Translations under genes and position numbers: made by a program
Notes under the pieces: model-generated
What the model was told of the DNA's origin: nothing
The model's input: the letters and a program-made list of their open reading frames with translations, nothing else
Database searches by the model: none
NCBI RefSeq assembly: GCF_902459465.1
Contig: NC_047081.1
Coordinates: 11,036,001-11,100,000 of the forward strand
Direction of reading: 5' to 3'
Source of the DNA: Asterias rubens
Taxonomy: Eukaryota
Length of the DNA stretch: 64,000 bases
Shown: piece by piece, positions 1 through 64,000 of the stretch
Layout of the letters: each line of letters begins with the position of its first letter
How positions within the stretch are numbered: the first letter of the stretch is position 1

Positions 1-109
1 CCTGCATGAAACTTCACAGAGGCAACGAGACGAGGGTGAGTACAAACTTACAATTTCCTCAAAGTCAAAGGGTATTTCCTCCCAAGACGTCTGGGGATAG
101 AAATTTTAC

Positions 110-855
110 CTGTATTCCATAAGCACCACAGCCATTAACTTCAGGACTGTACCCAGGTCTCTTCATTGCTGTCCCACCTGTACAAAAAAAGTAAGGTTTT
201 TTACGGTCTAGCTTCAGTTATTTAAATTATAGCCATGACATAACAAACATAGGCCTCGCTTAAGAGTTATAACATGTCAGGCTCAGCCAAGTCCTCTGAC
301 ATTATAACTAATTAATAAGCAAGGCCTAAGTTGGCCGACCAAGGGCTCAAATTTTACCCTGTACAACCACACAAGTCTGAGGCCAGTGATTTTAGTGTCG
401 GGCCTGTTCAACTCGATCGAGGCAGGACAAGTCATCTGGCGACCTCACCTTGGTTTTGGGTTTTTTTTTCTCGAGATGTTTAACGTTTTATCTTGTTTAA
501 CTCAGAATCAGATGATATATTTCTCTCGGTAAAAATGAGTGAAAATGTGGTGGCAGGATACAGAAACTTTACCGGTATTTCAAATCCGTAAATACTCACC
601 ATTTTTACAAGTAAAGATGCATTCGTCCACCTCCCCTCCGATGTCATTCTGTCCACTTACGATTTTGGCGGCTTTGGAAGCCGTTTTCAAACCCAATGCA
701 ATATTGTCGGCAATGGTCGCAAAATCATTCATATACTCCCCGAAACGTTTGTCATTTGCAGCATGGTTGTTACTAGCTACTTTCAGTTGCTTTGTGAAAG
801 AAAGATGTAGACAAACAATTGCTAACACTTCTAAGAACGTGTTTTTGAGGATCAT
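110..855 (-). CDS. PLA2G12: Group XII secreted phospholipase A2-like, 5' part (exons 855-600 and 177-110; the gene continues beyond the window start)
   Basis: ATG at 855 followed by a hydrophobic signal-like N-terminus (MILKNTFLEVLAIVCLHLSF). Exon 1 ends ...GGEVDECIFTCKN-G at a GTGAGT donor (phase 1). Exon 2 (cag acceptor, gtaaaa donor) reads GGTAMKRPGYSPEVNGCGAYGIQ, matching the group XII pattern C-x-Y/F-x-C-x-x-G...P...NGCG. The catalytic His-Asp exon lies outside the window. Confidence 0.8.
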
Positions 856-1242
856 GATGGTTGGAAAAAGTTTAGTTTACCAGCAGGAAACGGGTCGTGC
901 AACAAAACGCAAGTTGATGCTGACCGACACACAACAAATCCAAATTTTAACAGTGAACAGGAAGGGCGCCCTCTACCGAACTGAATCCTAACATTGAACT
1001 AATTATGCCCTCTCCAAAAGGATTATTTCAAAAGAGGAAAGAAAGCCCGAATTCCATATATAAATTAATATAACGCCCCTCCAAGAGGGATAACCCAACT
1101 TGTGTGGCCATGGCCAAGGCTAGGGAATCTCTTGCCTTGGCCACACCAAAGTGGGAAGGCACTTAATACTAAACTCCACAGCGGTTCGCCCCATCGGAGA
1201 ATACCCGAGCGAGAATGACCTTATGACGTCATTTTGCATATG

Positions 1243-1813
1243 CTTGCATCTTTTAGACATGAAAATATTAACAACCAGGTCCTAGTGGTTAGTCCACTCT
1301 TATGTAACAACTCCCCAAACCTGCTGCTACAAAATTAATGTACTTTAATATAGAGGTATGAAGCAGTACTGATCTTTTAGACATGAACATATTAACAACC
1401 AGGTCCTAGTGGTTAGTCCACTCTTATGTAACAACTCCCCAAACCTGCTGCTACAAATGTACTTGAATAAAGATGTCTGAAGCAGTGCTTGCATCTTTCA
1501 TAAACAACCAGGTCCCAGTGGTTAGTCCACTCTTATGTAACAACTCCCCAAACCTGCTGCTACAAATGTACTTGAATAAAGAGGTCTGAAGCAGTACTTG
1601 CATCTTTTAGACATGAAATCATTAACAACCAGGTCCTAAGTGGTTAGTCCACTCCTATGTAACAACTCCCCAAACCTAGCCTGCTGCTACAAAATATGTA
1701 CTTGAATAAAGAGGTCTGAAGCAGTACTTGCATCTTTTAGACATGAAATCATTAACAGAACAAGGTCCTAGTGGTTAGTCCACTCTTATGTAACAACTCC
1801 CCAAACCTGCTGC
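1243..1813. repeat. Minisatellite, about 5 copies of a ~118-bp unit
   Basis: The unit (ttgcatcttttagacatgaa...aacaaccaggtcctagtggttagtccactcttatgtaacaactccccaaacctgctgctacaaa...) recurs near 1243, 1370, 1489, 1598 and 1718. Confidence 0.95.
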
Positions 1814-1946
1814 GTGGGGGATCGTCGCGAACCGTGCCGGAATATTCCGAGAGCACACGAAAAGTTCCGAACCGCTGTAGAGGTTAGTTTTTAGTGCCTT
1901 CCACAGCCACAAATAAGAGGGAAAGAGAGTCCGAATTCCATATGGC

Positions 1947-2051
1947 CCTTTTCGAAACCACGGCTTCGGCTTCAGTATCGGCTCAGGCAAGCTTGGCATC
2001 GCGGGTGTTTTGACATCAGAATCGAAAGCCGAAACCGTGGTTTCGAAAAGG
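1947..2051. repeat. 26-bp inverted repeat (hairpin or MITE-like)
   Basis: ccttttcgaaaccacggcttcggctt (1947-1972) pairs with aagccgaaaccgtggtttcgaaaagg (2026-2051) with one mismatch. Confidence 0.85.
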
Positions 2052-2056
2052 CGAAA

Positions 2057-2064
2057 ATGGCTGA
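2057..2064 (+). CDS. Candidate coding micro-exon supplying the SMSr start codon (ATG GCT GA)
   Basis: aaaATGg context in a CpG-rich stretch. A phase-2 donor (GA|gtgcgc, weak) fits the phase-2 acceptor at 3294 and would give [12 protein letters not shown]. Speculative. Confidence 0.2.
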
Positions 2065-2309
2065 GTGCGCCCTCTGTAGTTTGAGAGCTTCGTCATGTCG
2101 TACTCCCTGACTCCACGAATAACACGTAACAGTTAAACTATAATTTCGTCGAAGAGTACCGTTTGTTGTGATTTCGCAAGGACTCCTCCCCTGTCAGCTG
2201 ACTGGGCTTAAATGCAAAGAGATGATTGAAAGATGAAGGCCACACGACAATCTAAAAAGAGGTATATCTTTCGTTTGGTTATTATATATATACTTTGAGA
2301 GGGGAAAAG

Positions 2310-2682
2310 CAGTTCACTGTCCTGAAGTGTTAAGACATGCCCTTTATTGTTTGCCATCAATATTGACACAGTGACACTGACAGAGTGACCAGTCACTCGG
2401 CGGGCCCCGGCCCTCTCTCAATCCATGTATTGTATTGAGTTGAGAGAGGGCCGGGTCACTCTGTCACTGTCCTGTGTGTCAATTGATGGCAAACAATAAT
2501 AAAGGGCATGTTGGAAAAGTTTCCGTATGGCGCCACCACTTTTTCATTCGATATGAATTAATATAGTATCTAATTTACCCGATTGATATATCCCTTTTTG
2601 TAAAAATGAGTGAAAAAGTGGTGGCGCCATACGGAAAGTTATCCGGCATGTCTTTACACTTCAGAACAGTTACAGTGAACTG
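2310..2682. mobile_element. Long palindromic (fold-back) element interrupted by a MITE
   Basis: The left arm cagttcactgtcctgaagtgttaagacatgccctttattgtttgccatcaat...cggccctctctcaa is mirrored by ttgagagagggccgg...attgatggcaaacaataataaagggcatgt[MITE]ggcatgtctttacacttcagaacag...cagtgaactg. Confidence 0.8.
2513..2644. mobile_element. ~131-bp MITE with ~37-bp TIRs and an 8-bp TSD
   Basis: TIR ggaaaagtttccgtatggcgccaccactttttca / tgaaaaagtggtggcgccatacggaaagttatcc; flanks ggcatgtt / ggcatgtc. Confidence 0.85.
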
Positions 2683-3294
2683 TAACTGTTCAGTCTCAGT
2701 CTCAGATGGTCTCAGATGGTCTCAGTTGGCAAATGCCAAAATGGTCTCTCTCTCAGCTCAGCAGTTCACTAGCTCAGGCTTAAATGACCCACGACACATG
2801 GCCCTCACCACCACCGCATTTACCGTGGTTCCCTCTCCCTACTCCCATCATTTGCCCATGACAAATCCCATTGGAGTACCCTCTACGTTATCGCAACTAC
2901 CTCTCCCCTCTCCCCTCCTGCCAGTGACCACCGCACCAGAGAGTGAAGAGGTGTTTTTGCTGTGGTGCCCTTTTTGCCAAGTTCCAAAACAAACTAAAAT
3001 TTTCATAATGACATCGACATTCTTCTTAATCAAAAAAATTAAGTTGGTATAAGGTCCCATGGATGGTCAAATATTTGTTCATTGTTTTAGGAAAATTTTC
3101 TGGTTGCGGGATATAGAAACTTTACATTGTTCATTCATTATGAAATAAATAGTATCTAAGTTAACCTTAAGCGAACTTAATGAAAAATACCTTTTGTAAC
3201 AATGAGTGGGATAAGTGGTGGCAGGATATGGATTGTTTTCAAAAATTATAATCTTGGAAAGTAACCTTTTTTTACAATTCTTTCATACCTAAAG

Positions 3295-5546
3295 ACTGAG
3301 AGCCGTTGTTGTCAACTTGCCCAATAATAAGAGTGTACATCATTGGACCTCAGACGATGTTGCCGAGTTCCTGCATGCGAATGGGATGGGCCAGTACTCG
3401 GAGCTGTTGTGCATCCACAATGAGATTGACGGCGAGGTCTTGCTGCTTCTCAAGGAGTTGGACCTCCGTCTTCCGCCAATATCCGTCCCCGTCTTGGCAC
3501 ATATTAAGAGGTTGATGATGCTGATCAATCACCTGCAAGAAAGAGAGACGGGGTCGACGCACTTCAGCAACGGATCATCCAAATTAACCGACTACCTAAG
3601 CAAGGAGACCAGCCTAGAGCTGGGTCACATCAGCCAGCAACTGAACGCTTTCAGTTTCAGTGACGATGAAGATTACCAAAGCTCTCATTCCAACCCGCAG
3701 TCAAGACGCTCGTCTGAGCCAAAGTTCCAGCCGGAGTACGGGAAGACGCTTCTCAGTTTCATATACGCGTCGTCGGTGGCGCTACTGACTGCGTTTGTGA
3801 TGACCATCGCTCACGATCGCGTGCCGGACATGACCAAGTTTCCGCCGTTGCCGGACGTCTTTCTGGACAGCGTCCCTAGGATAGAGTGGGCATTTGAGGC
3901 TTGCGAAACTTGCGCCATCACTCTGGCTTCCATGTTTGTAATCGTCTTAGTTCTTCATAAACACAGGTAAATCTTGTTCCCTGTGTACCATTATTGCAAT
4001 AATGACTGCTATTTTCATGATACAAATATGAACCTGACTATTTCGTTATGTAGTGTTGGTTTCAATGAGGGACGACAAATGCTAATAACCAAAATGAAGG
4101 TCTCTAATCCCCAATATGAGGTGATGTTTCTTGTTCATTTGCAATTTATTTTCCGACGGACTAGTGCAATGAAAAGGTAATTGGCACTAAATAAGTTTTA
4201 AAGGCAAACCCTGCTACCACCGCAACAAACAATTAACGACATGTCCGAAGTTCTTCACTCTACCCAATGAGAGATTTTTGGGACACACGTAGGTTGGCAC
4301 TCCAAAGGCTCCCATTTTTAGTCTTACATGGTTTTCTTTCTTTCAGGTCCATAATACTGCGGAGATTCTTTGCCCTGACGGGCTCGTGCTTTCTTCTTCG
4401 TTGTCTCACTATGTTTGTCACGTCAATGTCCGTCCCTGGCAGCCATCTGCAGTGCAGTGGCAAGGTACGTCTATCCTGGCAAACCTCAACTAAAAAAAGG
4501 AAAACAAATGAAGGGAAAAAGCTCAGTAGTTTCTGGAGCAGAATTTAAATGATCTTTTGCACATTGACAGGGATTTCAAATTGAAACTGACTGCTCTAGA
4601 ATTGCAAAGGTTGTAGGTTTGAATCCCACCTAAGTAAAATGCCTGTTGTCACGGGGCCTGGGGGAAAGTACTGAGTCTACAGTTCTTAAGACACATCTTA
4701 TATTGGTAAGAACCCTTATTATATTTGGAGGTGTGTTAACTGTTATATTAATTTCCCCCCCCCCCCTCCTCTCACTGTCGCGCAGGTTTATGGAAATTAC
4801 TGGATCAAAATGGAGCGGGCCTTGGAGATAATGTCTGGCCTTGGCATGAGCGTAACAGGTGTCCATACCTGTGGGGATTACATGTTCAGTGGACACACCA
4901 TATGTCTGACTATGTTTAACTTCTTCATAACGGAATGTGAGTATGCTTTGATCTAGTCCCAATCTGAAAATCTATGTCAAGGAAATGTTCATGACAAAAA
5001 ACAAAAAGCAAACAATTTGCAGGCCAATCAGTCATAAACAATACAGTCAACAATCTGCCTCAAACTTTACCTACACCCCCAAAACTGCAGCAGTACTACC
5101 TTCCATAAAGCTTGACAGAAATAAACTGTTGTAGTACTAGTACCTCCTTGATTGCCTCACAACATCACCGATTATTAGTACTTCATCTCTTTTCCCCGAT
5201 AGATTCGCCAAGAAGTATGACTTACCTCCACACTACCTCCTGGGTCCTCAATCTCTTTGGGGCCTTCTTCGTTCTTGCTGCCCACGAGCATTACTCCATC
5301 GATGTGGTCATCGCATTCTGCATTACCTCACGCCTCTTCCTGTACTACCACACACTCGCCAACACCCACTCCCTCCAACAAGCCGACAGGAGGACCAAGG
5401 TCTGGTTCCCCATGTTCTCCTACTTTGAAGACAAGGTGGATAACGTGGTACCTAATGAGTATGAGTGGCCGTTCTCTATGCCTCGTTTACCGGCACCGAG
5501 CAGACTCTGGCAGAAAAGAAAAGTTAAGAAAGATAAACAAAAATGA
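3295..5546 (+). CDS. SAMD8: Sphingomyelin synthase-related protein (SMSr, ceramide phosphoethanolamine synthase); exons 3295-3966, 4347-4464, 4786-4936, 5203-5546; start exon upstream and not certain
   Basis: N-terminal SAM domain ([10 protein letters not shown]...[18 protein letters not shown]...HIKRL) and SMS motifs PPLPD, LRR...[22 protein letters not shown] and [10 protein letters not shown]. All junctions are GT-AG and in phase (2, 0, 1). Confidence 0.95.
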
Positions 5547-6223
5547 GATCGAAGTTCACAGTTGACACTTTTGTTTTGAAGAACAATCATTGTGATAGAG
5601 TTTGAAAATGGCTTATGTGATATGAAGAGGGGCTTCAATTGGAATCTTAAATTTAATATGACTTTCGAGAAAGACTCTGCTATGGTTGAAAAACGTCAGG
5701 CCAGTAACTTTTTTTTTAATTAAACATTATCTAATTTATTTGGTTGCCAATCTTTAATTTACAACATCTTATTCATCAAATTCAGAGATGAGAAATGTCA
5801 GACTTTTTTTCTGACTTCAGAATGTTTTTAGCTTCCACCTGATTTACAAAAAGTTGCTGTTTTTTCTTCAGATATAAAGAAACCTACAACAAATAGGCTG
5901 CAAGTGAAGAACGGTCAATTTTTGACAAACGCTGTTTTGTCCTTTAAACTATCTCTCTTTACAGTTTTACGTTGTTTTATCCTTTTTCAGTCCACAGTTG
6001 TACACACTATTTAATCATTTTATATTTAAAACAAAAAGCAATACACACAAAAGTGAGGATGCTTTTAAACACGATAAAATCTCCGACAAGACATACTGTT
6101 TTTACTTTTGTCTGTCTTTTTAAAAACTAAAAATATTGTTGTTATTTTTTCACAAGTTGGTAGAATGGTGTTTTTTCAAAGTACATGATGCAAATGGATG
6201 AAGATTTGATAGTTGGAACCCAC

Positions 6224-6413
6224 TGTTTACATTCAAACCGCCCTCTGTTGAAAAAAACACTGTATACGTCATGTTTCGCCGGGCAAAAAGACACGTAGTC
6301 ATGGTAAGATTGCATACAATTTTTAGCTGGCTGGCAAAACACAAAGGTTTTGCCCGGCGCTATGCGCACGAATCATGTTATGGTTTTCGTGTGACGTCAG
6401 AGGTCACATCGTC
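6224..6413. mobile_element. Partial copy of a ~200-bp MITE (full copies at 42877-43079 and 49235-49436)
   Basis: Near-identical to sequence in GST intron 2, where it is bounded by the TIR gacgatgtgacct / aggtcacatcgtc. Only the right TIR is present here. Confidence 0.75.
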
Positions 6414-6480
6414 GTTATATGGTCGTTTACCATAAAACTCACCAGTAAAAGTTTCATTTAATTTGGTTTTTGAGATATAA

Positions 6481-6645
6481 CCGAACTCCGTGTGACAAGG
6501 GTGTTTTTTCTTCCCTGATTATCTCGCAACTTCGACAACCAATTGAGTTCAAATGTTCACATGTTTGTTATTTTGGGCATGTGTTGAGATACATCAAGTG
6601 AGGAAACTGGTCTTTGACAATTACCAATAGTGCCTGATGTCATTC
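6481..6645 (-). mobile_element. Fragment of the TTAA-flanked (Kolobok-like) non-autonomous element family
   Basis: Reverse complement of the ggacac...ggtaattgtcaaagaccagt...ctcacttggtgtatcccaaca motif seen at 18708. Confidence 0.6.
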
Positions 6646-7229
6646 AATATTATAAATAATGTCAGAACTAATCCCCTTAAATGGGTGAAGCCAAACACGC
6701 TAATATACATTTAGCTGCATAAAAATATACTTTAAATTATGCCTTCGATTTAATAACCTTTTTACAAGTATTTTTTATATATAATTCGATTTTGTACCAT
6801 GACTGAACTATTTTACACGTGTGTACAAGGAAAAACACGCTTTTGATCACGGTTTGAATTCTAAATGAAATAATTTAAATTTGAGCTAATAAACTGCTAT
6901 AAAATTAATGCGGTTTTTCTTAAGTTTTTTATTTCTAAAGAGGGGGGTATTCCACCCGTGATTGCAATGTCACTTTATGCAACAAAAAGTGCGTTCCTTT
7001 GACATTTTGTGATCCGACCCCCTGTCCCGACACCCCTATTTTTCGACACACCTGGTGTGTTCTCCTGAACTCTGGCGTCTAAATAATTAGGGTTTTGTTC
7101 TCGGAACATACGGTTGTCGAAACATGGTGTCGGAATATAGAGCAGTCTCCGTCTAGCTGGAACTGAGGTCAGCTGAGTGTATCAGGGCATGTCCAGTGTA
7201 TTCTCCTGACCCTAAACTCTAACCCTAAA

Positions 7230-7363
7230 GCCCGTTTTATACATCCTGCGAATGCGAAGTTACGAATGTTGACGTCACATCCGTGCAAATTATTCGTTGC
7301 GTCCAAATTCGTGACGTCAAAACTCGTATACGGCATTCGCAAGAAGAGAAGTATGAACCGGGC
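7230..7363. mobile_element. Small MITE (gcccg...tgcgaatgc / gcattcgca...cgggc) next to ccctaa-like repeats
   Basis: Imperfect terminal inverted repeats are visible directly. Confidence 0.6.
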
Positions 7364-9937
7364 AAACCCTAGCCTGAACATCTGACATCACACTTCGATG
7401 CTCGTGAATTGCGGATATTAAGACAGGGGCCCAGTCTAGGCATACCCTAGCAACCCTCTAGAGTGTAAATCATCTAGGGGGTGGGGGTTCGGAGTTGGGA
7501 TGTTGGAATTTTTGGGCTATCCTTGGATAATTTTCTGCAGTATTTCTATCTTGTTTTTTTGTCTTTTCTCCTGTTGTTATGTACATGTTTGTATTTTGAG
7601 TATGTTCTTGCTGTATTTTTATCCGAATAAATTCAATCAATCAATCAATCAATAAAGAGCAGTTTCCGTCCAGCAAACGCTTAGCTGAAACTGAAGCTAA
7701 GCGAAGTGTTTTAGAGCATGTCTTGTACCGTCTGGCAGGCTGCACATCGATGTCACTTGCCGTCACACATCAGGCGGGAAGCAGGTTACAGTGGCGATAA
7801 TTGCTTGCTTGCCTGGTTACACTTTAGCAAAGCTATGAACTCTAGGAAAAAATACCAGACGAGATGCTCGACGGAGTTGTGGAATTCGCAGAGAGTGGTT
7901 TTTGGTTTTCATTCATGTCATTTATTGTTTGTTGTTATGTTGTAATAATGTCTTCTATAGGGCCGTCAGACTTCCACAAATTGGGCTACCCTGTATACAA
8001 AATACTCAATAGTAATCACAAATACCAATAAATTTATGGTCAACCCCAGCTCTTTGAATCATTTAGAGCTTTAACCTTGAGCAAGTTGGCAGCTACCTTG
8101 AGCATGTTGACAAGTTTAATTTCAGGACGACCTTGCCTGCCAAGACGCTCCTTTACAAGCTGCCGTGTTTCCTCCCCGACTTGGCAAGCTGCATTGTTGG
8201 CAATTATGATGAGTAACTTTCCCATAAAGTTTGGCTGTAAGGTTCTTGACCTTGGCAGCAGTGGCGCAGGTTTTGATACCTTTTTGTAGATAATGTTTGA
8301 ATCCCTACTCACTGTGAATGAAGGTGTATATAATTTTTATTTGTATTAGTTTCAGCTTCAGTAGCCGTCAAGTTTTGAGAGAGAGAGAAAAAAAAAGTGA
8401 AAATCATAGAGCAGAGGAATGGTTTCAAAAGAGTCAGCGCGTAAATACATTGTACCCTTATGGCTGTAACGTTTCCCGAGACGAACATTATTTTTGTGAA
8501 ATTGGTTTTACTCGTTTCTCAAAAACTACAGCATCTCAACGAGTAATATTTAAAGCGAAGCTTTCAACCATCATTATCTTCAACCGTGTAAGTTTGATGA
8601 CAATCCGATGGACTTTAAGAATGGTGTCGTACCAAAAAGATCCCAAACTCAAAAGCTATTTAACCGCCGGTAATTGCGGCATTATGTCCTTTCTCGAGTT
8701 ATGTACGCATAAAACACGGAATTGTTTACTTGTTGTGCCGTTGAATGTATAATATACTCGACTCGTTTGTGACGAAGTTTGGCCGGGGACATTCCAACTG
8801 TGTGGAGACATTAATTTTTAAATGTAACGACTTGTCGACAAGTCTAAGTGCGGGTAGCGCAGTGGGGGAGCGGGTAAAACTTGGTCAAAGTTGCTCCCCA
8901 TAAAAAGACACGGGGGCAGTCTATGGGTCAAACAATATCCAGGTTAGAATTGACGTCGGGGTTTGATCCCGAGGGGGGCCCACCCAGTGTTATCCGGAAT
9001 CCGTTCTAAAATTACACAGAAGTTCATCAATTTTCCGCAGAATCTCGGCTAAAATCCATTTTCAAACAAGCGCCCGTGTCAGCCTGACATTAGAGTAGCT
9101 CTCAACATTGTCGAAAGTTCCATGGCACTTTTGAAACCTAATAATTTGTACAACGTTAATACGGACTGGTACTGTCCACAGGGACTAAAGGCCTGCTATA
9201 TTTGAGAACCCTGCTAATGACCCCCCCCCCCCCCCCTCTAACATAAGAAACAATGGGGCGGCCACAGAAATGTATATTTTTTATCTCATATTGGTTTGAC
9301 GTTTCTCATTTTAGATTATTCTGACAAAATTAAAACACCAGCAGATAAGAACCACGCAACAATGCCTTCTTGCAGGAAATTGTTTATACTCCGATTCCAT
9401 TTTTTAAGTCATAACATCTCGACTTGAACAATTGATCTCAAAGTTGACGATTATGTTAATTCCATGCGTATCACGTGCACAGTTGGTACCCTGTACACTT
9501 CCCCCCATATTGTAAAAGTGTTATCCCCTTGAATCAAAGGAAATGAAAGCAACATTATAGCCAAGGTTTGAACATGCCCAACTTTTGGTCTCCTTAAAAA
9601 GTAAGAAACTCATGAGACGGCCTATCAGTTACACGACTTTCCTGAACTGCGCGGGTGATCGAGCTGCACAGTGAATTTCGTGTTCACACTGCGCTGTGTA
9701 TTAATGACACTAGTTTTAAGGTCACAACGAAAGCGAACCGAATTAGTAATAAGGTTGTCCCCAAACTGTGCATAACGTTGTTATAGGTTTGCTGATGCAC
9801 TCCATCACCGCGTGTGTGGATAGTTTTAAGACCGCCTTAGGCTGTAAGGCGCATGAAGGATATTTTAGTATCCTTAGACAGAGGACACGGGGACCAACGG
9901 TGGCTCTGGGGGAAGAACGGAACGTCTTGGCAAGTTG

Positions 9938-12900
9938 ATGGACAAGCCATGCCGGCAGATCTCACCAACATACGGCAGCAGATCATCCCCGGCGACGCAA
10001 GGAGTGATGGCGATAGGTAACGGTCACACCACGGTAATTGATATCGGGTCGTCGGTGGCGAACGGGAATCACGTCCCCATTGGGGCACTATGCACCACCA
10101 ACGGGACGCTGTCTCCGGACGGGACACCACTACCACATTCGGCCCTTACCAAAATCGCAAATGAGATTGCCGAAGCATCGGCTACCATTGCTCACCCCAA
10201 ACCCAAGTTCGAACCGGAACCCTTCAAGACGGTGATGGCCATAGTCTATGGGATGTCAGTTTCTTTCCTATCTGCCTTCACGATCACCTACACACATGAC
10301 AGAACCCCGGACGTTAGCGTCAACCCGCCCCTACCAGATCTTGTTTTTGAACTTGTGCCCAGAATGGAATGGGCTTTCCTGGCGTGTGAAATCTGTATGC
10401 TTTCTTTGGCAGCAGTGAATGTTATCAATCTTGTCATTCACAAACACAGGTGAGAAATGTTATTCACATCAAATTACCCCTTTTCCCCCTTTCCCTGAAG
10501 CAGCTATAGGTACAACACACTTTTAAGGACAACTAAAGACGCCCACAACGCGTGCACAAAGGACACTTCGCTTTATAAACAACGGGGATCTTTTGTCTTT
10601 TTTAGATCGGTGTTTCAATTTGTAAAACCAATTACAATCCCTCAGAAAATAACTGACACACATTAAACACATGAATAATTTTTATTTTGAAGTTCTGTTG
10701 AAAGCCTTGTTTGCCTGTGAAGTATCTCGTGTGACATAATTAGCTAAATGTAAATCAACGGTTGTTTACGTTTATCAAGAATGATTGAAAAAAAACTATA
10801 GTGGACAATTTTGAGAAAGATCTTTTGATTGAAGACACTTGCGTTTTATCTTTACATCTCATAGTTTAGAAATGCTTCACATTATAGTAATTTATAAAGC
10901 TTTGTTGTTATATCAATGTATTTTGTTGAAGTTCACTCGGGCTTATTTCTTCAGCGACAATCAAAATAAACTATTGTCCTTGACGGGATTTCAAAAGTGT
11001 TTACTTCTCTGGGAATTTGTTACTTTAGTGAACGACCTTCCAGACTTAATATATACCTTTGGTCTGGACGTCGCGAGGAAATAAGCGTGTTGACTCTAGT
11101 TACTGCAGTCAGCAAAGTTTGAGATGTCAAGTAGAGTTTTGACGAACTTTGTTTCGCCCTCTCGGGCACCGTCGATGAGCAGTTTCATTCAATGAACTTG
11201 CTCAGAGGCACTGCCCGGTGATGTACACATTTCTACTGTAATTGTCAAAGACCAGTATTCTCACTTGGTGTATCCCAACATATTATGCATAAAATTACAA
11301 ACCTGTGAAAATTTGGGCTCGATTGGTCAAAAAAAGTTGCAAGAGATGTGCCCAACCACTCAAAGTCAATTTAATAAAATATCAAAATAAAACTGTACTG
11401 TTGTCGCCCCCCCCCCCCCTTTCTTAACGCTGTAGAACATATCTTGGGATCAACGATAGCCGGGGAAAACTAATATGCTCATAAATAAAATCTGACAAAC
11501 AAGGCGGCCTTCGCCATGAACTATAACGAGCCAGGATTAATATAGAGCGAAAATAAAAGCGTAATTCGAAACTATGCATACAGACAAGATTTATGAAAAT
11601 AGGAGGGCACTAAAGTCAGGACAGAGGGATTTCTGGAAAGCGCAGCTGTGGTTTAAAATTGAACATTATCGAATACTTTTACAGTTACTATATATACTTA
11701 AAAATGCATGATATTAATAGATTGTGTTATTGTGATCAGCTATCATAAAGGTCATTGCTTTTGAAGAGACTTGATAATTGTTGGCGTTAAAAGTTGGTCC
11801 CATTTAGCTTAGAAAGTGACGGGTGGCTATACGAATATGAAAAACAGAAAATATTTTTAGTAAAGAGTGTGCGTGCCTACATAATGGTTCTGTTTCTGTC
11901 AGGTTGTTGATCATGTCATCATTGTGTTGTACAAAGACAAATGCAAGAAATATTTCCTTAAGTTAATCTTCCCCCAAAAATATAAAAATTGTTTAATCAC
12001 CAAACATAAAACTGCACCCAGTCTGAACCCCGGATTAGTCATACAAGACACGGAATGTTTTGAAAAGGAAATGAACAAGGAAGACCTAATGCAGCGTCCA
12101 TTGTGCCCAACCCGTAATTGGCAGAAAAGTGGTCTGGAATTACAGCTGGCACAAAGCAACCAATTGATTTAGTTCCTATATTTGTCATGATGTTTCCTTA
12201 ATAGTACGTTTGAAGCAAAAAGTGTTGGAAGTGTGTCACAACCACGACGCACATTTTGTTTCGATGCTGTCGTCTATTGTTAAGTCAATTACATCAATTA
12301 AATTCAATAAACTTTTATTTCGGTAATGCCCCCATAACATAATAATAAATGGTGTTTCATAAATATTAACAGTGATAGTTATAAACAGTAGCTAACATTA
12401 TTAATAAGTCAAAAAGGCAAAACTTGGGATTGGGTTAAAGCTTTGCTTTTATACCCTAGCCTACCACACTCTACATGTTTATACGGGTCACAGACCTGTG
12501 TAATCTGTGTCAAAGTAACCCAGAAATGGTTTAAAATAAACTGATGCAGATTGTGACCACAGTTCACCTATTATAACCAAAAGACAGGGAACCAAGCAAC
12601 AACATCTCAAAAGAGTTTATTGCTCACTGCTGGCAAGGTGCTGTACCAATCCCAACAAAAAGACGCACACAAAATAAAAAATAAGGGCCTACAGCAAAAA
12701 GTCTAGACAAACAAACTTAACCTTAACATTCTGGTGACTGACCGGGTAAAGCCCCCCCCCCCTCCTCCCGGCTCTGCACAGTCTCAGGAAACTCATCATC
12801 CTTTCCAACGAGGGTCGGGAGGGGCTACAAAGTTGTTTCATATTATGCTCAATGAACATAAAAATATAGCATGAGTCAGGCTATACCACAAACTAATTCT

Positions 12901-15900
12901 CTTTGAATTGCAATAATTCTAGGTTGTTCTATCATTAATTATAAAATTTGATCAAATGTACCTTGGCGACACAAAGAAGTTACCGGTTTACCGTTTACGT
13001 AGTTTACTTATGTAGAAGCTTGCATTCATTTTTTGATTTTTTTTGGTAAAACAATAGATCACCAAAACGTCACGTAATTGACCAAAAATGTTCGTAAAAA
13101 CACAAAAGGTCAGCGTTTGCAAGTGTCTCGTCATAACATGCTAGCCCATTATTTATGTTATGCTAGTCAAAATGTATGCTATAAACCCATGAAGCGTTTA
13201 GCCTATACGCGCAAATAAACACCTTGCCGCCATTTTGTTTTTCAAATCAGACGCAAACAAGTCGTAGCTAGACGTCACGGGTATAAACAGTCTGGTCCCC
13301 TTATACTGGTATAACAGTGAATCAATATTAAGCTATACACACAGTGTAAGCACGGCCTTGGGGTGCAACCGTGAACAGCCGCATATAGAGGTCGATAAAC
13401 TTCAAACATTGAACCCGAATTCCCCATAAGGCATGTGTATAGTTCTTGTCAAGTCGGATCTGATACTGGTTCACCTAACGATATCAACAGTCAAGTCTAT
13501 AATCTACAAAGTGAAATTGCCACAGAGGGCCAGACAATGAACTTGTCTACTTGGACTTGTATCAATATCCGTCAAAAAGTTTCGGGTGGTGTTTTTGTGT
13601 ATGGATTATTGGGACAATGCATTAACAATCATACCCCACATGGATGTTGACAATGTCAGCTTTCTGACTCTAATTTCAAACTTTCCTGAGCACTGCAGGT
13701 ATGCAATATGAACCGATGTCTTGCAATAATTCACCCATGGGGCACAACGGTGAGGGGAAAGATTGTATATAATACAATAGTACTATATTTTGGTTAGGAC
13801 TGAGTTACGGATTTGTTGTTGGTCACCATCTTGGGTCGATCCCTTTGTCAAGCTTTTCGATTTTATCACAGACTACCCGGGTTTCCGGTATATCTACCCG
13901 GGTTTGCGGTATATTTTGAGTGGTTTATCATTTGGTAGGACCTTAAGATGTACACGTGACCATACAGCTATCCCTATGCGTGTGACTGACTCAACCCTCT
14001 GATTAAATTTCTGATTAGCACTTGGATCGGCAAAACAAAATGCTTTTTTAATGACAGCTAAAGGGGACTAATTGGGTCACGTTTACGGTAAATTTAATAG
14101 CACGCACTCTCGCGCAATCCGATCACAAATTGCCGTCTGCAAACAATCAAACCAAAATGCGCAACTGATCTTCAAAATCCACACTCGGCGACCATAACAA
14201 AAATACCCGTCCGGTGGGCGGATATCATATTTAGTCGTATGAGAGAAATTAAAAGAGGGTCGCCATTTTGGATTGTTGGCATGTAAACAAGAGCACGCCA
14301 TACGTGTCTGTTTTTGTTTGTTCACGCTCACTGCAGACTTGGGTTCGTTACCCCTTCTCTCGTTCGTAAGGCACTTCGGGGGGAACTTGGGGGTCGAGTT
14401 CACTTGTCATGTCTATACGGTGACTCGTCGGGTTGTGTTCTATGAAAGTAGGGCTTTCTTGAATTTCAAATGTATTAGACAGCTGTTGGGGTTAGACAAT
14501 TGTAGTCTGTCAGATTCCAAAGCTATGACATGCATCTCCCCACCACACATGGGTCCAATTATAGTATGATCTTGAAGGCGCGGACAAAATTATGTTTTGC
14601 CAGAATTGGGTTATAATAATAAGCCAAATTACAATGTCTGTGTACTGATACTGTTTCCAGTCGCTAAAGTTATTTGTTATTAGTATTTTCGGTAGTTTAG
14701 TCAGCTTTGTGACTGTCAATTTAAATCCACTAAATATGTCAACTAAATGAAAATGTAGCTGAACAGTTACGGGTAATTGCCAAAATCGCTTGTCTATAAT
14801 GAATTGGTTTCTTGTATAAATGTTTGCTTTTAAATAGTTTGAATTATGCTGTATCTTTGAAAGATTATGGCACTTTATTGCAAGGCAACCTCTGGTAAAA
14901 GTCAGGTCCCGTTTTATATTATAATAATTGATATTCAAGATTGTGAGCACGATACAGATCATAATCTTCATCGCTGTCATCATTATCATCACGGTCTCTA
15001 TACCCGTTGGGATTAACAATAAAGTTATATATCGACCCTAATATACAAAATTACAAAATCTACAAAATGCCAACGTGAAACCCTTAACATCTGGGACGAT
15101 TGAATGTGTCTAAACAGACCCCCTTTTCGCTTGACACCGAACCCGATGTAGGCCTACATTTTACTTTGTTACTTTAGCCTTGACCGAGAAGCTGGAGTTG
15201 AGTTTTCATGTATGTTATTGTGTATTTTGTTTTTCCAAATTGTGTGTGACCTCTACGATGACACGCCAATGTTTCGAAACATTATCCGAAATCCGTGGTT
15301 TGTTTTCCTAACCTCAAACTCTATCCCCTATCTAGCGAACAAGTCACACAGGAGGTTTTAGGAACAGGGTTGTCAGAACATTATAGGGGTGTCGGGATGT
15401 AGAGCAGTCATAAAGATCATTGAAGACCGGGGTTGAACAAAATTATGTAAATCTACCTTTAATGTGATGATTTTTCCCTTCTTTTTATTAATTTCCCCCA
15501 ATTTGAGATTGATCAAAACCTCCATAATTTTGGTTTTCTTCCCTGCACTTCTTTCTTTTTTGGACGTATCACACGTAGACCTAATGATTAATGTTTATTT
15601 AAATGGAGCAATGTGCCCTATACAGGCAGACACTGTGTTTATGTACTGTGGTTAGTCTGGTCCACACGGGGAGTATCCTGACTGCAGTCACCACTATTTT
15701 TAACCCGCATGATTAATACGCAAAGTACGGTGATACGTCATCAGAAAATATAGCAGGGAATTCGTGGAAACATCAACATGAAGAAATATGGCCAACCTCG
15801 GGACAGATTTGGTTTTTTTTTCTGGTTTTTTTTTTTGGGGGGGGGGGGTGGTGGACTTCCGGACGAGATTTAGATAATTGCCCTCAAAGGCCGTTTAAAG

Positions 15901-18900
15901 ACGTAGGCCTACTCGCCATTTTGTATTGAGCATAAATATAATATACATTCATTATTACCAACCTTGGGAAATGGTAACATATGGTCAGCAAAGGCTTGCA
16001 AATCAATTGGTAAAACGACTGGTAAACCTATTTATTTCGGGAAAACGTGCGAACCCGGGTTTCAAAATAGAACCGGTAATTGTCTTCACCGACTGAAACT
16101 CAAGATTCAACACATTTTAAAAAGAAGCCTTAACCGTTTTGTTACGGTGCCATATCAATATACAGTTGTCGATTATAATAGCTCCCGAATGAGCTCATAG
16201 CTTCCTCGTTGAACCTTGCCTGGGGTGGATGGGTCTCCTGCTCTTGTGTGTTTGGGTTGGGACTTTAATACACGGTCAGTCAAACGATTGCCCGCGGGGC
16301 CTTGGATCCGGCCGTGCGTGCGCGTCGATTCCCCGTACAAGAATGCCCGGTGCGGTCTGGCTTTCTGTGCATACATTGACCTCATACACCGGCCCGTAGC
16401 GCCCAATATAGTCGATTTTTTTTCCTTCAATTTGTCTTGAAGGTCTCTTACAGGATTGAGTTCCCCTTCACTCAACATATCTTGACCTGTAATCATGATA
16501 ACCAGGGTTTGCGCATCGCAAAGGTGCGTTGAAATAATCAGTGTCAATATACGCTGTGCTTTGATGGCCCTTTTGTACAATAGTGGGGAAAAGACCTAAA
16601 CATTGTTATTTGTTAGACTTGCAAAATGTTATCTAATATTACCAATTATCATTGATCTCCTATTGACGACCTTATGCATGACGTCATCACGCCGCCATCT
16701 TTAGAAGTAAAGCGACGATGAACCAATGGAAAACGCACATTTTTGTACAACAGGCGCGGCGCACGGATGGACCAATAATAATGAGCAACCTCCTTTAGAA
16801 CTCTAGCCGAGGCGCCCTGAAAACGACATCGGGTGCATAATTACGAAAGTTCACTTTACTTCGTGTTACAATGAAAAGCAAAATGGCCCGACTTCAATCA
16901 TCCCAGTCTGACCCCCTATTTGCCTAAGTGTTCAAAGCAACGTAACATAACAAGGGTTCAGACTTTTTTCAAACATCAGTTTAAATTTCAGTTTCAAAAT
17001 TTAAAACTAACTAGCATATCATGTTGTAAGTGAAGTATGCTTTTAACTTGCGATTTCTCAAGTCAGGGGGGGGGGTTGGCTGAATGCGTGTTGGTGTGAG
17101 ATAGACATTCCAGATCATTAGTTGCCCTTTTGATAACGGGTTTATGGGGTTAGAAATCATCGACGCGACTGATGCGACACGCTGCGAACCCGCAGCGGTT
17201 GCATGATGAGCCAAGACCACGATTGATAGTAACAAGCAACAGCGGCAGCGCCATTTTGATTTGCTCTGTACTGTGTATAGGCCAATACAGGCCTACTATT
17301 TTGGCGAAATTAAAAAGAAGCGTCAACGTACATATTGCTTGAGACAAAAAAATGTTGTATGGAGGATTTAAAACAGAAATAACTTGGTTGGATGAGCTCA
17401 GACAACGGTTGATAAAAAAAGAAACTACATGGCAGCGCCATTTTGAATTGCTCGTGACTGTGTTCAATACAGGCCTACCATTTTGACGAAGTTAAAGATT
17501 AAGCTATTATAGTTTTAAGGTGCATATTGGTTGAGAAAATTTCTGCTATAGGGAGGATTTAAAACAGAAGTAACTTGTTGTTCATGCGATCTAAAGCTTT
17601 TTTTCTAACAGCTTTATAGAATTGAGGGAAATATCAGGTGGATCTATGAATATTAATAAGTTTTTTTTTTAATCCCTACTGACTCCCAAGTTTCGTGTAT
17701 GCACATGGCATTGTAATGAATCATCGCTACTTTAAATGCATACAGATAGCTGTATTTCACGCAGTGTGGTTTTATATAATACTGATTTACTATGTCATTA
17801 ATTAGTATCAAGTGATAAACCACAAGGGAAACTGACAGGCTAAATGTTTTTTTTTTAATTGGGTCGACCGTAGAAAAACTTAATGAGAGCGAGATTTTAA
17901 TCTACTGCGACCTCCGGATTGTTACGTCCATGGCAACTTAGCTAGCCCTAAAACAAGTGTCGCCTGTACCGCCCCCCCCCCTACTTTGTAAATTGTTATT
18001 TGGGGTGCCGTCAAAAGCCATTAATCCTGTAACTTTATAGCCAGGGATCACACCCTATAATATATAGTTTACGATGCTGAGAAGCTTCAGCAGACGGGGG
18101 ATCCCCTTTAAGTTGATGCCACTTTTTGTGTTTGTAACAAGGGAATCTTAATAACTTTGGAATGAACAAATCATTATACAAACATTGCTGTTGTTCAGCT
18201 CAATTTCAGCACCAATAACAATGCTACATCCACAATGCTCTGTCTTTGAATGTAACATCCTTTAAGAAATTATAATATTGTTGTTTCTGAGAGACGAATG
18301 CTGTGAGATACCGGACGGGGAAGATCATGTATAAACTGGATCTCATGTGTTTTAACATTGAACTATACAGAACTGGAAAAAATACATATAGACCCCCCTA
18401 CACAATGCTATATACTGTCGCGATTGAGTGTACATTTTGGTATTTGTTTTGTAAAATCTTTTGTTTGGGGGTATGGGGACTCCTATGGGGAATTAACCTT
18501 CACTTCTTAATACCCATTGTTCTTGTAGCGTTTACTGTTTGTAATAAAGAACTTCCTTTGTTTTCTTTACAAGGAGATAAAACTAAAAGATACACACACA
18601 AAGCGAGTCTAATCGATCCGTAATATTTCTTCTTGTTTTCATTTTAATTGTAAGACAGCAGGAGGAGTAGTGTTCGATCTCTTGTACTGATTCACTCGAG
18701 TCCTTAAAGGCACTGGACACCTTTTGTAATTGGCAAAGACCAGTCTTCTCACTTGGTGTATCCCAACATAAATTATGCATAAAATAACAAATCTGTGAAT
18801 ATTTTGACTCAATTGGTCATTGCAAGAGAATAATACGAATGAAAATTCACCATTGTTGCACAATAGTGTGCTTTGATGCTTCAGGCCTGAAGTCTTTTTA

Positions 18901-21900
18901 TTATTTGAGTGAGACATTACCTCTTTCTCAAAAGACTATCGTGGTAGCCATTTCTCACAATGTTTTATACTATATCAACAGCTGCATTGCTCGTTACCAA
19001 GTAAGTTTTTATGCTAACAATTATTGAGTAATTACCAACAGTGTCCAGCCGTCGATTTCACAAAACTCTTCCTAACTTAAGACTAATCTTATAGGACTTA
19101 GGACGAGTCCCAACCCTGCACTGTAGCATGCAGACCTTAAGATTAATCTTAACTCGAGATAAGACGAGTCCTAACTCTTTGTGCAATCGACCCCTGCTGT
19201 CTTTAAACTGATATTAACATGGTTCGTGTGACACGTGTGTCGGTTTTGGTTTGCAAGTAGGACTTGTGACACTTTACACTGTGGGAAAACAAGACCATAC
19301 ATACTTCAATTGTTTTTGTTTCATTAGGAAAGGAGGTCTGCCAGGGGTTGGAATAATGTTTCATATTTTGGTATCCTCAAAAGGAATGTACTTGGAATCG
19401 TTGGGATAGTACTGCTCAGTGACCTCACTGAATGGGAAACAAAACAGAGACTATAGAAATACGTTTATTTTCATTATTTTTTTTTATTCCTCGGACAATA
19501 CAACTATAACAAGCAGAGACCGTCCAGGGAAGGGCCAAAAATAAAACATAAATGTCATCAAAAAAGATGTGCCCTCCGAAATATTGCTTATAAAAAGGGT
19601 AACAATTCATACATTACACACTCTAAAATTGCAGTGAACATTAAAACACCTCTATTACCAATTATTACCCATTTTACACATTGGGGAAAGTGGCACAAGC
19701 TATAAAGCTATTATACAGATACTTTAAGTCCTTGTTATAAATCTGTTTCGTGCTTGGGATTTCCCCACTAAGGTCCGTAAACGATCGTCTAGCATGTCGT
19801 ACATACATGATCACACCATAGGTCATGATCAATGACTCAACACTTGGAGATTTATTGGTCTAGTGCCAATATCTGAATGCTGTCCTTATTCTTTCATTCA
19901 AGATTTATTAAAAATTCACACGGCAACCAAAGGCTGAATTGAGTGACACCGGGCTGTGGAACATTCCGTATACAATGTTAAAACTTTAAAACCAAATAAT
20001 TAATTTCCGTTTGACAGAAAAGGTGCATGCAACGCCATAAGGAACGTCACAGCAATTTCTAATACTTTTTGCCCATTGAGACAAGTGGTTACTCATCTTA
20101 TTTTGACCTAGCGCTGGGGCCTTACTATTCATTTGGTATACAAAGTAAAACATAGACATGAGGGTACGATTACAAAATTCAACCTCGTGCGTATTATTCG
20201 AAGCCCCTCGCCCCCACCCTGTTCATCTCGGCCTCATGCGGCTCAGAACAGAGCCGCGGGTACGATTATGAGTTACAACCTCGTACATATTACAGGAGGT
20301 CGGCCTTTCAGCTCCATCAATAGCACGATCCCATTAGATATGCCGTGCTGATTTTTGAACTGTGTGTGAACCTTACGGGTGCATCACGTAAATAGAAACT
20401 CCCATAGCAGAGTGTAAAATGCTAATCAAAATTTCACACAAAAAATACTCAGTATTTCAGCACTTTACAGTTAATAGAAAATGGTCATAATTATTCTTGA
20501 ACACCAAATAAAAATACCTCCGCACCGCTGTATTTTTCCAAACGTCCGATCATCAGTTTCGATAAAAATGTCGCTACACGTCTCTCGGCAGATAAGACCG
20601 ATAATTTTAGGGTCATCCAAAATACCTCAAGTTGGAAGTCAACATCAACACACAGGTCACAATTTGGGCACAATTTGTTACACTCTGTCCCCTTTTCTTG
20701 GGCTTCCGTCTGGAATAGAATATTTTGAGTTCCTTGTACACACAAAATTATGATGTGGCCGCGACGCTCTGTTAAGTTTCTTTTATAGTGCGGTACCCTT
20801 GCCTTCTGTAAAACAAAACAACAATAATATACACCCGTCAGCAGATATGCAATCGGTGGCGCGTGTGTAATTAATCGCCCATAAGTATTCTCTGACGTTC
20901 TCATTTTAGTTTTCAGACCACAGTTTCCCAGCAGGTCTGTCATTACGAACCAGGCATTGATGGTCTGCTGATAACTGTTATCCATGGGAACCAACTTCGT
21001 CATGGTTGTGGTCCCATGTGACCAGAATAGTTATAAATAATATGCACTCTCAAACAAGGATAAAATACCGTTGTCGATCGAAAGGTTGGTTTTTGTGGCT
21101 TTGAATAACTAGTCATTTTCTTCACGTTAGAATTAAAAAAAAAAATTATATAATAACTTAATAATTATATAAAACGTTGCCTTGCTTTGGGGTGCTTTTG
21201 GGCTTAAGAAAGCGCCCGTTATGAAATGAATAATATGCTTGGAAATAATATGTATTAAATTAAGAATATAAAATATCTGCACAAAATAAATATGGATCAA
21301 AATTGTGTTTTCTTTTATTTCATGAGCTAACACGGTCCGCCATGTTGTTGAGTTAGCGTTAGGCAAAATGGCGGACCGTGTATAGGCCAGCCAATCATCA
21401 AAATAGATGTATTATAAAAAGTATTAAAAATAAATTCATTATTTTAAGGTATTATATTTAGATTGATCTCAAAGCATTAAAAAATTTAAAATGATAGTTT
21501 CTTGACCCACTTGCAAAGAAGTATTGTAGCAGCTGTCACAGGTGATCACATTATATTACCAAGTGCGATAAAGAGGCTGCTTAAAGTTATGAATTGGTTA
21601 TTCATTCGGATAATATTATTGCGTGTATTCATAGATCGGAATGAGATTAAATAACGCATGGGACCCATCTGCTCTTGAATTCCGAGCGTGAAAAGCGACG
21701 GAGGCGTACGGTGGATTTCACCGGCTAGACGGCTCGGTGTGTCTCCCAGGCATGCAGGACGCTTGGTTAGGTTTCTCGTACTATATTATTATTATTATTT
21801 ATTTGGCCAGTAGCAGGTTATTTCGTGTAATTAACTCACACCCTGGATGTACTTTTTTATGAGGACGAGGATCCGGATCAACGCCATTATACGCGGGGGA

Positions 21901-24900
21901 CGAGGGGCGTGTCAATGTGGGGAGGCGATATTCTTAGAAATGTCAAACCGTAACAAGCCAAAAAGGCTCAGCTCAATCTTAATCTTGCTTCATTTGTTTT
22001 TGTGAAACGCATGTCGACTATTGTCTGATCTGGTATTAATTTAGTACGCAGTAGTAGAGACCGTCTCCGTAGTAGTGTTTCCTGTGTGTGACATGCGAAT
22101 TATGAATACAGATTCCAATGAAGCCATAAGGAGGTCAGACTAATTAGCCTCAACAGCATCGTCATGTCAAAAGAGAACAGAGACGTTTGACACACATTGA
22201 TTTGACGTCACACACGGTTTTTACGTATACCGTCTGCCCTGCCCATGATCTGGCCATTTTGGGATTCAAATTACATGACCAGACGAATGGATTGTCGACC
22301 GCCATATTTGATGATAAACAGCGGAATAGTGCACGTAACTCTCAGCCAATGATTATGCGTGCACGTTTCATACAATATGGCCGTCGATGACGTCATGTGC
22401 AATCCATCTATTGGATGGTGCGTGTCTTACTACGCAAGCTCAGTTCATTTTGAATGAATGAAGTTTGCATATTATATTAAGTTACTTCAGTGTAGTTTGT
22501 TTGTGCCATACTTTTATGTAACACAATCTTGAGGTAGGAGGACTAGTGTTCATTTTACTCTTCAAATAATGTGACTTTACAATAGTAGGTCACACATAGC
22601 CTTGTGCTGAATGATGTGTCAGATTTAGTTGAATGTGTTCAAGCTGTCATGTGATAGGTGATGTACGGAGCCCTGGAAGTGCCATCCGACATGTCGAGAT
22701 CCGGAAATTAATTTACTGTAGGATGATGACAGTTTGTAAGATGATGATGGTAGTAATAATAGTGCCTTCTTATAATAGCGCGCATATACTTCACTCGGTG
22801 GCATATTTTATTCAGTATTTTCCCGCAAGATTTGTGGGACTACGTTTGAATTATTAGACCCGGGTCGATTTCACAAAGATAGTCCTAAATTAGGACTAGT
22901 CCTAGGACTCTCTAGGGGTTATTAAAACTTAAGGGTCCTAAGTTAGGACGACTCGTCCTTTTCTCGAGATAAAACTCTTTGAGCAATCCATACTGCTGCT
23001 TTTGTATGTACGGTTTACAGAGTACTGTGGCGCAACATGCAGCCAATCAAACCAGGAGCACCGGGGCGAACCCCTTCTCTTTCAGATAAGTGCACTGATT
23101 GATTCTTTTTGTGGGTAATTCTTTAAAGGAACACGTTGCCTTGGGTCGAACGAGTTGGTCTATACAAAGCGTTTGTAACCGTTTGTTATGAAAGAGGTTT
23201 TAAAAGTAGAAATGACCCTCACAAATTATGCCTCGTAATTGCGTTGTTCCTTTTACCTCGTCGACTTAAACGGTCGGCCATTTATGTTATGGGAGTCAAA
23301 TTTTGACTCCCGTAAATGGCCGACCGTGTTAGTTCGCAAAGAAAACGAAAACCACGCAATTTGAGGCAAATTTGTTTAGATCATTGTACTCTTCTTTTTA
23401 CAACATCTTTCTAACCATATATATTTTATAACAAACGGTTATAAACGCTTTTCAAAGACCAGCTTGACCGATCCAAGCAACGTGTTCCTTTAAACTGTGT
23501 GTTCCGTGCGTAACGTGTGTTACGTGCAGCTCGAGTGGTTTATCTCAATATGAAAACATCTTAAAGTAACAAGACATTTTTCTGATTATACTTTATCTTA
23601 CGGTATGTCGACACAAAAGCAAGATGCCGTCATCCAGATGTAAATAATTCCAGGATGTCGTCATCATACCTGATTGATGTCATTGTCATACTGTCAATTA
23701 TCCCAACATCTTAACAATTTTGATGGCACTTCCAGAGCTCGGTAGCAATGATTTAGTCAAGAGCTCCTTACATTTTGTTTTAAATAGGTTAACCTTTCTT
23801 AGGTGGCGTGTTTTCTTATAGCTGACAACATTGTGCTCCACAGTGAGTCCACATTCACTCTACGATGTGTTTACAGCGTGTTCCAGATCGCTCTCTCACG
23901 TTTTACATAACTAGAAAAAGAGACATTCCCGAGAAACGAAATAAATAAAAAAAACTCTGCTTGGGTCAAGACGTCAGGCTATAACTAACTTTATTTTTTA
24001 TTTATTTTTTTAAACACAATTGAATTTATTATGTTACAAAGAACTGAATGCACATGCAGAAAAAGTTGCCTCACATTTGTTCTTGTTTTTTGCGAATGCT
24101 AAACGATTTTGTTGTGTATCTTCAAAGTACACAATATTGGTAATTTGTATTCAAATGTGGTGGGTTGATGTTGTTGAATTCATGCCAGGGCGCGTCATTG
24201 TTAGGCGAATAAAAGTTCACCCTTTTCCGTACATTGTCGAAGGATTGAGCCTACCTGCAAGACATTACCGAGACTTTAAAGGTTATCGATTAGTCTCAAG
24301 GAAATACCATGCTCATAAAATGGAAGTTGTAGTCAGTTTCCGTCTAGGTCTACCCTCAAGTGCGCAAAAGTTCATTGAAACCCTATAGCAGTTGAAGACT
24401 GCGTGGCATTGCTTATCTCAATATCTAATCATAAATGTACGGAGGGATAAGCTAACTGACAACAATCCCACTGTTATGTCTTCCGAATAGTCTAGAGACT
24501 GTACTTCACCATTGAGTACCCATGAGTATTTGCACGGGTGGGGTCAGGTATGTCAACCAATGTTATTACTACATGACAGACTAAGGCTCGTTTATGTACG
24601 AGTCAATGGGGAATACCATTGAGACAGCGGAGCAGTCTATGTTGTAAAAAGTCAAGCGGGTAAATGACCTTCCCCTTGCCACTCAAATGTTACACTTTGT
24701 TTCTCAAGCGTATTCTCTTAGAACTATCAAATTATGTATTACTTGCCTTTTGTGTTAAAATGAAGAATTTTAGTCTACATTTCAGAGGACTCCATTATGG
24801 TTATCCCAATAATAGAATGGTGGTTGTTTTGTGGGAACCGAACATTCATGCGTGTTTTCTTTCTCCCCATTTTGTCACCAGACTAATCATCCTGAGACGT

Positions 24901-26518
24901 TGCTTGGTCATTATCGGATTCACTATGACGATGCGGTGCCTGACCATGTTGGTGACGTCACTCTCCGTTACGGGTTACCACGTGCATTGTGGTAGAAAGG
25001 TACAGGCTGAAGAATGGCGTAATTGAACATAAATTATTTCATTCTGCTTATAGGGCGTTTTAGGCTATGAAAGTGTTCGCCATGAAACTAATAATTATGT
25101 TTGGAAAGATGTTATCAAAGTACAACATGAGAGTGAATAACCGTTGGACACCCAGTTTTTACATTTCCAGCAAAGTTTTACAACCCTTTAAACACAACCC
25201 TGTCTAAAACCTTGTTTATATCTGCTATTCTTTCTAGATGTACAACAGTATAAAACATATAAACAATAGTCAATATAAATGCCTACCCCCTTTATTTCTT
25301 GATATTCATAGTGTTAGCCACAGGCGTGTGTGGGTGTTTTTTGGACACCATGGTTTGGGTTTGACGCCATTTTAATGCCTATAATATTGAGAAATAGTGG
25401 ATACTGTATAGGAGTGCGCTGTTTATTTGGTTTTGATCTATTTTACCCCAACCTGTGTCACAGTAGTGTGTCACTATACATTTCAAAAAGGCTCAATTAA
25501 ATATAATAAGTAACAGTATATGGATTCTCAGCTATTAAATTTCCAGCAATTTGAACACCCTTTTATACTAAGCTAACCCCTTCTTGCTATAATGATGATT
25601 TTCTTTCTAGATGTACGACAGTGTCTGGAGTAAGCTTGGCCGAGCTGTGTCCGTCTCTATCGGTATGGGGATGACAGTGACTGGGGCCAGGGAAGAGCTC
25701 TGTGGTGACTACATTTACAGTGGACATACAGTATCAATCACTGCGTTCTGCCTCTTCTTTATTGAATGTAAGTTTCGTTAAAGTTTTATTTAATTTTTTT
25801 TATGATGTTTCACGCGAATTCGGACACTGCCTAATTTTGTCAAAAATGTTAAATTATTGCCAAAAATACATCTTAAACAAAAATGGCCGCTGATGCTGAA
25901 CTAAAAATAGTCTTGGACAAATAGTGGTGCCCACACGTTTAATGTACATAATACTAGGTTTTGTAACAATAAAGCCATTGGGAACAAACTTTACAATCTA
26001 CTCTTTAAAGCTCCTTGCACGAAATCTTGAACCAACAATGACTCCAAGGGGTCATAATCTCGCCCGGAGTTTTAGAGTTTTTTCACGGTGGCTGTCAACA
26101 GAGGTTAAATCTTGTTTCCGGTCGGTTGGAGTATTGGAATTAATTGTGTCCTTCTTTTCCCTCCAAAGATACGCCAAGCAAGTGCCGTCTGATGCACTTC
26201 TTAGTGCGTGTCACCGGCGCATCCGGGATCTTCTTCATCGTAGCCGCGCATGAGCACTACACCGTCGACGTGTTGGTCGCCATCATCGTCACCGTACTTC
26301 TATTTCTGTACTACCACACACTGGCCAACACCAGGGCCTACCTCCACCGTGACCTCTACAAGGTCAGAGTCTGGTTCCCTTTCTTCCACTACCTGGAGGC
26401 CAAGGTAGACGGCGTGGTACCCAACGAGTACGAATGGCCGTTCCGGATCCCGTCAATCTCCTGGCCGCGCTGTCCGTCGAAGCTTTGGCAGAGAAAACAG
26501 AATAGGACCGAGGACTGA
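9938..26518 (+). CDS. SAM-less sphingomyelin synthase-family paralog of SMSr; exons 9938 (exon start 9878 or 9882)-10449, 24882-24999, 25611-25767, 26169-26518; possible extra first exon 8419-8440
   Basis: Motifs KFEPEPFKT, HDRTPD...PPLPD, HKHR|LIILRR...[36 protein letters not shown] and VPNEYEWPF. Intron positions and phases are identical to the upstream SMSr gene (118-nt middle exon in both). The spliced ORF is intact: 378 aa from ATG 9938. Confidence 0.9.
11206..11346 (+). mobile_element. Fragment of the TTAA-flanked element family
   Basis: gtaattgtcaaagaccagtattctcacttggtgtatcccaaca...ctgtgaaaatttgggctc matches 18720-18830. Confidence 0.65.
17240..17580. repeat. Diverged direct repeat, 2 x ~150-190 bp
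   Basis: ggcagcgccattttga...caatacaggcctac.attttg.cgaa.ttaaa...ggaggatttaaaacagaa.taactt occurs from ~17244 and ~17431. Confidence 0.7.
18708..19202 (+). mobile_element. TTAA-flanked non-autonomous DNA transposon (Kolobok-like) with a MITE inserted in its right end
   Basis: TTAA|aggcactggacac ... agtgtccag[insert]ctgtct|TTAA. Confidence 0.75.
19049..19193. mobile_element. PIF/Harbinger-like MITE (gggtcgatttcacaaa family)
   Basis: TIR-like ends ccgtcgatttcacaaa / tttgtgcaatcgaccc, flanked by cag / ctg. Other copies at ~22862-22990, ~28337-28400, 35805-35977, 36937-37057, ~55215-55362 and 63755-63925. Confidence 0.7.
23127..23489. mobile_element. TTAA-flanked palindromic non-autonomous transposon
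   Basis: TTAA|aggaacacgttgccttgg ... ccaagcaacgtgttcct|TTAA; the interior is also an imperfect mirror. Confidence 0.85.
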
Positions 26519-28070
26519 CCCCTGCGGAACCCGTGACCCTGACCCCCTTTGTAGTACTACAATAAAACAAATGTAAAACTCAGCTGATTAGAAACTGTAG
26601 GGTATACTTAGACTTTTATCAAGCAGGCAGCTCGCGAAAACTTGCAAGAAAGGCGTGGGGCTGGAAAAAGTGTGCTATAACCACTGCTGAATGCTTGACT
26701 AATAAACATAAAATATGTTCAACCATGGAATGTTATATCCATGATTTCATGTGCGCCTTGTTTCAAGGCTACGCTGTACCCACGTATGTTTTTATACTAT
26801 TTTTCTGTATTTTTGCATTAATATTATTTTTAAAAAAAATTGTTATGTTTTTGTTTTCAATTTTTTTTTTTTTTTTTTATTGTGAAATAAACTGGTTAGG
26901 GGGATAACTTGTGGCTTGGGTAAATGACACTGGAAAGAATAATCATTTGAATTTTGCTCCAGTTGATAAATTTAAGTCACATTGTTTTCATGGATAGCGA
27001 TCTTTGCGTAGTTTAAGCCTTGGACAGCAGCTAACGGCTCAATTTGTTCGAGCGTGCCGCTGTCACTTTTAGTAGTGGGCTGGAGAGGCTTTGCCCCCAT
27101 GACTTGTCGAGGCTGAACACGCTATAAAGATTGCTATTCCGATACCCCCTCACGTACTATGGGTAGACTAAATATCTCAAACTGTTTTTTTACTCTAAAT
27201 TATTTCTTTGCTACATTTACAAACACTGTTGTCATTATGAAAACAACAAACGTATTAGCCTTTCCACGCATGACTGCTTATGGGGAGGAATGACCTGCGG
27301 TGACCTCCGACCTTGATTATTAACGGTTGACCTTTAAGGTCATGGTGCTTTGGACGCAAGATATTTATTACAAGGCAGTTGTATGCAGAGAGAAAGCGGC
27401 TTGCATAATATGCTGCAATGATGATATGAGTCAAAACAAAATCTAACTTTTTTTTTTTTACTTATAAATGAAACTTAAATCTCGAAAGATGCCTGCAAAT
27501 AATATGCAAATTGTATAATCAAATAAGTCTAATTATAGTTTATCTTTCGCAATAATAGAGGCAACTGTTATGACGAGTTGGAGTTTTATGTGTTTGAGCT
27601 TAGCTGTAATTAAATTGTATTAAACTTTAAACTTTAGTCTCCATGCCTGGCGCTTGGCTTGGTTTGATGTTGGAAGCATCGTTCAAAATGTACACTGCTT
27701 CAATGTTAATAACGGAACCCAGTCTGGAACCGGAGCCTAAGTTGAGATTTAGGCAAAAGCTAAATGTCCTTAACATCGGCTTAGGCCCCGGCTCCCTATC
27801 CGTTTGATGTTGAAGCATGGTAAACAAAATGTGCACTGCTCCGAAAGTGATGACGGAGTCCCCAAATGATGTCAAAGCCGGAGACTATAATCCAATACTA
27901 GAAACAAGTTTCGTGTTTTGTGGATGATTTTATACACGTAAATATTATGATTTTAATCAAACTTTTTTCTATGTTAGAGCAACTTCCATAGCTCTGTTGC
28001 TATGTTAGAGCGACATCCATTATAGACGTGTCTACAAAATCGACCATTCCCGTACGTTGTCTATAGATAA

Positions 28071-28245
28071 TAATAATATACTTTATGTCATCCAATAATA
28101 ATATACTTTATGTCATCCAATACTAATATACTTTATGTCGTCCAATAATAATATACTTTATGTCATCCAATAATAATATACTTTATGTCATCCAATAATA
28201 ATATACTTTATGTCATCCAATAATAATATACTTTATGTCATCCAA
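28071..28245. repeat. Minisatellite, 7 x 25 bp (taataatatactttatgtcatccaa)
   Basis: Seven near-perfect tandem units. Confidence 0.97.
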
Positions 28246-28945
28246 AGCAATGTAATAGCTTGTTTCAGCACGAGGAAGGGATTTTAGTTCTTCGTTTGCC
28301 GACGTGGAATATTAGGTCACATTGACCATGGGACATGGGTAGACTTCACAAAGATAGTCCTCACTAAGGACCAGTCATATAGGACCATTAGGAGTTATAG
28401 CAACTATAGGCTTTCCATAGGACGGATAACTAATAATTATTAACTCCCTGTGATCGGCCCAATTTGTTTCGACATTATTGGCAGTGCCATTTTTTGATTG
28501 GCTCTTTGGATTGGGAGTCAATTTAAATTGTGTTTGCCTTGACTACAGTTTGGTTCTGTATAATGTGTGTTTACCATTTCTAAACGAAAAGGGCACTATT
28601 ATATTATGGTAGAAAAAAATGTTCTCGCTATTACAGAGCGAAGAATTTTATAAAGGGTCGAACAAGTAAAGTACACCGCGAGATATCAATTTTAATATCG
28701 AAATAGGAGATTGTTTGTCGGCTACAATTTTTCTCCAAAATTGTATAATTTCAGACCGAAAAAAAATCCTTAAGTGAATCATTTTTTAATCCTGATATGA
28801 AATTCAGCTGAATAGATTAAATATCTATGGTATACAGTTATTTCGACCAATGTTACTCTTGCCATTAATTATAATTTGATGTTTGACATAACTCGATGTG
28901 ACATTTTAAGTATCAGGTGTTTGAATGACTCCTAAAGGTTATTAA

Positions 28946-29430
28946 AGGCACGGTGCACTATTGGTAATTACTCATAATAATTGTTAGCATAAAAAATGAA
29001 TTTGTTCGAACAATGGGGAGCTGTTGATGTTAAAACATTGTGAGGAAACGGCTCCCTCTGAAGAACGTAGTTTTTTAAAGAAAGAGGTAATGTTTCACTA
29101 AAATAAAAAATGACTTCGGGTGAAGCCTTTTATTAGACATCTGAAAGCGCACAATCCGTTCAACAAGGTTTGTCCAATAGCAACTGCAATGACCAAATTG
29201 AGTCAAAATGTTGTGCATATTATGTTTGGATACACCAAGTGAGAATACAAGTGGCCTCTGACAATAGGAGACTTTCCAACGCTAGGTGGCAGCAGACATA
29301 CCGGGTAAATTTCCATTGTTTACGTAGTTCTGAACATGCGCATAATTCTGAGAACAATGGATTTACCCGGTAAGTCTGCTGCCCTCTATCGTCCCAGAAA
29401 GTCTCCCATTACCAAAGGTGTCCAGTGCCT
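28946..29430 (-). mobile_element. TTAA-flanked element (same family as 18708) containing a nested palindromic MITE at 29266-29407
   Basis: TTAA|aggcac ... ggtgtccagtgcct|TTAA. The nested arms are aggagactttc...gcagcagacataccgggtaaat / atttacccggtaagtctgctgc...gaaagtctccc. Confidence 0.8.
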
Positions 29431-30182
29431 TTAAACCATGACCGGAAAAATACACAAACAAATGGTTATTTTAGAGAGTGACAAAATAGCTTTGCAATAC
29501 ACATGGCTCTTCCAGTTGGCCATAATATAATATATTATAGTTTATGGAATGTGTTATTAATTTTGTGTATGGGTTTTGCTCAAAAATGTGTGTTTTCAAA
29601 GCACCGTTGATCTTTTTAAATTTAAAAACTATATACGAAGCCATAATCCTTGTCAAGAATTCTTCCTTCCACTCCAAGAGTTTAATATGTTATTTGTTCT
29701 TATTTATATATTTAACCCAACTGCTGAATATTGTACACAGTAAAGCATATTTTTAAAGGTTTATTGTGGTATTTAGTCAGAATGGCAAACTTGCATCGCA
29801 ATATTTTAAACAAAATAATGTCTCAAGTGTCGATTATTTTTGTCTTGATTTTTATTCACAAACTGTGATTAATAACAAATATCTATATTTCATTATGGTG
29901 CAGCCATCTCGAATTTCTCCAATTGATTTGAGTGTTACCAAACCGAGGCTGCAAAAAAAAAAACAGAATAGTCTGGATCCTATTTGCAAAATGGTTACTA
30001 GCATTCATTATTGTTATTCGATACGAGGAACATGACCAAGATGGAGACAGCATGATAAGGGCCTATGGCTAATGTCTGTGTCAACGTAATGCTGATTATT
30101 CACTTTTGACGTGCATGGCAAAATTTAAGTGTGATGTTGTTCGCGCCATAATTGCATGATCAAGAGAATCCTCGCTACCAAA

Positions 30183-30500
30183 TTAAAAATTTTGACTTAA
30201 AACATCGCACAGAAACATAGAGGAAGTGTTCTCTGAAGAAAAAGAATCATTAAAACTTTGAGCTTTTTGAAAGACAAAATAGTTCCTCTTCATTACAATG
30301 TCCTTCCGATATGGCTTGATTTGCCCTACAAAAGCATTGACCTCAGGAGAACCCAACAGTCCCATGGCAGTCATCTTTGGAGGCAAACCAATGGGAAACC
30401 ATCTTGGCTCTTGCTCTATGATGGCATCGAGCCTTTGGCCTCCAAGTAACCTAACAAGCTTGACAGAAAAAGGCGCGGGTTCCAGCCCAATGTGAACGTG
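30183..30500 (-). mobile_element. Possible 3' ORF2 remnant of an L1/Tx1-type LINE
   Basis: Open frame ...WFPIGLPP...EVNAFVGQIK...MKRNYFVFQK, loosely resembling the N-x5-K...RN-x-x-VF C-terminal pattern of L1/Tx1 ORF2. No RT or endonuclease motif is seen. Confidence 0.25.
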
Positions 30501-31254
30501 GATTTTGTTTTACCCGAAACTTAAACTGCTTTTGGTCGCTTGAAGTAGAAGAAATAGTTAATTGTCTGTGAGCCGTATCTTGACAGATAGTCCACCGGAA
30601 AAAATAACATGATGATACACCAGTCTCGTTTCCGTTCTATAACCTAGATTCCAACTTGGTAATAATATTATTATTAAAATAACATCTATAAGGGAAATAG
30701 GAATAATGGTTCTCCATACGCTCAAACAATGGGAAGCCTATCGTAAATATTGAGCTCTATCTGTGAAACAACATTCCGGGCAAAAATTAATAGGGTATGT
30801 GTCTATTATGTGTCCTGTTGCCGCCAATTCAACTTAAATATTTACAACGAGGAACCTGGTAAGAATGTTGGATTTGAGTTCAAGTATAGGCGCCTATATA
30901 AACCCGCACTACGAACTATGGTGGGGACTCGGGAGCTCTGTACCAGAATGTGTCTTGGTTTGAACGTGTTTACAGGCCTGCATTCATTTGGACTTGATGA
31001 AGCGCTGGGCTGAGCGAAAACTAGACTATCAAAAACATAAACCATCATAAACAGACACAATAGACAAGGCCCAAAATCCAAACATGTATGTAGACCATGT
31101 TTCTTTGTGCAACCCCCAAAATCATAGACCATGTTTACATAGAGCTTTACTTCCTGCGGGCATGATTTGCTGCACAAACGGAAGAAAACATAACTCTTTG
31201 ACAGGAGATTGCATTGCCTGGGTAATACTCAACTACAAATGAAAGGTGACCCGT

Positions 31255-31914
31255 GCCGGTTTCAGATGCAATTGTGTCCGCACTGCAAGCTGCAATACTG
31301 TCCTCTCCGGACACTATTGCATATGCACTCGTGTCCGGGGCTATGCAAAAACCGTCCGGTGGACATACTTGACTAGTCTGTATCATGTAATGTGCGCGCG
31401 CGTGTAAGCGAGCGTGCATGCACTTAACCTACGTATTCACATTATATGATTGCAGCGAATACCCAACGGTCAAACATTTCCCATGTCATTCATGACATGC
31501 ACTTATTTTCTTGTTAAAGCCATTATACACTTTCGGTACAGAAAACAAAAGTTCACAGATTTACAACAGGAGTGGGTTTTCCCGTTATTTTCTCCCGACT
31601 CCAATGACCGATTGAGCCTAAATTTTCACAGGTTTGTTATTTTATATAAAAGTTGTGATACACGAAGTGTACTGTTTACCGAAAGTGTATAGTGGCTTTT
31701 AAACAAATGGCGAACGTGTTCCGTCGACCAACCAAAAGGGCGTTTTACTGCATGGACGGTTTGCACGGGAGTGGACACAACTGCACTATGCAGCAGCCGT
31801 CCGAGCAGCGTCCGGGCGGACACGATTGCATATGCAAAACCGTCCGGCGGACATTATTGCATGTGCAATAATGGATAGTATTGCATAGAGGACATAATTG
31901 CATGCGACACCGGC
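31255..31914. mobile_element. Repetitive element with TIR gccggt(g/t)tc...gacaccggc, copy 1 (extra ~200-bp internal segment)
   Basis: Aligns to 32282-32750; rich in gtccgg and tgcatatgca motifs. Confidence 0.7.
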
Positions 31915-32281
31915 CGTATCTTGCCTGACAAGCCTACTGTGGCAAAATGTAGGCCACAGAATAAGAGTTTCAAAATTCCGTGCGAACTTCCTTTTCCCCC
32001 TTTTTGTTTAATACTTGTTTTTTCTCGAATTGTTGGGGGGGGGGGGGTGGATTCTGTCTCCGGAGATTCTATTCCGCCATAAGACAAACTTCTTCTGACA
32101 GCGCCCTCTTTTGAATCCATCTCACACAGGGGACATATTCTCATCCGATTATCCCTGTGGACTTCATGCTGTAATTAAAAAATAATTTAGACTATCGAGG
32201 ATGGTGCTCCAATCGATGTCACGGCTGCAAAATCGTCAAATTTTTGACACATTCAAGTTGGTGAGAACTTGAGTATTGGAA

Positions 32282-32750
32282 GCCGGTGTCAGATGCAATT
32301 GTGTCCGCCATGCAATACTGTCCGCTCCGGACACTTTTGCATATGCAATCGTGTCCGGGGCTATGCAAAAACCGTCCGGCGGACACTACATGACTGTACA
32401 AAGTGCGCGGGTAAGCGAGCGTGCATGGCACTTACGTATGCAGCATGAATATTCACGTATTTAATGATTGCAGCGATTACCCGACGGCCGAAAAATTCCC
32501 ATGTCATCCATGACAAGCACTTAGCTTGTAAAAAAATGGCGAACGTGCTCCGTCGACCAAGGGAGTTTAATTTACTGCAAGGACGGTTTTGCACCGGCGG
32601 ACACAACTGCATATGCAAATTTGTCCGGTCGGACACAATTGCATTATGCAGCATCGTCCGGGTGGACATGATTGCATATGCAAAACCGTCCGGCGAACAT
32701 TATTGCATATGCAATCATGTCCTCCGGATAGTATTGCATGCGACACCGGC
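32282..32750. mobile_element. Same element, copy 2, ending ~160 bp upstream of the IVD start codon
   Basis: gccggtgtcagatgcaat ... attgcatgcgacaccggc inverted termini. Confidence 0.7.
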
Positions 32751-32908
32751 CAGCTTTTTGCAAAGTGAAATAAATAGCGCCACCAATCAATATTTCTTAT
32801 CTAACATAGTCGGGTAACTTACGCAATATCGGTAGTACTAAACAAGACAAGAGGAGGTTAGTAACTATACCACAGTAGACTCCAAAGAAACTCTGCATGC
32901 AAAACACC

Positions 32909-35900
32909 ATGGCGGCACTAGTGAAGAATTTTAGCAATTTATCCCGGCGGATTTTGCCATGTATTTCGAGAGTATCGGCTCCGTTACAGAGTAGTGTACC
33001 CTCCAGACGGCAGGGGACATACGTCGACATTGATGACAACATATCTGGGCTTACTGACGAACAAAAACAGGTAAGACCGGAGCTTTTTATTGATGCCTAG
33101 TTTCCGGACATTACTTTGTACTTTTTAGGTAGGCCTCTTTTAGGGAAAATAAGTGGTGGCGCCATACGGAAACTTTTCCAAGCAAAATATCGCGTTGTTG
33201 GCATTATTTATTTCATGACGAAGAAAACTCCAGGCCAATTTTTGGGTACCTTGATTCATGAACCTTGGTTTACTATAGTTAAAAAAATATCGATAATAAA
33301 GTTTTTTTTAATATCGTCAATCTGGAGAAAAAAGCTTGGATTTTTAGTTTTTAATGAGGTCTGTTTTGTTAAGTTTACGTTGAACCTGATTTAGTAATTA
33401 AATAAGACTAATTTGTTGGTCTTGGCATCACCGTCGAGAATTTTGTCTTATTGTAGAAACATATACATAGAATAGGCTAGATGATAGAATTTACACTACC
33501 GACCGTACAACTTGTACGGTCGGTACAGCCACTTGAAACATCTACACAATCTGTGTGTGATTCCGACCCTCTGTTGCATGCCCTAGAGTCTTAGCCTTAT
33601 TTAGTTTAGTGTCCCTTCAAAAAGTTCAATAGTCTCTCATCAAATAGATTTTCCAATGAATGCGCCCTTTGATAAATAAAAAATGGCCTTGCCCTCTTCT
33701 TAATCTTTAAATAAAGATAAAATTTGAGGTTCTGATGATTGATTTTTATTTTAGAAATAATCACAAAATTTTCTTTTAATTAATTACAGCTTCGGGAATC
33801 AGTGTTTCGATTTTGCCAAGATGAACTTGCCCCCAAGGCTGCTGAGATTGACGCCAAGAATACATTTGATGGACAGAGGGTAAGTAAGAGCTGCACCAGT
33901 GTTTGCTATCTTCAATTTTATTCAGATTTCTTTTTGTTAAACATAAGACCAAAGAGGACCAGAAAGAAAACAAATCTGTAATACTTATGGTATTTTTTTT
34001 ATATGGCACTCCCACAGTTTTTTGGAGTACATTACAATTTGCTTTACAAACACAAGTAAAACAGTAGAAACCAGACACTAGAAATATGGTGAATGTCGTG
34101 GCCCAGTGATCTAGTTCACTGACGACCCAACCTGCAGTATTAAAAGCAGCAAAGTGTGGATTCGATGCCCAGTCATGACAATTGTGCCCTTGAGCAAGCC
34201 ACTTAACCATAATTGCTAATTGTTGTTTTATCTTCTTCTCAATTAAGGAATTCTGGAAGAAATTGGGTGATTTTGGACTGCTTGGGATGACTGTGCCAGG
34301 TAAGTTGAATCATGGAGGAAGGAAGAGAATGAGTTCTCTTCTTTCCTCCATGGTTGAATGGAGGAGCACATCCAATGTCCTTAGATTTGCCTTAAAAATA
34401 AGCATCATTCACTGTACTCACTCTGAAAAATAAATGCAATAAACATTTGGTTTGAAGCCTACAGCAGCTTTCGATAGTATCAAACATTTTGAGAAACATG
34501 TCGCTTCAGAGTAGTAAGGTTATGTAAAAAGACATCAGTTTGTATGCGTCCAAAATTTGAATATTTACAAGAAGCGTTCTTAGATTGCGAATCCCTACTA
34601 AGGATTAATTCTTGGTAGAGTGCCAGATTGTTAAGTGAAAGGTCGTTGGTTCAAATCCCAAGTCTTAGTCAACTCTACTTTGTTCAACGCCACATTATTT
34701 AAAAATTTTAATACCTCGTCAATTTTCTATGTGGTTTAAATACCTTGTTAAATAAAGAATTGTACCTACTTTCAAAACTGTCTTTTTTGCGAACCCCTTG
34801 CTTGTTCACAGAGGAGTTGGGAGGTACCGGGGGTTCATACTTGGATCATTGTATAGTCATGGAGGAGATGACCAGGGCGTCGGCCGCAATCGCTCTGAGC
34901 TACGGAGCCCACTCAAACCTTTGCGTGAATCAAATTGTACGCAACGGAAACGATGCGCAGAAAGCAAAATACCTTCCAAAGGTAATTGCAACTTAAAGGT
35001 TTTTTTTATATTTTTTTTACTACAATTTCATACCTCCTTTTCGTAAAACACGAGGTGCCCTGTGCTTTTGCTGTGGTGCCCTCTGCAAGGTTCCAATAAA
35101 AACTTACATTTTCCCCATAGAAGTGCCCCTTACCAGATGAAAATTGCTGTGCCCCTTCAAACAAGTGTATCAAAATTATTTTAATCTAACTGTCTTGAGC
35201 GCCTTTGAACAACTTTGGTTGATTTTGGCACTTTGTAAATTCCCTCTGATTGATTGATTGACTGATTGATTGAAGAGGGAAGTTCAAGCCTGCCAAAGTA
35301 TGAAGTGATTATCACGTAATTGTGACACAAGTGTTACATCTAAGATGTAGAATGGTTTTTCTTATACTCTTTGCAGTTGATCTCGGGTGAACATATAGGA
35401 GCCTTGGCCATGAGTGAGGCAAACAGTGGATCGGATGTTGTCTCAATGAGACTGAAGGCAGAAAAGAAAGGTACGTTTATGGTTTACTTTGCACAAAAAC
35501 TTTAATACCTGTACAGTCAACTCTCGTTATGCCAAGATCACTGGGACTGGCCAAATACCCTCTTTATAGCAGTAACGATGTTGTAAGAGTACAGCAAAAT
35601 AAAGAAACACAAAGCAGAAAAGAGATTCAGGACTTCAGAATGTACTCTTTATAAGCAGGACCTCTTCTTAACAGTACTCTTTATAATGAGAGCCAACTGT
35701 AATAGCTTGTCCTTATATAAATAGTTTTTATAAAGCACATTTTACAATATCATATCAATGCGCCTTACATTAGTGCCCTGGTCCTTGGGCCAATAACATT
35801 CCTGCAGCCGATTTCACAAAAGGCTAGGATTAATCTTGAATTAGGACGAGTAACCCCTCCGAACTTGGGATGGGTTCAATGCGTCCTAACGTCTTTGTAT

Positions 35901-38146
35901 ACCGAACTGAACTCGTCCTAAGTCCTAAGAATAATCTAAGTCCTAAGTTAGGAAGACCTTGGTGAAATCAACGGCTGTAATCTTTCTCAGCTCCCTGGGA
36001 AGTATCAGCCTGCTTTTTCAAACACAATATCAACCTCTACCCTCGCAGGTACCCATTTATATCCCCTGTGTGCAGAGAAGCAGTTATAGTAAAGCAACTT
36101 TCTCAAGGACACAAGTGCCAAGAGCAGGACCTTAACCCATCCTCGGGAAAACACCAGAACTTGGGTCAAGTGCACTAGACTGTCAGCCACGGCACTCACT
36201 AACCCATTTCCTCAGTGTGGTTAGTTGTAACAGTTAAGTCTATTTCAGAGCATCAAATTTTATTTATATAAAATCTGTACTATTGTGTATTCGTAGGAGA
36301 TCATTACGTACTGAACGGCACCAAGTTTTGGATCACAAACGGGCCCGATGCCGACGTCCTGGTGGTCTATGCAAAGACAGACGCTGCAGCAGAAGCTAAA
36401 CACGGTATCACGACGTTCATCATCGAAAAGGTAAGAAAAGCAAATGCTCTGGGCCCAATTTCATTCCTCTTATAATCGTAAGCAAAGAATCGGCACTTAT
36501 GGAAGCAGGTATTTTCGTGCTCACGGGTAAAGAGGTAAATTAGTGGTACCACAGTCAACTCTCCTACCGTCGTGCCATTCAATCTCGTACACTGTGGTTA
36601 TGATATAAAGTACTGAATAAATGAATCTACACATTATAATATTGTGTACATGTACTACGTCAACCCTATGGTAACCTTTCACCTTTGATCAACCCTTGGG
36701 TAACCTTTCACCTCTGACCTACAGGACTTTGAGGGATTCAGTACATCACCAAAGCTTGACAAGCTCGGTATGCGCGGCTCCAACACCTCGGAGCTGGTGT
36801 TTGATAACTGCAGGGTACCAGGTAGGTCAAGTCCTTCTGTTTTTGGCGTTGAGTCCATGGTAGTTTTTCCCCAATACCAAACTTGAAGCATAGATTATGC
36901 TCTTTCAAATGTATGAGAAAAAAATTAGTTGACCAAGGGTGGTTTTGTCGAGTTAGGGCGAGTTACCCGTCCTAATTTAGGACTAGCCACACGTTTTGTA
37001 TATCTCCTAGGACTAGTCCTAAGTTAAACTAGTCCTAACTCTTTGTGAAATCGACCCCTGGGTCAGCAAACAACTCATTTTTGTTTTGCTTGATTGCAAC
37101 ACATGTTACAATGAGCTTTTTTCTTATTTTGGGGTTGAATAAAAAAAAAAATTCTTGAGTGGGACTCGAACCAACGACCTCTGGATTAACATGCAGGGCA
37201 AACTGAGCTAGCCTTATGTTGGCAGTCTCCCTAGTTTTTTCAATACCTTTGTACGGGGGTGCCATTTATTTTGTTTTCATGGTTCTGATGTTAAGTCCAT
37301 GTTTTATTTACCTTTTACTAGTTGAGAATGTGATGGGGCCGTTAAATAAAGGTGTCTATGTCCTCATGAGTGGTTTGGACTTGGAGAGGCTGATCTTATC
37401 TGGCGGACCGGTAGGGTGAGTTCAAACGTTTTTTTATTAGTTGTTGAAGTTGAAGTTATCATCATTGTTGAAGTTGTATTTTTGTTTACATCGATGTGTG
37501 TTAGCACTATAAACTCAGTTACTCAGCAGTGTCCACTGCCTATAATTGTTTGCATATTTAATTGTTTGCATATTTAGTTGTTTGTATACATGTGTATGTT
37601 ATTGTATGCATATTTAATTGTTTGCATTTTTAATTGTTTGCATATTTAATTGTTTGCATATTTAATTGTTTGCATATTTAATTGTTTGAATATATACTTG
37701 TTTGCATATTCAATTGTTTGCATATATAATTATTTGCATATTTAGCTGTTTGCATATGTAACCGTTTGAACATCAGATTATACATATGGAAACAGTGTTT
37801 TAGAACTGTCAGTTTACTTTATGGAACTTTATGAATTGATAGTTTGTTGTTCGTTTGTTTACCTCGGCGAACACCTGACTTTCGATTTTTGATGTTTCAA
37901 TATTGAATGTTTCTTTTACAGGTTCATGTTATTAACAAATCCCCTTTTCACTTTCATATGTTTATCATCATGTCGTTGTAATTCTCTTGAAGATTAGCTT
38001 AGAATTACCTTAGAATTACCTTAGAATTACCATGCATTTTTCTTTACATTGTCATTGCATCTGTTCGTATTCTTAAATGGTTAAAGTGTCTCCACTTTTC
38101 AAAAAAGGCTGTTACTTGCAGGGTGGATATGTGCGCATTACAAGTC

Positions 38147-38196
<50 letters not shown>

Positions 38197-39881
38197 TAAG
38201 ATTTCGAGTTTTGCTTTTTAATAGTCAATGTAGTCAATGCATAATGGCAGAAGATTTCGATTTTTTAATTTTTTTTATTGTAAATGTACTATTAAAATGC
38301 ATAAGGGATAGGCCTAAAGATTAATATTTTAGCCCACACTTACCGATGTGTGATAAGCACTTTATTTAATGCAGTCTTGTGATGTGTTTTAACAAAACTA
38401 TTCCATTTTTGTTCCAGCATTATGCAGGCGTGTATGGACATTACTGTACCGTACCTGATGACTAGAACAGCATTCGGTAGGCCCATCGGCGAATTCCAGG
38501 TAAACAAAAACGTTATACCTCCTGATAGATCTGACACTTTGCAAGGCAGTGTTGGGTTTTGTGGCCAAATAGTTAAAAGCACCGGACTCAAGCTCTGGTG
38601 TTTCTGATCAGTAGGGTGTAGGTTCGAGTCTTTGTTACCCTAAGAGCGTTGTCCTTAAGATGGAACACTAACCAGCAGTTCCCATGAACTCGGCTTGATA
38701 GTACATGGAAAAGTATCCAGAACACTTATCGTCGAAGAGTAGGGGTTAGCCCTGTTTTTTTTTCACAGTGACATAGCAAGCACTCTTGTTGTTAACAGTT
38801 TTCCTCAGGCTCATGAACTTCAGTGATTAAGTTCACTTATGAGCCATCCTTGGTTTCAATACCAGAAATTATAGTACCGAAAATAATGTGCCCTCTGAGT
38901 TCGCTTTCAAGTACCGCTCTAGTAAATTTTATTTAGTTTGTGGAAATATACCCCAAAGTGGATCTTAGATTGAATGGTTTTCTCTTTTCCTTTTGATTTT
39001 TCAGTTGATGCAGGGTAAGATGGCCGACATGTACACACGACTCAACGTCAGTCGCTCATACCTGTATAACGTAGCGAGGGCAGCAGACAGGGGGTTCGTC
39101 AGCGCAAAAGACTGTGCTGCGGTCATCCTGTACACAGCTGAGAATGCTACGCAAGTAGCGCTTGACGCTATACAGTGCCTTGGTAAGACATTTCGTTTGA
39201 TAGTACATCTAGGATTTGAGGTGGAGATGCAGTTATTTAAAGGCCCTTGACACTATATTGGTAATAATACTCAAAATAATTGTTAGCATAAAAATGCACG
39301 TAATGAGCATGGAGAGCTGTTGATATTACAAAAGATTTTGAGAATAACGTATCGTGTCCAGTGCATTTAATGCTGTGTGGTACCCCATGTATAAATCTCT
39401 TATACTTTTATTTGGAAACAAACCCTTGTCTCCTAACGACTGTAAACCAGGCCAAGATGATTTGCTTAAATTGTAATAGTGAGCACTAATTGCTGGGCAG
39501 TGGCTGTGGTGTGAGAGGCTCATAGATTCACCTTTTACACCTGATGCACATTGCGTCCTTTGAGTTGGGCGCCCTCAACTAGAGGGCAAAAGAAGGTTGC
39601 TCATTGGCCAATCTTGTGCGTTGCGCGTTCATAGATGTCCTTTTTCTGTTGATTCATCATCGTTTGATCTGGAAGATGGGGATTTGTTGTCACTTTATGT
39701 TTCAAGAGTTGAATTTTCGTTTTCCATTTCGTCTTTTTATACACCAGGTGGTAACGGATACATCAACGATTACCCAACTGGGCGTTTACTAAGAGATGCT
39801 AAGCTGTATGAGATTGGGGCGGGAACCAGTGAGATTAGAAGACTTATCATTGGTCGAGCCCTCAACGCGGAATATAAGTAA
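32909..39881 (+). CDS. IVD: Isovaleryl-CoA dehydrogenase, mitochondrial; exons 32909-33070, 33790-33879, 34248-34299, 34812-34981, 35377-35470, 36297-36430, 36725-36821, 37322-37415, 38418-38499, 39005-39182, 39748-39881 (428 aa)
   Basis: caccATGg start and an Arg/Ser-rich presequence. Motifs [56 protein letters not shown] (IVD-type catalytic Glu) and [14 protein letters not shown] (Ala at the position of the MCAD Glu). All junctions are GT-AG and in phase; 1287 nt total. Confidence 0.97.
34095..34217 (+). mobile_element. tRNA-derived SINE fragment
   Basis: A-box-like gtggcccagtg and B-box-like ggattcgatgccc, then gtgcccttgagcaagccacttaac. Confidence 0.65.
36005..36195 (-). mobile_element. 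tRNA-derived SINE
   Basis: The minus strand reads gccgtggctgacagtctagtgcac...ttgtgtccttgagaaag...ataaatgggtacctg, the same family as 34095 and 38554. Confidence 0.7.
37158..37213 (-). mobile_element. Degenerate tRNA-like SINE head followed by a T-run
   Basis: The minus strand reads gctagctcagtt...gttaatccagaggtcgttggttcgagtcccactc. A and B boxes are present but no complete cloverleaf. Confidence 0.55.
37541..37760. repeat. 16-bp minisatellite (atatttaattgtttgc), ~13 degenerate copies
   Basis: Tandem units read directly. Confidence 0.9.
38147..38196. repeat. (TTA)n microsatellite
   Basis: About 16 perfect units. Confidence 0.97.
38554..38752 (+). mobile_element. tRNA-derived SINE
   Basis: gtggccaaatagttaaaagcaccggactcaagctctggtgtt...ggttcgagtc...gtccttaagatgg. 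Confidence 0.65.
39241..39366. mobile_element. Short, internally deleted TTAA-flanked element
   Basis: TTAA|aggcccttgacactattggtaat ... gtgtccagtgcat|TTAA; ends ~20 bp before the left breakpoint of the segmental duplication. Confidence 0.65.
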
Positions 39882-39891
39882 CCTCATGAAT

Positions 39892-39897
39892 AATAAA
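39892..39897 (+). terminator. Poly(A) signal AATAAA after the IVD stop (a second at 39911-39916)
   Basis: Canonical hexamer 11 nt after TAA. Confidence 0.5.
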
Positions 39898-41198
39898 CAT
39901 GATGAATATGAATAAAAAACGTGATGAATATTTATGTGAGTGGAGAATGATTCAACTGGTGCTGGGGACAAGTGGATGGTTATCATCACTGCATGCAGAA
40001 TAGTTGTTTGGTAATTTCATGAATATTAGATGAGTAATATTCATGGTTTTTTTTATAGAGTATGACTGGATCAGAAACTTTTTCTGATGAATATTCAAAG
40101 CAATATTTTATTACTTGAGAAACTGATTGGATATCAGGTTTGTTCTATGAATATTCAATAATTTCCTTGTCTGAAATATATTTTGAGCTGAATTGAGTGA
40201 GAGAAGGAAGCATTTCATTGGACAGTGTCACTATTGTGCTAATTATTGATTCATGAATTATTCAGAATGTAGGATTGGATTGGAAGAAGCGTTGTTGATG
40301 GGAGAGACCATGGTAAGAGGATGTTTTTCATCAAGAAAGTAAAAGCAAATAATATATATATATACATGTACATTGTATTCTTAGGGAGTTGTATGAAACT
40401 AATGTTATTTAAGGGTTATTTTTATTTTATTTTTAAACACTCTTTCTAAGTCACGTGGAATTATGAGATAAACATCTACCTTCTGTCTGCATAGGGTCAT
40501 TGTGTGTAAGACATGCGGACAATATTGGTCATTACCAAAGTATTTATGTGGCCAAACATGAAATATAAACAAACCTATGAAAGCAGTCTCTGAAATCTTG
40601 AGAAAATAGTGAAAACCCTTATCATATATGGACATATGGACACATCACTGTTTTGAATTCGCAAGATAAAAGTAAATTGTTTTATTCATTTCTCAAAAAC
40701 TATATTATTTCATACACAAATATTTTCAGGGAAGTTTTTTCACCATGAGCATCATCATTATACTAATTCGGTGAACATAAATTCATATTTTTGATCCTAA
40801 ATTGCAAGGAAAGGGTAACTGCAGATTATTTTCTTCAGTGTTTCATTTACTTGTAATCACACTAGATTAACTATTTTAGCCCCAAAGTGTCTTGAAAAAA
40901 ATTAATTCTTAAAGTAATTGCCATGTACATCCGAGTCGGCATCCAAAACAGTCCGTGTTGCGCCCTCTACCAGTCACAAATGCAAAAACCAGCGACGTCA
41001 ATCGAGACTTGTAAAGCGACCGACACGCCGTCACATCTATTGCCCTTTTAGGAATCACGGTTTCTCCAGACTCGGCTCCGCGGTTGTTTTGACTGTTAAT
41101 TCCGCGTGCTTTGCATTCGCGCTCGGTACTTAAGGTGAGAGGTTGGAGCCTGAAGCCAAATCCGTGGATTTGAAAAGGGCAATGATCTAGCAATCTGA

Positions 41199-44100
41199 TC
41201 ACCAGTCGGTTACGGGGCGAACCTTCCGCCACTCGGCGATGACTGGGTCGGCCGCCACGCGGTCGAACACGGCCTGCAGCTTCGGGTACTTGGCCAAGGA
41301 ATTGGTAAAGTAGATGTCGACACCCTCGACCATGCACAGGAAATGTACATCGGCTGCTGTTATCTGTATGAGGGTTCGAGGGAAGAGGAAAATAAGCAGT
41401 TGAAGAGTTTGTGAACGCTGGCAGTTGGACATTTTCCAACTATGTTTCATAAAATCAGTCATGAATATGTACCGTGACGAATTAGACTTGAAGGTTTGCA
41501 TGTTGTAAGGAAAGAAGGAATGTTTTGTTTTGCGGTAGATAAATCTCTTTTGAGTGACGATGGTTCTGAAAAGAACCAGCCCTTGATTTCATCAAGCTCA
41601 TAGTGTAGGGTTTGCGATGCGTCGCGCACCGAAGATACGTCGTTGCTACGTCGTTGCTGCGACGAGTTCTACAATCGTTTTACCAATGCTCGTGGGGGTC
41701 AGCAGAGCTCCGTCCCCCACGAGCCTCCACGGAAGACGCGGCCCGCGGACAGCTTCAATTGGCTAGAAGTGCACCAACAATATTTGTGCGCCCACCCTCA
41801 TAACATGTAATGTGTCGTTGCCTGAATACCCGTCTGCGTGCCGTCCAAGGCTTACCTTATTTCCAAAGAAGAAGTCCCCTGCGTGGTCCAGCTCCAACAG
41901 GCTTACCAACCGGTCAAAGATTACTGGAATCTCAACCTCGCTGAAATGCTTGATGTTTTTCGCCTTGAAGGTTAATTACCAAATAAAATATGGTGAATAC
42001 AGTACTTGTGTTTTCATCAAAGAGAAATACAAACAGACACAAAAACATGAGAATTCTGCACTGATGGCCCGAACTAATTTAACTTTGTACGCCTTAACAA
42101 CTTTTTCTTTCAAAGAATTTATCAGAAAATTGGGTCATACCAAAAAACAATGGATTTAGTGGGGTGTATATATACATGTCCGGTCGTGCATCTCCGAATA
42201 AAGAAAACCCAACACAATGAGTGTTCATAAATAACAGTCAATAAATATAATCGAACTTCTGACTGGGAGTCGAGGCCTTATTAATCATTAATCAAACTAA
42301 TGACGTGGCGTCGAGGCCATATTTTGAACCACAGTCTCCGAGAGCGGTCGTAGACACTGTGCTGGGAGGAACGGCCGACCGAGTGTCCTTTTGCGAAAGC
42401 TGCCGCTTAAAATGCGGTTGATACCCCGGCCTACAAAAACTCGCTCAATGTTGATGGATTCGACTCGGCGTTCGTATTTTCTGATATAGCATCAATTGAC
42501 AAAAAAACACCCGAAAGTGATGGGACTGACGGTTTATAAATGAAGCCCATCCCCCATCCTAAAACCAATTGTATTCCTCGCACCCTTCCTTTCGTACCTT
42601 TTCCTCCTCGTTGGTGGAATACCAAACAACATGCCATGGCGGCACCGCGTCATCAATGGTGTCAATCACCATATCGATGCACAGGGCATCCAGTTCATTC
42701 TTGCCAAAGAGACCTACACAAGCAGACAATAAAACAATGTATGAGAATAAAAGTAAACTTAATTTCGGGTACAATCATGTATAATCTCATTTGAGGGGGA
42801 GTGTTTGCTCTGAAAAGAGTCGGTTAAGGTTTGTCGTTCTCGTCATCAGTCTTAAACTAGTCCACAGTATGCATCCGACGATGTGACCTTTGTTTACATT
42901 CAAACCGCCCTCTGTTGACAAAACACTATATACGTCATGTTTGGCCGGGCACTGAGTTGCGTAGTCATAGTAAGATTGCATACACTTTCTAGCTTGCTGC
43001 CAAAACACAAAGGTTTTGCCCGGCGGTATGCGCGCGAATCATGTTATGGTTTTCGTGTGACGTCAGAGGTCACATCGTCCCGCACTAGCCTTTTTATACA
43101 AATATCCTTGTGGAGTACACTATACTTGCTTTCCTTGTTTTGTGTTGACCTTGGTCTCCCATATCGAATACAAAGGGTTGTGCGGGTCTTTGTACCGTAT
43201 TTACAGCGTTTTATTATTCTTGCCGCTTTTGAAACTGGGGTTGATTGTGTGGGCCACTCCTACCACCGGTCTCAAAAAAAGTGTAATCACCATCCCTACT
43301 ATCGGGCAATCCCAGTTCCAGAGCCATAGTTGGGCCTTTTCAACTGTGAACACTCAAGTTGGGCGCGGTCCCAACTACAATTGGGACGATTCTATAGTTG
43401 GGCCGTGACAGCGATACGAGAAATGATTGCCCTCACCACACGTTCTTGCCACGTAGTTTATGATGGACTTGCTCTGGTTGTATTGCTTGCCGTCGATTTC
43501 CAGAGCGGGAAGTTGCTTGGTTGTAATGGCTGTAAAGGAAAAGTATCATCATGGCAATTATAGTATAATTATAATTTTGGAGTAACTTTAGAATACAGGG
43601 CCACACTCGGCGATAGCCCTAACTCTGACCCTATCCCTAACCCAACCCTAACATGCCTAACCCTAACCCTAATGGCCTAACCCAACCCTAACCCTAACCA
43701 TGGAGAGGCTCTGTATTCTATAATTGTATTGCACACATTCCATTAGGCTACACAAAAAGCGCATAACACCGAGCTCTAACACGGTTACATGGTTACACAC
43801 TGACACAGTCGTTTCGTTCCGGGCCACTACTCAGCTGTATTTTTTTTATAAAAAGCATTGACTAGTACGTTTCGGGACCGTGTCCTATGCAATGTTTTGT
43901 TCAAACATAATGGACAATTGAATCGCGTTTTTGAGATACCGAATCTGGAATAGGCCGGGGCGAATACATCCTAACACCGGAACAAAAATCCCTTATAATA
44001 GCGTTACCGCGTAGTGCTTCTGACATTCTCTTTTCAGGCATATAATATAGACCTTTTATCTTTTGCAAGAACTGCATTATTTACTTATTACTAGTGAAAT

Positions 44101-44368
44101 GTTTCTCAAAATGTTTATCAAACGCTGCTGTAAGCTTCTAACAAAAAATTGTGGAAAAGTTTCCGTATGGGGCCACCACTTTTTCATTCGATATGAAATC
44201 ATATCGTATATAATTATTCTTTGTAAGAATCTTACTTGGTTTGATCTGTGGCCACTCGTCCGATTCGCACCGTGAGTCTTCGAACTCAGTCTTGCCGAGC
44301 TTGAACAACATCCGGATGGTCTCAGCCCTACCTCTGCCATCGAAATACTTGAGCTTGTAGTGCGGCAT
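41199..44368 (-). CDS. Sigma-class glutathione S-transferase (HPGDS-like), copy A; exons 44368-44236, 43529-43437, 42713-42598, 41963-41856, 41363-41199 (204 aa)
   Basis: MPHYKLKYFDGRGRAETIR (Tyr8, Arg14), EW (Trp39), KQLP, NQS, DMVIDTIDD and ITAADV. All junctions are GT-AG and in phase; 615 nt total. Confidence 0.93.
43589..43720. mobile_element. Small TIR element containing telomere-like (CCCTAA)n repeats (copy in B at 49942-50074)
   Basis: tagaatacagggcc ... ggc(t/c)ctgtattcta termini enclose degenerate ccctaa units. Confidence 0.75.
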
Positions 44369-45189
44369 GTTGTCTGACAGCTTGAGACGAGTAGTCCTGG
44401 TATAATAGGGTAGCGCAGCTGATGGGTATAGTAACACTGGGGGGTATACAGCAATACTCTTAGCTGATAAATACACGGTTCTGTACGATACAACAGCTGA
44501 AGGTGCAGCAATGGGTTCGACCTCGACACGTCACACTTGTTACAACGGTTCTAGCATAATTAAGGTAGCCCCACCGCCCCCCCCCCCCAATATGCCCTGA
44601 GGGCAGGCTTGTTTGAGTGTGGTTCAATATTTAACAGACAATCATAGCATACAGTGCAAAATGCTAACAAAAACAGTTTTTAGAAACTAATTTAGAAGTG
44701 GCACCTCTTTTTGCACTCAAAGCACTGTATTTTTTTATCCATTGTTAAAGTATGTGGGAGGTCCCAGTGCCCATTACTCTCCTTCCAAAAGGAAAAATGT
44801 CCCTGTACCGCTAAGCAAAACAGACTATCTTGTTGAGCTCTCGAAATCGGTCTAATATCTCGAGGGCCTTTAAAAAAATTCAAAATTAGGCACTCTCGTT
44901 TTCTCCCTGGTTAGTGGGTGCACCCTTGGGCAACGCCCCCTCCCATTGATGTAAGTGCCCCGCCCCAATTCGAAGGCTGGATTTTTGAGCTTGAATACCG
45001 TATTTGATCGAAAACGGCAACAAATTATTGATCTTTGCTGAATCAATTCTCCGGTTCTTTTCATTTACCGTAATTTTCAGTAATTTCTGCATAGGCCTAT
45101 ATGAAACGTTGCACTCTCAGCATCGGTTTGTTTTGATTTGTAAATATAATTATTTGTAAAGAAATCTACGTTTGTGGACAGTCAAGAAA

Positions 45190-45640
45190 CTTCAATCAAG
45201 CAATCGATTTCAATCAGTCGATATGTCCACCAATCAATCAATCAAGCTGTGTGCTTTTATGCAACACTGCATCTATGAAGTTCCGTTAATTTCCAAGTCA
45301 CTCCGTTCCGATTATCATACTGTTTTCGACAACATTGTTCGTTGCCCAATTAATTATTTGTTTTGTAAATTCTCTACATTTTGTGTATGATAACAAGATT
45401 GATAAAAAAGTCAAAAGGAAAATCGATAAATCAATCCATCAACCGTAGTCTTCCAATCAACTTACTCAATTTGGTAAATGAATCTATACCAATAATTAAT
45501 CACGAATCAATCTATTTATCCACCGACCCATCAATCAATATTGTATTCTCTATTCAATTAACCAGTCACCGATCAAGTACACAATCAGTCGATAAACGTA
45601 CAAATCAGTTAATCAATAGTCACTAATCAAACAAATCCAA
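45190..45640. repeat. Degenerate (AATC)n-rich low-complexity region (also ~52730-53148)
   Basis: Repeated caatcaatc/aatcgat tracts. Confidence 0.7.
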
Positions 45641-46046
45641 CTGACGTTTAAAGAAAAATGAATCCCTACTGCTTAAGTTCTTAAAAACCAATATGACCGG
45701 TTTGAAATATAAATCTCTTATACTTTTATTTGGAAACAAACCTTTGTCTCCTAACGACTGTAAACCAGGCCAAGATGATTTGCTTAAATTGTAATAGTGA
45801 GCACTAATTGCTGGGCAGTCGCTGGTGGCTCATAGATTTACTTTGTAGACCTGATGCACATTACGTCCTTTGAGTTGGGCGCCCTCAACTAGAGGGCAAA
45901 AGAAGGTTGCCCATTGGCCAATCTTGTGCGTTGCGCGTTCATTTATGTCTGTTTTCCATTGATTCATCATCGTTTGATCTGGAAGATGGTGGTGTCACTT
46001 TATGTTTCAAGAGGTGAATTTTCCATTTCCTCTTTTTATACACCAG

Positions 46047-46180
46047 GCGGAAATGGATACATCAACGATTACCCAACCGGGCGGTTACTAAGAGACGCTA
46101 AGCTGTATGAGATCGGGGCGGGAACCAGTGAGATTAGAAGACTAATCATTGGTCGAGCCCTCAATGCGGAATATAAGTAA
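46047..46180 (+). CDS. IVD: Second copy of the IVD terminal exon (identical peptide), with intact acceptor and AATAAA at 46192
   Basis: tttttatacaccag|gc gga aat...gaa tat aag taa encodes [44 protein letters not shown]. Whether it is used is unknown. Confidence 0.6.
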
Positions 46181-47546
46181 ACCTCATGAATAATAAACAT
46201 AATGAATATTTATGTGGTTGGAGACTGATTCTATTGGTGCTCTGGGAACAAGCAGAGGGTTGTCATCTCTGTATGCAGAATAGGTTTATGGTAATGTCAT
46301 GAATATTCAATGAGCACCTGGTAAAAATTCATGTGTTTTCATAGATTAAAACCGTTTACTTTTTCTGATGAATATTCAAAGCAATATTTTATTACTTGAG
46401 AAACTGATTGGATATCAGGTTTGTTCTATGAATATTCAATAAGTTCCTTGTCTGAAATATATTTTGAGCTGAATTGAGTGAGAGAAGGAAGCATTTCATT
46501 GGACAGTGTCACTATTGTGCTAATTATTGATTCATGAATTATTCAGAATGTAGGATTGGATTGGAAGAAGCGTTGTTGATGGGAGAGACCATGGTAAGAG
46601 GATGTTTTTCATCAAGAAAGTAAAAGCAAATAATATATATATATACATGTACATTGTATTCTTAGGGAGTTGTATGAAACTAATGTTATTTAAGGGTTAT
46701 TTTTATTTTATTTTTAAACACTCTTTCTAAGTCACGTGGAATTATGAGATAAACAGATAAACATCTACCTTCTGTCTGCATAGGGTCATTGTGTGTAAGA
46801 CATGCGGACAATATTGGTCATTACCAAAGTATTTATGTGGCCAAACATGAAACATAAACAAACCTATGAAAGCAGTCTCTGAAATCTTGAGAAAATAGTG
46901 AAAACCCTTATCATATATGGACATATGGACACATCACTGTTTTTGAATTCGCAAGATAAAAGTAAATTGTTTTATTCATTTCTCAAAAACTATATTATTT
47001 CATACACAAATATTTTCAGGGAAGTTTTTTCACAATGAGCATCATCATTATACTAATTCGGTGAACATAAATTCATATTTTTTTGATCCCAACACCATTG
47101 TCTGTACCTTTTGTGGCCCATTTAAGCAGGACTTATCGTATAAATTGCAAGGAAAGGGTAACTGCAGAATATTTTCTTCAGCATTTCATTTACTTGTAAT
47201 CACACTAGATTAACTATTTTAGCTTCAAAGTGTCTTGAAAAAAATTAATTCTTTAAGTAATATTGCCATGTCCATCCGAGTCGGCATCCAAAACAGTCCG
47301 TGTTGCGCCCTCTACCAGTCACAAATGCAAAAACCAGCGTCGTCAATCGAGACTTGTAAAGCGACCGACACGCCGTCACATCTACATTTGTATTGCCCTT
47401 TTCAAATTCACGGTTTCTCCAGGCTCCGCGGTTGTTTTGACTGTTAATTCCGCGTGCTTTGCATTCGCGCTCGGGACTTAAGGCGAGAGGTTGGAGCCTG
47501 AAGCCAAATCCGTGGATTTGAAAAGGGCAATGATCTAGCAATCTGA

Positions 47547-50500
47547 TTACCAGTCGGTTACGGGGCGAACCTTTCGCCACTCGGCGATGACTGGGTCGGC
47601 CGCCACGCGGTCGAACACGGCCTGCAGCTTCGGGTACTTGGCCAAGGAATTGGTAAAGTAGACGTCGGCAACCTCGACCATGCACAGGAAATGTACATCA
47701 GCTGCTGTTATCTGTATGAGGGTTCGAGGGAAGAGGAAAATAAGCAGTTGAAGAATTTGTGAACGCTGGCAGTTGGACATTTTCCAACTTTGTTTCATAA
47801 AATCAGTCATGAGTATGTACCGTGACGAATTAGACTTGAAGGTTTGCATGTTGTAAGGAAAGAAGGAATGTTTTGTTTTGCGGTAGATAAATCTCTTTTG
47901 AGTGACGATGGTTCTGAAAAGAACCAGCCCTTGATTTCATCAAGCTCATCGCAAGAAGCAATGCATCGTGTAGGGTTTGCAAAGCGTCGCGCACCGAAGA
48001 TACGCCGTGGCTGCGACGAGTTCTACAATCGTTTTACCAATGCTCGTGGGGGTCAGCAGAGCTCCGTCCCCCACGAGCCTCCACGGAAGACGCGGCCCGC
48101 AGACAGCTTCAATTGGCTAGAAGTGCACCAACAATATTTGTGCGCCCACCCTCATAACATGTAATGTGTCGTTGCCTGAATACCCGTCTGCGTGCCGTCC
48201 AAGGCTTACCTTATTTCCAAAGAAGAAGTCCCCTGCGTGGTCCAGCTCCAACAGGCTTACCATCCGGTCAAAGATTACTGGAATCTCAACCTCGCTGAAA
48301 TGCTTGATGTTTTTCGCCTTGAAGGTTAATTACCAAATAAAATATGGTGAATACAGTACTTGCGTTTTCATCAAAGAGAAATAAAAACAGACACAAAAAC
48401 ACGAGAATTCTGCACTGATGGCCCGAACTAATTTAACTTTGTATGCCTTAACAACTTTTTCTTTCAAAGAATTTATCAGAAAATTGGGTCATACCAAAAC
48501 ACAATGGATTTAGTGGGGTGTATTCATGTCCGGTCGTGCATCTCCGAATAAAGAAAACCCAACACAATGAGTATTCATAAAAAACAGTCAATAAATATAA
48601 TCGAACTTCTGACTGGGAGTCGAGGCCTTATTAATCATTAATCAAACTAATGACGTGGCGTCGAGGCCATATTTTTAACCACAGTCTCCGAGAGCGGTCG
48701 TAGACACTGCTGGGAGGAACGGCCGACCGAGTGTCCTTTTGCGAAAGCTGCCGCTTAAAATGCGGTTGATACCCCGGCCTACAAAAACTATAAATGTTGA
48801 TGGATTCGATTCGGCGTTCGTATTTTCTGATATAGCATCAATTGACAAAAAAACACCCTAAAGTGATGGGACTGACAGTTTATAAATGAAGCCCATCCCC
48901 CATCCCAAAACCAATTGTGTTTCTCGCACCCTTCCTTTCGTACCTTTTCCTCCTCGTTGGTGGAATAGAAAACAACATCCCATGGCGGCACCACGTCGTC
49001 AATGGTGTCAATCACCATATCGATGCACAGGGCCTCCAGTTCATTATTGCCAAAGAGACCTACACAAGCAGACAATAAAACGATGTATGAGAATAAAAGT
49101 AAACTTAATTTCGGGTACAATCATGTATAATCTCATTTGAGGGGGAGTGTTTGCTCTGAAAAGAGTCGGTTAAGGTTTGTCGTTCTCGTCATCAGTCTTA
49201 AACTAGTCCACAAATTAGTTACCAGTATGCATCCGACGATGTGACCTTTGTTTACATTCAAACCGCCCTCCGTTGACAAAACACTATATACGTCATGTTT
49301 GGCCGGGCACTGAGTTGCGTAGTCATAGTAAGATTGCGTACACTTTCTAGCTGGCTGCCAAAACACAAAGGTTTGCCCGGCGGTATGCGCGCGAATCATG
49401 TTATGGTTTTCGTGCGACGTCAGAGGTCACATCGTCTAGCCTTTTTATACAAATATCCTTGTGGAGTACACTATACTTGCTTTCCTTGTTTTGTTTTGAC
49501 CTTGGTCTCCCATATCGAATACAAAGGGTTGTGCGGGTCTTTGTACCGTATTTACAGCGTTTTATTATTCTTGCCGCTTTTGAAACTGGGGTTGATTGTG
49601 TGGGCCACTCCTACCACCGGTCAAAAAAAAAAAGAAGTGTAATCACCATCCCCACTATCGGGCAATCCCAGTTCCAGAGCCATAGTTGGGCCTTTTCAAC
49701 TGTGAACACTCAAGTTGGGCGCGGTCCCAACTACAATTGGGACGATTCTATAGTTGGGCCGTGACAGCGATACGAGAAATGATTGCCCTCACCACACGTT
49801 CTTGCCACGTAGTTTATGATAGACTTGCTCTGGTTGTATTGCTTGCCGTCGATTTCCAGAGCGGGAAGTTGCTTGGTTGTAATGGCTGTAAAGGAAAAGT
49901 ATCATCATGGCAATTATATAATTATAATTTTGGAGTAACTGTAGAATACAGGGCCACACTCGGCGATAGCCCTAACCCTAACCCTATCCCTAACCCCAAC
50001 CCTAACATGCCTAACCCTAACCCTAATGGCCTAACCCAACCCTAACCCTAACCATGGAGAGGCCCTGTATTCTATAATTGTATTGCACACATTCCATTAG
50101 GCTACACAAAAAGCGCATAACAAAATAATTGGAGATGATCAAAATGTCACACAACTGGTAAAAGCAAGGAAAACTCACAATCCGGATTTGTTTTCTTTTT
50201 TTAACAAGGGCCTATAAAGGTTGATTCTGAATCTGCTGTTACATTTTCAGCCTTTTGAGAAATTATGGACACATAGGATTGCACTGTTTGGTATATATTA
50301 ACAGACAGATTAATGCGAACATTAGTCTAATTATGTTGTGACTTATGTCCACCATATAATTATTATATAAAAATGGCTTCATGCAAATAGATGAATTGCA
50401 CATAACGTCACATATCCCAAAATCCTCTCTGAATTACAAAAGTTCGCCATTTTGATAAGTTATTATTGACCCTTTTTACAACTTCATAAAATAAAATGAA

Positions 50501-51915
50501 CCCCATAAAAATATAAAAATAAAATTAAGTGATCTAAAATTTATAGCAACCGCATGATAATGGCCAATCAATCACACATCGTTAAAAAGACACTTTGCAA
50601 AATACAATTAGCCATTAAAAAGTTTATTTCTTGCCACTTTTTTGTCGATACAGTTATACCCGGACATTAACACGCACACATTCAAGTGATCTGTGTACGG
50701 CCCGAGACTGTGTGCACTTTTTGTTCAAACATCCCAAAGCAGTGGGACCGCTGACGAATTAAAGAGTAATGTACTTTTTTTTAATACACATTCATTTACT
50801 TCAGTAGGGGTTTGCAAATTTCTAATCACAACCTTATCTAAAAAACCAACAGATAAGACCGAGCTCTAACACGGTTACATGAATACACACTGACACAGTC
50901 GTTTCGTTCCGGGCCACTACTCAGCGGTATTTATAAAAAGCATTTCGGGACCGTATCCTATGCAATGTTTTGTTCGAACATAATGGACAATTGAATCGCG
51001 TTTTTGAGATACCGAATCTGGAATAGGCCGGGGCGAATACATCCTAACACCGGAGCAAAAATCCCTTATAATAGCGTTACCGCGTAGCGCTTCCTGACAT
51101 TCTCTTTTCAGGCATATAATATAGACCGTTTATCTTTTTACAGAACTGCATTATTTACTTATTACTAGTGAAAAAAATGTTTCTCAAAATGTTTATCAAA
51201 CGCTGCTGTAAGCTTCTAACAAAAAATTGTGGAAAGGTTTCCGTATTGGGCCACCACTTTTTCATTCGATATGAAATCATATCGTATCTAATTAACATCA
51301 ATGGGATATCCCTTTCTGTAAAAATGAGTGAAAAGTGGTGGCGCCATACGGAAAGTTATCCAAAATGGTATTGCCATTTTACAAAATTCCCTTCGGAAGC
51401 GGAAAAGTCATGCTCCTTTGTAAAGGGCATGAACCTTGCTCCTTAGCGATTGTAGTTCCACCGATACTGGTAGGTACGTCGAATCACACTTTATCATGTT
51501 CAGCCCACTCCCTTAACCATTAACCTTCTGTGAAAAGGGCGGTAGCGGATGCTTGCAGTAACGGAAAAGAGCAGCATGGTGTAACAAAATGTCGGTTGAC
51601 ACACCCAAGGGCCTCCCAGACTCGTTTTGGTCATGTTGGTTTAAATTTTGCACACAAAAACCCCGAGACGACAGCACTCCATTGCAGAAGGCCTCACATC
51701 CTGTATACTGTGGCGTGTTTGAACCCAAATTCGAATCCCTTGATTTGTCATGCTATATAATTATTCTTGGTAAGAATCTTACTTGGTTTAATCTGTGGCC
51801 ACTCGTCCATTTCGCACCGTGAGTCTTCGAACTCAGTCTTGCCGAGCTTGAACAACATCCGGATGGTCTCAGCCCTACCTCTGCCATCGAAATACTTGAG
51901 CTTGTAGTGCGGCAT
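47547..51915 (-). CDS. Sigma-class glutathione S-transferase, copy B; exons 51915-51783, 49885-49793, 49059-48944, 48317-48210, 47711-47547 (204 aa)
   Basis: Same exon sizes (133/93/116/108/165), splice sites and catalytic residues as copy A; intact ORF. Confidence 0.92.
51231..51361. mobile_element. 131-bp MITE with an 8-bp TSD (aaaattgt / aaaatggt); truncated counterpart in copy A at 44153-~44208
   Basis: Same TIRs as 2513-2644. Confidence 0.85.
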
Positions 51916-53507
51916 GTTGTCTGACAGCTTGAGACGAGTAGTCCTGGTATAATAGGGTAGCGCAGCTGATGGGTATAGTAACACTGGGGGGTATACAGCA
52001 ATACTCTTAGCTGTACGATACAACAGCTGAAGGTGCAGCAATGGGTTCGACCTCGACACGTCACACTTGTTACAACGGTTCTAGCATAATTAAGGTAGCC
52101 CCACCCCCCCCCCCCCCAATATGCCCTGAGGGCAGGCTTGTTTGAGTGTGGTTCAATATTTAACAGACAATCATAGCATACAGTGCAAAATGCTAACAAA
52201 AACAGTTTTAGAAACTAATTTAGAAGTGTCACCTCTTTTTGCACTCAAAGCACTGTACTTTTTTTACCCACTTCTTAAAGTATGTGGGAGGTCCCAGTGC
52301 CCATTACTCTCCTTCCAAAAGGAAAAAATGTCCCTGTACCTCTAAGCAAAACAGACTATCTTGTTGAGCTCTCGAAATCGGTCTAATATCTCGAGGGCCT
52401 TTAAAAGAATTCAAAATTAGGCACTCTCGTTTTCTCCCTGTTTAGTGGGTGCACCCTTGGGCAACGCCCCGCCCCCCCCCCCCAATTGATGTAAGTGCCC
52501 CGCCCCAATTCGAAGGCTGGATTTTTGAGCTTGAATACCGTATTTGATCGAAAACGGCAACAAATTAGTGATCTTTGCTGAATCAATTCTCCGGTCCTTT
52601 TCATTTACCGTAATTTTCAGTAATTTCTGCATAGGCCTAATGAAATGTTGCACTCTCAGCATCGGTTTGTTTTGATTTGTAAATATAGTTATTTGTAAAG
52701 AAATCATCGTTTGTGGACAGTCAAGAAACTTCAATCAAGCAATCGATTTCAATCAGTCGATATGTCCACCAATCAATCAATCAAGCTGTGTGCTTTTATG
52801 CAACACTGCATCTATGAAGTTCCGTTAATTTCCAAGTCACTCCGTTCCGATTAACATACTGTTCTCAACAACATTGTTCGTTGCCCAATTAATTATTTGT
52901 TTTGTAAATTCTCTACATTTTGTGTATGATACCAAGATTGATAAAAAAGACAAAAGGAAAATCGACAAATCAATCCATCAACCGTAGTCTTCCAATCAAT
53001 TACTCAATTTGGTAAATGAATCTATACCAATAATTAATCACGAATCAATCTATTTATCCACCGACCCATCAATCAATATTTTATTCTCTATTCAATTAAC
53101 CAGTCACCGATCAAGTACTAAATCAATCGATAAACATACAAATCAGTTGAAAGATTTACAAAATTAAAATTAAAATGCATTCTTCTATGCAACATTCTTT
53201 CCTTAAATTAGAAGCAAAGAAATTGGAGAGAAAAAAGTCAGTGCACCACAAACAAAAATGAAATGATTTTGTTAAAATTATGTGCACAATCGCGGGAAAT
53301 CCTTTCAACTTTCTGGAAAAAAATGAACTAAAATACAATGTTCATATTTAGACATTTGAATATTATTTACATTTTTAAAGTATTTTGTTTCAGAATTCAG
53401 ATACAAGCATGCTATGATGAAACTTCAAAGTTAGTTTGCAAAATATTAAATTTTGGGATTTTCAGCGTATTTTTATGTTAACTTGGTTGATTTATGTTGT
53501 TTGTTAA

Positions 53508-54074
53508 AGTCACCTGGAAATATAAAAAAAATTCTTTCAAACATAAGAGTATAATGCTTACGAACAATAAAACAATTTTTTTAGTAATTGTTTGTCACGA
53601 TTTATATGTTTAAAAAATATATAAAGTTGTTTGGGGCTGACTCCGCCTACCCCTTTTGTGACGTCAATCGAGGCAGACTTTGCCTGCAATGCGTATAGTA
53701 AACCCACGTGCAAAGTACATGTACGTCCAAGTCGTGAGTTGGTACATTTCAAAAAGTGTTTTTCTGCGTTCAGCAGCAATACACCCGGTCGGCATTGCCG
53801 GAATTTTTTTTTTTTTTTGAAACGTACAAACTCACGATTTGGTCCGTACATGTACTTTGCAATTGTGTTTACTCTACGCATTACAGGCAAAGTGTGCCTC
53901 GATTGACGTCACGAACAGCGCACTTTCGGGTCGGGGTCTACTCTTACATTTGTAAATAACATAAGAACTGATTTTTTAAAACCTTAGTTAACTGTTTATT
54001 CACATTCCACTCATCAAAACACATATATTAGTGACAAAAGCTTTATTTTGAAAAAATACCACTTCCAGGTGACT
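53508..54074. mobile_element. TTAA-flanked non-autonomous DNA transposon
   Basis: TTAA|agtcacctggaa ... ttccaggtgact|TTAA; internal inverted gacgtcaatcgaggca / tgcctcgattgacgtc. Confidence 0.85.
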
Positions 54075-54394
54075 TTAAGCTTGACCTGGGATCGAGCATG
54101 ACATACCTGTAACAATCGGAGCCCATCCAACAGGTTGGAGTAACTTTAATACGTCTGCTCATCTATTAAAAGGTCATTGTTTTAAAATTACTTCTGCATA
54201 TTTTGAAGCTCCTGGTTAGTCCAGGATTATTTAACAATAGTGGTTTTCGACGCACTCGTTTGGCAAAAAGAAAACATTTATTTCGTAAGTGAAATATTTA
54301 TTTGTTGTTCTAAAACCGTCGTTTCCATTGAAAAACCTCACAGTCTATGGGGAACATTTGTAAGGGGTGCAAAAGACCAGAGTAAAGAACTTAA

Positions 54395-54778
54395 AGGAAC
54401 ATTACAGAATTTGTTTTTGCTGACAAAACAGTTGCTGCAGTGTAAGCACTTTATGTAAGCCACCATATAGCTCCATGCATAAACTGACAAACCTGTAGAA
54501 GTTTGAGATCGATCGGCCGTCTAGCTCACGAGAGAATAGTGAAAAACCGATTACATATTTTGCATTGCATCGATGCCAAATTAAAAATGAATAAAACGCT
54601 CACTGAGCGATAAACTCCAAACGCGAAGTTAGATTATTTATTTCTCATCAACTATGACATTTCAGACAGAAATTTTTCAAGGGATGTTTTCTACTGTCAT
54701 CATCATTAGACCGTGTAAGTTTTAAGTAAATCCGCGATCTTTACGAATTTTGTTCCTTACCAATTCTGTAACGTTCCT
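54395..54778. mobile_element. TTAA-flanked non-autonomous DNA transposon
   Basis: TTAA|aggaacattacagaatt ... aattctgtaacgttcct|gtaa. Confidence 0.7.
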
Positions 54779-55450
54779 GTAATATTATTAGCCCATGCCT
54801 GACTTAACTTCAACTTGCTTCCCCCTGCTAGTGGAATAACATGCTACAAAAACCACATGACTCACAGATTACAGAACTAGGTTTCATTCAGCTTAAACGC
54901 CACGTTATTTACATATTATACAAAAATTGAGGGAATTTTTTTAACTTTTTTACAGCGTTTTAGGTAGGACTTTTGAGGTGGCCAAGAATAGTTGAGGTGG
55001 CATTTTTGTTAAATCAGTTGATTTTCAACAGTAAATCTGAACGCCTTAAACAAACACTGGAAAGTAGGTTAGTATTTACAGTCTTAGCAAAAACCAGCCC
55101 ATCAAATTATGCAACCTTTATCCAGGCCTTCCAAAATTTTAAGATTAAGGATACATTTCAGTTTCAAGACTTATTGTCGGTTGGAGTGGAGCAAGAAACT
55201 TATTTTTGGCATCAGGCCTCGATTTCACAAAATACTGAGAATCTTCTTAAAGATGAGTTGTCATAATTGCCATAGTAATTTGTATAGTGACATCACAATT
55301 TACTTAGCAATGAAGACTTATACACAGTAAAGATCAATCTTAGCTCTTTGCGAAATCAATCCAAGGAAACCTTGAACATAATTAATTTCTTTGGAGCTTT
55401 CAAAGGGTGGAAAGTAGGGAAGATTTAAAGAAAGTTTTGTTAAAGTCTCC

Positions 55451-56965
55451 TCATTCAGTCATCTCCTCAAGCAACTGGCTGGCCTGAGCCGCTTCCTGTT
55501 CAACCGGTCTCCAAGATACTGGACGCTTTTTGTTCTTCTTCTCTCTGCGCATTGCTGCCCAAGCCCGCTTCCGCTCTGACCACTCCCCTTTCTTAATGAT
55601 CTGGCGTTTTTCTGACATCAAGCTGACAATCTTGTCCTGCAGATCTCCAATGTGCAAGTCGAGCTGCTCAGCTCGTTCGTGCCATTCCGATATCACAAGC
55701 TTCGTCTTCTCGCTTGTGATGAGGGCCACCTGTTCCTTCAAAGTATTCACCGTGATGTCAATTTCTGCCATGCGGTTTTCCCGCACCTTCTTTGTTTGAT
55801 GCTTCTCTCTTTTGAAACCACCTGGCTGGAACAACTTGCTTCTTGTTTGGTTACAGCGAGTGTACTTGTAGCCGCTGTAGTACAGCCTCTTCTGAGCTTC
55901 AGTGTAGAGCTCGCCTCTTTTATCTAACAGGTGGGGCTTCTCCAAAGCAACCCTGAATGCCATCTCGTTCATTTTAGTATGGTAGCTTGTTAGGTTCATA
56001 TTCCCGTTCCGACCGAATATCCTGGAGACCTTTTTCAGTTCTGCCAAATCAACTCCTGCCTCGTTTAAGTCTTCCAGGGGATTGTCCTCCACCAGGGTTC
56101 CCCGTTCAAGCAATACAAACTCCTGGTTGACAGCTTCATGGGTTGGAGAGGAAGCGGAAGTCAGCTCACGCCTCTCATCTTCGATCATGGTGTCCACAAG
56201 GGCTTCCAAATTAGCAACGACCTGGGAGGAGTCATCCGCCCTGTCATTTACCTGTTCGCTGGAACTTTGCTCTGGTGGTTGAGACCCTGGTTGGTCATCC
56301 TGTTGTGTCTCAGATGGACCAGCCTCATCGCAAGTTTGTGCACTTTGCGACTGCTCATTTGAAGTATTCTCTCTCACCACGACCACCTCAACTGCATGGA
56401 CTACTTTCGGTGTTTTGGCCACCCTTTTTGTTGAGTACTTGTAGCCGCTCTGAGTCAGTGCTTCACGGGACAATTTCAGCAGCTTTCCCTTGTCTTGAAG
56501 AAGCTCTGGATGTTCCAAAGCAATCTTGTGGGCCCACTCGTTGACTCCCTTGTGGTATTTGGAGACATTTTTCTTGAAGATTTGCGACGCAAGTTTCACT
56601 TCTTGGTTGGTCATACAAGTGCGCTTGTTGAAGAGTGAGGGATCGGCTCTCAACCTTCCGATCACTGTTGGAGATATGTCGTTGGGAGATGTTATCTCCG
56701 ACTTAATTGCTCTCTGTGGACTTCTGTAATGGAATTCATACTTTTCTTTGGCTACAACCTTGTGACCTTTGTCCACATCGACAAACTCCTCAAAGTCGTT
56801 AGAGTAGACCATGAAGCGGTCCAGGGTGGCATTGCCAACAGGGTACAACTTCTTGGCTTGTTCTTGGATGTCTTTGACATTCTTGACCTTCACTGCCTTC
56901 TTCAGCTTGTTTTGGTCATCGAGAAAGATGGAAACGAGAATCAAATGCTTTGCCATCTTTTGCAT
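55451..56965 (-). CDS. Uncharacterised 504-aa protein: ubiquitin/PB1-like N-terminus, two NAB NCD2-like repeats, coiled coil, basic tail
   Basis: Long uninterrupted ORF with a splice acceptor (ttatcacag|g) 7 nt before the ATG. It is clearly paralogous to 60147-61556, with conserved blocks and divergent linkers, which indicates purifying selection. Confidence 0.85.
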   Translation of the reverse strand: MQKMAKHLILVSIFLDDQNKLKKAVKVKNVKDIQEQAKKLYPVGNATLDRFMVYSNDFEEFVDVDKGHKVVAKEKYEFHYRSPQRAIKSEITSPNDISPTVIGRLRADPSLFNKRTCMTNQEVKLASQIFKKNVSKYHKGVNEWAHKIALEHPELLQDKGKLLKLSREALTQSGYKYSTKRVAKTPKVVHAVEVVVVRENTSNEQSQSAQTCDEAGPSETQQDDQPGSQPPEQSSSEQVNDRADDSSQVVANLEALVDTMIEDERRELTSASSPTHEAVNQEFVLLERGTLVEDNPLEDLNEAGVDLAELKKVSRIFGRNGNMNLTSYHTKMNEMAFRVALEKPHLLDKRGELYTEAQKRLYYSGYKYTRCNQTRSKLFQPGGFKREKHQTKKVRENRMAEIDITVNTLKEQVALITSEKTKLVISEWHERAEQLDLHIGDLQDKIVSLMSEKRQIIKKGEWSERKRAWAAMRREKKNKKRPVSWRPVEQEAAQASQLLEEMTE

Positions 56966-57093
56966 GTAATTCCTGTGATAAACAAATAATTATAAAATTA
57001 ATGGGGGGGTTTTTGGTCAAAGGACGAAACTATTCAAACATGGAGGAAGGCAGACACTGACACAGCAATCAGTGACCCCCCTCCCCCCCCCCC

Positions 57094-57126
<33 letters not shown>

Positions 57127-58080
57127 CAATTATCCAGAACAAAATGGATACACCAATTGATGGCCATCATGCATGCCATCAATTGATGTCTTTACTCAAT
57201 TAAGTTTCAAAATTAATACTTCATAAAAACTTGAATTGTTCATAACGTGGCATAGCTTATATAACAAAATGTGGATTATATAAGCCTTTCTTGCATCGCA
57301 TTAATATAATGGCAGAAAAAATACCGAAGTTGCAAAGTCTTTTTTATTTACTAACAATTTTAACACTAACATTCAATAAAACAACAAGTGTTCAATTGCA
57401 ATAAAAAAAATCTCCTTTTGGCTTAAACTTTACAGCATGAAATTCAGTGCTGCAGCTGTTGTATAAAACTGAACCACTAACACAGTGGACTGGAGACGAG
57501 TCGAGTACCGTCAAAAAATACAGTGGTACACTGGTGGTAGTGCAGTCAATTTCATAAAAATTGTGGCGATCCAAAATTGTCATAAAAAAGTGTTGTGAAT
57601 GTGATAACAAATTAAGTTGACAATGAAAATGTATATTTCCCCTACTTTTAATCAAAAAAGAAAATTGCTGAAGCTTTTGACAAGTTTCTCTTCCTGTCGA
57701 CAACCATGGTCCAGAAAAGTTTTTAATAATTATTTATAATAAATAAACCAACACATCTATTAATTTCAAACATGCTGTAATTTGTAAAATGTAATTCAAA
57801 TATTAATGAGTCAAACATGTCCGGAGCTGGATCTGCAAGCAATCTTCAAATGTCTTAAATCTTATCTTGAAATCGGTCATAAATTTGGCTTTTTAAAAAC
57901 TTATATCATTTGTTCGTTGATTGAGTAGAAAACCGTGATAAACTTCTTCTCGCATGGATCAAAGAACAACTCAACACTAAAACTTTATTACTCAAAAGGC
58001 CGCATTTGAACCAAAACGTACGACATTTGTTTCCATGTGTTGTGATTGACGCACCTTTGCCCCGTCTTTGCTATAGCATG

Positions 58081-58320
58081 ACCGTCATTGGGTCACATTT
58101 TGCGTCATTTTATGGACGCCATCTTTCCAAAGAAAAAATACAGGTTTAGAATGAAGAAAACGAGATAGAAAACGAACAGAAAGTATCTATGCCTCGCCGC
58201 ATTTACCTACCTGTAATACACACTCTTAACAGAAAAGCCTTTTCGTCAAATAAGTGCCTCAAAAAACGTTAAATTGCGAGAAAACCAAAACCTTTTCAAA
58301 CGTCATTGGGACTCAAAGCA
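58081..58320 (-). promoter_or_regulatory. Putative promoter / first non-coding exon of the 504-aa gene
   Basis: Minus-strand CCAAT boxes (~58305, ~58088), a YY1-type AAGATGGCG (58117-58125) and a donor-like tacag|gtaggt at 58211/58210. The paralog has a similar tacag|gtaaat at 62495/62494. Confidence 0.3.
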
Positions 58321-60146
58321 TGGTACCTGACTTTCTGTGCGTTGATAATACATTTGAAGTCAGGGATGTAGACTAGTATTAATATCAGACGATAGAGGTC
58401 GCTATTTATCATTCACTGTATTTTTTAGGGGTTACGTGTAGGGGGAGGATGTACATGTTAATGTTTCTGTATAAAATAGTAATGCTGCATGGAGGAAGGA
58501 TGAAGTCAGGTTTGTTAGGGAAATGAACTTTGATCCTTTTTTTTTGGGGGGGGGGGGCACCCACAAACCTTCCCTATCCCTGCCATATTGGGTACGGTAT
58601 GATGTTAGAAGTTTTGAATCAAGCATTTTTTTTTAGATGGCCAGAGTTTGAAGCTTGGGTTATTAGTCTTGTGAACCTAATTAATAACTAGACAGTTCAA
58701 TTAGACATGGGTGCAGGGGATTTAGCTCTATAGTACAGGACAACAAAGCATTTCCAGAAAACCAAGCCCCCCCCCCCCCCTTAGTTGATTATCAAATAAT
58801 TTGTTTACATTATTTTTTAAAGTGAGGTCAGAGACTTGTAACTTGTCCCGACTTTCAAGACTTCATTATCTCTTGGGAACATGAGTGCACAAAATTCAAT
58901 TCATTCTTGATGAATTAGAATCTCAATGATAATTTATAAAATAAGGACTTTCTTCTAAGACGAAGTTAGAGAATTTAAATTTCTTCCCCATTTTCATAAG
59001 GACTTTATCTATTGGAACTCCCCCCGCCCCCCCCCCCCCAAAAAAAAAAAGCCCTTACCCCTCCCTGACAAAAGGAAGAAAAAAATCACACATTAGACAA
59101 GAATCATGACAAGGAAACTACATGTACTTTAGAATCTTTAAATGTATTTCTACATTCTAAAACGTCAAACAGTCAACTCTGATCTGGTCTGTGCATTGCT
59201 TTCTTTTGACAAAATCTACAAAGTTTTCACCTACGAAATGTTTAACTTTGAAAGGCAAAGCATACCTTTGGTTTTTGAAAACGTTCAATTGTTGTGATCT
59301 TATATATAAATGCAAAATAATGTACAGTTAAACTAACATATAAAAAATCATTTCAAAGGATGGTCGCGGAGAAAATTAGGTAGAAAGAAAATCTCTTTTA
59401 GGAATAACCAATCTGAGTGTGAGAAATGTTAGCGCGGTAGCGCTTCTTATAAATAATAGTGTCAGGCACAAAAAGTGCAAGACGAGGCCAAGTCTGGTGG
59501 TCTTGTTTTTTTCTCTTCAATTCAACATCTTTGTCTCAAAATAATGATGTTCAAATGTTGAGTTTGAGTCTCACAAATATCTTTCAATCCTGCTGAGTAC
59601 TGCCTTAAAACAGAAAACATCAATCTTATCTTGTTCAAATAAAACAGTGACGATAATAAAACTGTTTTATCATTTTGATTCTATTCTCTTCTAATTTTGA
59701 TTTCGGTCTTGTAAATAAGATCACGATCCAGTAAAGATTCTGAGTTACAAGTCCTGTGGTCTTGTGGATTTGGATTCCCCTTTGAGAAGTTCAAGCCCTA
59801 AATAAATTTAATTTGTATGCATATTTAATTGTATACTTTCTTTTTACAGGGATAAAGAAAATTACTTTGGTTTCATCACCCTTACACATAATTATTATGT
59901 GTACGTGTATTTGATAAGCAATTACTCATTACTTTCCCCGAGTTCTGTGAACAAAAATCACCGGCATATTACTCGGTTGGGATTCATTCAAAATTCTTAT
60001 CTTATTAGTAACGTTGATATCAAAATGTTGCTCTTGTTTTAGTGAACGTACTGAGGCACTGATGTGACAAAGGGTCTAGAGAATTATGAGTCTCAGGTGG
60101 TCAAGAAACTTCATCGCTCACACAATGTCATGTAAAACCCAAGATG

Positions 60147-61556
60147 TCAGGTTTCCGATAGGGTTTCCGAGTCACCTTGTTCTGCAGCAATGCTCCTCGG
60201 GCGCTTCCATTTCTCCCTGTACTGGAGTTCCCAAGCCCACCTCCGTTTCATCGCTTCACCTTTCTTGGTATGACCGCGTTTTTCCCCCTCCAAAACGACA
60301 ATCTTTTCCTGCAGCTCGTCGATCTGCTTGTTGAACTGCTCCGCTCGGTCCTGCCACTCGACCTTTGACCTCTCAGCGGTGATGAGTGCCACCTGCTCTT
60401 TCAGAATGGTCACCTTAACTTCGATATCTGCGATGCGATTCGCTCGCTCTTTCTTTGACATTGTCTTGTTATCCTTCTCGATGCCGCCACCCGGTAGGAA
60501 CAACTTGCTTCTTGTTTGGTTAGATCGGGTGTACCTGTAGCCGCTGTAGTACAGCCTCTTCTGAGCCTCTCGAAAGAGCTTGCCTCTTTCACCCAACAAG
60601 CTCGGATCCTCCAAGGCGGCCTTGAATGCCATCTCGTTCATTGCAAGTTGGTAGCTGGTCATTTGAAAACTCTTCTCCCGTCCGAATACCATGGTGGCCT
60701 TTCTCAGTGCTGCCATATCGGCACTTTCCATAATCGGGTCTGCCTGGGGATAGCATTGCTGGGTAACACTTCTTTGGATTGGAGGAGAGATCAAGGTAGC
60801 ACTTAACTTGCGTCTCTCATCTGCGACCAGTGTGTTCACGACGGCTTCTTCCGTTTTGGAAGAGTCAACACTCTGATCATTAGTCAAGTCACTTAGATTT
60901 TCCTGCGGTGTTTCTGACCCTTCTTGGTCGTTTACAGGTTGAGCCTCCGATTCCTCTGTCAGATAATAAGTTTGTAAACAGTACGAGTGCTCGCTTAGAG
61001 TATTATCTCTTGGAATCATTTCAACTTTTATATTTGCTTTTGTCTTGCTTCTTCTTGCATATTTATAACCACTCAGAGCAAGTGCCTCATTTGCCAACTT
61101 TATCAGCTTGTCCCTGTTCTTAAGAACCTGTGGATGTTCAACAGCAATGTTGCTGGCAAACTTGTTGATGCCTCTGCGGTACTTTGTGAGATTTTTCTTG
61201 TAGATTTGTGCTGCTTCCATTATTTCTTGCTTGGTCATACTCTCAACTGGTTTGGGAGGAGCGCTACTACTACCTGGTGCACCCTCAAGTTCAGGCGCTG
61301 ATGATTTTTTGTTTAGACTTTTAAAATGGAGTTGATACTTTTCCTTGGCCTCTACTCTGTGGCTGTTGTCTACGTCAACATACTCTTCAAAGTCCTTACA
61401 GTAGACCATGAAGCGCTCTAAGTAGGCTCCTCCAACAGGGTACATGGTCCTCGCTTGGTCTTGGATTTCTCTGACATTTTTGACGCTTGTCTTTTTCTTC
61501 AGCTTGTTTTCATCATCCATAAAGATGGAAACGAGAATCAGATGTTTTGCCATCAT
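60147..61556 (-). CDS. Uncharacterised ~469-aa paralog with the same architecture plus an EHSY HCF-1-binding-type motif
   Basis: Uninterrupted ORF with acceptor ctttcctttctgcag|g at 61564/61563, in the same phase as its paralog. The first true ATG is at 61556 (the ORF track starts at a TTG at 61559). Confidence 0.85.
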   Translation of the reverse strand: MMAKHLILVSIFMDDENKLKKKTSVKNVREIQDQARTMYPVGGAYLERFMVYCKDFEEYVDVDNSHRVEAKEKYQLHFKSLNKKSSAPELEGAPGSSSAPPKPVESMTKQEIMEAAQIYKKNLTKYRRGINKFASNIAVEHPQVLKNRDKLIKLANEALALSGYKYARRSKTKANIKVEMIPRDNTLSEHSYCLQTYYLTEESEAQPVNDQEGSETPQENLSDLTNDQSVDSSKTEEAVVNTLVADERRKLSATLISPPIQRSVTQQCYPQADPIMESADMAALRKATMVFGREKSFQMTSYQLAMNEMAFKAALEDPSLLGERGKLFREAQKRLYYSGYRYTRSNQTRSKLFLPGGGIEKDNKTMSKKERANRIADIEVKVTILKEQVALITAERSKVEWQDRAEQFNKQIDELQEKIVVLEGEKRGHTKKGEAMKRRWAWELQYREKWKRPRSIAAEQGDSETLSET

Positions 61557-62060
61557 CAAACACCTGCAGAAAGGAAAGCGAGAGAAATAAATTTGAAACC
61601 AAAAGCCGTTGTTTTATTATTGCACGTATCAGTTGCAGCCAGTAAAAGAAAACTAACATCACGACTGAGAACGAATGGTTGGACTTTTGTACAAGAACTC
61701 AGTTATTCAATTTCAAAACCTTTATTAATTCATATTAATTATTTCAAACTATTAAAATATTGTCAGTGTACAGAACTGGAATGGAACAAAAGTACATTGG
61801 CTAAGCAAACAAAGTTCCTGTGGGTGGCCTGATTTAAAAGTCCTGTATATTTCTACTATTTATTACTAAGTACCAAAATCCAAAACATGTCATTCGATTT
61901 TCACTTGTTTTACTGGCTTCCTTTAATTTATAATTATGATTATTTGACATGTTTGTTGAAGTTGAACGTCTTTTCATGTAAATTTTGGCAGGATCAAAAT
62001 ATAAGTTCAAATCAAAGTGTCGAATGTAATAATAAATAATATAATAATATTAAAAATACT

Positions 62061-62191
62061 GGAAAAGTTTCCGTATGGCGCCACCACTTTTTCATTCGAT
62101 ATTAAATAATATAGTATCAATGTCCAATAATGAGATATCCCTTTTTGTAAAAATGAGTGAAAAGGTGGTGGCGCCATACGGAAAGTTATCC
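62061..62191. mobile_element. 131-bp MITE with a perfect 8-bp TSD (aaaatact)
   Basis: aaaatact|ggaaaagtttccgtatggcgccacc...ggtggcgccatacggaaagttatcc|aaaatact. Confidence 0.92.
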
Positions 62192-63754
62192 AAAATACTA
62201 TTTGTAAAAAGTATGGAAGGCCCATACATACTGCCAAATACGCTGGATTCCCTCAAGAAACGGTCTTCTTTGATTTTTGTAAACTTATAATATTAGTTGA
62301 GTGCTGAGACAGTGTGAGCACTGCTTCCACGAAATTGCATTGCAAATGCAAGTTCGTCGTTCCACTTTCACCGATGCGATAGCTAGCGGAACGAACCTTT
62401 TCCATATGCAAAGTTCTAGGACCGTGTGGGTATGTTTGCCCGATCATGGGGACTTGCAATTGCAACTAACAAATAATTCGCAATAATTATTTACCTGTAG
62501 ATTAAAATCTCCAAGAAAAACGTTTTTTTTTTCACAACAAACGAAGCGCAACCATCATTCGAACTCTTTCTCAACTTTCGCATGAAACCTCTTCAGCTGC
62601 CCCTGACTATTTTGCTTTGCGCGTGTATTACAACAATGAAGTCTGGGGTATATACAATAGTTTTTATCAAACAACAGAGGTCGCTATTTTTTGTTAGCGA
62701 CTGTTTAGCTGTTGCTGGCCGCATTATGATGTTCGTTGGCCAAGTGACGAGGCACGTCTTTGCCCGACATTTCTTCCTCCATGATTTCCATCAGTGTCGT
62801 TTGAAGGATGAAAAGGGAATTTACATTTGTTTAGCTTTGATGTCAAGCTCTTACCATCGGACAAAATTGATCAAAATTCAATCAGTTGATGTTAATTAAC
62901 CGTCAACAAGACACAAGCCGGGACAAAATGATCCCCATGACACTGGCGGCCCCGCGATGTGCAGCAATTTTTGTTTGTGAACTTCAAAACGGCCACTGTC
63001 GTAGTGCTTTTCAATGCGGAAATGTTTTTTCAAAATTGATTTGAAAAGCAAATCCTTAAACAACATCAGGAACATTTTTTAGGGTGGCAATTTTGATGAA
63101 CAGAAAAACAAATTCCTGGCGGGCAGCAGGGGGAGACCCCCCTTATATTATTTAATATTTAGGGCGCCCTCTTGAAAACTTTCATAGCCCGCGGGATCAA
63201 CTATCTATGCACAGGCGTAAACGTCACACAAAACAAAGACAATTGAAACACCATCCCCCCCAAAATTAACATTAAAGATATGTTTTTTGTAATAAAATAT
63301 TAATTTTTTATTGCCTCTAGATTTAATTTCAGGCAATATTTTTTATTTATTAAAACAACAACCCCTCGTCCCAACAAAATCACAACTACACTTTTTTTTT
63401 AATTACAAGAAAACTGTTTAAAATATAATGGGCATTAAGCGAGGAGACTCCTGAAGACGATCATATAGCATACTAATCGAATGGTTGAGTTGTCAACCGA
63501 CGGTTCTTTTTTAGAACACTAAAATATATTGGTGCTAATACTTGGTCCTATCGCAACCTCACTAAACTATCCACGTTACAAAATGTATAACCCCAATCAT
63601 GAGACTTTTTGTTCAATACTGATCAATTCTTTCGAACGGGTCCTTTGCAGGGGACAGTCAGAAAAGAGCAGATACTGATCCCTGTATCCCCGTTCTCAAA
63701 AAAACTATATTCTGTTGAGAGTTCTGTAGTAAAAAGTTGCAGTTTGAAGACCAG

Positions 63755-63925
63755 GGGTGGATTTCTCAAAGGTAGTCCTAACTTAGGACTAGTCCTAGGC
63801 AATGCTAAGAGATAGGACTGGTCCTAAGTTAGGATGAGTTACTGGTCCTAACTTAGGACCAGTCCTATCTATTAGCATTGCCTAGGACTAGTCCTAAGTT
63901 AGGACTACCTTTGTGAAATCCACCC
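63755..63925. mobile_element. Near-perfect palindromic PIF/Harbinger-like MITE with a CAG TSD
   Basis: cag|gggtggatttctcaaaggtagtcctaacttaggact...agtcctaagttaggactacctttgtgaaatccaccc|cag. Confidence 0.88.
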
Positions 63926-64000
63926 CAGCAGAAGTGGCTGTTATCAGATCCCTTATAAGGAACTAAAGACTGTCTTCTTCACCAAGATGTCACTGGGCGA

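What the first reader, a model, noticed from the sequence alone, without database searches (positions are those of the whole stretch)
8419..26518. Tandem SMSr paralog that has replaced the SAM domain with a low-complexity N-terminus
Seen: identical intron phases and SMSr-type diagnostic strings ([22 protein letters not shown]) indicate it arose from SMSr. Its N-terminus (MDKPCRQISPTYGSRSS...) is S/T/G/P-rich with no SAM signature. Known: the SMSr SAM domain drives oligomerisation and ER retention, while SAM-less vertebrate SMS2 reaches the Golgi and plasma membrane. Inference: an independently evolved, relocalised sphingolipid synthase in this lineage.
Basis: partly seen in the sequence, partly recalled or inferred. 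Interest (0 to 1): 0.7.

Follow-up and report, generated by a model that had tools for sequence, protein, structure and literature searches.

The report
Sea-star SAM-less SMSr tandem duplicate
Sea stars carry, right behind their ordinary SMSr sphingolipid-synthase gene, a transcribed and selectively maintained duplicate that keeps the catalytic core but has a disordered N-terminus instead of the SAM domain that holds SMSr in the ER; it is a natural version of a laboratory deletion mutant, annotated in RefSeq but not found in the papers searched.

Summary
Window 9938-26518 (+) encodes a 4-exon, 378-aa sphingomyelin-synthase-family protein. It is identical to the RefSeq model 'sphingomyelin synthase-related protein 1-like [Asterias rubens]'. 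It lies about 4.4 kb downstream of the SAM-bearing SMSr gene (2233-5546) and shares its intron phases.

- **No SAM domain.** The first 88 residues give no Pfam SAM hit and no profile similarity to SMSr SAM plus linker. AlphaFold2 models residues 1-59 without structure.
- **No hidden SAM exon seen.** RNA-derived contigs from four studies start at 9634-9842, run colinear to the donor at 10449 and continue off the stretch. An in-frame TAG lies upstream of the ATG.
- **Micro-exon 8419-8440 unsupported.** No contig joins it to anything.
- **Origin.** A tree rooted on cnidarian SMSr puts the paralogs of Asterias, Acanthaster and Patiria as sister to sea-star SMSr (97/90), on a very long stem. The SMSr-paralog-IVD order recurs in A. 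amurensis and Acanthaster.
- **Selection.** dN/dS against A. amurensis is 0.14, and the His-His-Asp triad is intact.
- **Gene content.** The genome has no SMS1/2-type gene.

Relocalisation out of the ER and the head-group specificity are inferred, not shown. I rate it a new variant of a known kind, of moderate interest. The scan's notes listed only this same stretch.

The parts
2233..5546 (+). Parent gene: canonical SMSr (SAMD8 orthologue), 437 aa. Coding exons are 2233-2261, 3295-3966 (SAM domain, linker and TM1-2 in one exon), 4347-4464, 4786-4936 and 5203-5546. The 3'UTR runs to about 6250.
   Evidence: Pfam SAM_1 (E 1.7e-11) and PAP2_C. Splice sites were read. The RNA contig joint 4936->5203 (GT..AG) appears in all four runs, and contigs end at 6066-6253. 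The gene is near-identical to A. amurensis SMSr P0425.
9634..9937 (+). 5' leader of the paralog. It holds upstream ATGs at 9704, 9795 and 9853 and an in-frame TAG at 9875-9877.
   Evidence: Contigs begin at 9634 (X4), 9644 (X6), 9776 (X1) and 9842 (X5) and are colinear with the genome. The uATGs and the stop were read.
9938..10201 (+). Paralog-specific N-terminal region (aa 1-88): no SAM, S/T/G/P-rich, modelled as disordered except for one helix at aa 69-83 (10142-10186).
   Evidence: No Pfam hit. BLASTP and hhalign against SMSr SAM plus linker give nothing. AlphaFold2 pLDDT is below 50 for aa 1-59 and the helix spans 69-83. Thirty-five columns are invariant among four sea-star sequences.
9938..10449 (+). 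Coding exon A (aa 1-170 plus 2 nt). Homology to SMSr starts inside the exon at KPKFEPEP (aa 88) and covers TM1, the PPLPD loop and TM2.
   Evidence: tblastn gives 54% identity to 3716-3967. The donor GTGAGA lies at 10450, and contigs leave the genome at exactly 10449.
10450..24881 (+). Intron 1 (14.4 kb). No second copy of exon A lies in it.
   Evidence: tblastn with both Acanthaster first exons finds only 9950-10450 and the SMSr exon in the window.
24882..24999 (+). Coding exon B (118 nt, TM3). Same length and phase as SMSr exon 4347-4464.
25611..25767 (+). Coding exon C. It holds the CGDYIYSGHT motif (25701-25730; catalytic His249 at 25725-25727) and a 2-residue insertion just before CGD relative to SMSr.
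26169..26518 (+). Coding exon D. It holds HEHYTVD (26249-26269: Glu291, catalytic His292, Asp296), [14 protein letters not shown] and PNEYEWPF, and ends with the TGA stop.
   Evidence: Pfam PAP2_C E 3.3e-12. Coordinates were checked. The exon plus 3'UTR words are held by the same RNA-type runs at 0.74-0.96.

Best explanation
This is a sea-star (Asteroidea) tandem duplicate of the SMSr/SAMD8 gene.

**History.** The duplication happened in the sea-star stem lineage, after the split from brittle stars and before the Forcipulatida-Valvatida split. The copy evolved very fast at first and has since been held under purifying selection.

**What it keeps and loses.** It keeps the six-helix membrane core with the His-His-Asp phosphotransferase triad. 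The Glu next to the second catalytic His, which SMS2 needs for ceramide-phosphoethanolamine synthesis, is also kept. It has its own promoter and start codon. In place of the SAM domain and linker it has about 88 residues that are mostly disordered.

**Inferred mechanism.** It is still an active lipid phosphotransferase: a ceramide phosphoethanolamine synthase and/or diacylglycerol-producing phospholipase-C-like enzyme, as SMSr is. Without SAM-driven oligomerisation it is not retained in the ER. It would then act in the Golgi or beyond, uncoupled from SAM partners such as DGK-delta.

**Shown:** gene structure, transcription, absence of SAM, descent from SMSr, distribution, and selection.

**Inferred:** catalytic activity, head-group preference, and location.
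For: - **Gene model.** It equals RefSeq protein P0151.
- **Family membership in this genome.** PAP2_C and a fish SMS1 query both hit only these two loci.
- **Transcription.** The RNA contigs are spliced: the GT..AG joint in SMSr appears in all four runs. Paralog contigs of 2810 and 3030 nt start at 9842 and 9644, end on the genome at donor 10449 and continue elsewhere. No contig bridges 6250-9634. The same runs hold exon D plus 3'UTR.
- **No SAM.** Shown.
- **Phylogeny.** One search gives (paralogs, sea-star SMSr) at 97/90, inside echinoderms at 95/90. The paralog stem is 4.49 changes per column against 0.34 for sea-star SMSr. In one search the paralogs lie on the SMSr side of SMS1 at 100/100.
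- **Synteny.** The order SMSr-paralog-IVD is seen in A. amurensis and Acanthaster. Paralog-IVD is seen in Patiria.
- **Not found outside sea stars.** Protein hits from urchins, a brittle star and a hemichordate are SAM-bearing SMSr only. The 10-kb flanks of the urchin and brittle-star SMSr hold nothing more.
- **Selection.** dN/dS is 0.137 (18.5 synonymous against 8.5 non-synonymous differences; binomial p 2e-6), against 0.077 for SMSr.
- **Conservation.** 87 of 124 SMSr-conserved columns are kept, including the triad.
- **Literature.** Removing SAM moves human and fly SMSr from ER to Golgi (PMC2711605, PMC5264588). SMS2 E271, next to the catalytic His, is needed only for CPE synthesis (PMC11663969).
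Against: - No localisation or enzyme data exist for this protein.
- Thirty-seven SMSr-conserved columns have changed. Two of these residues are also conserved in SMS1: Pro201 to Thr/Ala, and Arg306 to Leu. Activity could therefore be altered or lost.
- With SMS1 as outgroup the paralogs fall at the base of all SMSr. The program warned of long-branch attraction, and the AU test of the sea-star-specific placement gives p 0.29, so that placement is allowed but not proven.
- The leader has three upstream ATGs, one overlapping the start, which may lower translation.
- Contigs cannot exclude rare isoforms that bring in another 5' exon.
- Other retention signals could keep the protein in the ER.
Confidence: 0.7

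Rival explanations
1. It is an ancient SMS-family lineage, sister to all SMSr or an SMS1/2 counterpart, that only sea stars retained. It would not be a sea-star-specific duplicate.
For: With fish SMS1 as outgroup the paralog clade branches at the base of all SMSr (96/92 for the remaining SMSr). Several residues match SMS1 states: L137F, F246Y, S294T and I295V.
Against: That tree carries a long-branch warning and also puts sea-star SMSr at the base of all SMSr, against the species tree. The AU test does not reject paralog plus sea-star SMSr (p 0.29). Without the distant outgroup that clade gets 97/90 and the rest follows the species tree. Tandem position next to SMSr recurs in three species, with identical intron phases. 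An ancient origin needs losses in every other animal group sampled.
Confidence: 0.1
2. It is a decaying or non-enzymatic copy: transcribed, but no longer a working transferase. It might, for example, act as a regulatory subunit that joins SMSr oligomers through the membrane domain.
For: The post-duplication branch is very long. Residues otherwise invariant in SMSr and SMS1 are lost (P201, R306). Upstream ATGs lie in the leader. Solved SMSr entries hold six chains each, including the 264-residue construct aligned to the core, so the core itself may oligomerise.
Against: The reading frame is intact in A. rubens, A. amurensis and Acanthaster, and partly in Patiria. dN/dS is 0.14. All three triad residues and the CGD..SGHT and HEHY..D motifs are kept in every copy. 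The membrane core is modelled with high confidence.
Confidence: 0.12
3. Exons B-D are mainly alternative 3' exons of the upstream SMSr gene, so the real product still carries SAM.
For: Phases are identical, so SMSr exon 3295-3966 could splice in frame to 24882. Only one 6-kb stretch could be laid with reads.
Against: SMSr contigs run through their own last exon and 3'UTR and stop at 6066-6253. Depth is zero at 7700-8099, 8900-9099 and 9300-9499. Paralog contigs start at 9634-9842 and carry exon A. RefSeq models in three species start at exon A.
Confidence: 0.04

Closest known systems
SMSr / SAMD8 (sphingomyelin synthase-related protein 1), ER ceramide phosphoethanolamine synthase; solved structures 8IJR, 8IJQ
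   Same: Direct parent by phylogeny and tandem position. It shares the six-helix core, the PPLPD, CGD..SGHT and HEHY..D motifs, the [10 protein letters not shown] and PNEYEWPF strings, and the intron phases. The PDB match to human SMSr has E 7e-83 over residues 85-359.
   Different: No SAM domain or SMSr linker. It has its own promoter and start. Thirty-seven of 124 SMSr-conserved columns have changed, and there is a 2-residue insertion before CGD.
Engineered SMSr-deltaSAM (human and Drosophila)
   Same: An SMSr core without SAM. The laboratory constructs leave the ER for the Golgi (PMC2711605, PMC5264588).
   Different: This is a natural gene kept by selection, with a conserved 88-residue replacement N-terminus and many core substitutions. 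Its location is untested.
Vertebrate SMS2 (SAM-less, Golgi and plasma membrane, SM and CPE synthase) and SMS1
   Same: Same family and fold. Like SMS2 it lacks SAM and keeps Glu next to the catalytic His. A few residues near the active site match SMS1 states: Y246, T294 and V295 (PMC11663969).
   Different: It is not an orthologue. It groups with SMSr, away from SMS1, at 100/100, and has LFLYYH rather than the FWWYH-type string of SMS1. No SMS2 sequence was included in the tree.

Membership tests
Sphingomyelin synthase family (PAP2_C, PF14360) | PAP2_C domain above Pfam's curated cut-off | tested here: met
   Exon D scores 47.2 bits against a cut-off of 27. The genome search hits at 11062168-11062320 with 50.7 bits.
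Sphingomyelin synthase family (PAP2_C, PF14360) | His-His-Asp catalytic triad in CGDxxxSGHT and HxHYxxD | tested here: met
   CGDYIYSGHT and HEHYTVD are read from the window. Both are kept in all sea-star copies.
Sphingomyelin synthase family (PAP2_C, PF14360) | Six-transmembrane-helix core | tested here: met
   The AlphaFold2 model has long helices 95-121, 144-167, 171-197, 242-263, 269-289 and 294-321, mostly with pLDDT above 80. It aligns to solved SMSr over 85-359.
SMSr / SAMD8 subfamily | Groups with SMSr rather than SMS1/2 in a tree | tested here: met
   100/100 for SMSr plus paralogs against SMS1. Sister to sea-star SMSr at 97/90. No SMS2 sequence was in the set.
SMSr / SAMD8 subfamily | N-terminal SAM domain | tested here: not met
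   No Pfam SAM at E up to 1. hhalign probability against the SAM plus linker profile is 0.2%. No SAM-like fold appears in the model. No second SAM-coding stretch is in the window. Transcript contigs show no upstream coding exon.
SMSr / SAMD8 subfamily | ER residence and trace CPE synthase activity | not testable with these tools
   This needs tagged expression and an enzyme assay.
SMS1/SMS2 subfamily | Orthology to vertebrate SMS1/2 | tested here: not met
   Separated from SMS1 by a 100/100 branch. A fish SMS1 query finds only the two SMSr-type loci in this genome.

The most novel reading that the evidence does not exclude
Sea stars, whose genome holds no SMS1/2-type gene, have turned an SMSr duplicate into their bulk post-ER phosphosphingolipid synthase. 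The product could be sphingomyelin or high-output ceramide phosphoethanolamine. The change would have come from losing SAM and remodelling residues around the active site, several of them toward SMS1 states (Y246, T294, V295, F137). That would be an independent origin of a Golgi or plasma-membrane sphingolipid synthase, parallel to vertebrate SMS1/2.
Probability: 0.2. Interest if true: 0.7.

Novelty: new variant of a known kind. Interest (0 to 1): 0.42.

Why it matters
SMSr is thought to act as an ER ceramide sensor, and both its ER residence and its anti-apoptotic role depend on the SAM domain. A SAM-less copy that selection has kept since before the two sea-star orders sampled split shows what the SMSr core does when freed from SAM.

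It also offers a set of substitutions to test for head-group selectivity and output. The question is sharper here because this sea-star genome has no SMS1/2-type gene. It also bears on which phosphosphingolipids sea stars make; the papers I found in the library did not answer that.

Tried and rejected
- **Micro-exon 8419-8440.** No joint at 8440 in four runs. High depth at 8300-8700 comes from repeats.
- **A second SAM-coding stretch in the window.** Sensitive tblastn with the SMSr SAM exon found none.
- **N-terminus as a decayed SAM.** BLASTP gave only a 27-residue match at E 1.0, which is not conserved in Acanthaster. hhalign gave probability 0.2%.
- **C-terminal di-lysine ER-retrieval motif as a difference between the copies.** Asterias SMSr ends KKDKQK, but Patiria, Acanthaster and other SMSr do not. 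I dropped the idea.
- **A second alternative first exon in A. rubens, as in Acanthaster.** Not found.
- **First tree.** It included very long unnamed representatives and left the position inside SMSr unresolved. I rebuilt it without them.
- **One protein search.** It returned only fish SMS1. It served as an outgroup source but gave no invertebrate SMS1/2.
- **Literature on sea-star phosphosphingolipids.** The two reviews I read give no data on sea-star sphingomyelin, CPE or CAEP.
- **Papers not held.** The Kol et al. head-group selectivity paper and the SMSr cryo-EM paper are not in the library.
Full report
**What is in the sequence**

The window is an animal chromosome segment (G000:C21:11036001-11100000, a 417.6-Mb assembly). 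My spliced model of the flagged gene is 100% identical to P0151, which NCBI names 'sphingomyelin synthase-related protein 1-like [Asterias rubens]' (XP_033644341.1). The organism is therefore the common sea star, and the gene is already in RefSeq under a generic name.

The coding exons are 9938-10449, 24882-24999, 25611-25767 and 26169-26518. All have canonical GT..AG borders, and the stop is TGA. The product is 378 aa.

The canonical SMSr gene lies upstream on the same strand. Its exons are 2233-2261, 3295-3966, 4347-4464, 4786-4936 and 5203-5546, giving 437 aa. Pfam finds SAM_1 (E 1.7e-11) in its second coding exon and PAP2_C in its last.

The homologous exons of the two genes match in length and phase. 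They are 118 and 118 nt, then 157 and 151 nt, and the exon before them ends in phase 2 in both.

**Is a SAM domain really missing?**

Homology between the two genes begins inside the exon, at KPKFEPEP (residue 88 of the paralog, residue 133 of the SMSr exon translation). Several tests address the 88 residues before it:
- They are 41% S/T/G/P, against 23% in the core.
- They give no Pfam family at E up to 1.
- BLASTP against the SMSr SAM plus linker gives nothing significant.
- A profile of four sea-star N-termini against a profile of 14 SMSr N-termini gives hhalign probability 0.2%.
- A sensitive tblastn with the SAM exon finds no other SAM-like stretch anywhere in the 64 kb.
- An AlphaFold2 model built on a 42-sequence alignment gives pLDDT below 50 and no secondary structure for residues 1-59. 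It then shows one helix (69-83, ALTKIANEIAEASAT) and a confident six-helix membrane core.

The N-terminus is not random filler, however. Thirty-five columns are invariant among A. rubens, A. amurensis, an unnamed sea-star fragment (P0001) and Acanthaster isoform X1. These include M1, K3, C5, an IGN..T..ID block and the KIA.EIA helix.

**Transcripts**

I laid four runs from four studies on 4500-10499. They are kept as contigs and not recorded as RNA. All four nevertheless carry the SMSr joint 4936->5203 with GT..AG ends, so they derive from spliced RNA.

SMSr contigs run to 6066-6253 and stop. Depth is zero in 7700-8099, 8900-9099 and 9300-9499.

Paralog contigs begin at 9634, 9644, 9776 and 9842 and are colinear with the genome. 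They leave it at exactly 10449, the predicted donor. Two of them (2810 and 3030 nt) carry about 2.2 kb more sequence that lies off the stretch. The same runs hold 74-96% of the sampled words of exon D plus 3'UTR.

An in-frame TAG lies at 9875-9877, upstream of the ATG at 9938. Within these transcripts the reading frame therefore cannot extend into a SAM domain.

No joint involves 8440, so the proposed micro-exon 8419-8440 has no support. Two limits apply. Contigs cannot fix a true 5' end and can miss rare isoforms. Only one 6-kb stretch could be laid.

**Descent**

PAP2_C and a fish SMS1 protein each hit only these two loci in the whole genome. A. rubens therefore has no SMS1/2-type gene.

With fish SMS1 as outgroup, the paralogs of Asterias and Acanthaster fall on the SMSr side at 100/100. 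They sit at the base of SMSr, next to sea-star SMSr, in a tree that violates the species tree, and the program warns of long-branch attraction. An AU test does not reject paralogs plus sea-star SMSr as one clade (p 0.29).

Without the distant outgroup, rooted on cnidarian SMSr, the tree follows the species tree. The paralogs (Asterias, Acanthaster X1, partial Patiria) are then sister to sea-star SMSr at 97/90. That clade lies inside brittle star plus sea stars (91/82), which lies inside echinoderms (95/90). The paralog stem is 4.49 changes per column against 0.34 for sea-star SMSr.

Gene order agrees with this placement:
- A. amurensis has SMSr, then the paralog, then an acyl-CoA dehydrogenase gene.
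- Acanthaster has the same order, with the paralog starting 11.7 kb after SMSr.
- Patiria has the paralog followed by the acyl-CoA dehydrogenase gene.

Protein searches returned only SAM-bearing SMSr from three urchins, a brittle star and a hemichordate. The 10-kb flanks of the urchin and brittle-star SMSr hold no further SMS exons. That flank is shorter than the sea-star spacing, so it is weak evidence.

The best reading is a tandem duplication in the sea-star stem lineage, before Forcipulatida and Valvatida split.

**Is it functional?**

Against A. amurensis, the paralog shows 18.5 synonymous and 8.5 non-synonymous differences. That gives dN/dS 0.137 (binomial p 2e-6 against neutrality). SMSr gives 0.077.

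The triad (His249, His292, Asp296) and the motifs PPLPD, CGDYIYSGHT and HEHYTVD are intact in every copy. Glu291 sits next to the catalytic His. In human SMS2 the equivalent E271 is required only for ceramide phosphoethanolamine synthesis (PMC11663969). The fish SMS1 sequences here have Asp at that place.

Of 124 columns at least 90% conserved among 32 SMSr sequences, the paralog keeps 87. The 34 columns where every sea-star copy differs from the SMSr consensus include:
- F246Y, S294T, I295V and L137F, which match SMS1 states.
- P201T/A and R306L, at residues conserved in both SMSr and SMS1.
- A 2-residue acidic insertion that lies just before CGD.

This pattern fits a burst of change after duplication followed by constraint. 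It does not say what the new specificity is.

**Mechanism**

[quoted passage not shown] SMSr is also reported to bind DGK-delta through SAM and to have phospholipase-C-like activities (PMC11663969, PMC7988496).

By inference, the sea-star paralog is an SMSr-type transferase that escapes the ER and is uncoupled from SAM partners. My estimates are about 0.8 that it is catalytically active and about 0.55 that it is post-ER. Neither is shown here.

How SAM was lost cannot be decided. The candidates are a duplication breakpoint inside the exon with recruitment of new 5' sequence, or decay of a complete copy.

**Novelty**

No paper in the library mentions SMSr or SAMD8 together with a sea star. The gene is annotated but, as far as these searches show, not described. 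It is a new variant of a known enzyme kind, not a new kind.

The scan's earlier notes listed only this same stretch.

Noticed in passing
L012:4223-4801 and L012:10001-10315 (Acanthaster planci): The Acanthaster paralog has two alternative first exons, both ending ...HKHR and both encoding TM1-2. A1 gives the 399-aa isoform X1 with the long N-terminus. A2 gives the 311-aa isoform X3 with only about 23 residues before the conserved core. A. rubens has no second copy in its 14.4-kb first intron.
   Followed up: partly
window 9704, 9795, 9853: There are three upstream ATGs in the paralog's leader. The one at 9853 opens a 55-codon frame that overlaps the main start out of frame. In A. amurensis a 1-nt length difference puts the same ATG in frame, and RefSeq predicts a 406-aa protein with 28 extra residues (P0486).
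   Followed up: partly
window 6100-6700 and 8300-8700: Contig depth in the RNA-type runs is very high (up to about 1e5), with many short joints and loose ends. These look like highly repeated, transcribed elements between the two genes.
   Followed up: no
L016:10391-10498 and 11216-11341 (Amphiura filiformis SMSr): In the brittle-star SMSr the TM1-2 region matches as two pieces about 700 bp apart. That suggests an extra intron which the sea-star and urchin genes lack.
   Followed up: no
L013:1-9726 (Acanthaster planci); L012, L014, L017 (three other sea stars): Gene order around the pair: in Acanthaster an NF-kB-like gene (RHD, ankyrin and death domains) and PLA2G12 lie upstream of SMSr (L013). 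In A. amurensis, Acanthaster and Patiria an acyl-CoA dehydrogenase gene lies downstream of the paralog.
   Followed up: no
window 5529-5546: Asterias SMSr ends KKDKQK, a KxKxx-type di-lysine pattern. Patiria, Acanthaster, urchin and vertebrate SMSr do not share it.
   Followed up: partly

What the first reader, a model, noticed from the sequence alone, without database searches (positions are those of the whole stretch)
55451..61563. Undescribed gene pair with tandem NAB-type NCD2 repression domains outside a NAB protein
Seen: two paralogs, each with an internally repeated ~65-aa module. In the 504-aa protein these are aa 118-181 (nt 56614-56423) and aa 306-377 (nt 56050-55835): ELKKVSRIFGR..NLTSYHTKMNEMAFRVALEKPHLLDKRGELYTEAQKRLYYSGYKYTRCNQTRSK. 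Known, from memory: the C-terminal half of NAB1 NCD2 (Pfam PF04905) reads EIRKYSAIYGRFD...[53 protein letters not shown]. The pattern E-x-K-x-S-x-I-[YF]-G-R...LT...NE-x-A...LL-x-x-R-x-EL...YKYT...T-x-SK is shared. NAB proteins are EGR corepressors with one NCD1 and one NCD2. These proteins lack NCD1 and instead have a different N-terminal domain, two NCD2-like units, a coiled coil and a basic NLS-like tail. Inference: a new family of nuclear co-regulators, or a source or offshoot of the NCD2 fold.
Basis: partly seen in the sequence, partly recalled or inferred. Interest (0 to 1): 0.85.

Follow-up and report, generated by a model that had tools for sequence, protein, structure and literature searches.

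The report
Sea-star proteins with NAB-like repressor modules
Two neighbouring, transcribed sea-star genes encode proteins that join a ubiquitin-like domain to two copies of the C-terminal half of the NAB corepressor's NCD2 domain and a coiled coil; this domain arrangement does not appear in the literature searched, but it is a variant of a widespread and little-studied protein family.

Summary
Two paralogs lie on the minus strand: G1 (55451-56965, 504 aa) and G2 (60147-61556, 469 aa from its ATG). They are 48% identical. Both pass Pfam's NCD2 gathering threshold (38.9 and 34.6 bits; cut-off 25), each with two internal modules.

Only the C-terminal half of NCD2 (profile positions ~52-124 of 125) is present. 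A profile of the family matches the solved NAB1 NCD2 structure 2YUF at E 3.6e-9. There is no NCD1. The N-terminus is a confidently modelled beta-grasp (ubiquitin-like) domain with no Pfam family. The C-terminus is a helical hairpin that aligns with the region following NCD2 in true NABs.

Both genes are transcribed. G1 has a spliced 5'UTR intron and is under strong purifying selection (dN/dS 0.086 against Asterias amurensis).

The genes belong to a broad "NCD2-C module + coiled coil" superfamily:
- true NABs, with a SAM-type NCD1;
- Mucoromycota fungal proteins, with the same SAM-type NCD1;
- sponge and other proteins with no N-terminal domain;
- an echinoderm beta-grasp subfamily (Patiria, Lytechinus) with one module.

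The double-module form was found only in Asterias-type sequences. UniProt already auto-names relatives "NAB co-repressor domain-containing protein", but I found no paper describing them. A role as nuclear, self-associating co-repressors is inferred, not shown. I rate it a new variant of a known kind, of moderate interest.

The parts
55451..56965 (-). G1 coding exon (504 aa, single coding exon)
   Evidence: ORF. Covered by RNA contigs and reads in four runs. The ortholog in A. amurensis gives dN/dS 0.086.
56711..56956 (-). G1 N-terminal beta-grasp (ubiquitin-like) domain, aa 4-85
   Evidence: AF2 gives a strand-strand-helix-strand-strand-strand order with pLDDT 93-97. VIA Z is 7-8.4 to USP4/11/15 UBL, CIDE-N, PB1 and UBX domains. 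Foldseek hits SATB ULD, DIX and PB1 domains. There is no Pfam hit.
56423..56620 (-). G1 NCD2-C-like module a, aa 116-181
   Evidence: Pfam NCD2 E 4e-4, profile positions 74-123. Own HMM E 1e-38. Three helices with pLDDT above 90.
56081..56422 (-). G1 acidic, Ser/Gln-rich disordered linker with one conserved amphipathic helix (aa 246-269)
   Evidence: pLDDT is below 50 except for the helix at 246-269. Residues E254, A255, V257, E264 and L268 are invariant in the three double-module proteins.
55835..56080 (-). G1 NCD2-C-like module b with the SGY-Y...RSK motif, aa 296-377
   Evidence: Pfam NCD2 E 2.9e-5, profile positions 54-122. It aligns to 2yuf_A residues 66-133. pLDDT is 90-97.
55526..55834 (-). 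G1 basic linker plus antiparallel helical hairpin (coiled coil), aa 378-480, including the basic patch KKNKKRP
   Evidence: AF2 helices 392-425 and 429-480 with pLDDT 96-98. hhalign to the post-NCD2 region of true NABs gives probability 86.6% and E 4e-6. VIA finds only generic helical hairpins, Z 10-11.
56972..58209 (-). G1 5'UTR intron (GT-AG); the 5'UTR exon begins at about 58210
   Evidence: Nine spliced reads in run X14. Donor is CAG|GTAGGT; the acceptor has a polypyrimidine tract and CAG, 6 nt before the ATG.
60147..61556 (-). G2 coding exon (469 aa from the ATG at 61556)
   Evidence: ORF. An acceptor-like CTGCAG lies just 5' of the ATG. RNA contigs and reads cover it.
61305..61553 (-). 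G2 beta-grasp domain
   Evidence: Own HMM E 2e-51. It aligns with the G1 domain.
61035..61244 (-). G2 NCD2-C-like module a
   Evidence: Pfam NCD2 E 5e-4. Own HMM E 2e-37.
60507..60728 (-). G2 NCD2-C-like module b
   Evidence: Pfam NCD2 E 2.6e-4, profile positions 52-124. Own HMM E 2e-36.
60210..60476 (-). G2 coiled-coil hairpin
   Evidence: It aligns with the G1 hairpin.
59136..60146 (-). G2 3'UTR (about 1 kb), containing an interspersed repeat near 59923-59985
   Evidence: RNA contigs run from the CDS down to about 59136. Depth is very high, with many loose ends, at 59923-59986.

Best explanation
G1 and G2 are a tandem pair of functional, transcribed host genes in a sea star of the genus Asterias or a very close relative. 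They belong to an echinoderm subfamily of a much larger and older superfamily.

The superfamily's common unit is a cassette with four parts:
- a three-helix module homologous to the C-terminal half of NAB NCD2, with the signature IFG+...LT.Y...N..A..L...P.LL..RG.L...A...L..SGY.Y....RSK;
- a short basic, NLS-like linker;
- an antiparallel coiled-coil hairpin;
- a basic tail.

True NABs and a Mucoromycota fungal group place a SAM-type NCD1 domain in front of this cassette. The echinoderm subfamily places a beta-grasp (ubiquitin-like) domain there instead. In the Asterias-type proteins a second NCD2-C module and an acidic linker sit between the beta-grasp domain and the cassette.

Inferred mechanism (not shown): these are nuclear proteins that do not bind DNA. 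The coiled coil, and probably the beta-grasp domain, make them self-associate or bind partners. The beta-grasp domain carries a conserved KK pair and a conserved acidic cluster (DFEEF.DVD), as polymerising PB1, DIX and CIDE-N domains do. The NCD2-C/coiled-coil cassette would deliver the still undefined repressive activity of NAB NCD2 to a partner transcription factor other than EGR, since the EGR-binding NCD1 is missing.
For: Shown:
- Pfam NCD2 is hit above the gathering threshold in both proteins, with two modules each.
- A profile of the 11 echinoderm beta-grasp-family proteins matches the solved NAB1 NCD2 chain 2yuf_A at E 3.6e-9. A profile of 23 mostly non-NAB cassette proteins matches it at E 9e-12.
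- A search of 1.84 billion representatives gave 276 relatives at E<=1e-3. Of the best 150, 135 match NCD2 and 15 match SAM_NCD1.
- Architectures: beta-grasp + two modules occurs only in G1, G2, P0002 and their orthologs. Beta-grasp + one module occurs in Patiria miniata, Lytechinus variegatus and others.
- The cassette after the module aligns by eye across NABs, fungal proteins and non-NAB animal proteins, including echinoderm members. hhalign between the hairpin of the echinoderm family and the post-NCD2 region of true NABs gives probability 86.6%, E 4e-6, 68 columns.
- Foldseek against AlphaFold DB clusters aligns G1 307-488 to entries named NGFI-A-binding 1-like and NAB co-repressor domain-containing protein.
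- The AF2 model with 150 sequences has all four folded parts at pLDDT above 90.
- The beta-grasp fold is supported.
- Expression: both ORFs are covered in four RNA runs, while the 2 kb between them (57000-59000) has essentially no depth (two isolated bins in one run). Nine spliced reads define the G1 5'UTR intron.
- Constraint: dN/dS between G1 orthologs is 0.086 at dS 0.064.

Background from papers:
- NCD1 is the Egr-1 interaction domain and NCD2 the transcriptional-regulation domain (PMC2768752).
- NCD1 is a SAM-like domain (PMC3053371).
Against: - No localisation, binding or repression data exist for any member of this subfamily.
- Only half of NCD2 is present, and I could not establish which half of NCD2 carries NAB's repression activity. 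The primary papers were not held.
- The structural comparison with 2YUF never surfaced in the fold searches, because the module is small within a 504-residue model.
- The beta-grasp domain could not be assigned to a polymerising subclass. It has no Pfam hit, and VIA Z of 7-8 matches many ubiquitin-like domains equally well.
- The hhalign match between coiled coils may be inflated by composition.
- G2 is less constrained (dN/dS 0.27), and its A. amurensis ortholog carries a frameshifting 10-nt deletion in the assembly.
Confidence: 0.6

Rival explanations
1. The proteins modulate or act as decoys for canonical NAB. They would heteromerise with the animal's own NAB through the shared NCD2-C/coiled-coil cassette, and so titrate or redirect NAB-EGR repression rather than act as independent co-repressors.
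For: The cassette is collinear with the region of true NABs that includes and follows NCD2. Echinoderms do have canonical NABs: Diadema setosum P0291, and the crinoids P0133 and P0286, all with full NCD1 and NCD2.
Against: There is no evidence that the NAB cassette mediates NAB-NAB contacts. The modules of NABs and of this family sit in separate, well-supported clades with long branches between them. That argues for long independent evolution rather than co-evolving partners.
Confidence: 0.15
2. These are scaffold proteins unrelated to transcription, for example cytoplasmic or cytoskeletal adaptors. The NCD2-C three-helix module would be a generic protein-binding unit, and the link to repression would be specific to NAB.
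For: The repressive mechanism of NCD2 is undefined. The hairpin resembles only generic helical hairpins such as ESCRT-III and BBSome chains. Beta-grasp domains occur in many non-nuclear contexts.
Against: Basic NLS-like patches flank the hairpin in nearly all members. Language-model neighbours of the cassette are mostly transcriptional co-repressors (NAB, ETO NHR2, SAP130, NCoR2), but their scores are only leads. The beta-grasp neighbours include nuclear regulators such as SATB ULD, TDP-43 N-terminal domain and GRHL1 C-terminal domain.
Confidence: 0.2
3. These are copies derived from retrogenes or mobile elements, with no host function or a decaying one.
For: Each gene has a single coding exon. 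The Patiria relative is a single exon nested inside an intron of a short-chain dehydrogenase gene. The A. amurensis G2 ortholog has a frameshift in the assembly.
Against: G1 is under strong purifying selection, dN/dS 0.086. Both genes are transcribed, and G1 has a spliced 5'UTR intron; G2 has a matching splice-acceptor-like site just upstream of its ATG. The window holds no terminal repeats framing the genes and no further ORF of 150 aa or more within 10 kb of them. It has only two copies. The A. amurensis locus keeps the same GST and acyl-CoA dehydrogenase neighbours.
Confidence: 0.04

Closest known systems
NAB1/NAB2 (NGFI-A-binding) EGR corepressors; Pfam NCD2 PF04905; solved NAB1 NCD2 structure PDB 2YUF
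   Same: They share the three-helix C-terminal half of NCD2. In invertebrate NABs the basic linker and coiled coil that follow it are also shared.
   Different: G1 and G2 have no NCD1/SAM domain and no N-terminal half of NCD2. They have a beta-grasp domain instead, and the module is present twice. NAB modules form their own clade with 99/97 support.
Single-module echinoderm proteins: Patiria miniata XP_038051512.1 (UniRef name 'NAB co-repressor domain-containing protein') and Lytechinus variegatus XP_041459980.1
   Same: They have the same beta-grasp domain, NCD2-C module, RSK motif, hairpin and basic tail, and align along their whole length.
   Different: They have one module only, and lack module a and the acidic linker with its helix. 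They form a separate clade with 97/97 support. The Patiria gene lies in a different genomic context.
Mucoromycota proteins with SAM_NCD1 + NCD2-C + coiled coil (Phascolomyces articulosus KAI9249174.1, Cunninghamella echinulata CAO3638863.1)
   Same: They share the NCD2-C module and a following coiled coil that ends in a basic ...ERKHQWY... motif.
   Different: Their N-terminal domain is SAM-type NCD1, which passes the Pfam cut-off. They have a single module and are fungal.
Oligomerising beta-grasp domains: SATB1/2 ULD, Dishevelled/SOSEKI DIX, NBR1/TFG PB1, CIDE-N
   Same: The fold and size of the N-terminal domain match. The domain also has a conserved basic pair and a conserved acidic cluster in its sequence.
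   Different: There is no sequence-profile membership in any of them. Ordinary UBL domains match equally well.

Membership tests
NAB (NGFI-A-binding) corepressor family | N-terminal NCD1 (SAM_NCD1, PF04904), the EGR-binding domain | tested here: not met
   G1, G2 and their N-terminal pieces give no PF04904 hit at E<=10. The N-terminus folds as a beta-grasp domain. True NABs score 147-156 bits.
NAB (NGFI-A-binding) corepressor family | Full-length NCD2 (PF04905, 125 profile positions) | tested here: not met
   Only profile positions ~52-124 are matched in every module. True NABs match positions 2-125 at 160-175 bits.
NAB (NGFI-A-binding) corepressor family | Binds EGR-family factors and represses their targets | not testable with these tools
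   This needs binding and reporter assays.
Pfam NCD2 (PF04905) domain family | Whole-protein score at or above the curated gathering cut-off (25 bits) | tested here: met
   G1 scores 38.9 bits and G2 34.6 bits. Single modules alone score 20.5-24.5 bits, just under the cut-off.
Pfam NCD2 (PF04905) domain family | Sequence-profile match to an experimentally solved NCD2 (2YUF, NAB1) | tested here: met
   The echinoderm family profile A7 matches 2yuf_A at E 3.6e-9, chain residues 60-132. G1 alone gives only E 0.69.
Pfam NCD2 (PF04905) domain family | Three-dimensional superposition on 2YUF | tested here: inconclusive
   2YUF did not appear among the listed matches in Foldseek pdb, pdb_via or pdb_via_wide, which were dominated by the beta-grasp domain and the hairpin. 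AlphaFold DB clusters did align G1 307-488 to NAB-named models.
NCD2-C + coiled-coil cassette superfamily (unnamed) | Module followed by an RSK motif, a basic linker and a helical hairpin collinear with other members | tested here: met
   Alignments A4 and A7; hhalign of the hairpin against NABs, probability 86.6%; AF2 hairpin pLDDT 96-98.
Beta-grasp (ubiquitin-like) fold | Strand-strand-helix-strand-strand-strand topology superposing on solved ubiquitin-like domains | tested here: met
   DSSP element order. VIA Z 7-8.4, rmsd 2.2-3.0 over 70-83 residues. These Z values are in the range the tool calls common, so the fold assignment is sound but no subfamily can be assigned.
PB1 / DIX / CIDE-N polymerising beta-grasp domains | Profile membership, and a head-to-tail interface between basic and acidic faces | tested here: inconclusive
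   There is no Pfam hit in 10 family members. K22 and K23 are nearly invariant and D63 is invariant across the 11 echinoderm-family proteins, and the whole DFEE..DVD cluster (D57-D65) is invariant in the three double-module proteins. Their positions on opposite faces were not checked.

The most novel reading that the evidence does not exclude
The C-terminal half of NCD2 plus its helical hairpin is an autonomous, ancient opisthokont co-repressor cassette. It has been fitted in different lineages with different self-associating N-terminal domains: SAM in NABs and Mucoromycota, and a previously uncatalogued PB1/DIX-like beta-grasp domain in echinoderms. The Asterias pair would be polymerising co-repressors with doubled effector modules, acting on transcription factors other than EGR. 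That would make them a natural dissection of the still unexplained NCD2 repression mechanism.
Probability: 0.3. Interest if true: 0.65.

Novelty: new variant of a known kind. Interest (0 to 1): 0.48.

Why it matters
NCD2 is one of the repression domains of NAB1 and NAB2. These proteins matter for myelination, and for solitary fibrous tumours through the NAB2-STAT6 fusion. How NCD2 works is not stated in any of the papers I could read.

This locus and its relatives show that 'NCD2' is composite. Its C-terminal three-helix half travels with a coiled-coil hairpin as a separate evolutionary unit. That unit occurs without NCD1 in many animals and, together with a SAM-type NCD1, in early-diverging fungi.

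This gives a minimal unit to test for repression and partner binding. It also suggests that NAB-like architecture predates animals. The echinoderm beta-grasp domain is a domain family with no Pfam model.

Tried and rejected
- The word-index homolog search with G1 returned only itself and one relative, because the candidate list saturated. The exhaustive HMM search was needed.
- The first AF2 run, with 3 sequences, was poor (pLDDT 57). It was repeated with 150 sequences.
- Foldseek against PDB, pdb_via and pdb_via_wide did not bring up 2YUF. They returned only beta-grasp domains or generic helical hairpins.
- The top VIA hit, to a CNOT3 helical hairpin (Z 8.6), was judged generic.
- ESM Atlas structure hits to chordate 'SAMD3-like' and unnamed clusters (TM 0.24-0.26) could not be followed up, because their sequences are not retrievable.
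- One cluster look-up of ten cassette proteins returned no names, so the taxonomy of most non-echinoderm cassette proteins is unknown. The exceptions are one sponge, Dysidea avara, and the fungi.
- The primary NAB papers (Swirnoff 1998, Svaren 1998) are not held. I therefore could not learn which part of NCD2 is sufficient for repression, or whether the NAB hairpin equals the CHD4-interacting domain.
- Pseudogene and mobile-element readings were rejected on expression, splicing, selection and conserved neighbours.
- Rfam found nothing in 53000-64000.
Full report
**What is there.** The window is animal DNA at about 40% G+C. Two long ORFs lie 3.2 kb apart on the minus strand: G1 at 55451-56965 (504 aa) and G2 at 60147-61559. 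They are 48% identical over their whole length, E 7e-141. G1 is in the same 90%-identity cluster as XP_071808679.1, 'uncharacterized protein [Asterias amurensis]', which differs from it at six residues. The A. amurensis locus CP134972.1 is about 98% identical in DNA and has the same GST and acyl-CoA dehydrogenase neighbours. The window therefore comes from an Asterias sea star or a very close relative.

- Pfam NCD2 (PF04905) is hit above its curated cut-off by both proteins: 38.9 and 34.6 bits against 25, with two stretches each.
- Scanned separately, the four modules each match NCD2 at E 3e-5 to 5e-4. The match is always to profile positions ~52-124 of 125, the C-terminal half.
- The two modules of G1 are 41% identical to each other, E 9e-14.
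- PDB holds a solved NAB1 NCD2 structure, 2YUF.
- A profile of the 11 echinoderm relatives matches 2yuf_A residues 60-132 at E 3.6e-9.
- A profile of 23 mostly non-NAB relatives matches it at E 9e-12.

**Architecture.** With a 150-sequence alignment, AlphaFold2 gives a mean pLDDT of 77.6, with four folded parts above 90.
- Residues 7-81 have a strand-strand-helix-strand-strand-strand order.
- Residues 120-172 form three helices (module a).
- Residues 307-363 form three helices (module b), preceded by short helices.
- Helices 392-425 and 429-480 form a hairpin.
- Between the modules lies an acidic, Ser/Gln-rich disordered stretch with one conserved helix (246-269).

The N-terminal domain is a beta-grasp (ubiquitin-like) fold:
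- Foldseek against AlphaFold Swiss-Prot returns SATB1/2 ULD, Dishevelled DIX, SOSEKI, NBR1/TFG PB1 and DDI1/DSK2 UBL domains.
- VIA-align gives Z 7-8.4 at rmsd 2.2-3.0 over 70-83 residues to USP4/11/15 UBL, CIDE-N, PB1, UBX and SUMO domains.
- No Pfam model matches this domain in ten family members, so it is an uncatalogued beta-grasp family.
- Its conserved residues include the basic pair K22/K23 and D63 across the echinoderm family, and the acidic cluster D57-D65 in the three double-module proteins.

The hairpin resembles only generic helical hairpins.

**The wider family.** A profile search of 1.84 billion representative proteins found 276 relatives at E<=1e-3. Of the best 150, 135 match NCD2 and only 15 match NCD1. 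My own domain HMMs sort them as follows.
- Beta-grasp + two modules occurs only in G1, G2, P0002 and their orthologs.
- Beta-grasp + one module occurs in P0006 and P0008-P0013. These include Patiria miniata XP_038051512.1, which UniRef names 'NAB co-repressor domain-containing protein', and Lytechinus variegatus XP_041459980.1.
- The rest have the module alone or with other N-termini.

Three other groups stand out:
- Mucoromycota proteins (Phascolomyces, Cunninghamella) pass Pfam's cut-off for SAM_NCD1 and carry the NCD2 C-terminal half plus a coiled coil.
- A sponge protein from Dysidea avara carries the cassette without an N-terminal domain.
- True NABs with full NCD1 and NCD2 exist in echinoderms: Diadema, Anneissia and Antedon.

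What follows the module is conserved across all these groups: an RSK motif, a basic KR-rich linker and a coiled coil that ends in a basic patch. Profile-profile comparison of the echinoderm hairpin with the post-NCD2 region of true NABs gives 86.6% probability, E 4e-6, over 68 columns. Foldseek against AlphaFold DB clusters aligns G1 307-488 with NAB-named models.

In a maximum-likelihood tree of modules, five groups are separate, well-supported clades: the a-modules, the b-modules (with P0006), the single-module echinoderm group, the NABs and the fungal proteins. The deeper order is unresolved. The Asterias proteins are therefore not recent NAB derivatives, and the origin of module a remains open.

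**The genes are real.**
- In two RNA assemblies of the same species and in raw RNA reads of the sister species, both ORFs are covered, while 57000-59000 between them has essentially no depth apart from two isolated bins in one run. The signal is transcript, not DNA carry-over.
- Nine spliced reads define a GT-AG intron at 56972-58209 in the G1 5'UTR, ending 6 nt before the ATG.
- G2 has a matching acceptor sequence just before its ATG at 61556.
- G1 against its A. amurensis ortholog gives dS 0.064, dN 0.0055 and dN/dS 0.086.
- G2 is looser at 0.27. In the A. amurensis assembly its ortholog carries a 10-nt deletion at window positions 60520-60530, inside the RSK motif, which shifts the frame, and an in-frame 9-nt insertion. 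The RNA reads neither confirmed nor excluded this deletion.
- The paralogs are old, with dS 0.89.
- The window holds only these two copies. It has no repeats framing them and no transposase-like ORFs.

**How it probably works.** The function is inferred from three points.
- In NAB, NCD1 binds EGR and is SAM-like, NCD2 is the transcriptional-regulation domain, and a further C-terminal domain recruits CHD4/NuRD (PMC2768752, PMC3053371, PMC11554739).
- G1 and G2 keep the NCD2 C-terminal half and the hairpin, have basic NLS-like patches, and replace the SAM domain with a beta-grasp domain of the size and charge pattern seen in polymerising PB1, DIX and CIDE-N domains.
- The most likely reading is therefore a nuclear, self-associating co-regulator that carries NCD2-type effector modules to a partner other than EGR.

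No localisation, binding or repression data exist. I could not find which part of NCD2 suffices for repression, because the primary papers are not held.

**Novelty.** Full-text searches found no paper on NCD2 modules outside NAB proteins. Automatic annotation, however, already labels relatives with the NAB domain. This is a new variant of a known kind, a new domain architecture within the NCD2 family.

Noticed in passing
proteins P0018, P0019, P0028 (Mucoromycota; not in the window): Early-diverging fungi (Phascolomyces articulosus, Cunninghamella echinulata) encode proteins that pass Pfam's cut-off for the NAB-specific SAM_NCD1 domain and also carry the NCD2 C-terminal half and a coiled coil. 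They form one well-supported clade. NAB-like architecture may therefore predate animals.
   Followed up: partly
L002:6257 (A. amurensis CP134972.1), equivalent to window 60520-60530: The G2 ortholog in the A. amurensis assembly lacks 10 nt inside the YT-RSN-QTRSK motif. This shifts the frame, so the ORF ends after 378 aa. A 9-nt in-frame insertion lies near the C-terminus. It may be real decay, a polymorphism or an assembly error.
   Followed up: partly
window 59923-59986: A short stretch in the G2 3'UTR has RNA depth 50-100 times that of its surroundings, and many reads run on into unrelated sequence. It looks like an interspersed repeat expressed from many loci. Rfam finds nothing there.
   Followed up: partly
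window 63754-63926: A near-perfect palindrome: two 86-nt arms, 95% complementary, separated by 1 nt.
   Followed up: no
window 53655-53915 and 62060-62192: Two further inverted-repeat pairs flank the gene pair: 71-nt arms at 90% with a 119-nt spacer, and 50-nt arms at 82% with a 33-nt spacer. They may be MITE-like elements.
   Followed up: no
window 55818-56082 versus 60487-60751: Between the paralogs, the module b region has a lower synonymous distance (dS 0.45) than the other regions (0.76-1.13). This could reflect past gene conversion or codon constraint.
   Followed up: partly
L001:9920-11011 (Patiria miniata JADOBP010000009.1): The single-module Patiria relative is a single coding exon nested, on the same strand, inside an intron of a short-chain dehydrogenase gene next to V-ATPase subunit H. 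There is no synteny with the Asterias locus.
   Followed up: partly
alignment A7, columns ~290-330 (P0009-P0014): The single-module echinoderm proteins share a conserved motif (QSTL.F..GKLKIS.E.P) between the beta-grasp domain and the module. The Asterias double-module proteins lack it.
   Followed up: no
alignment A4, C-termini: Many short cassette-only proteins from unnamed animal assemblies end in a conserved aromatic C-terminal motif (..HF / ..NFL / ..HFQ).
   Followed up: no
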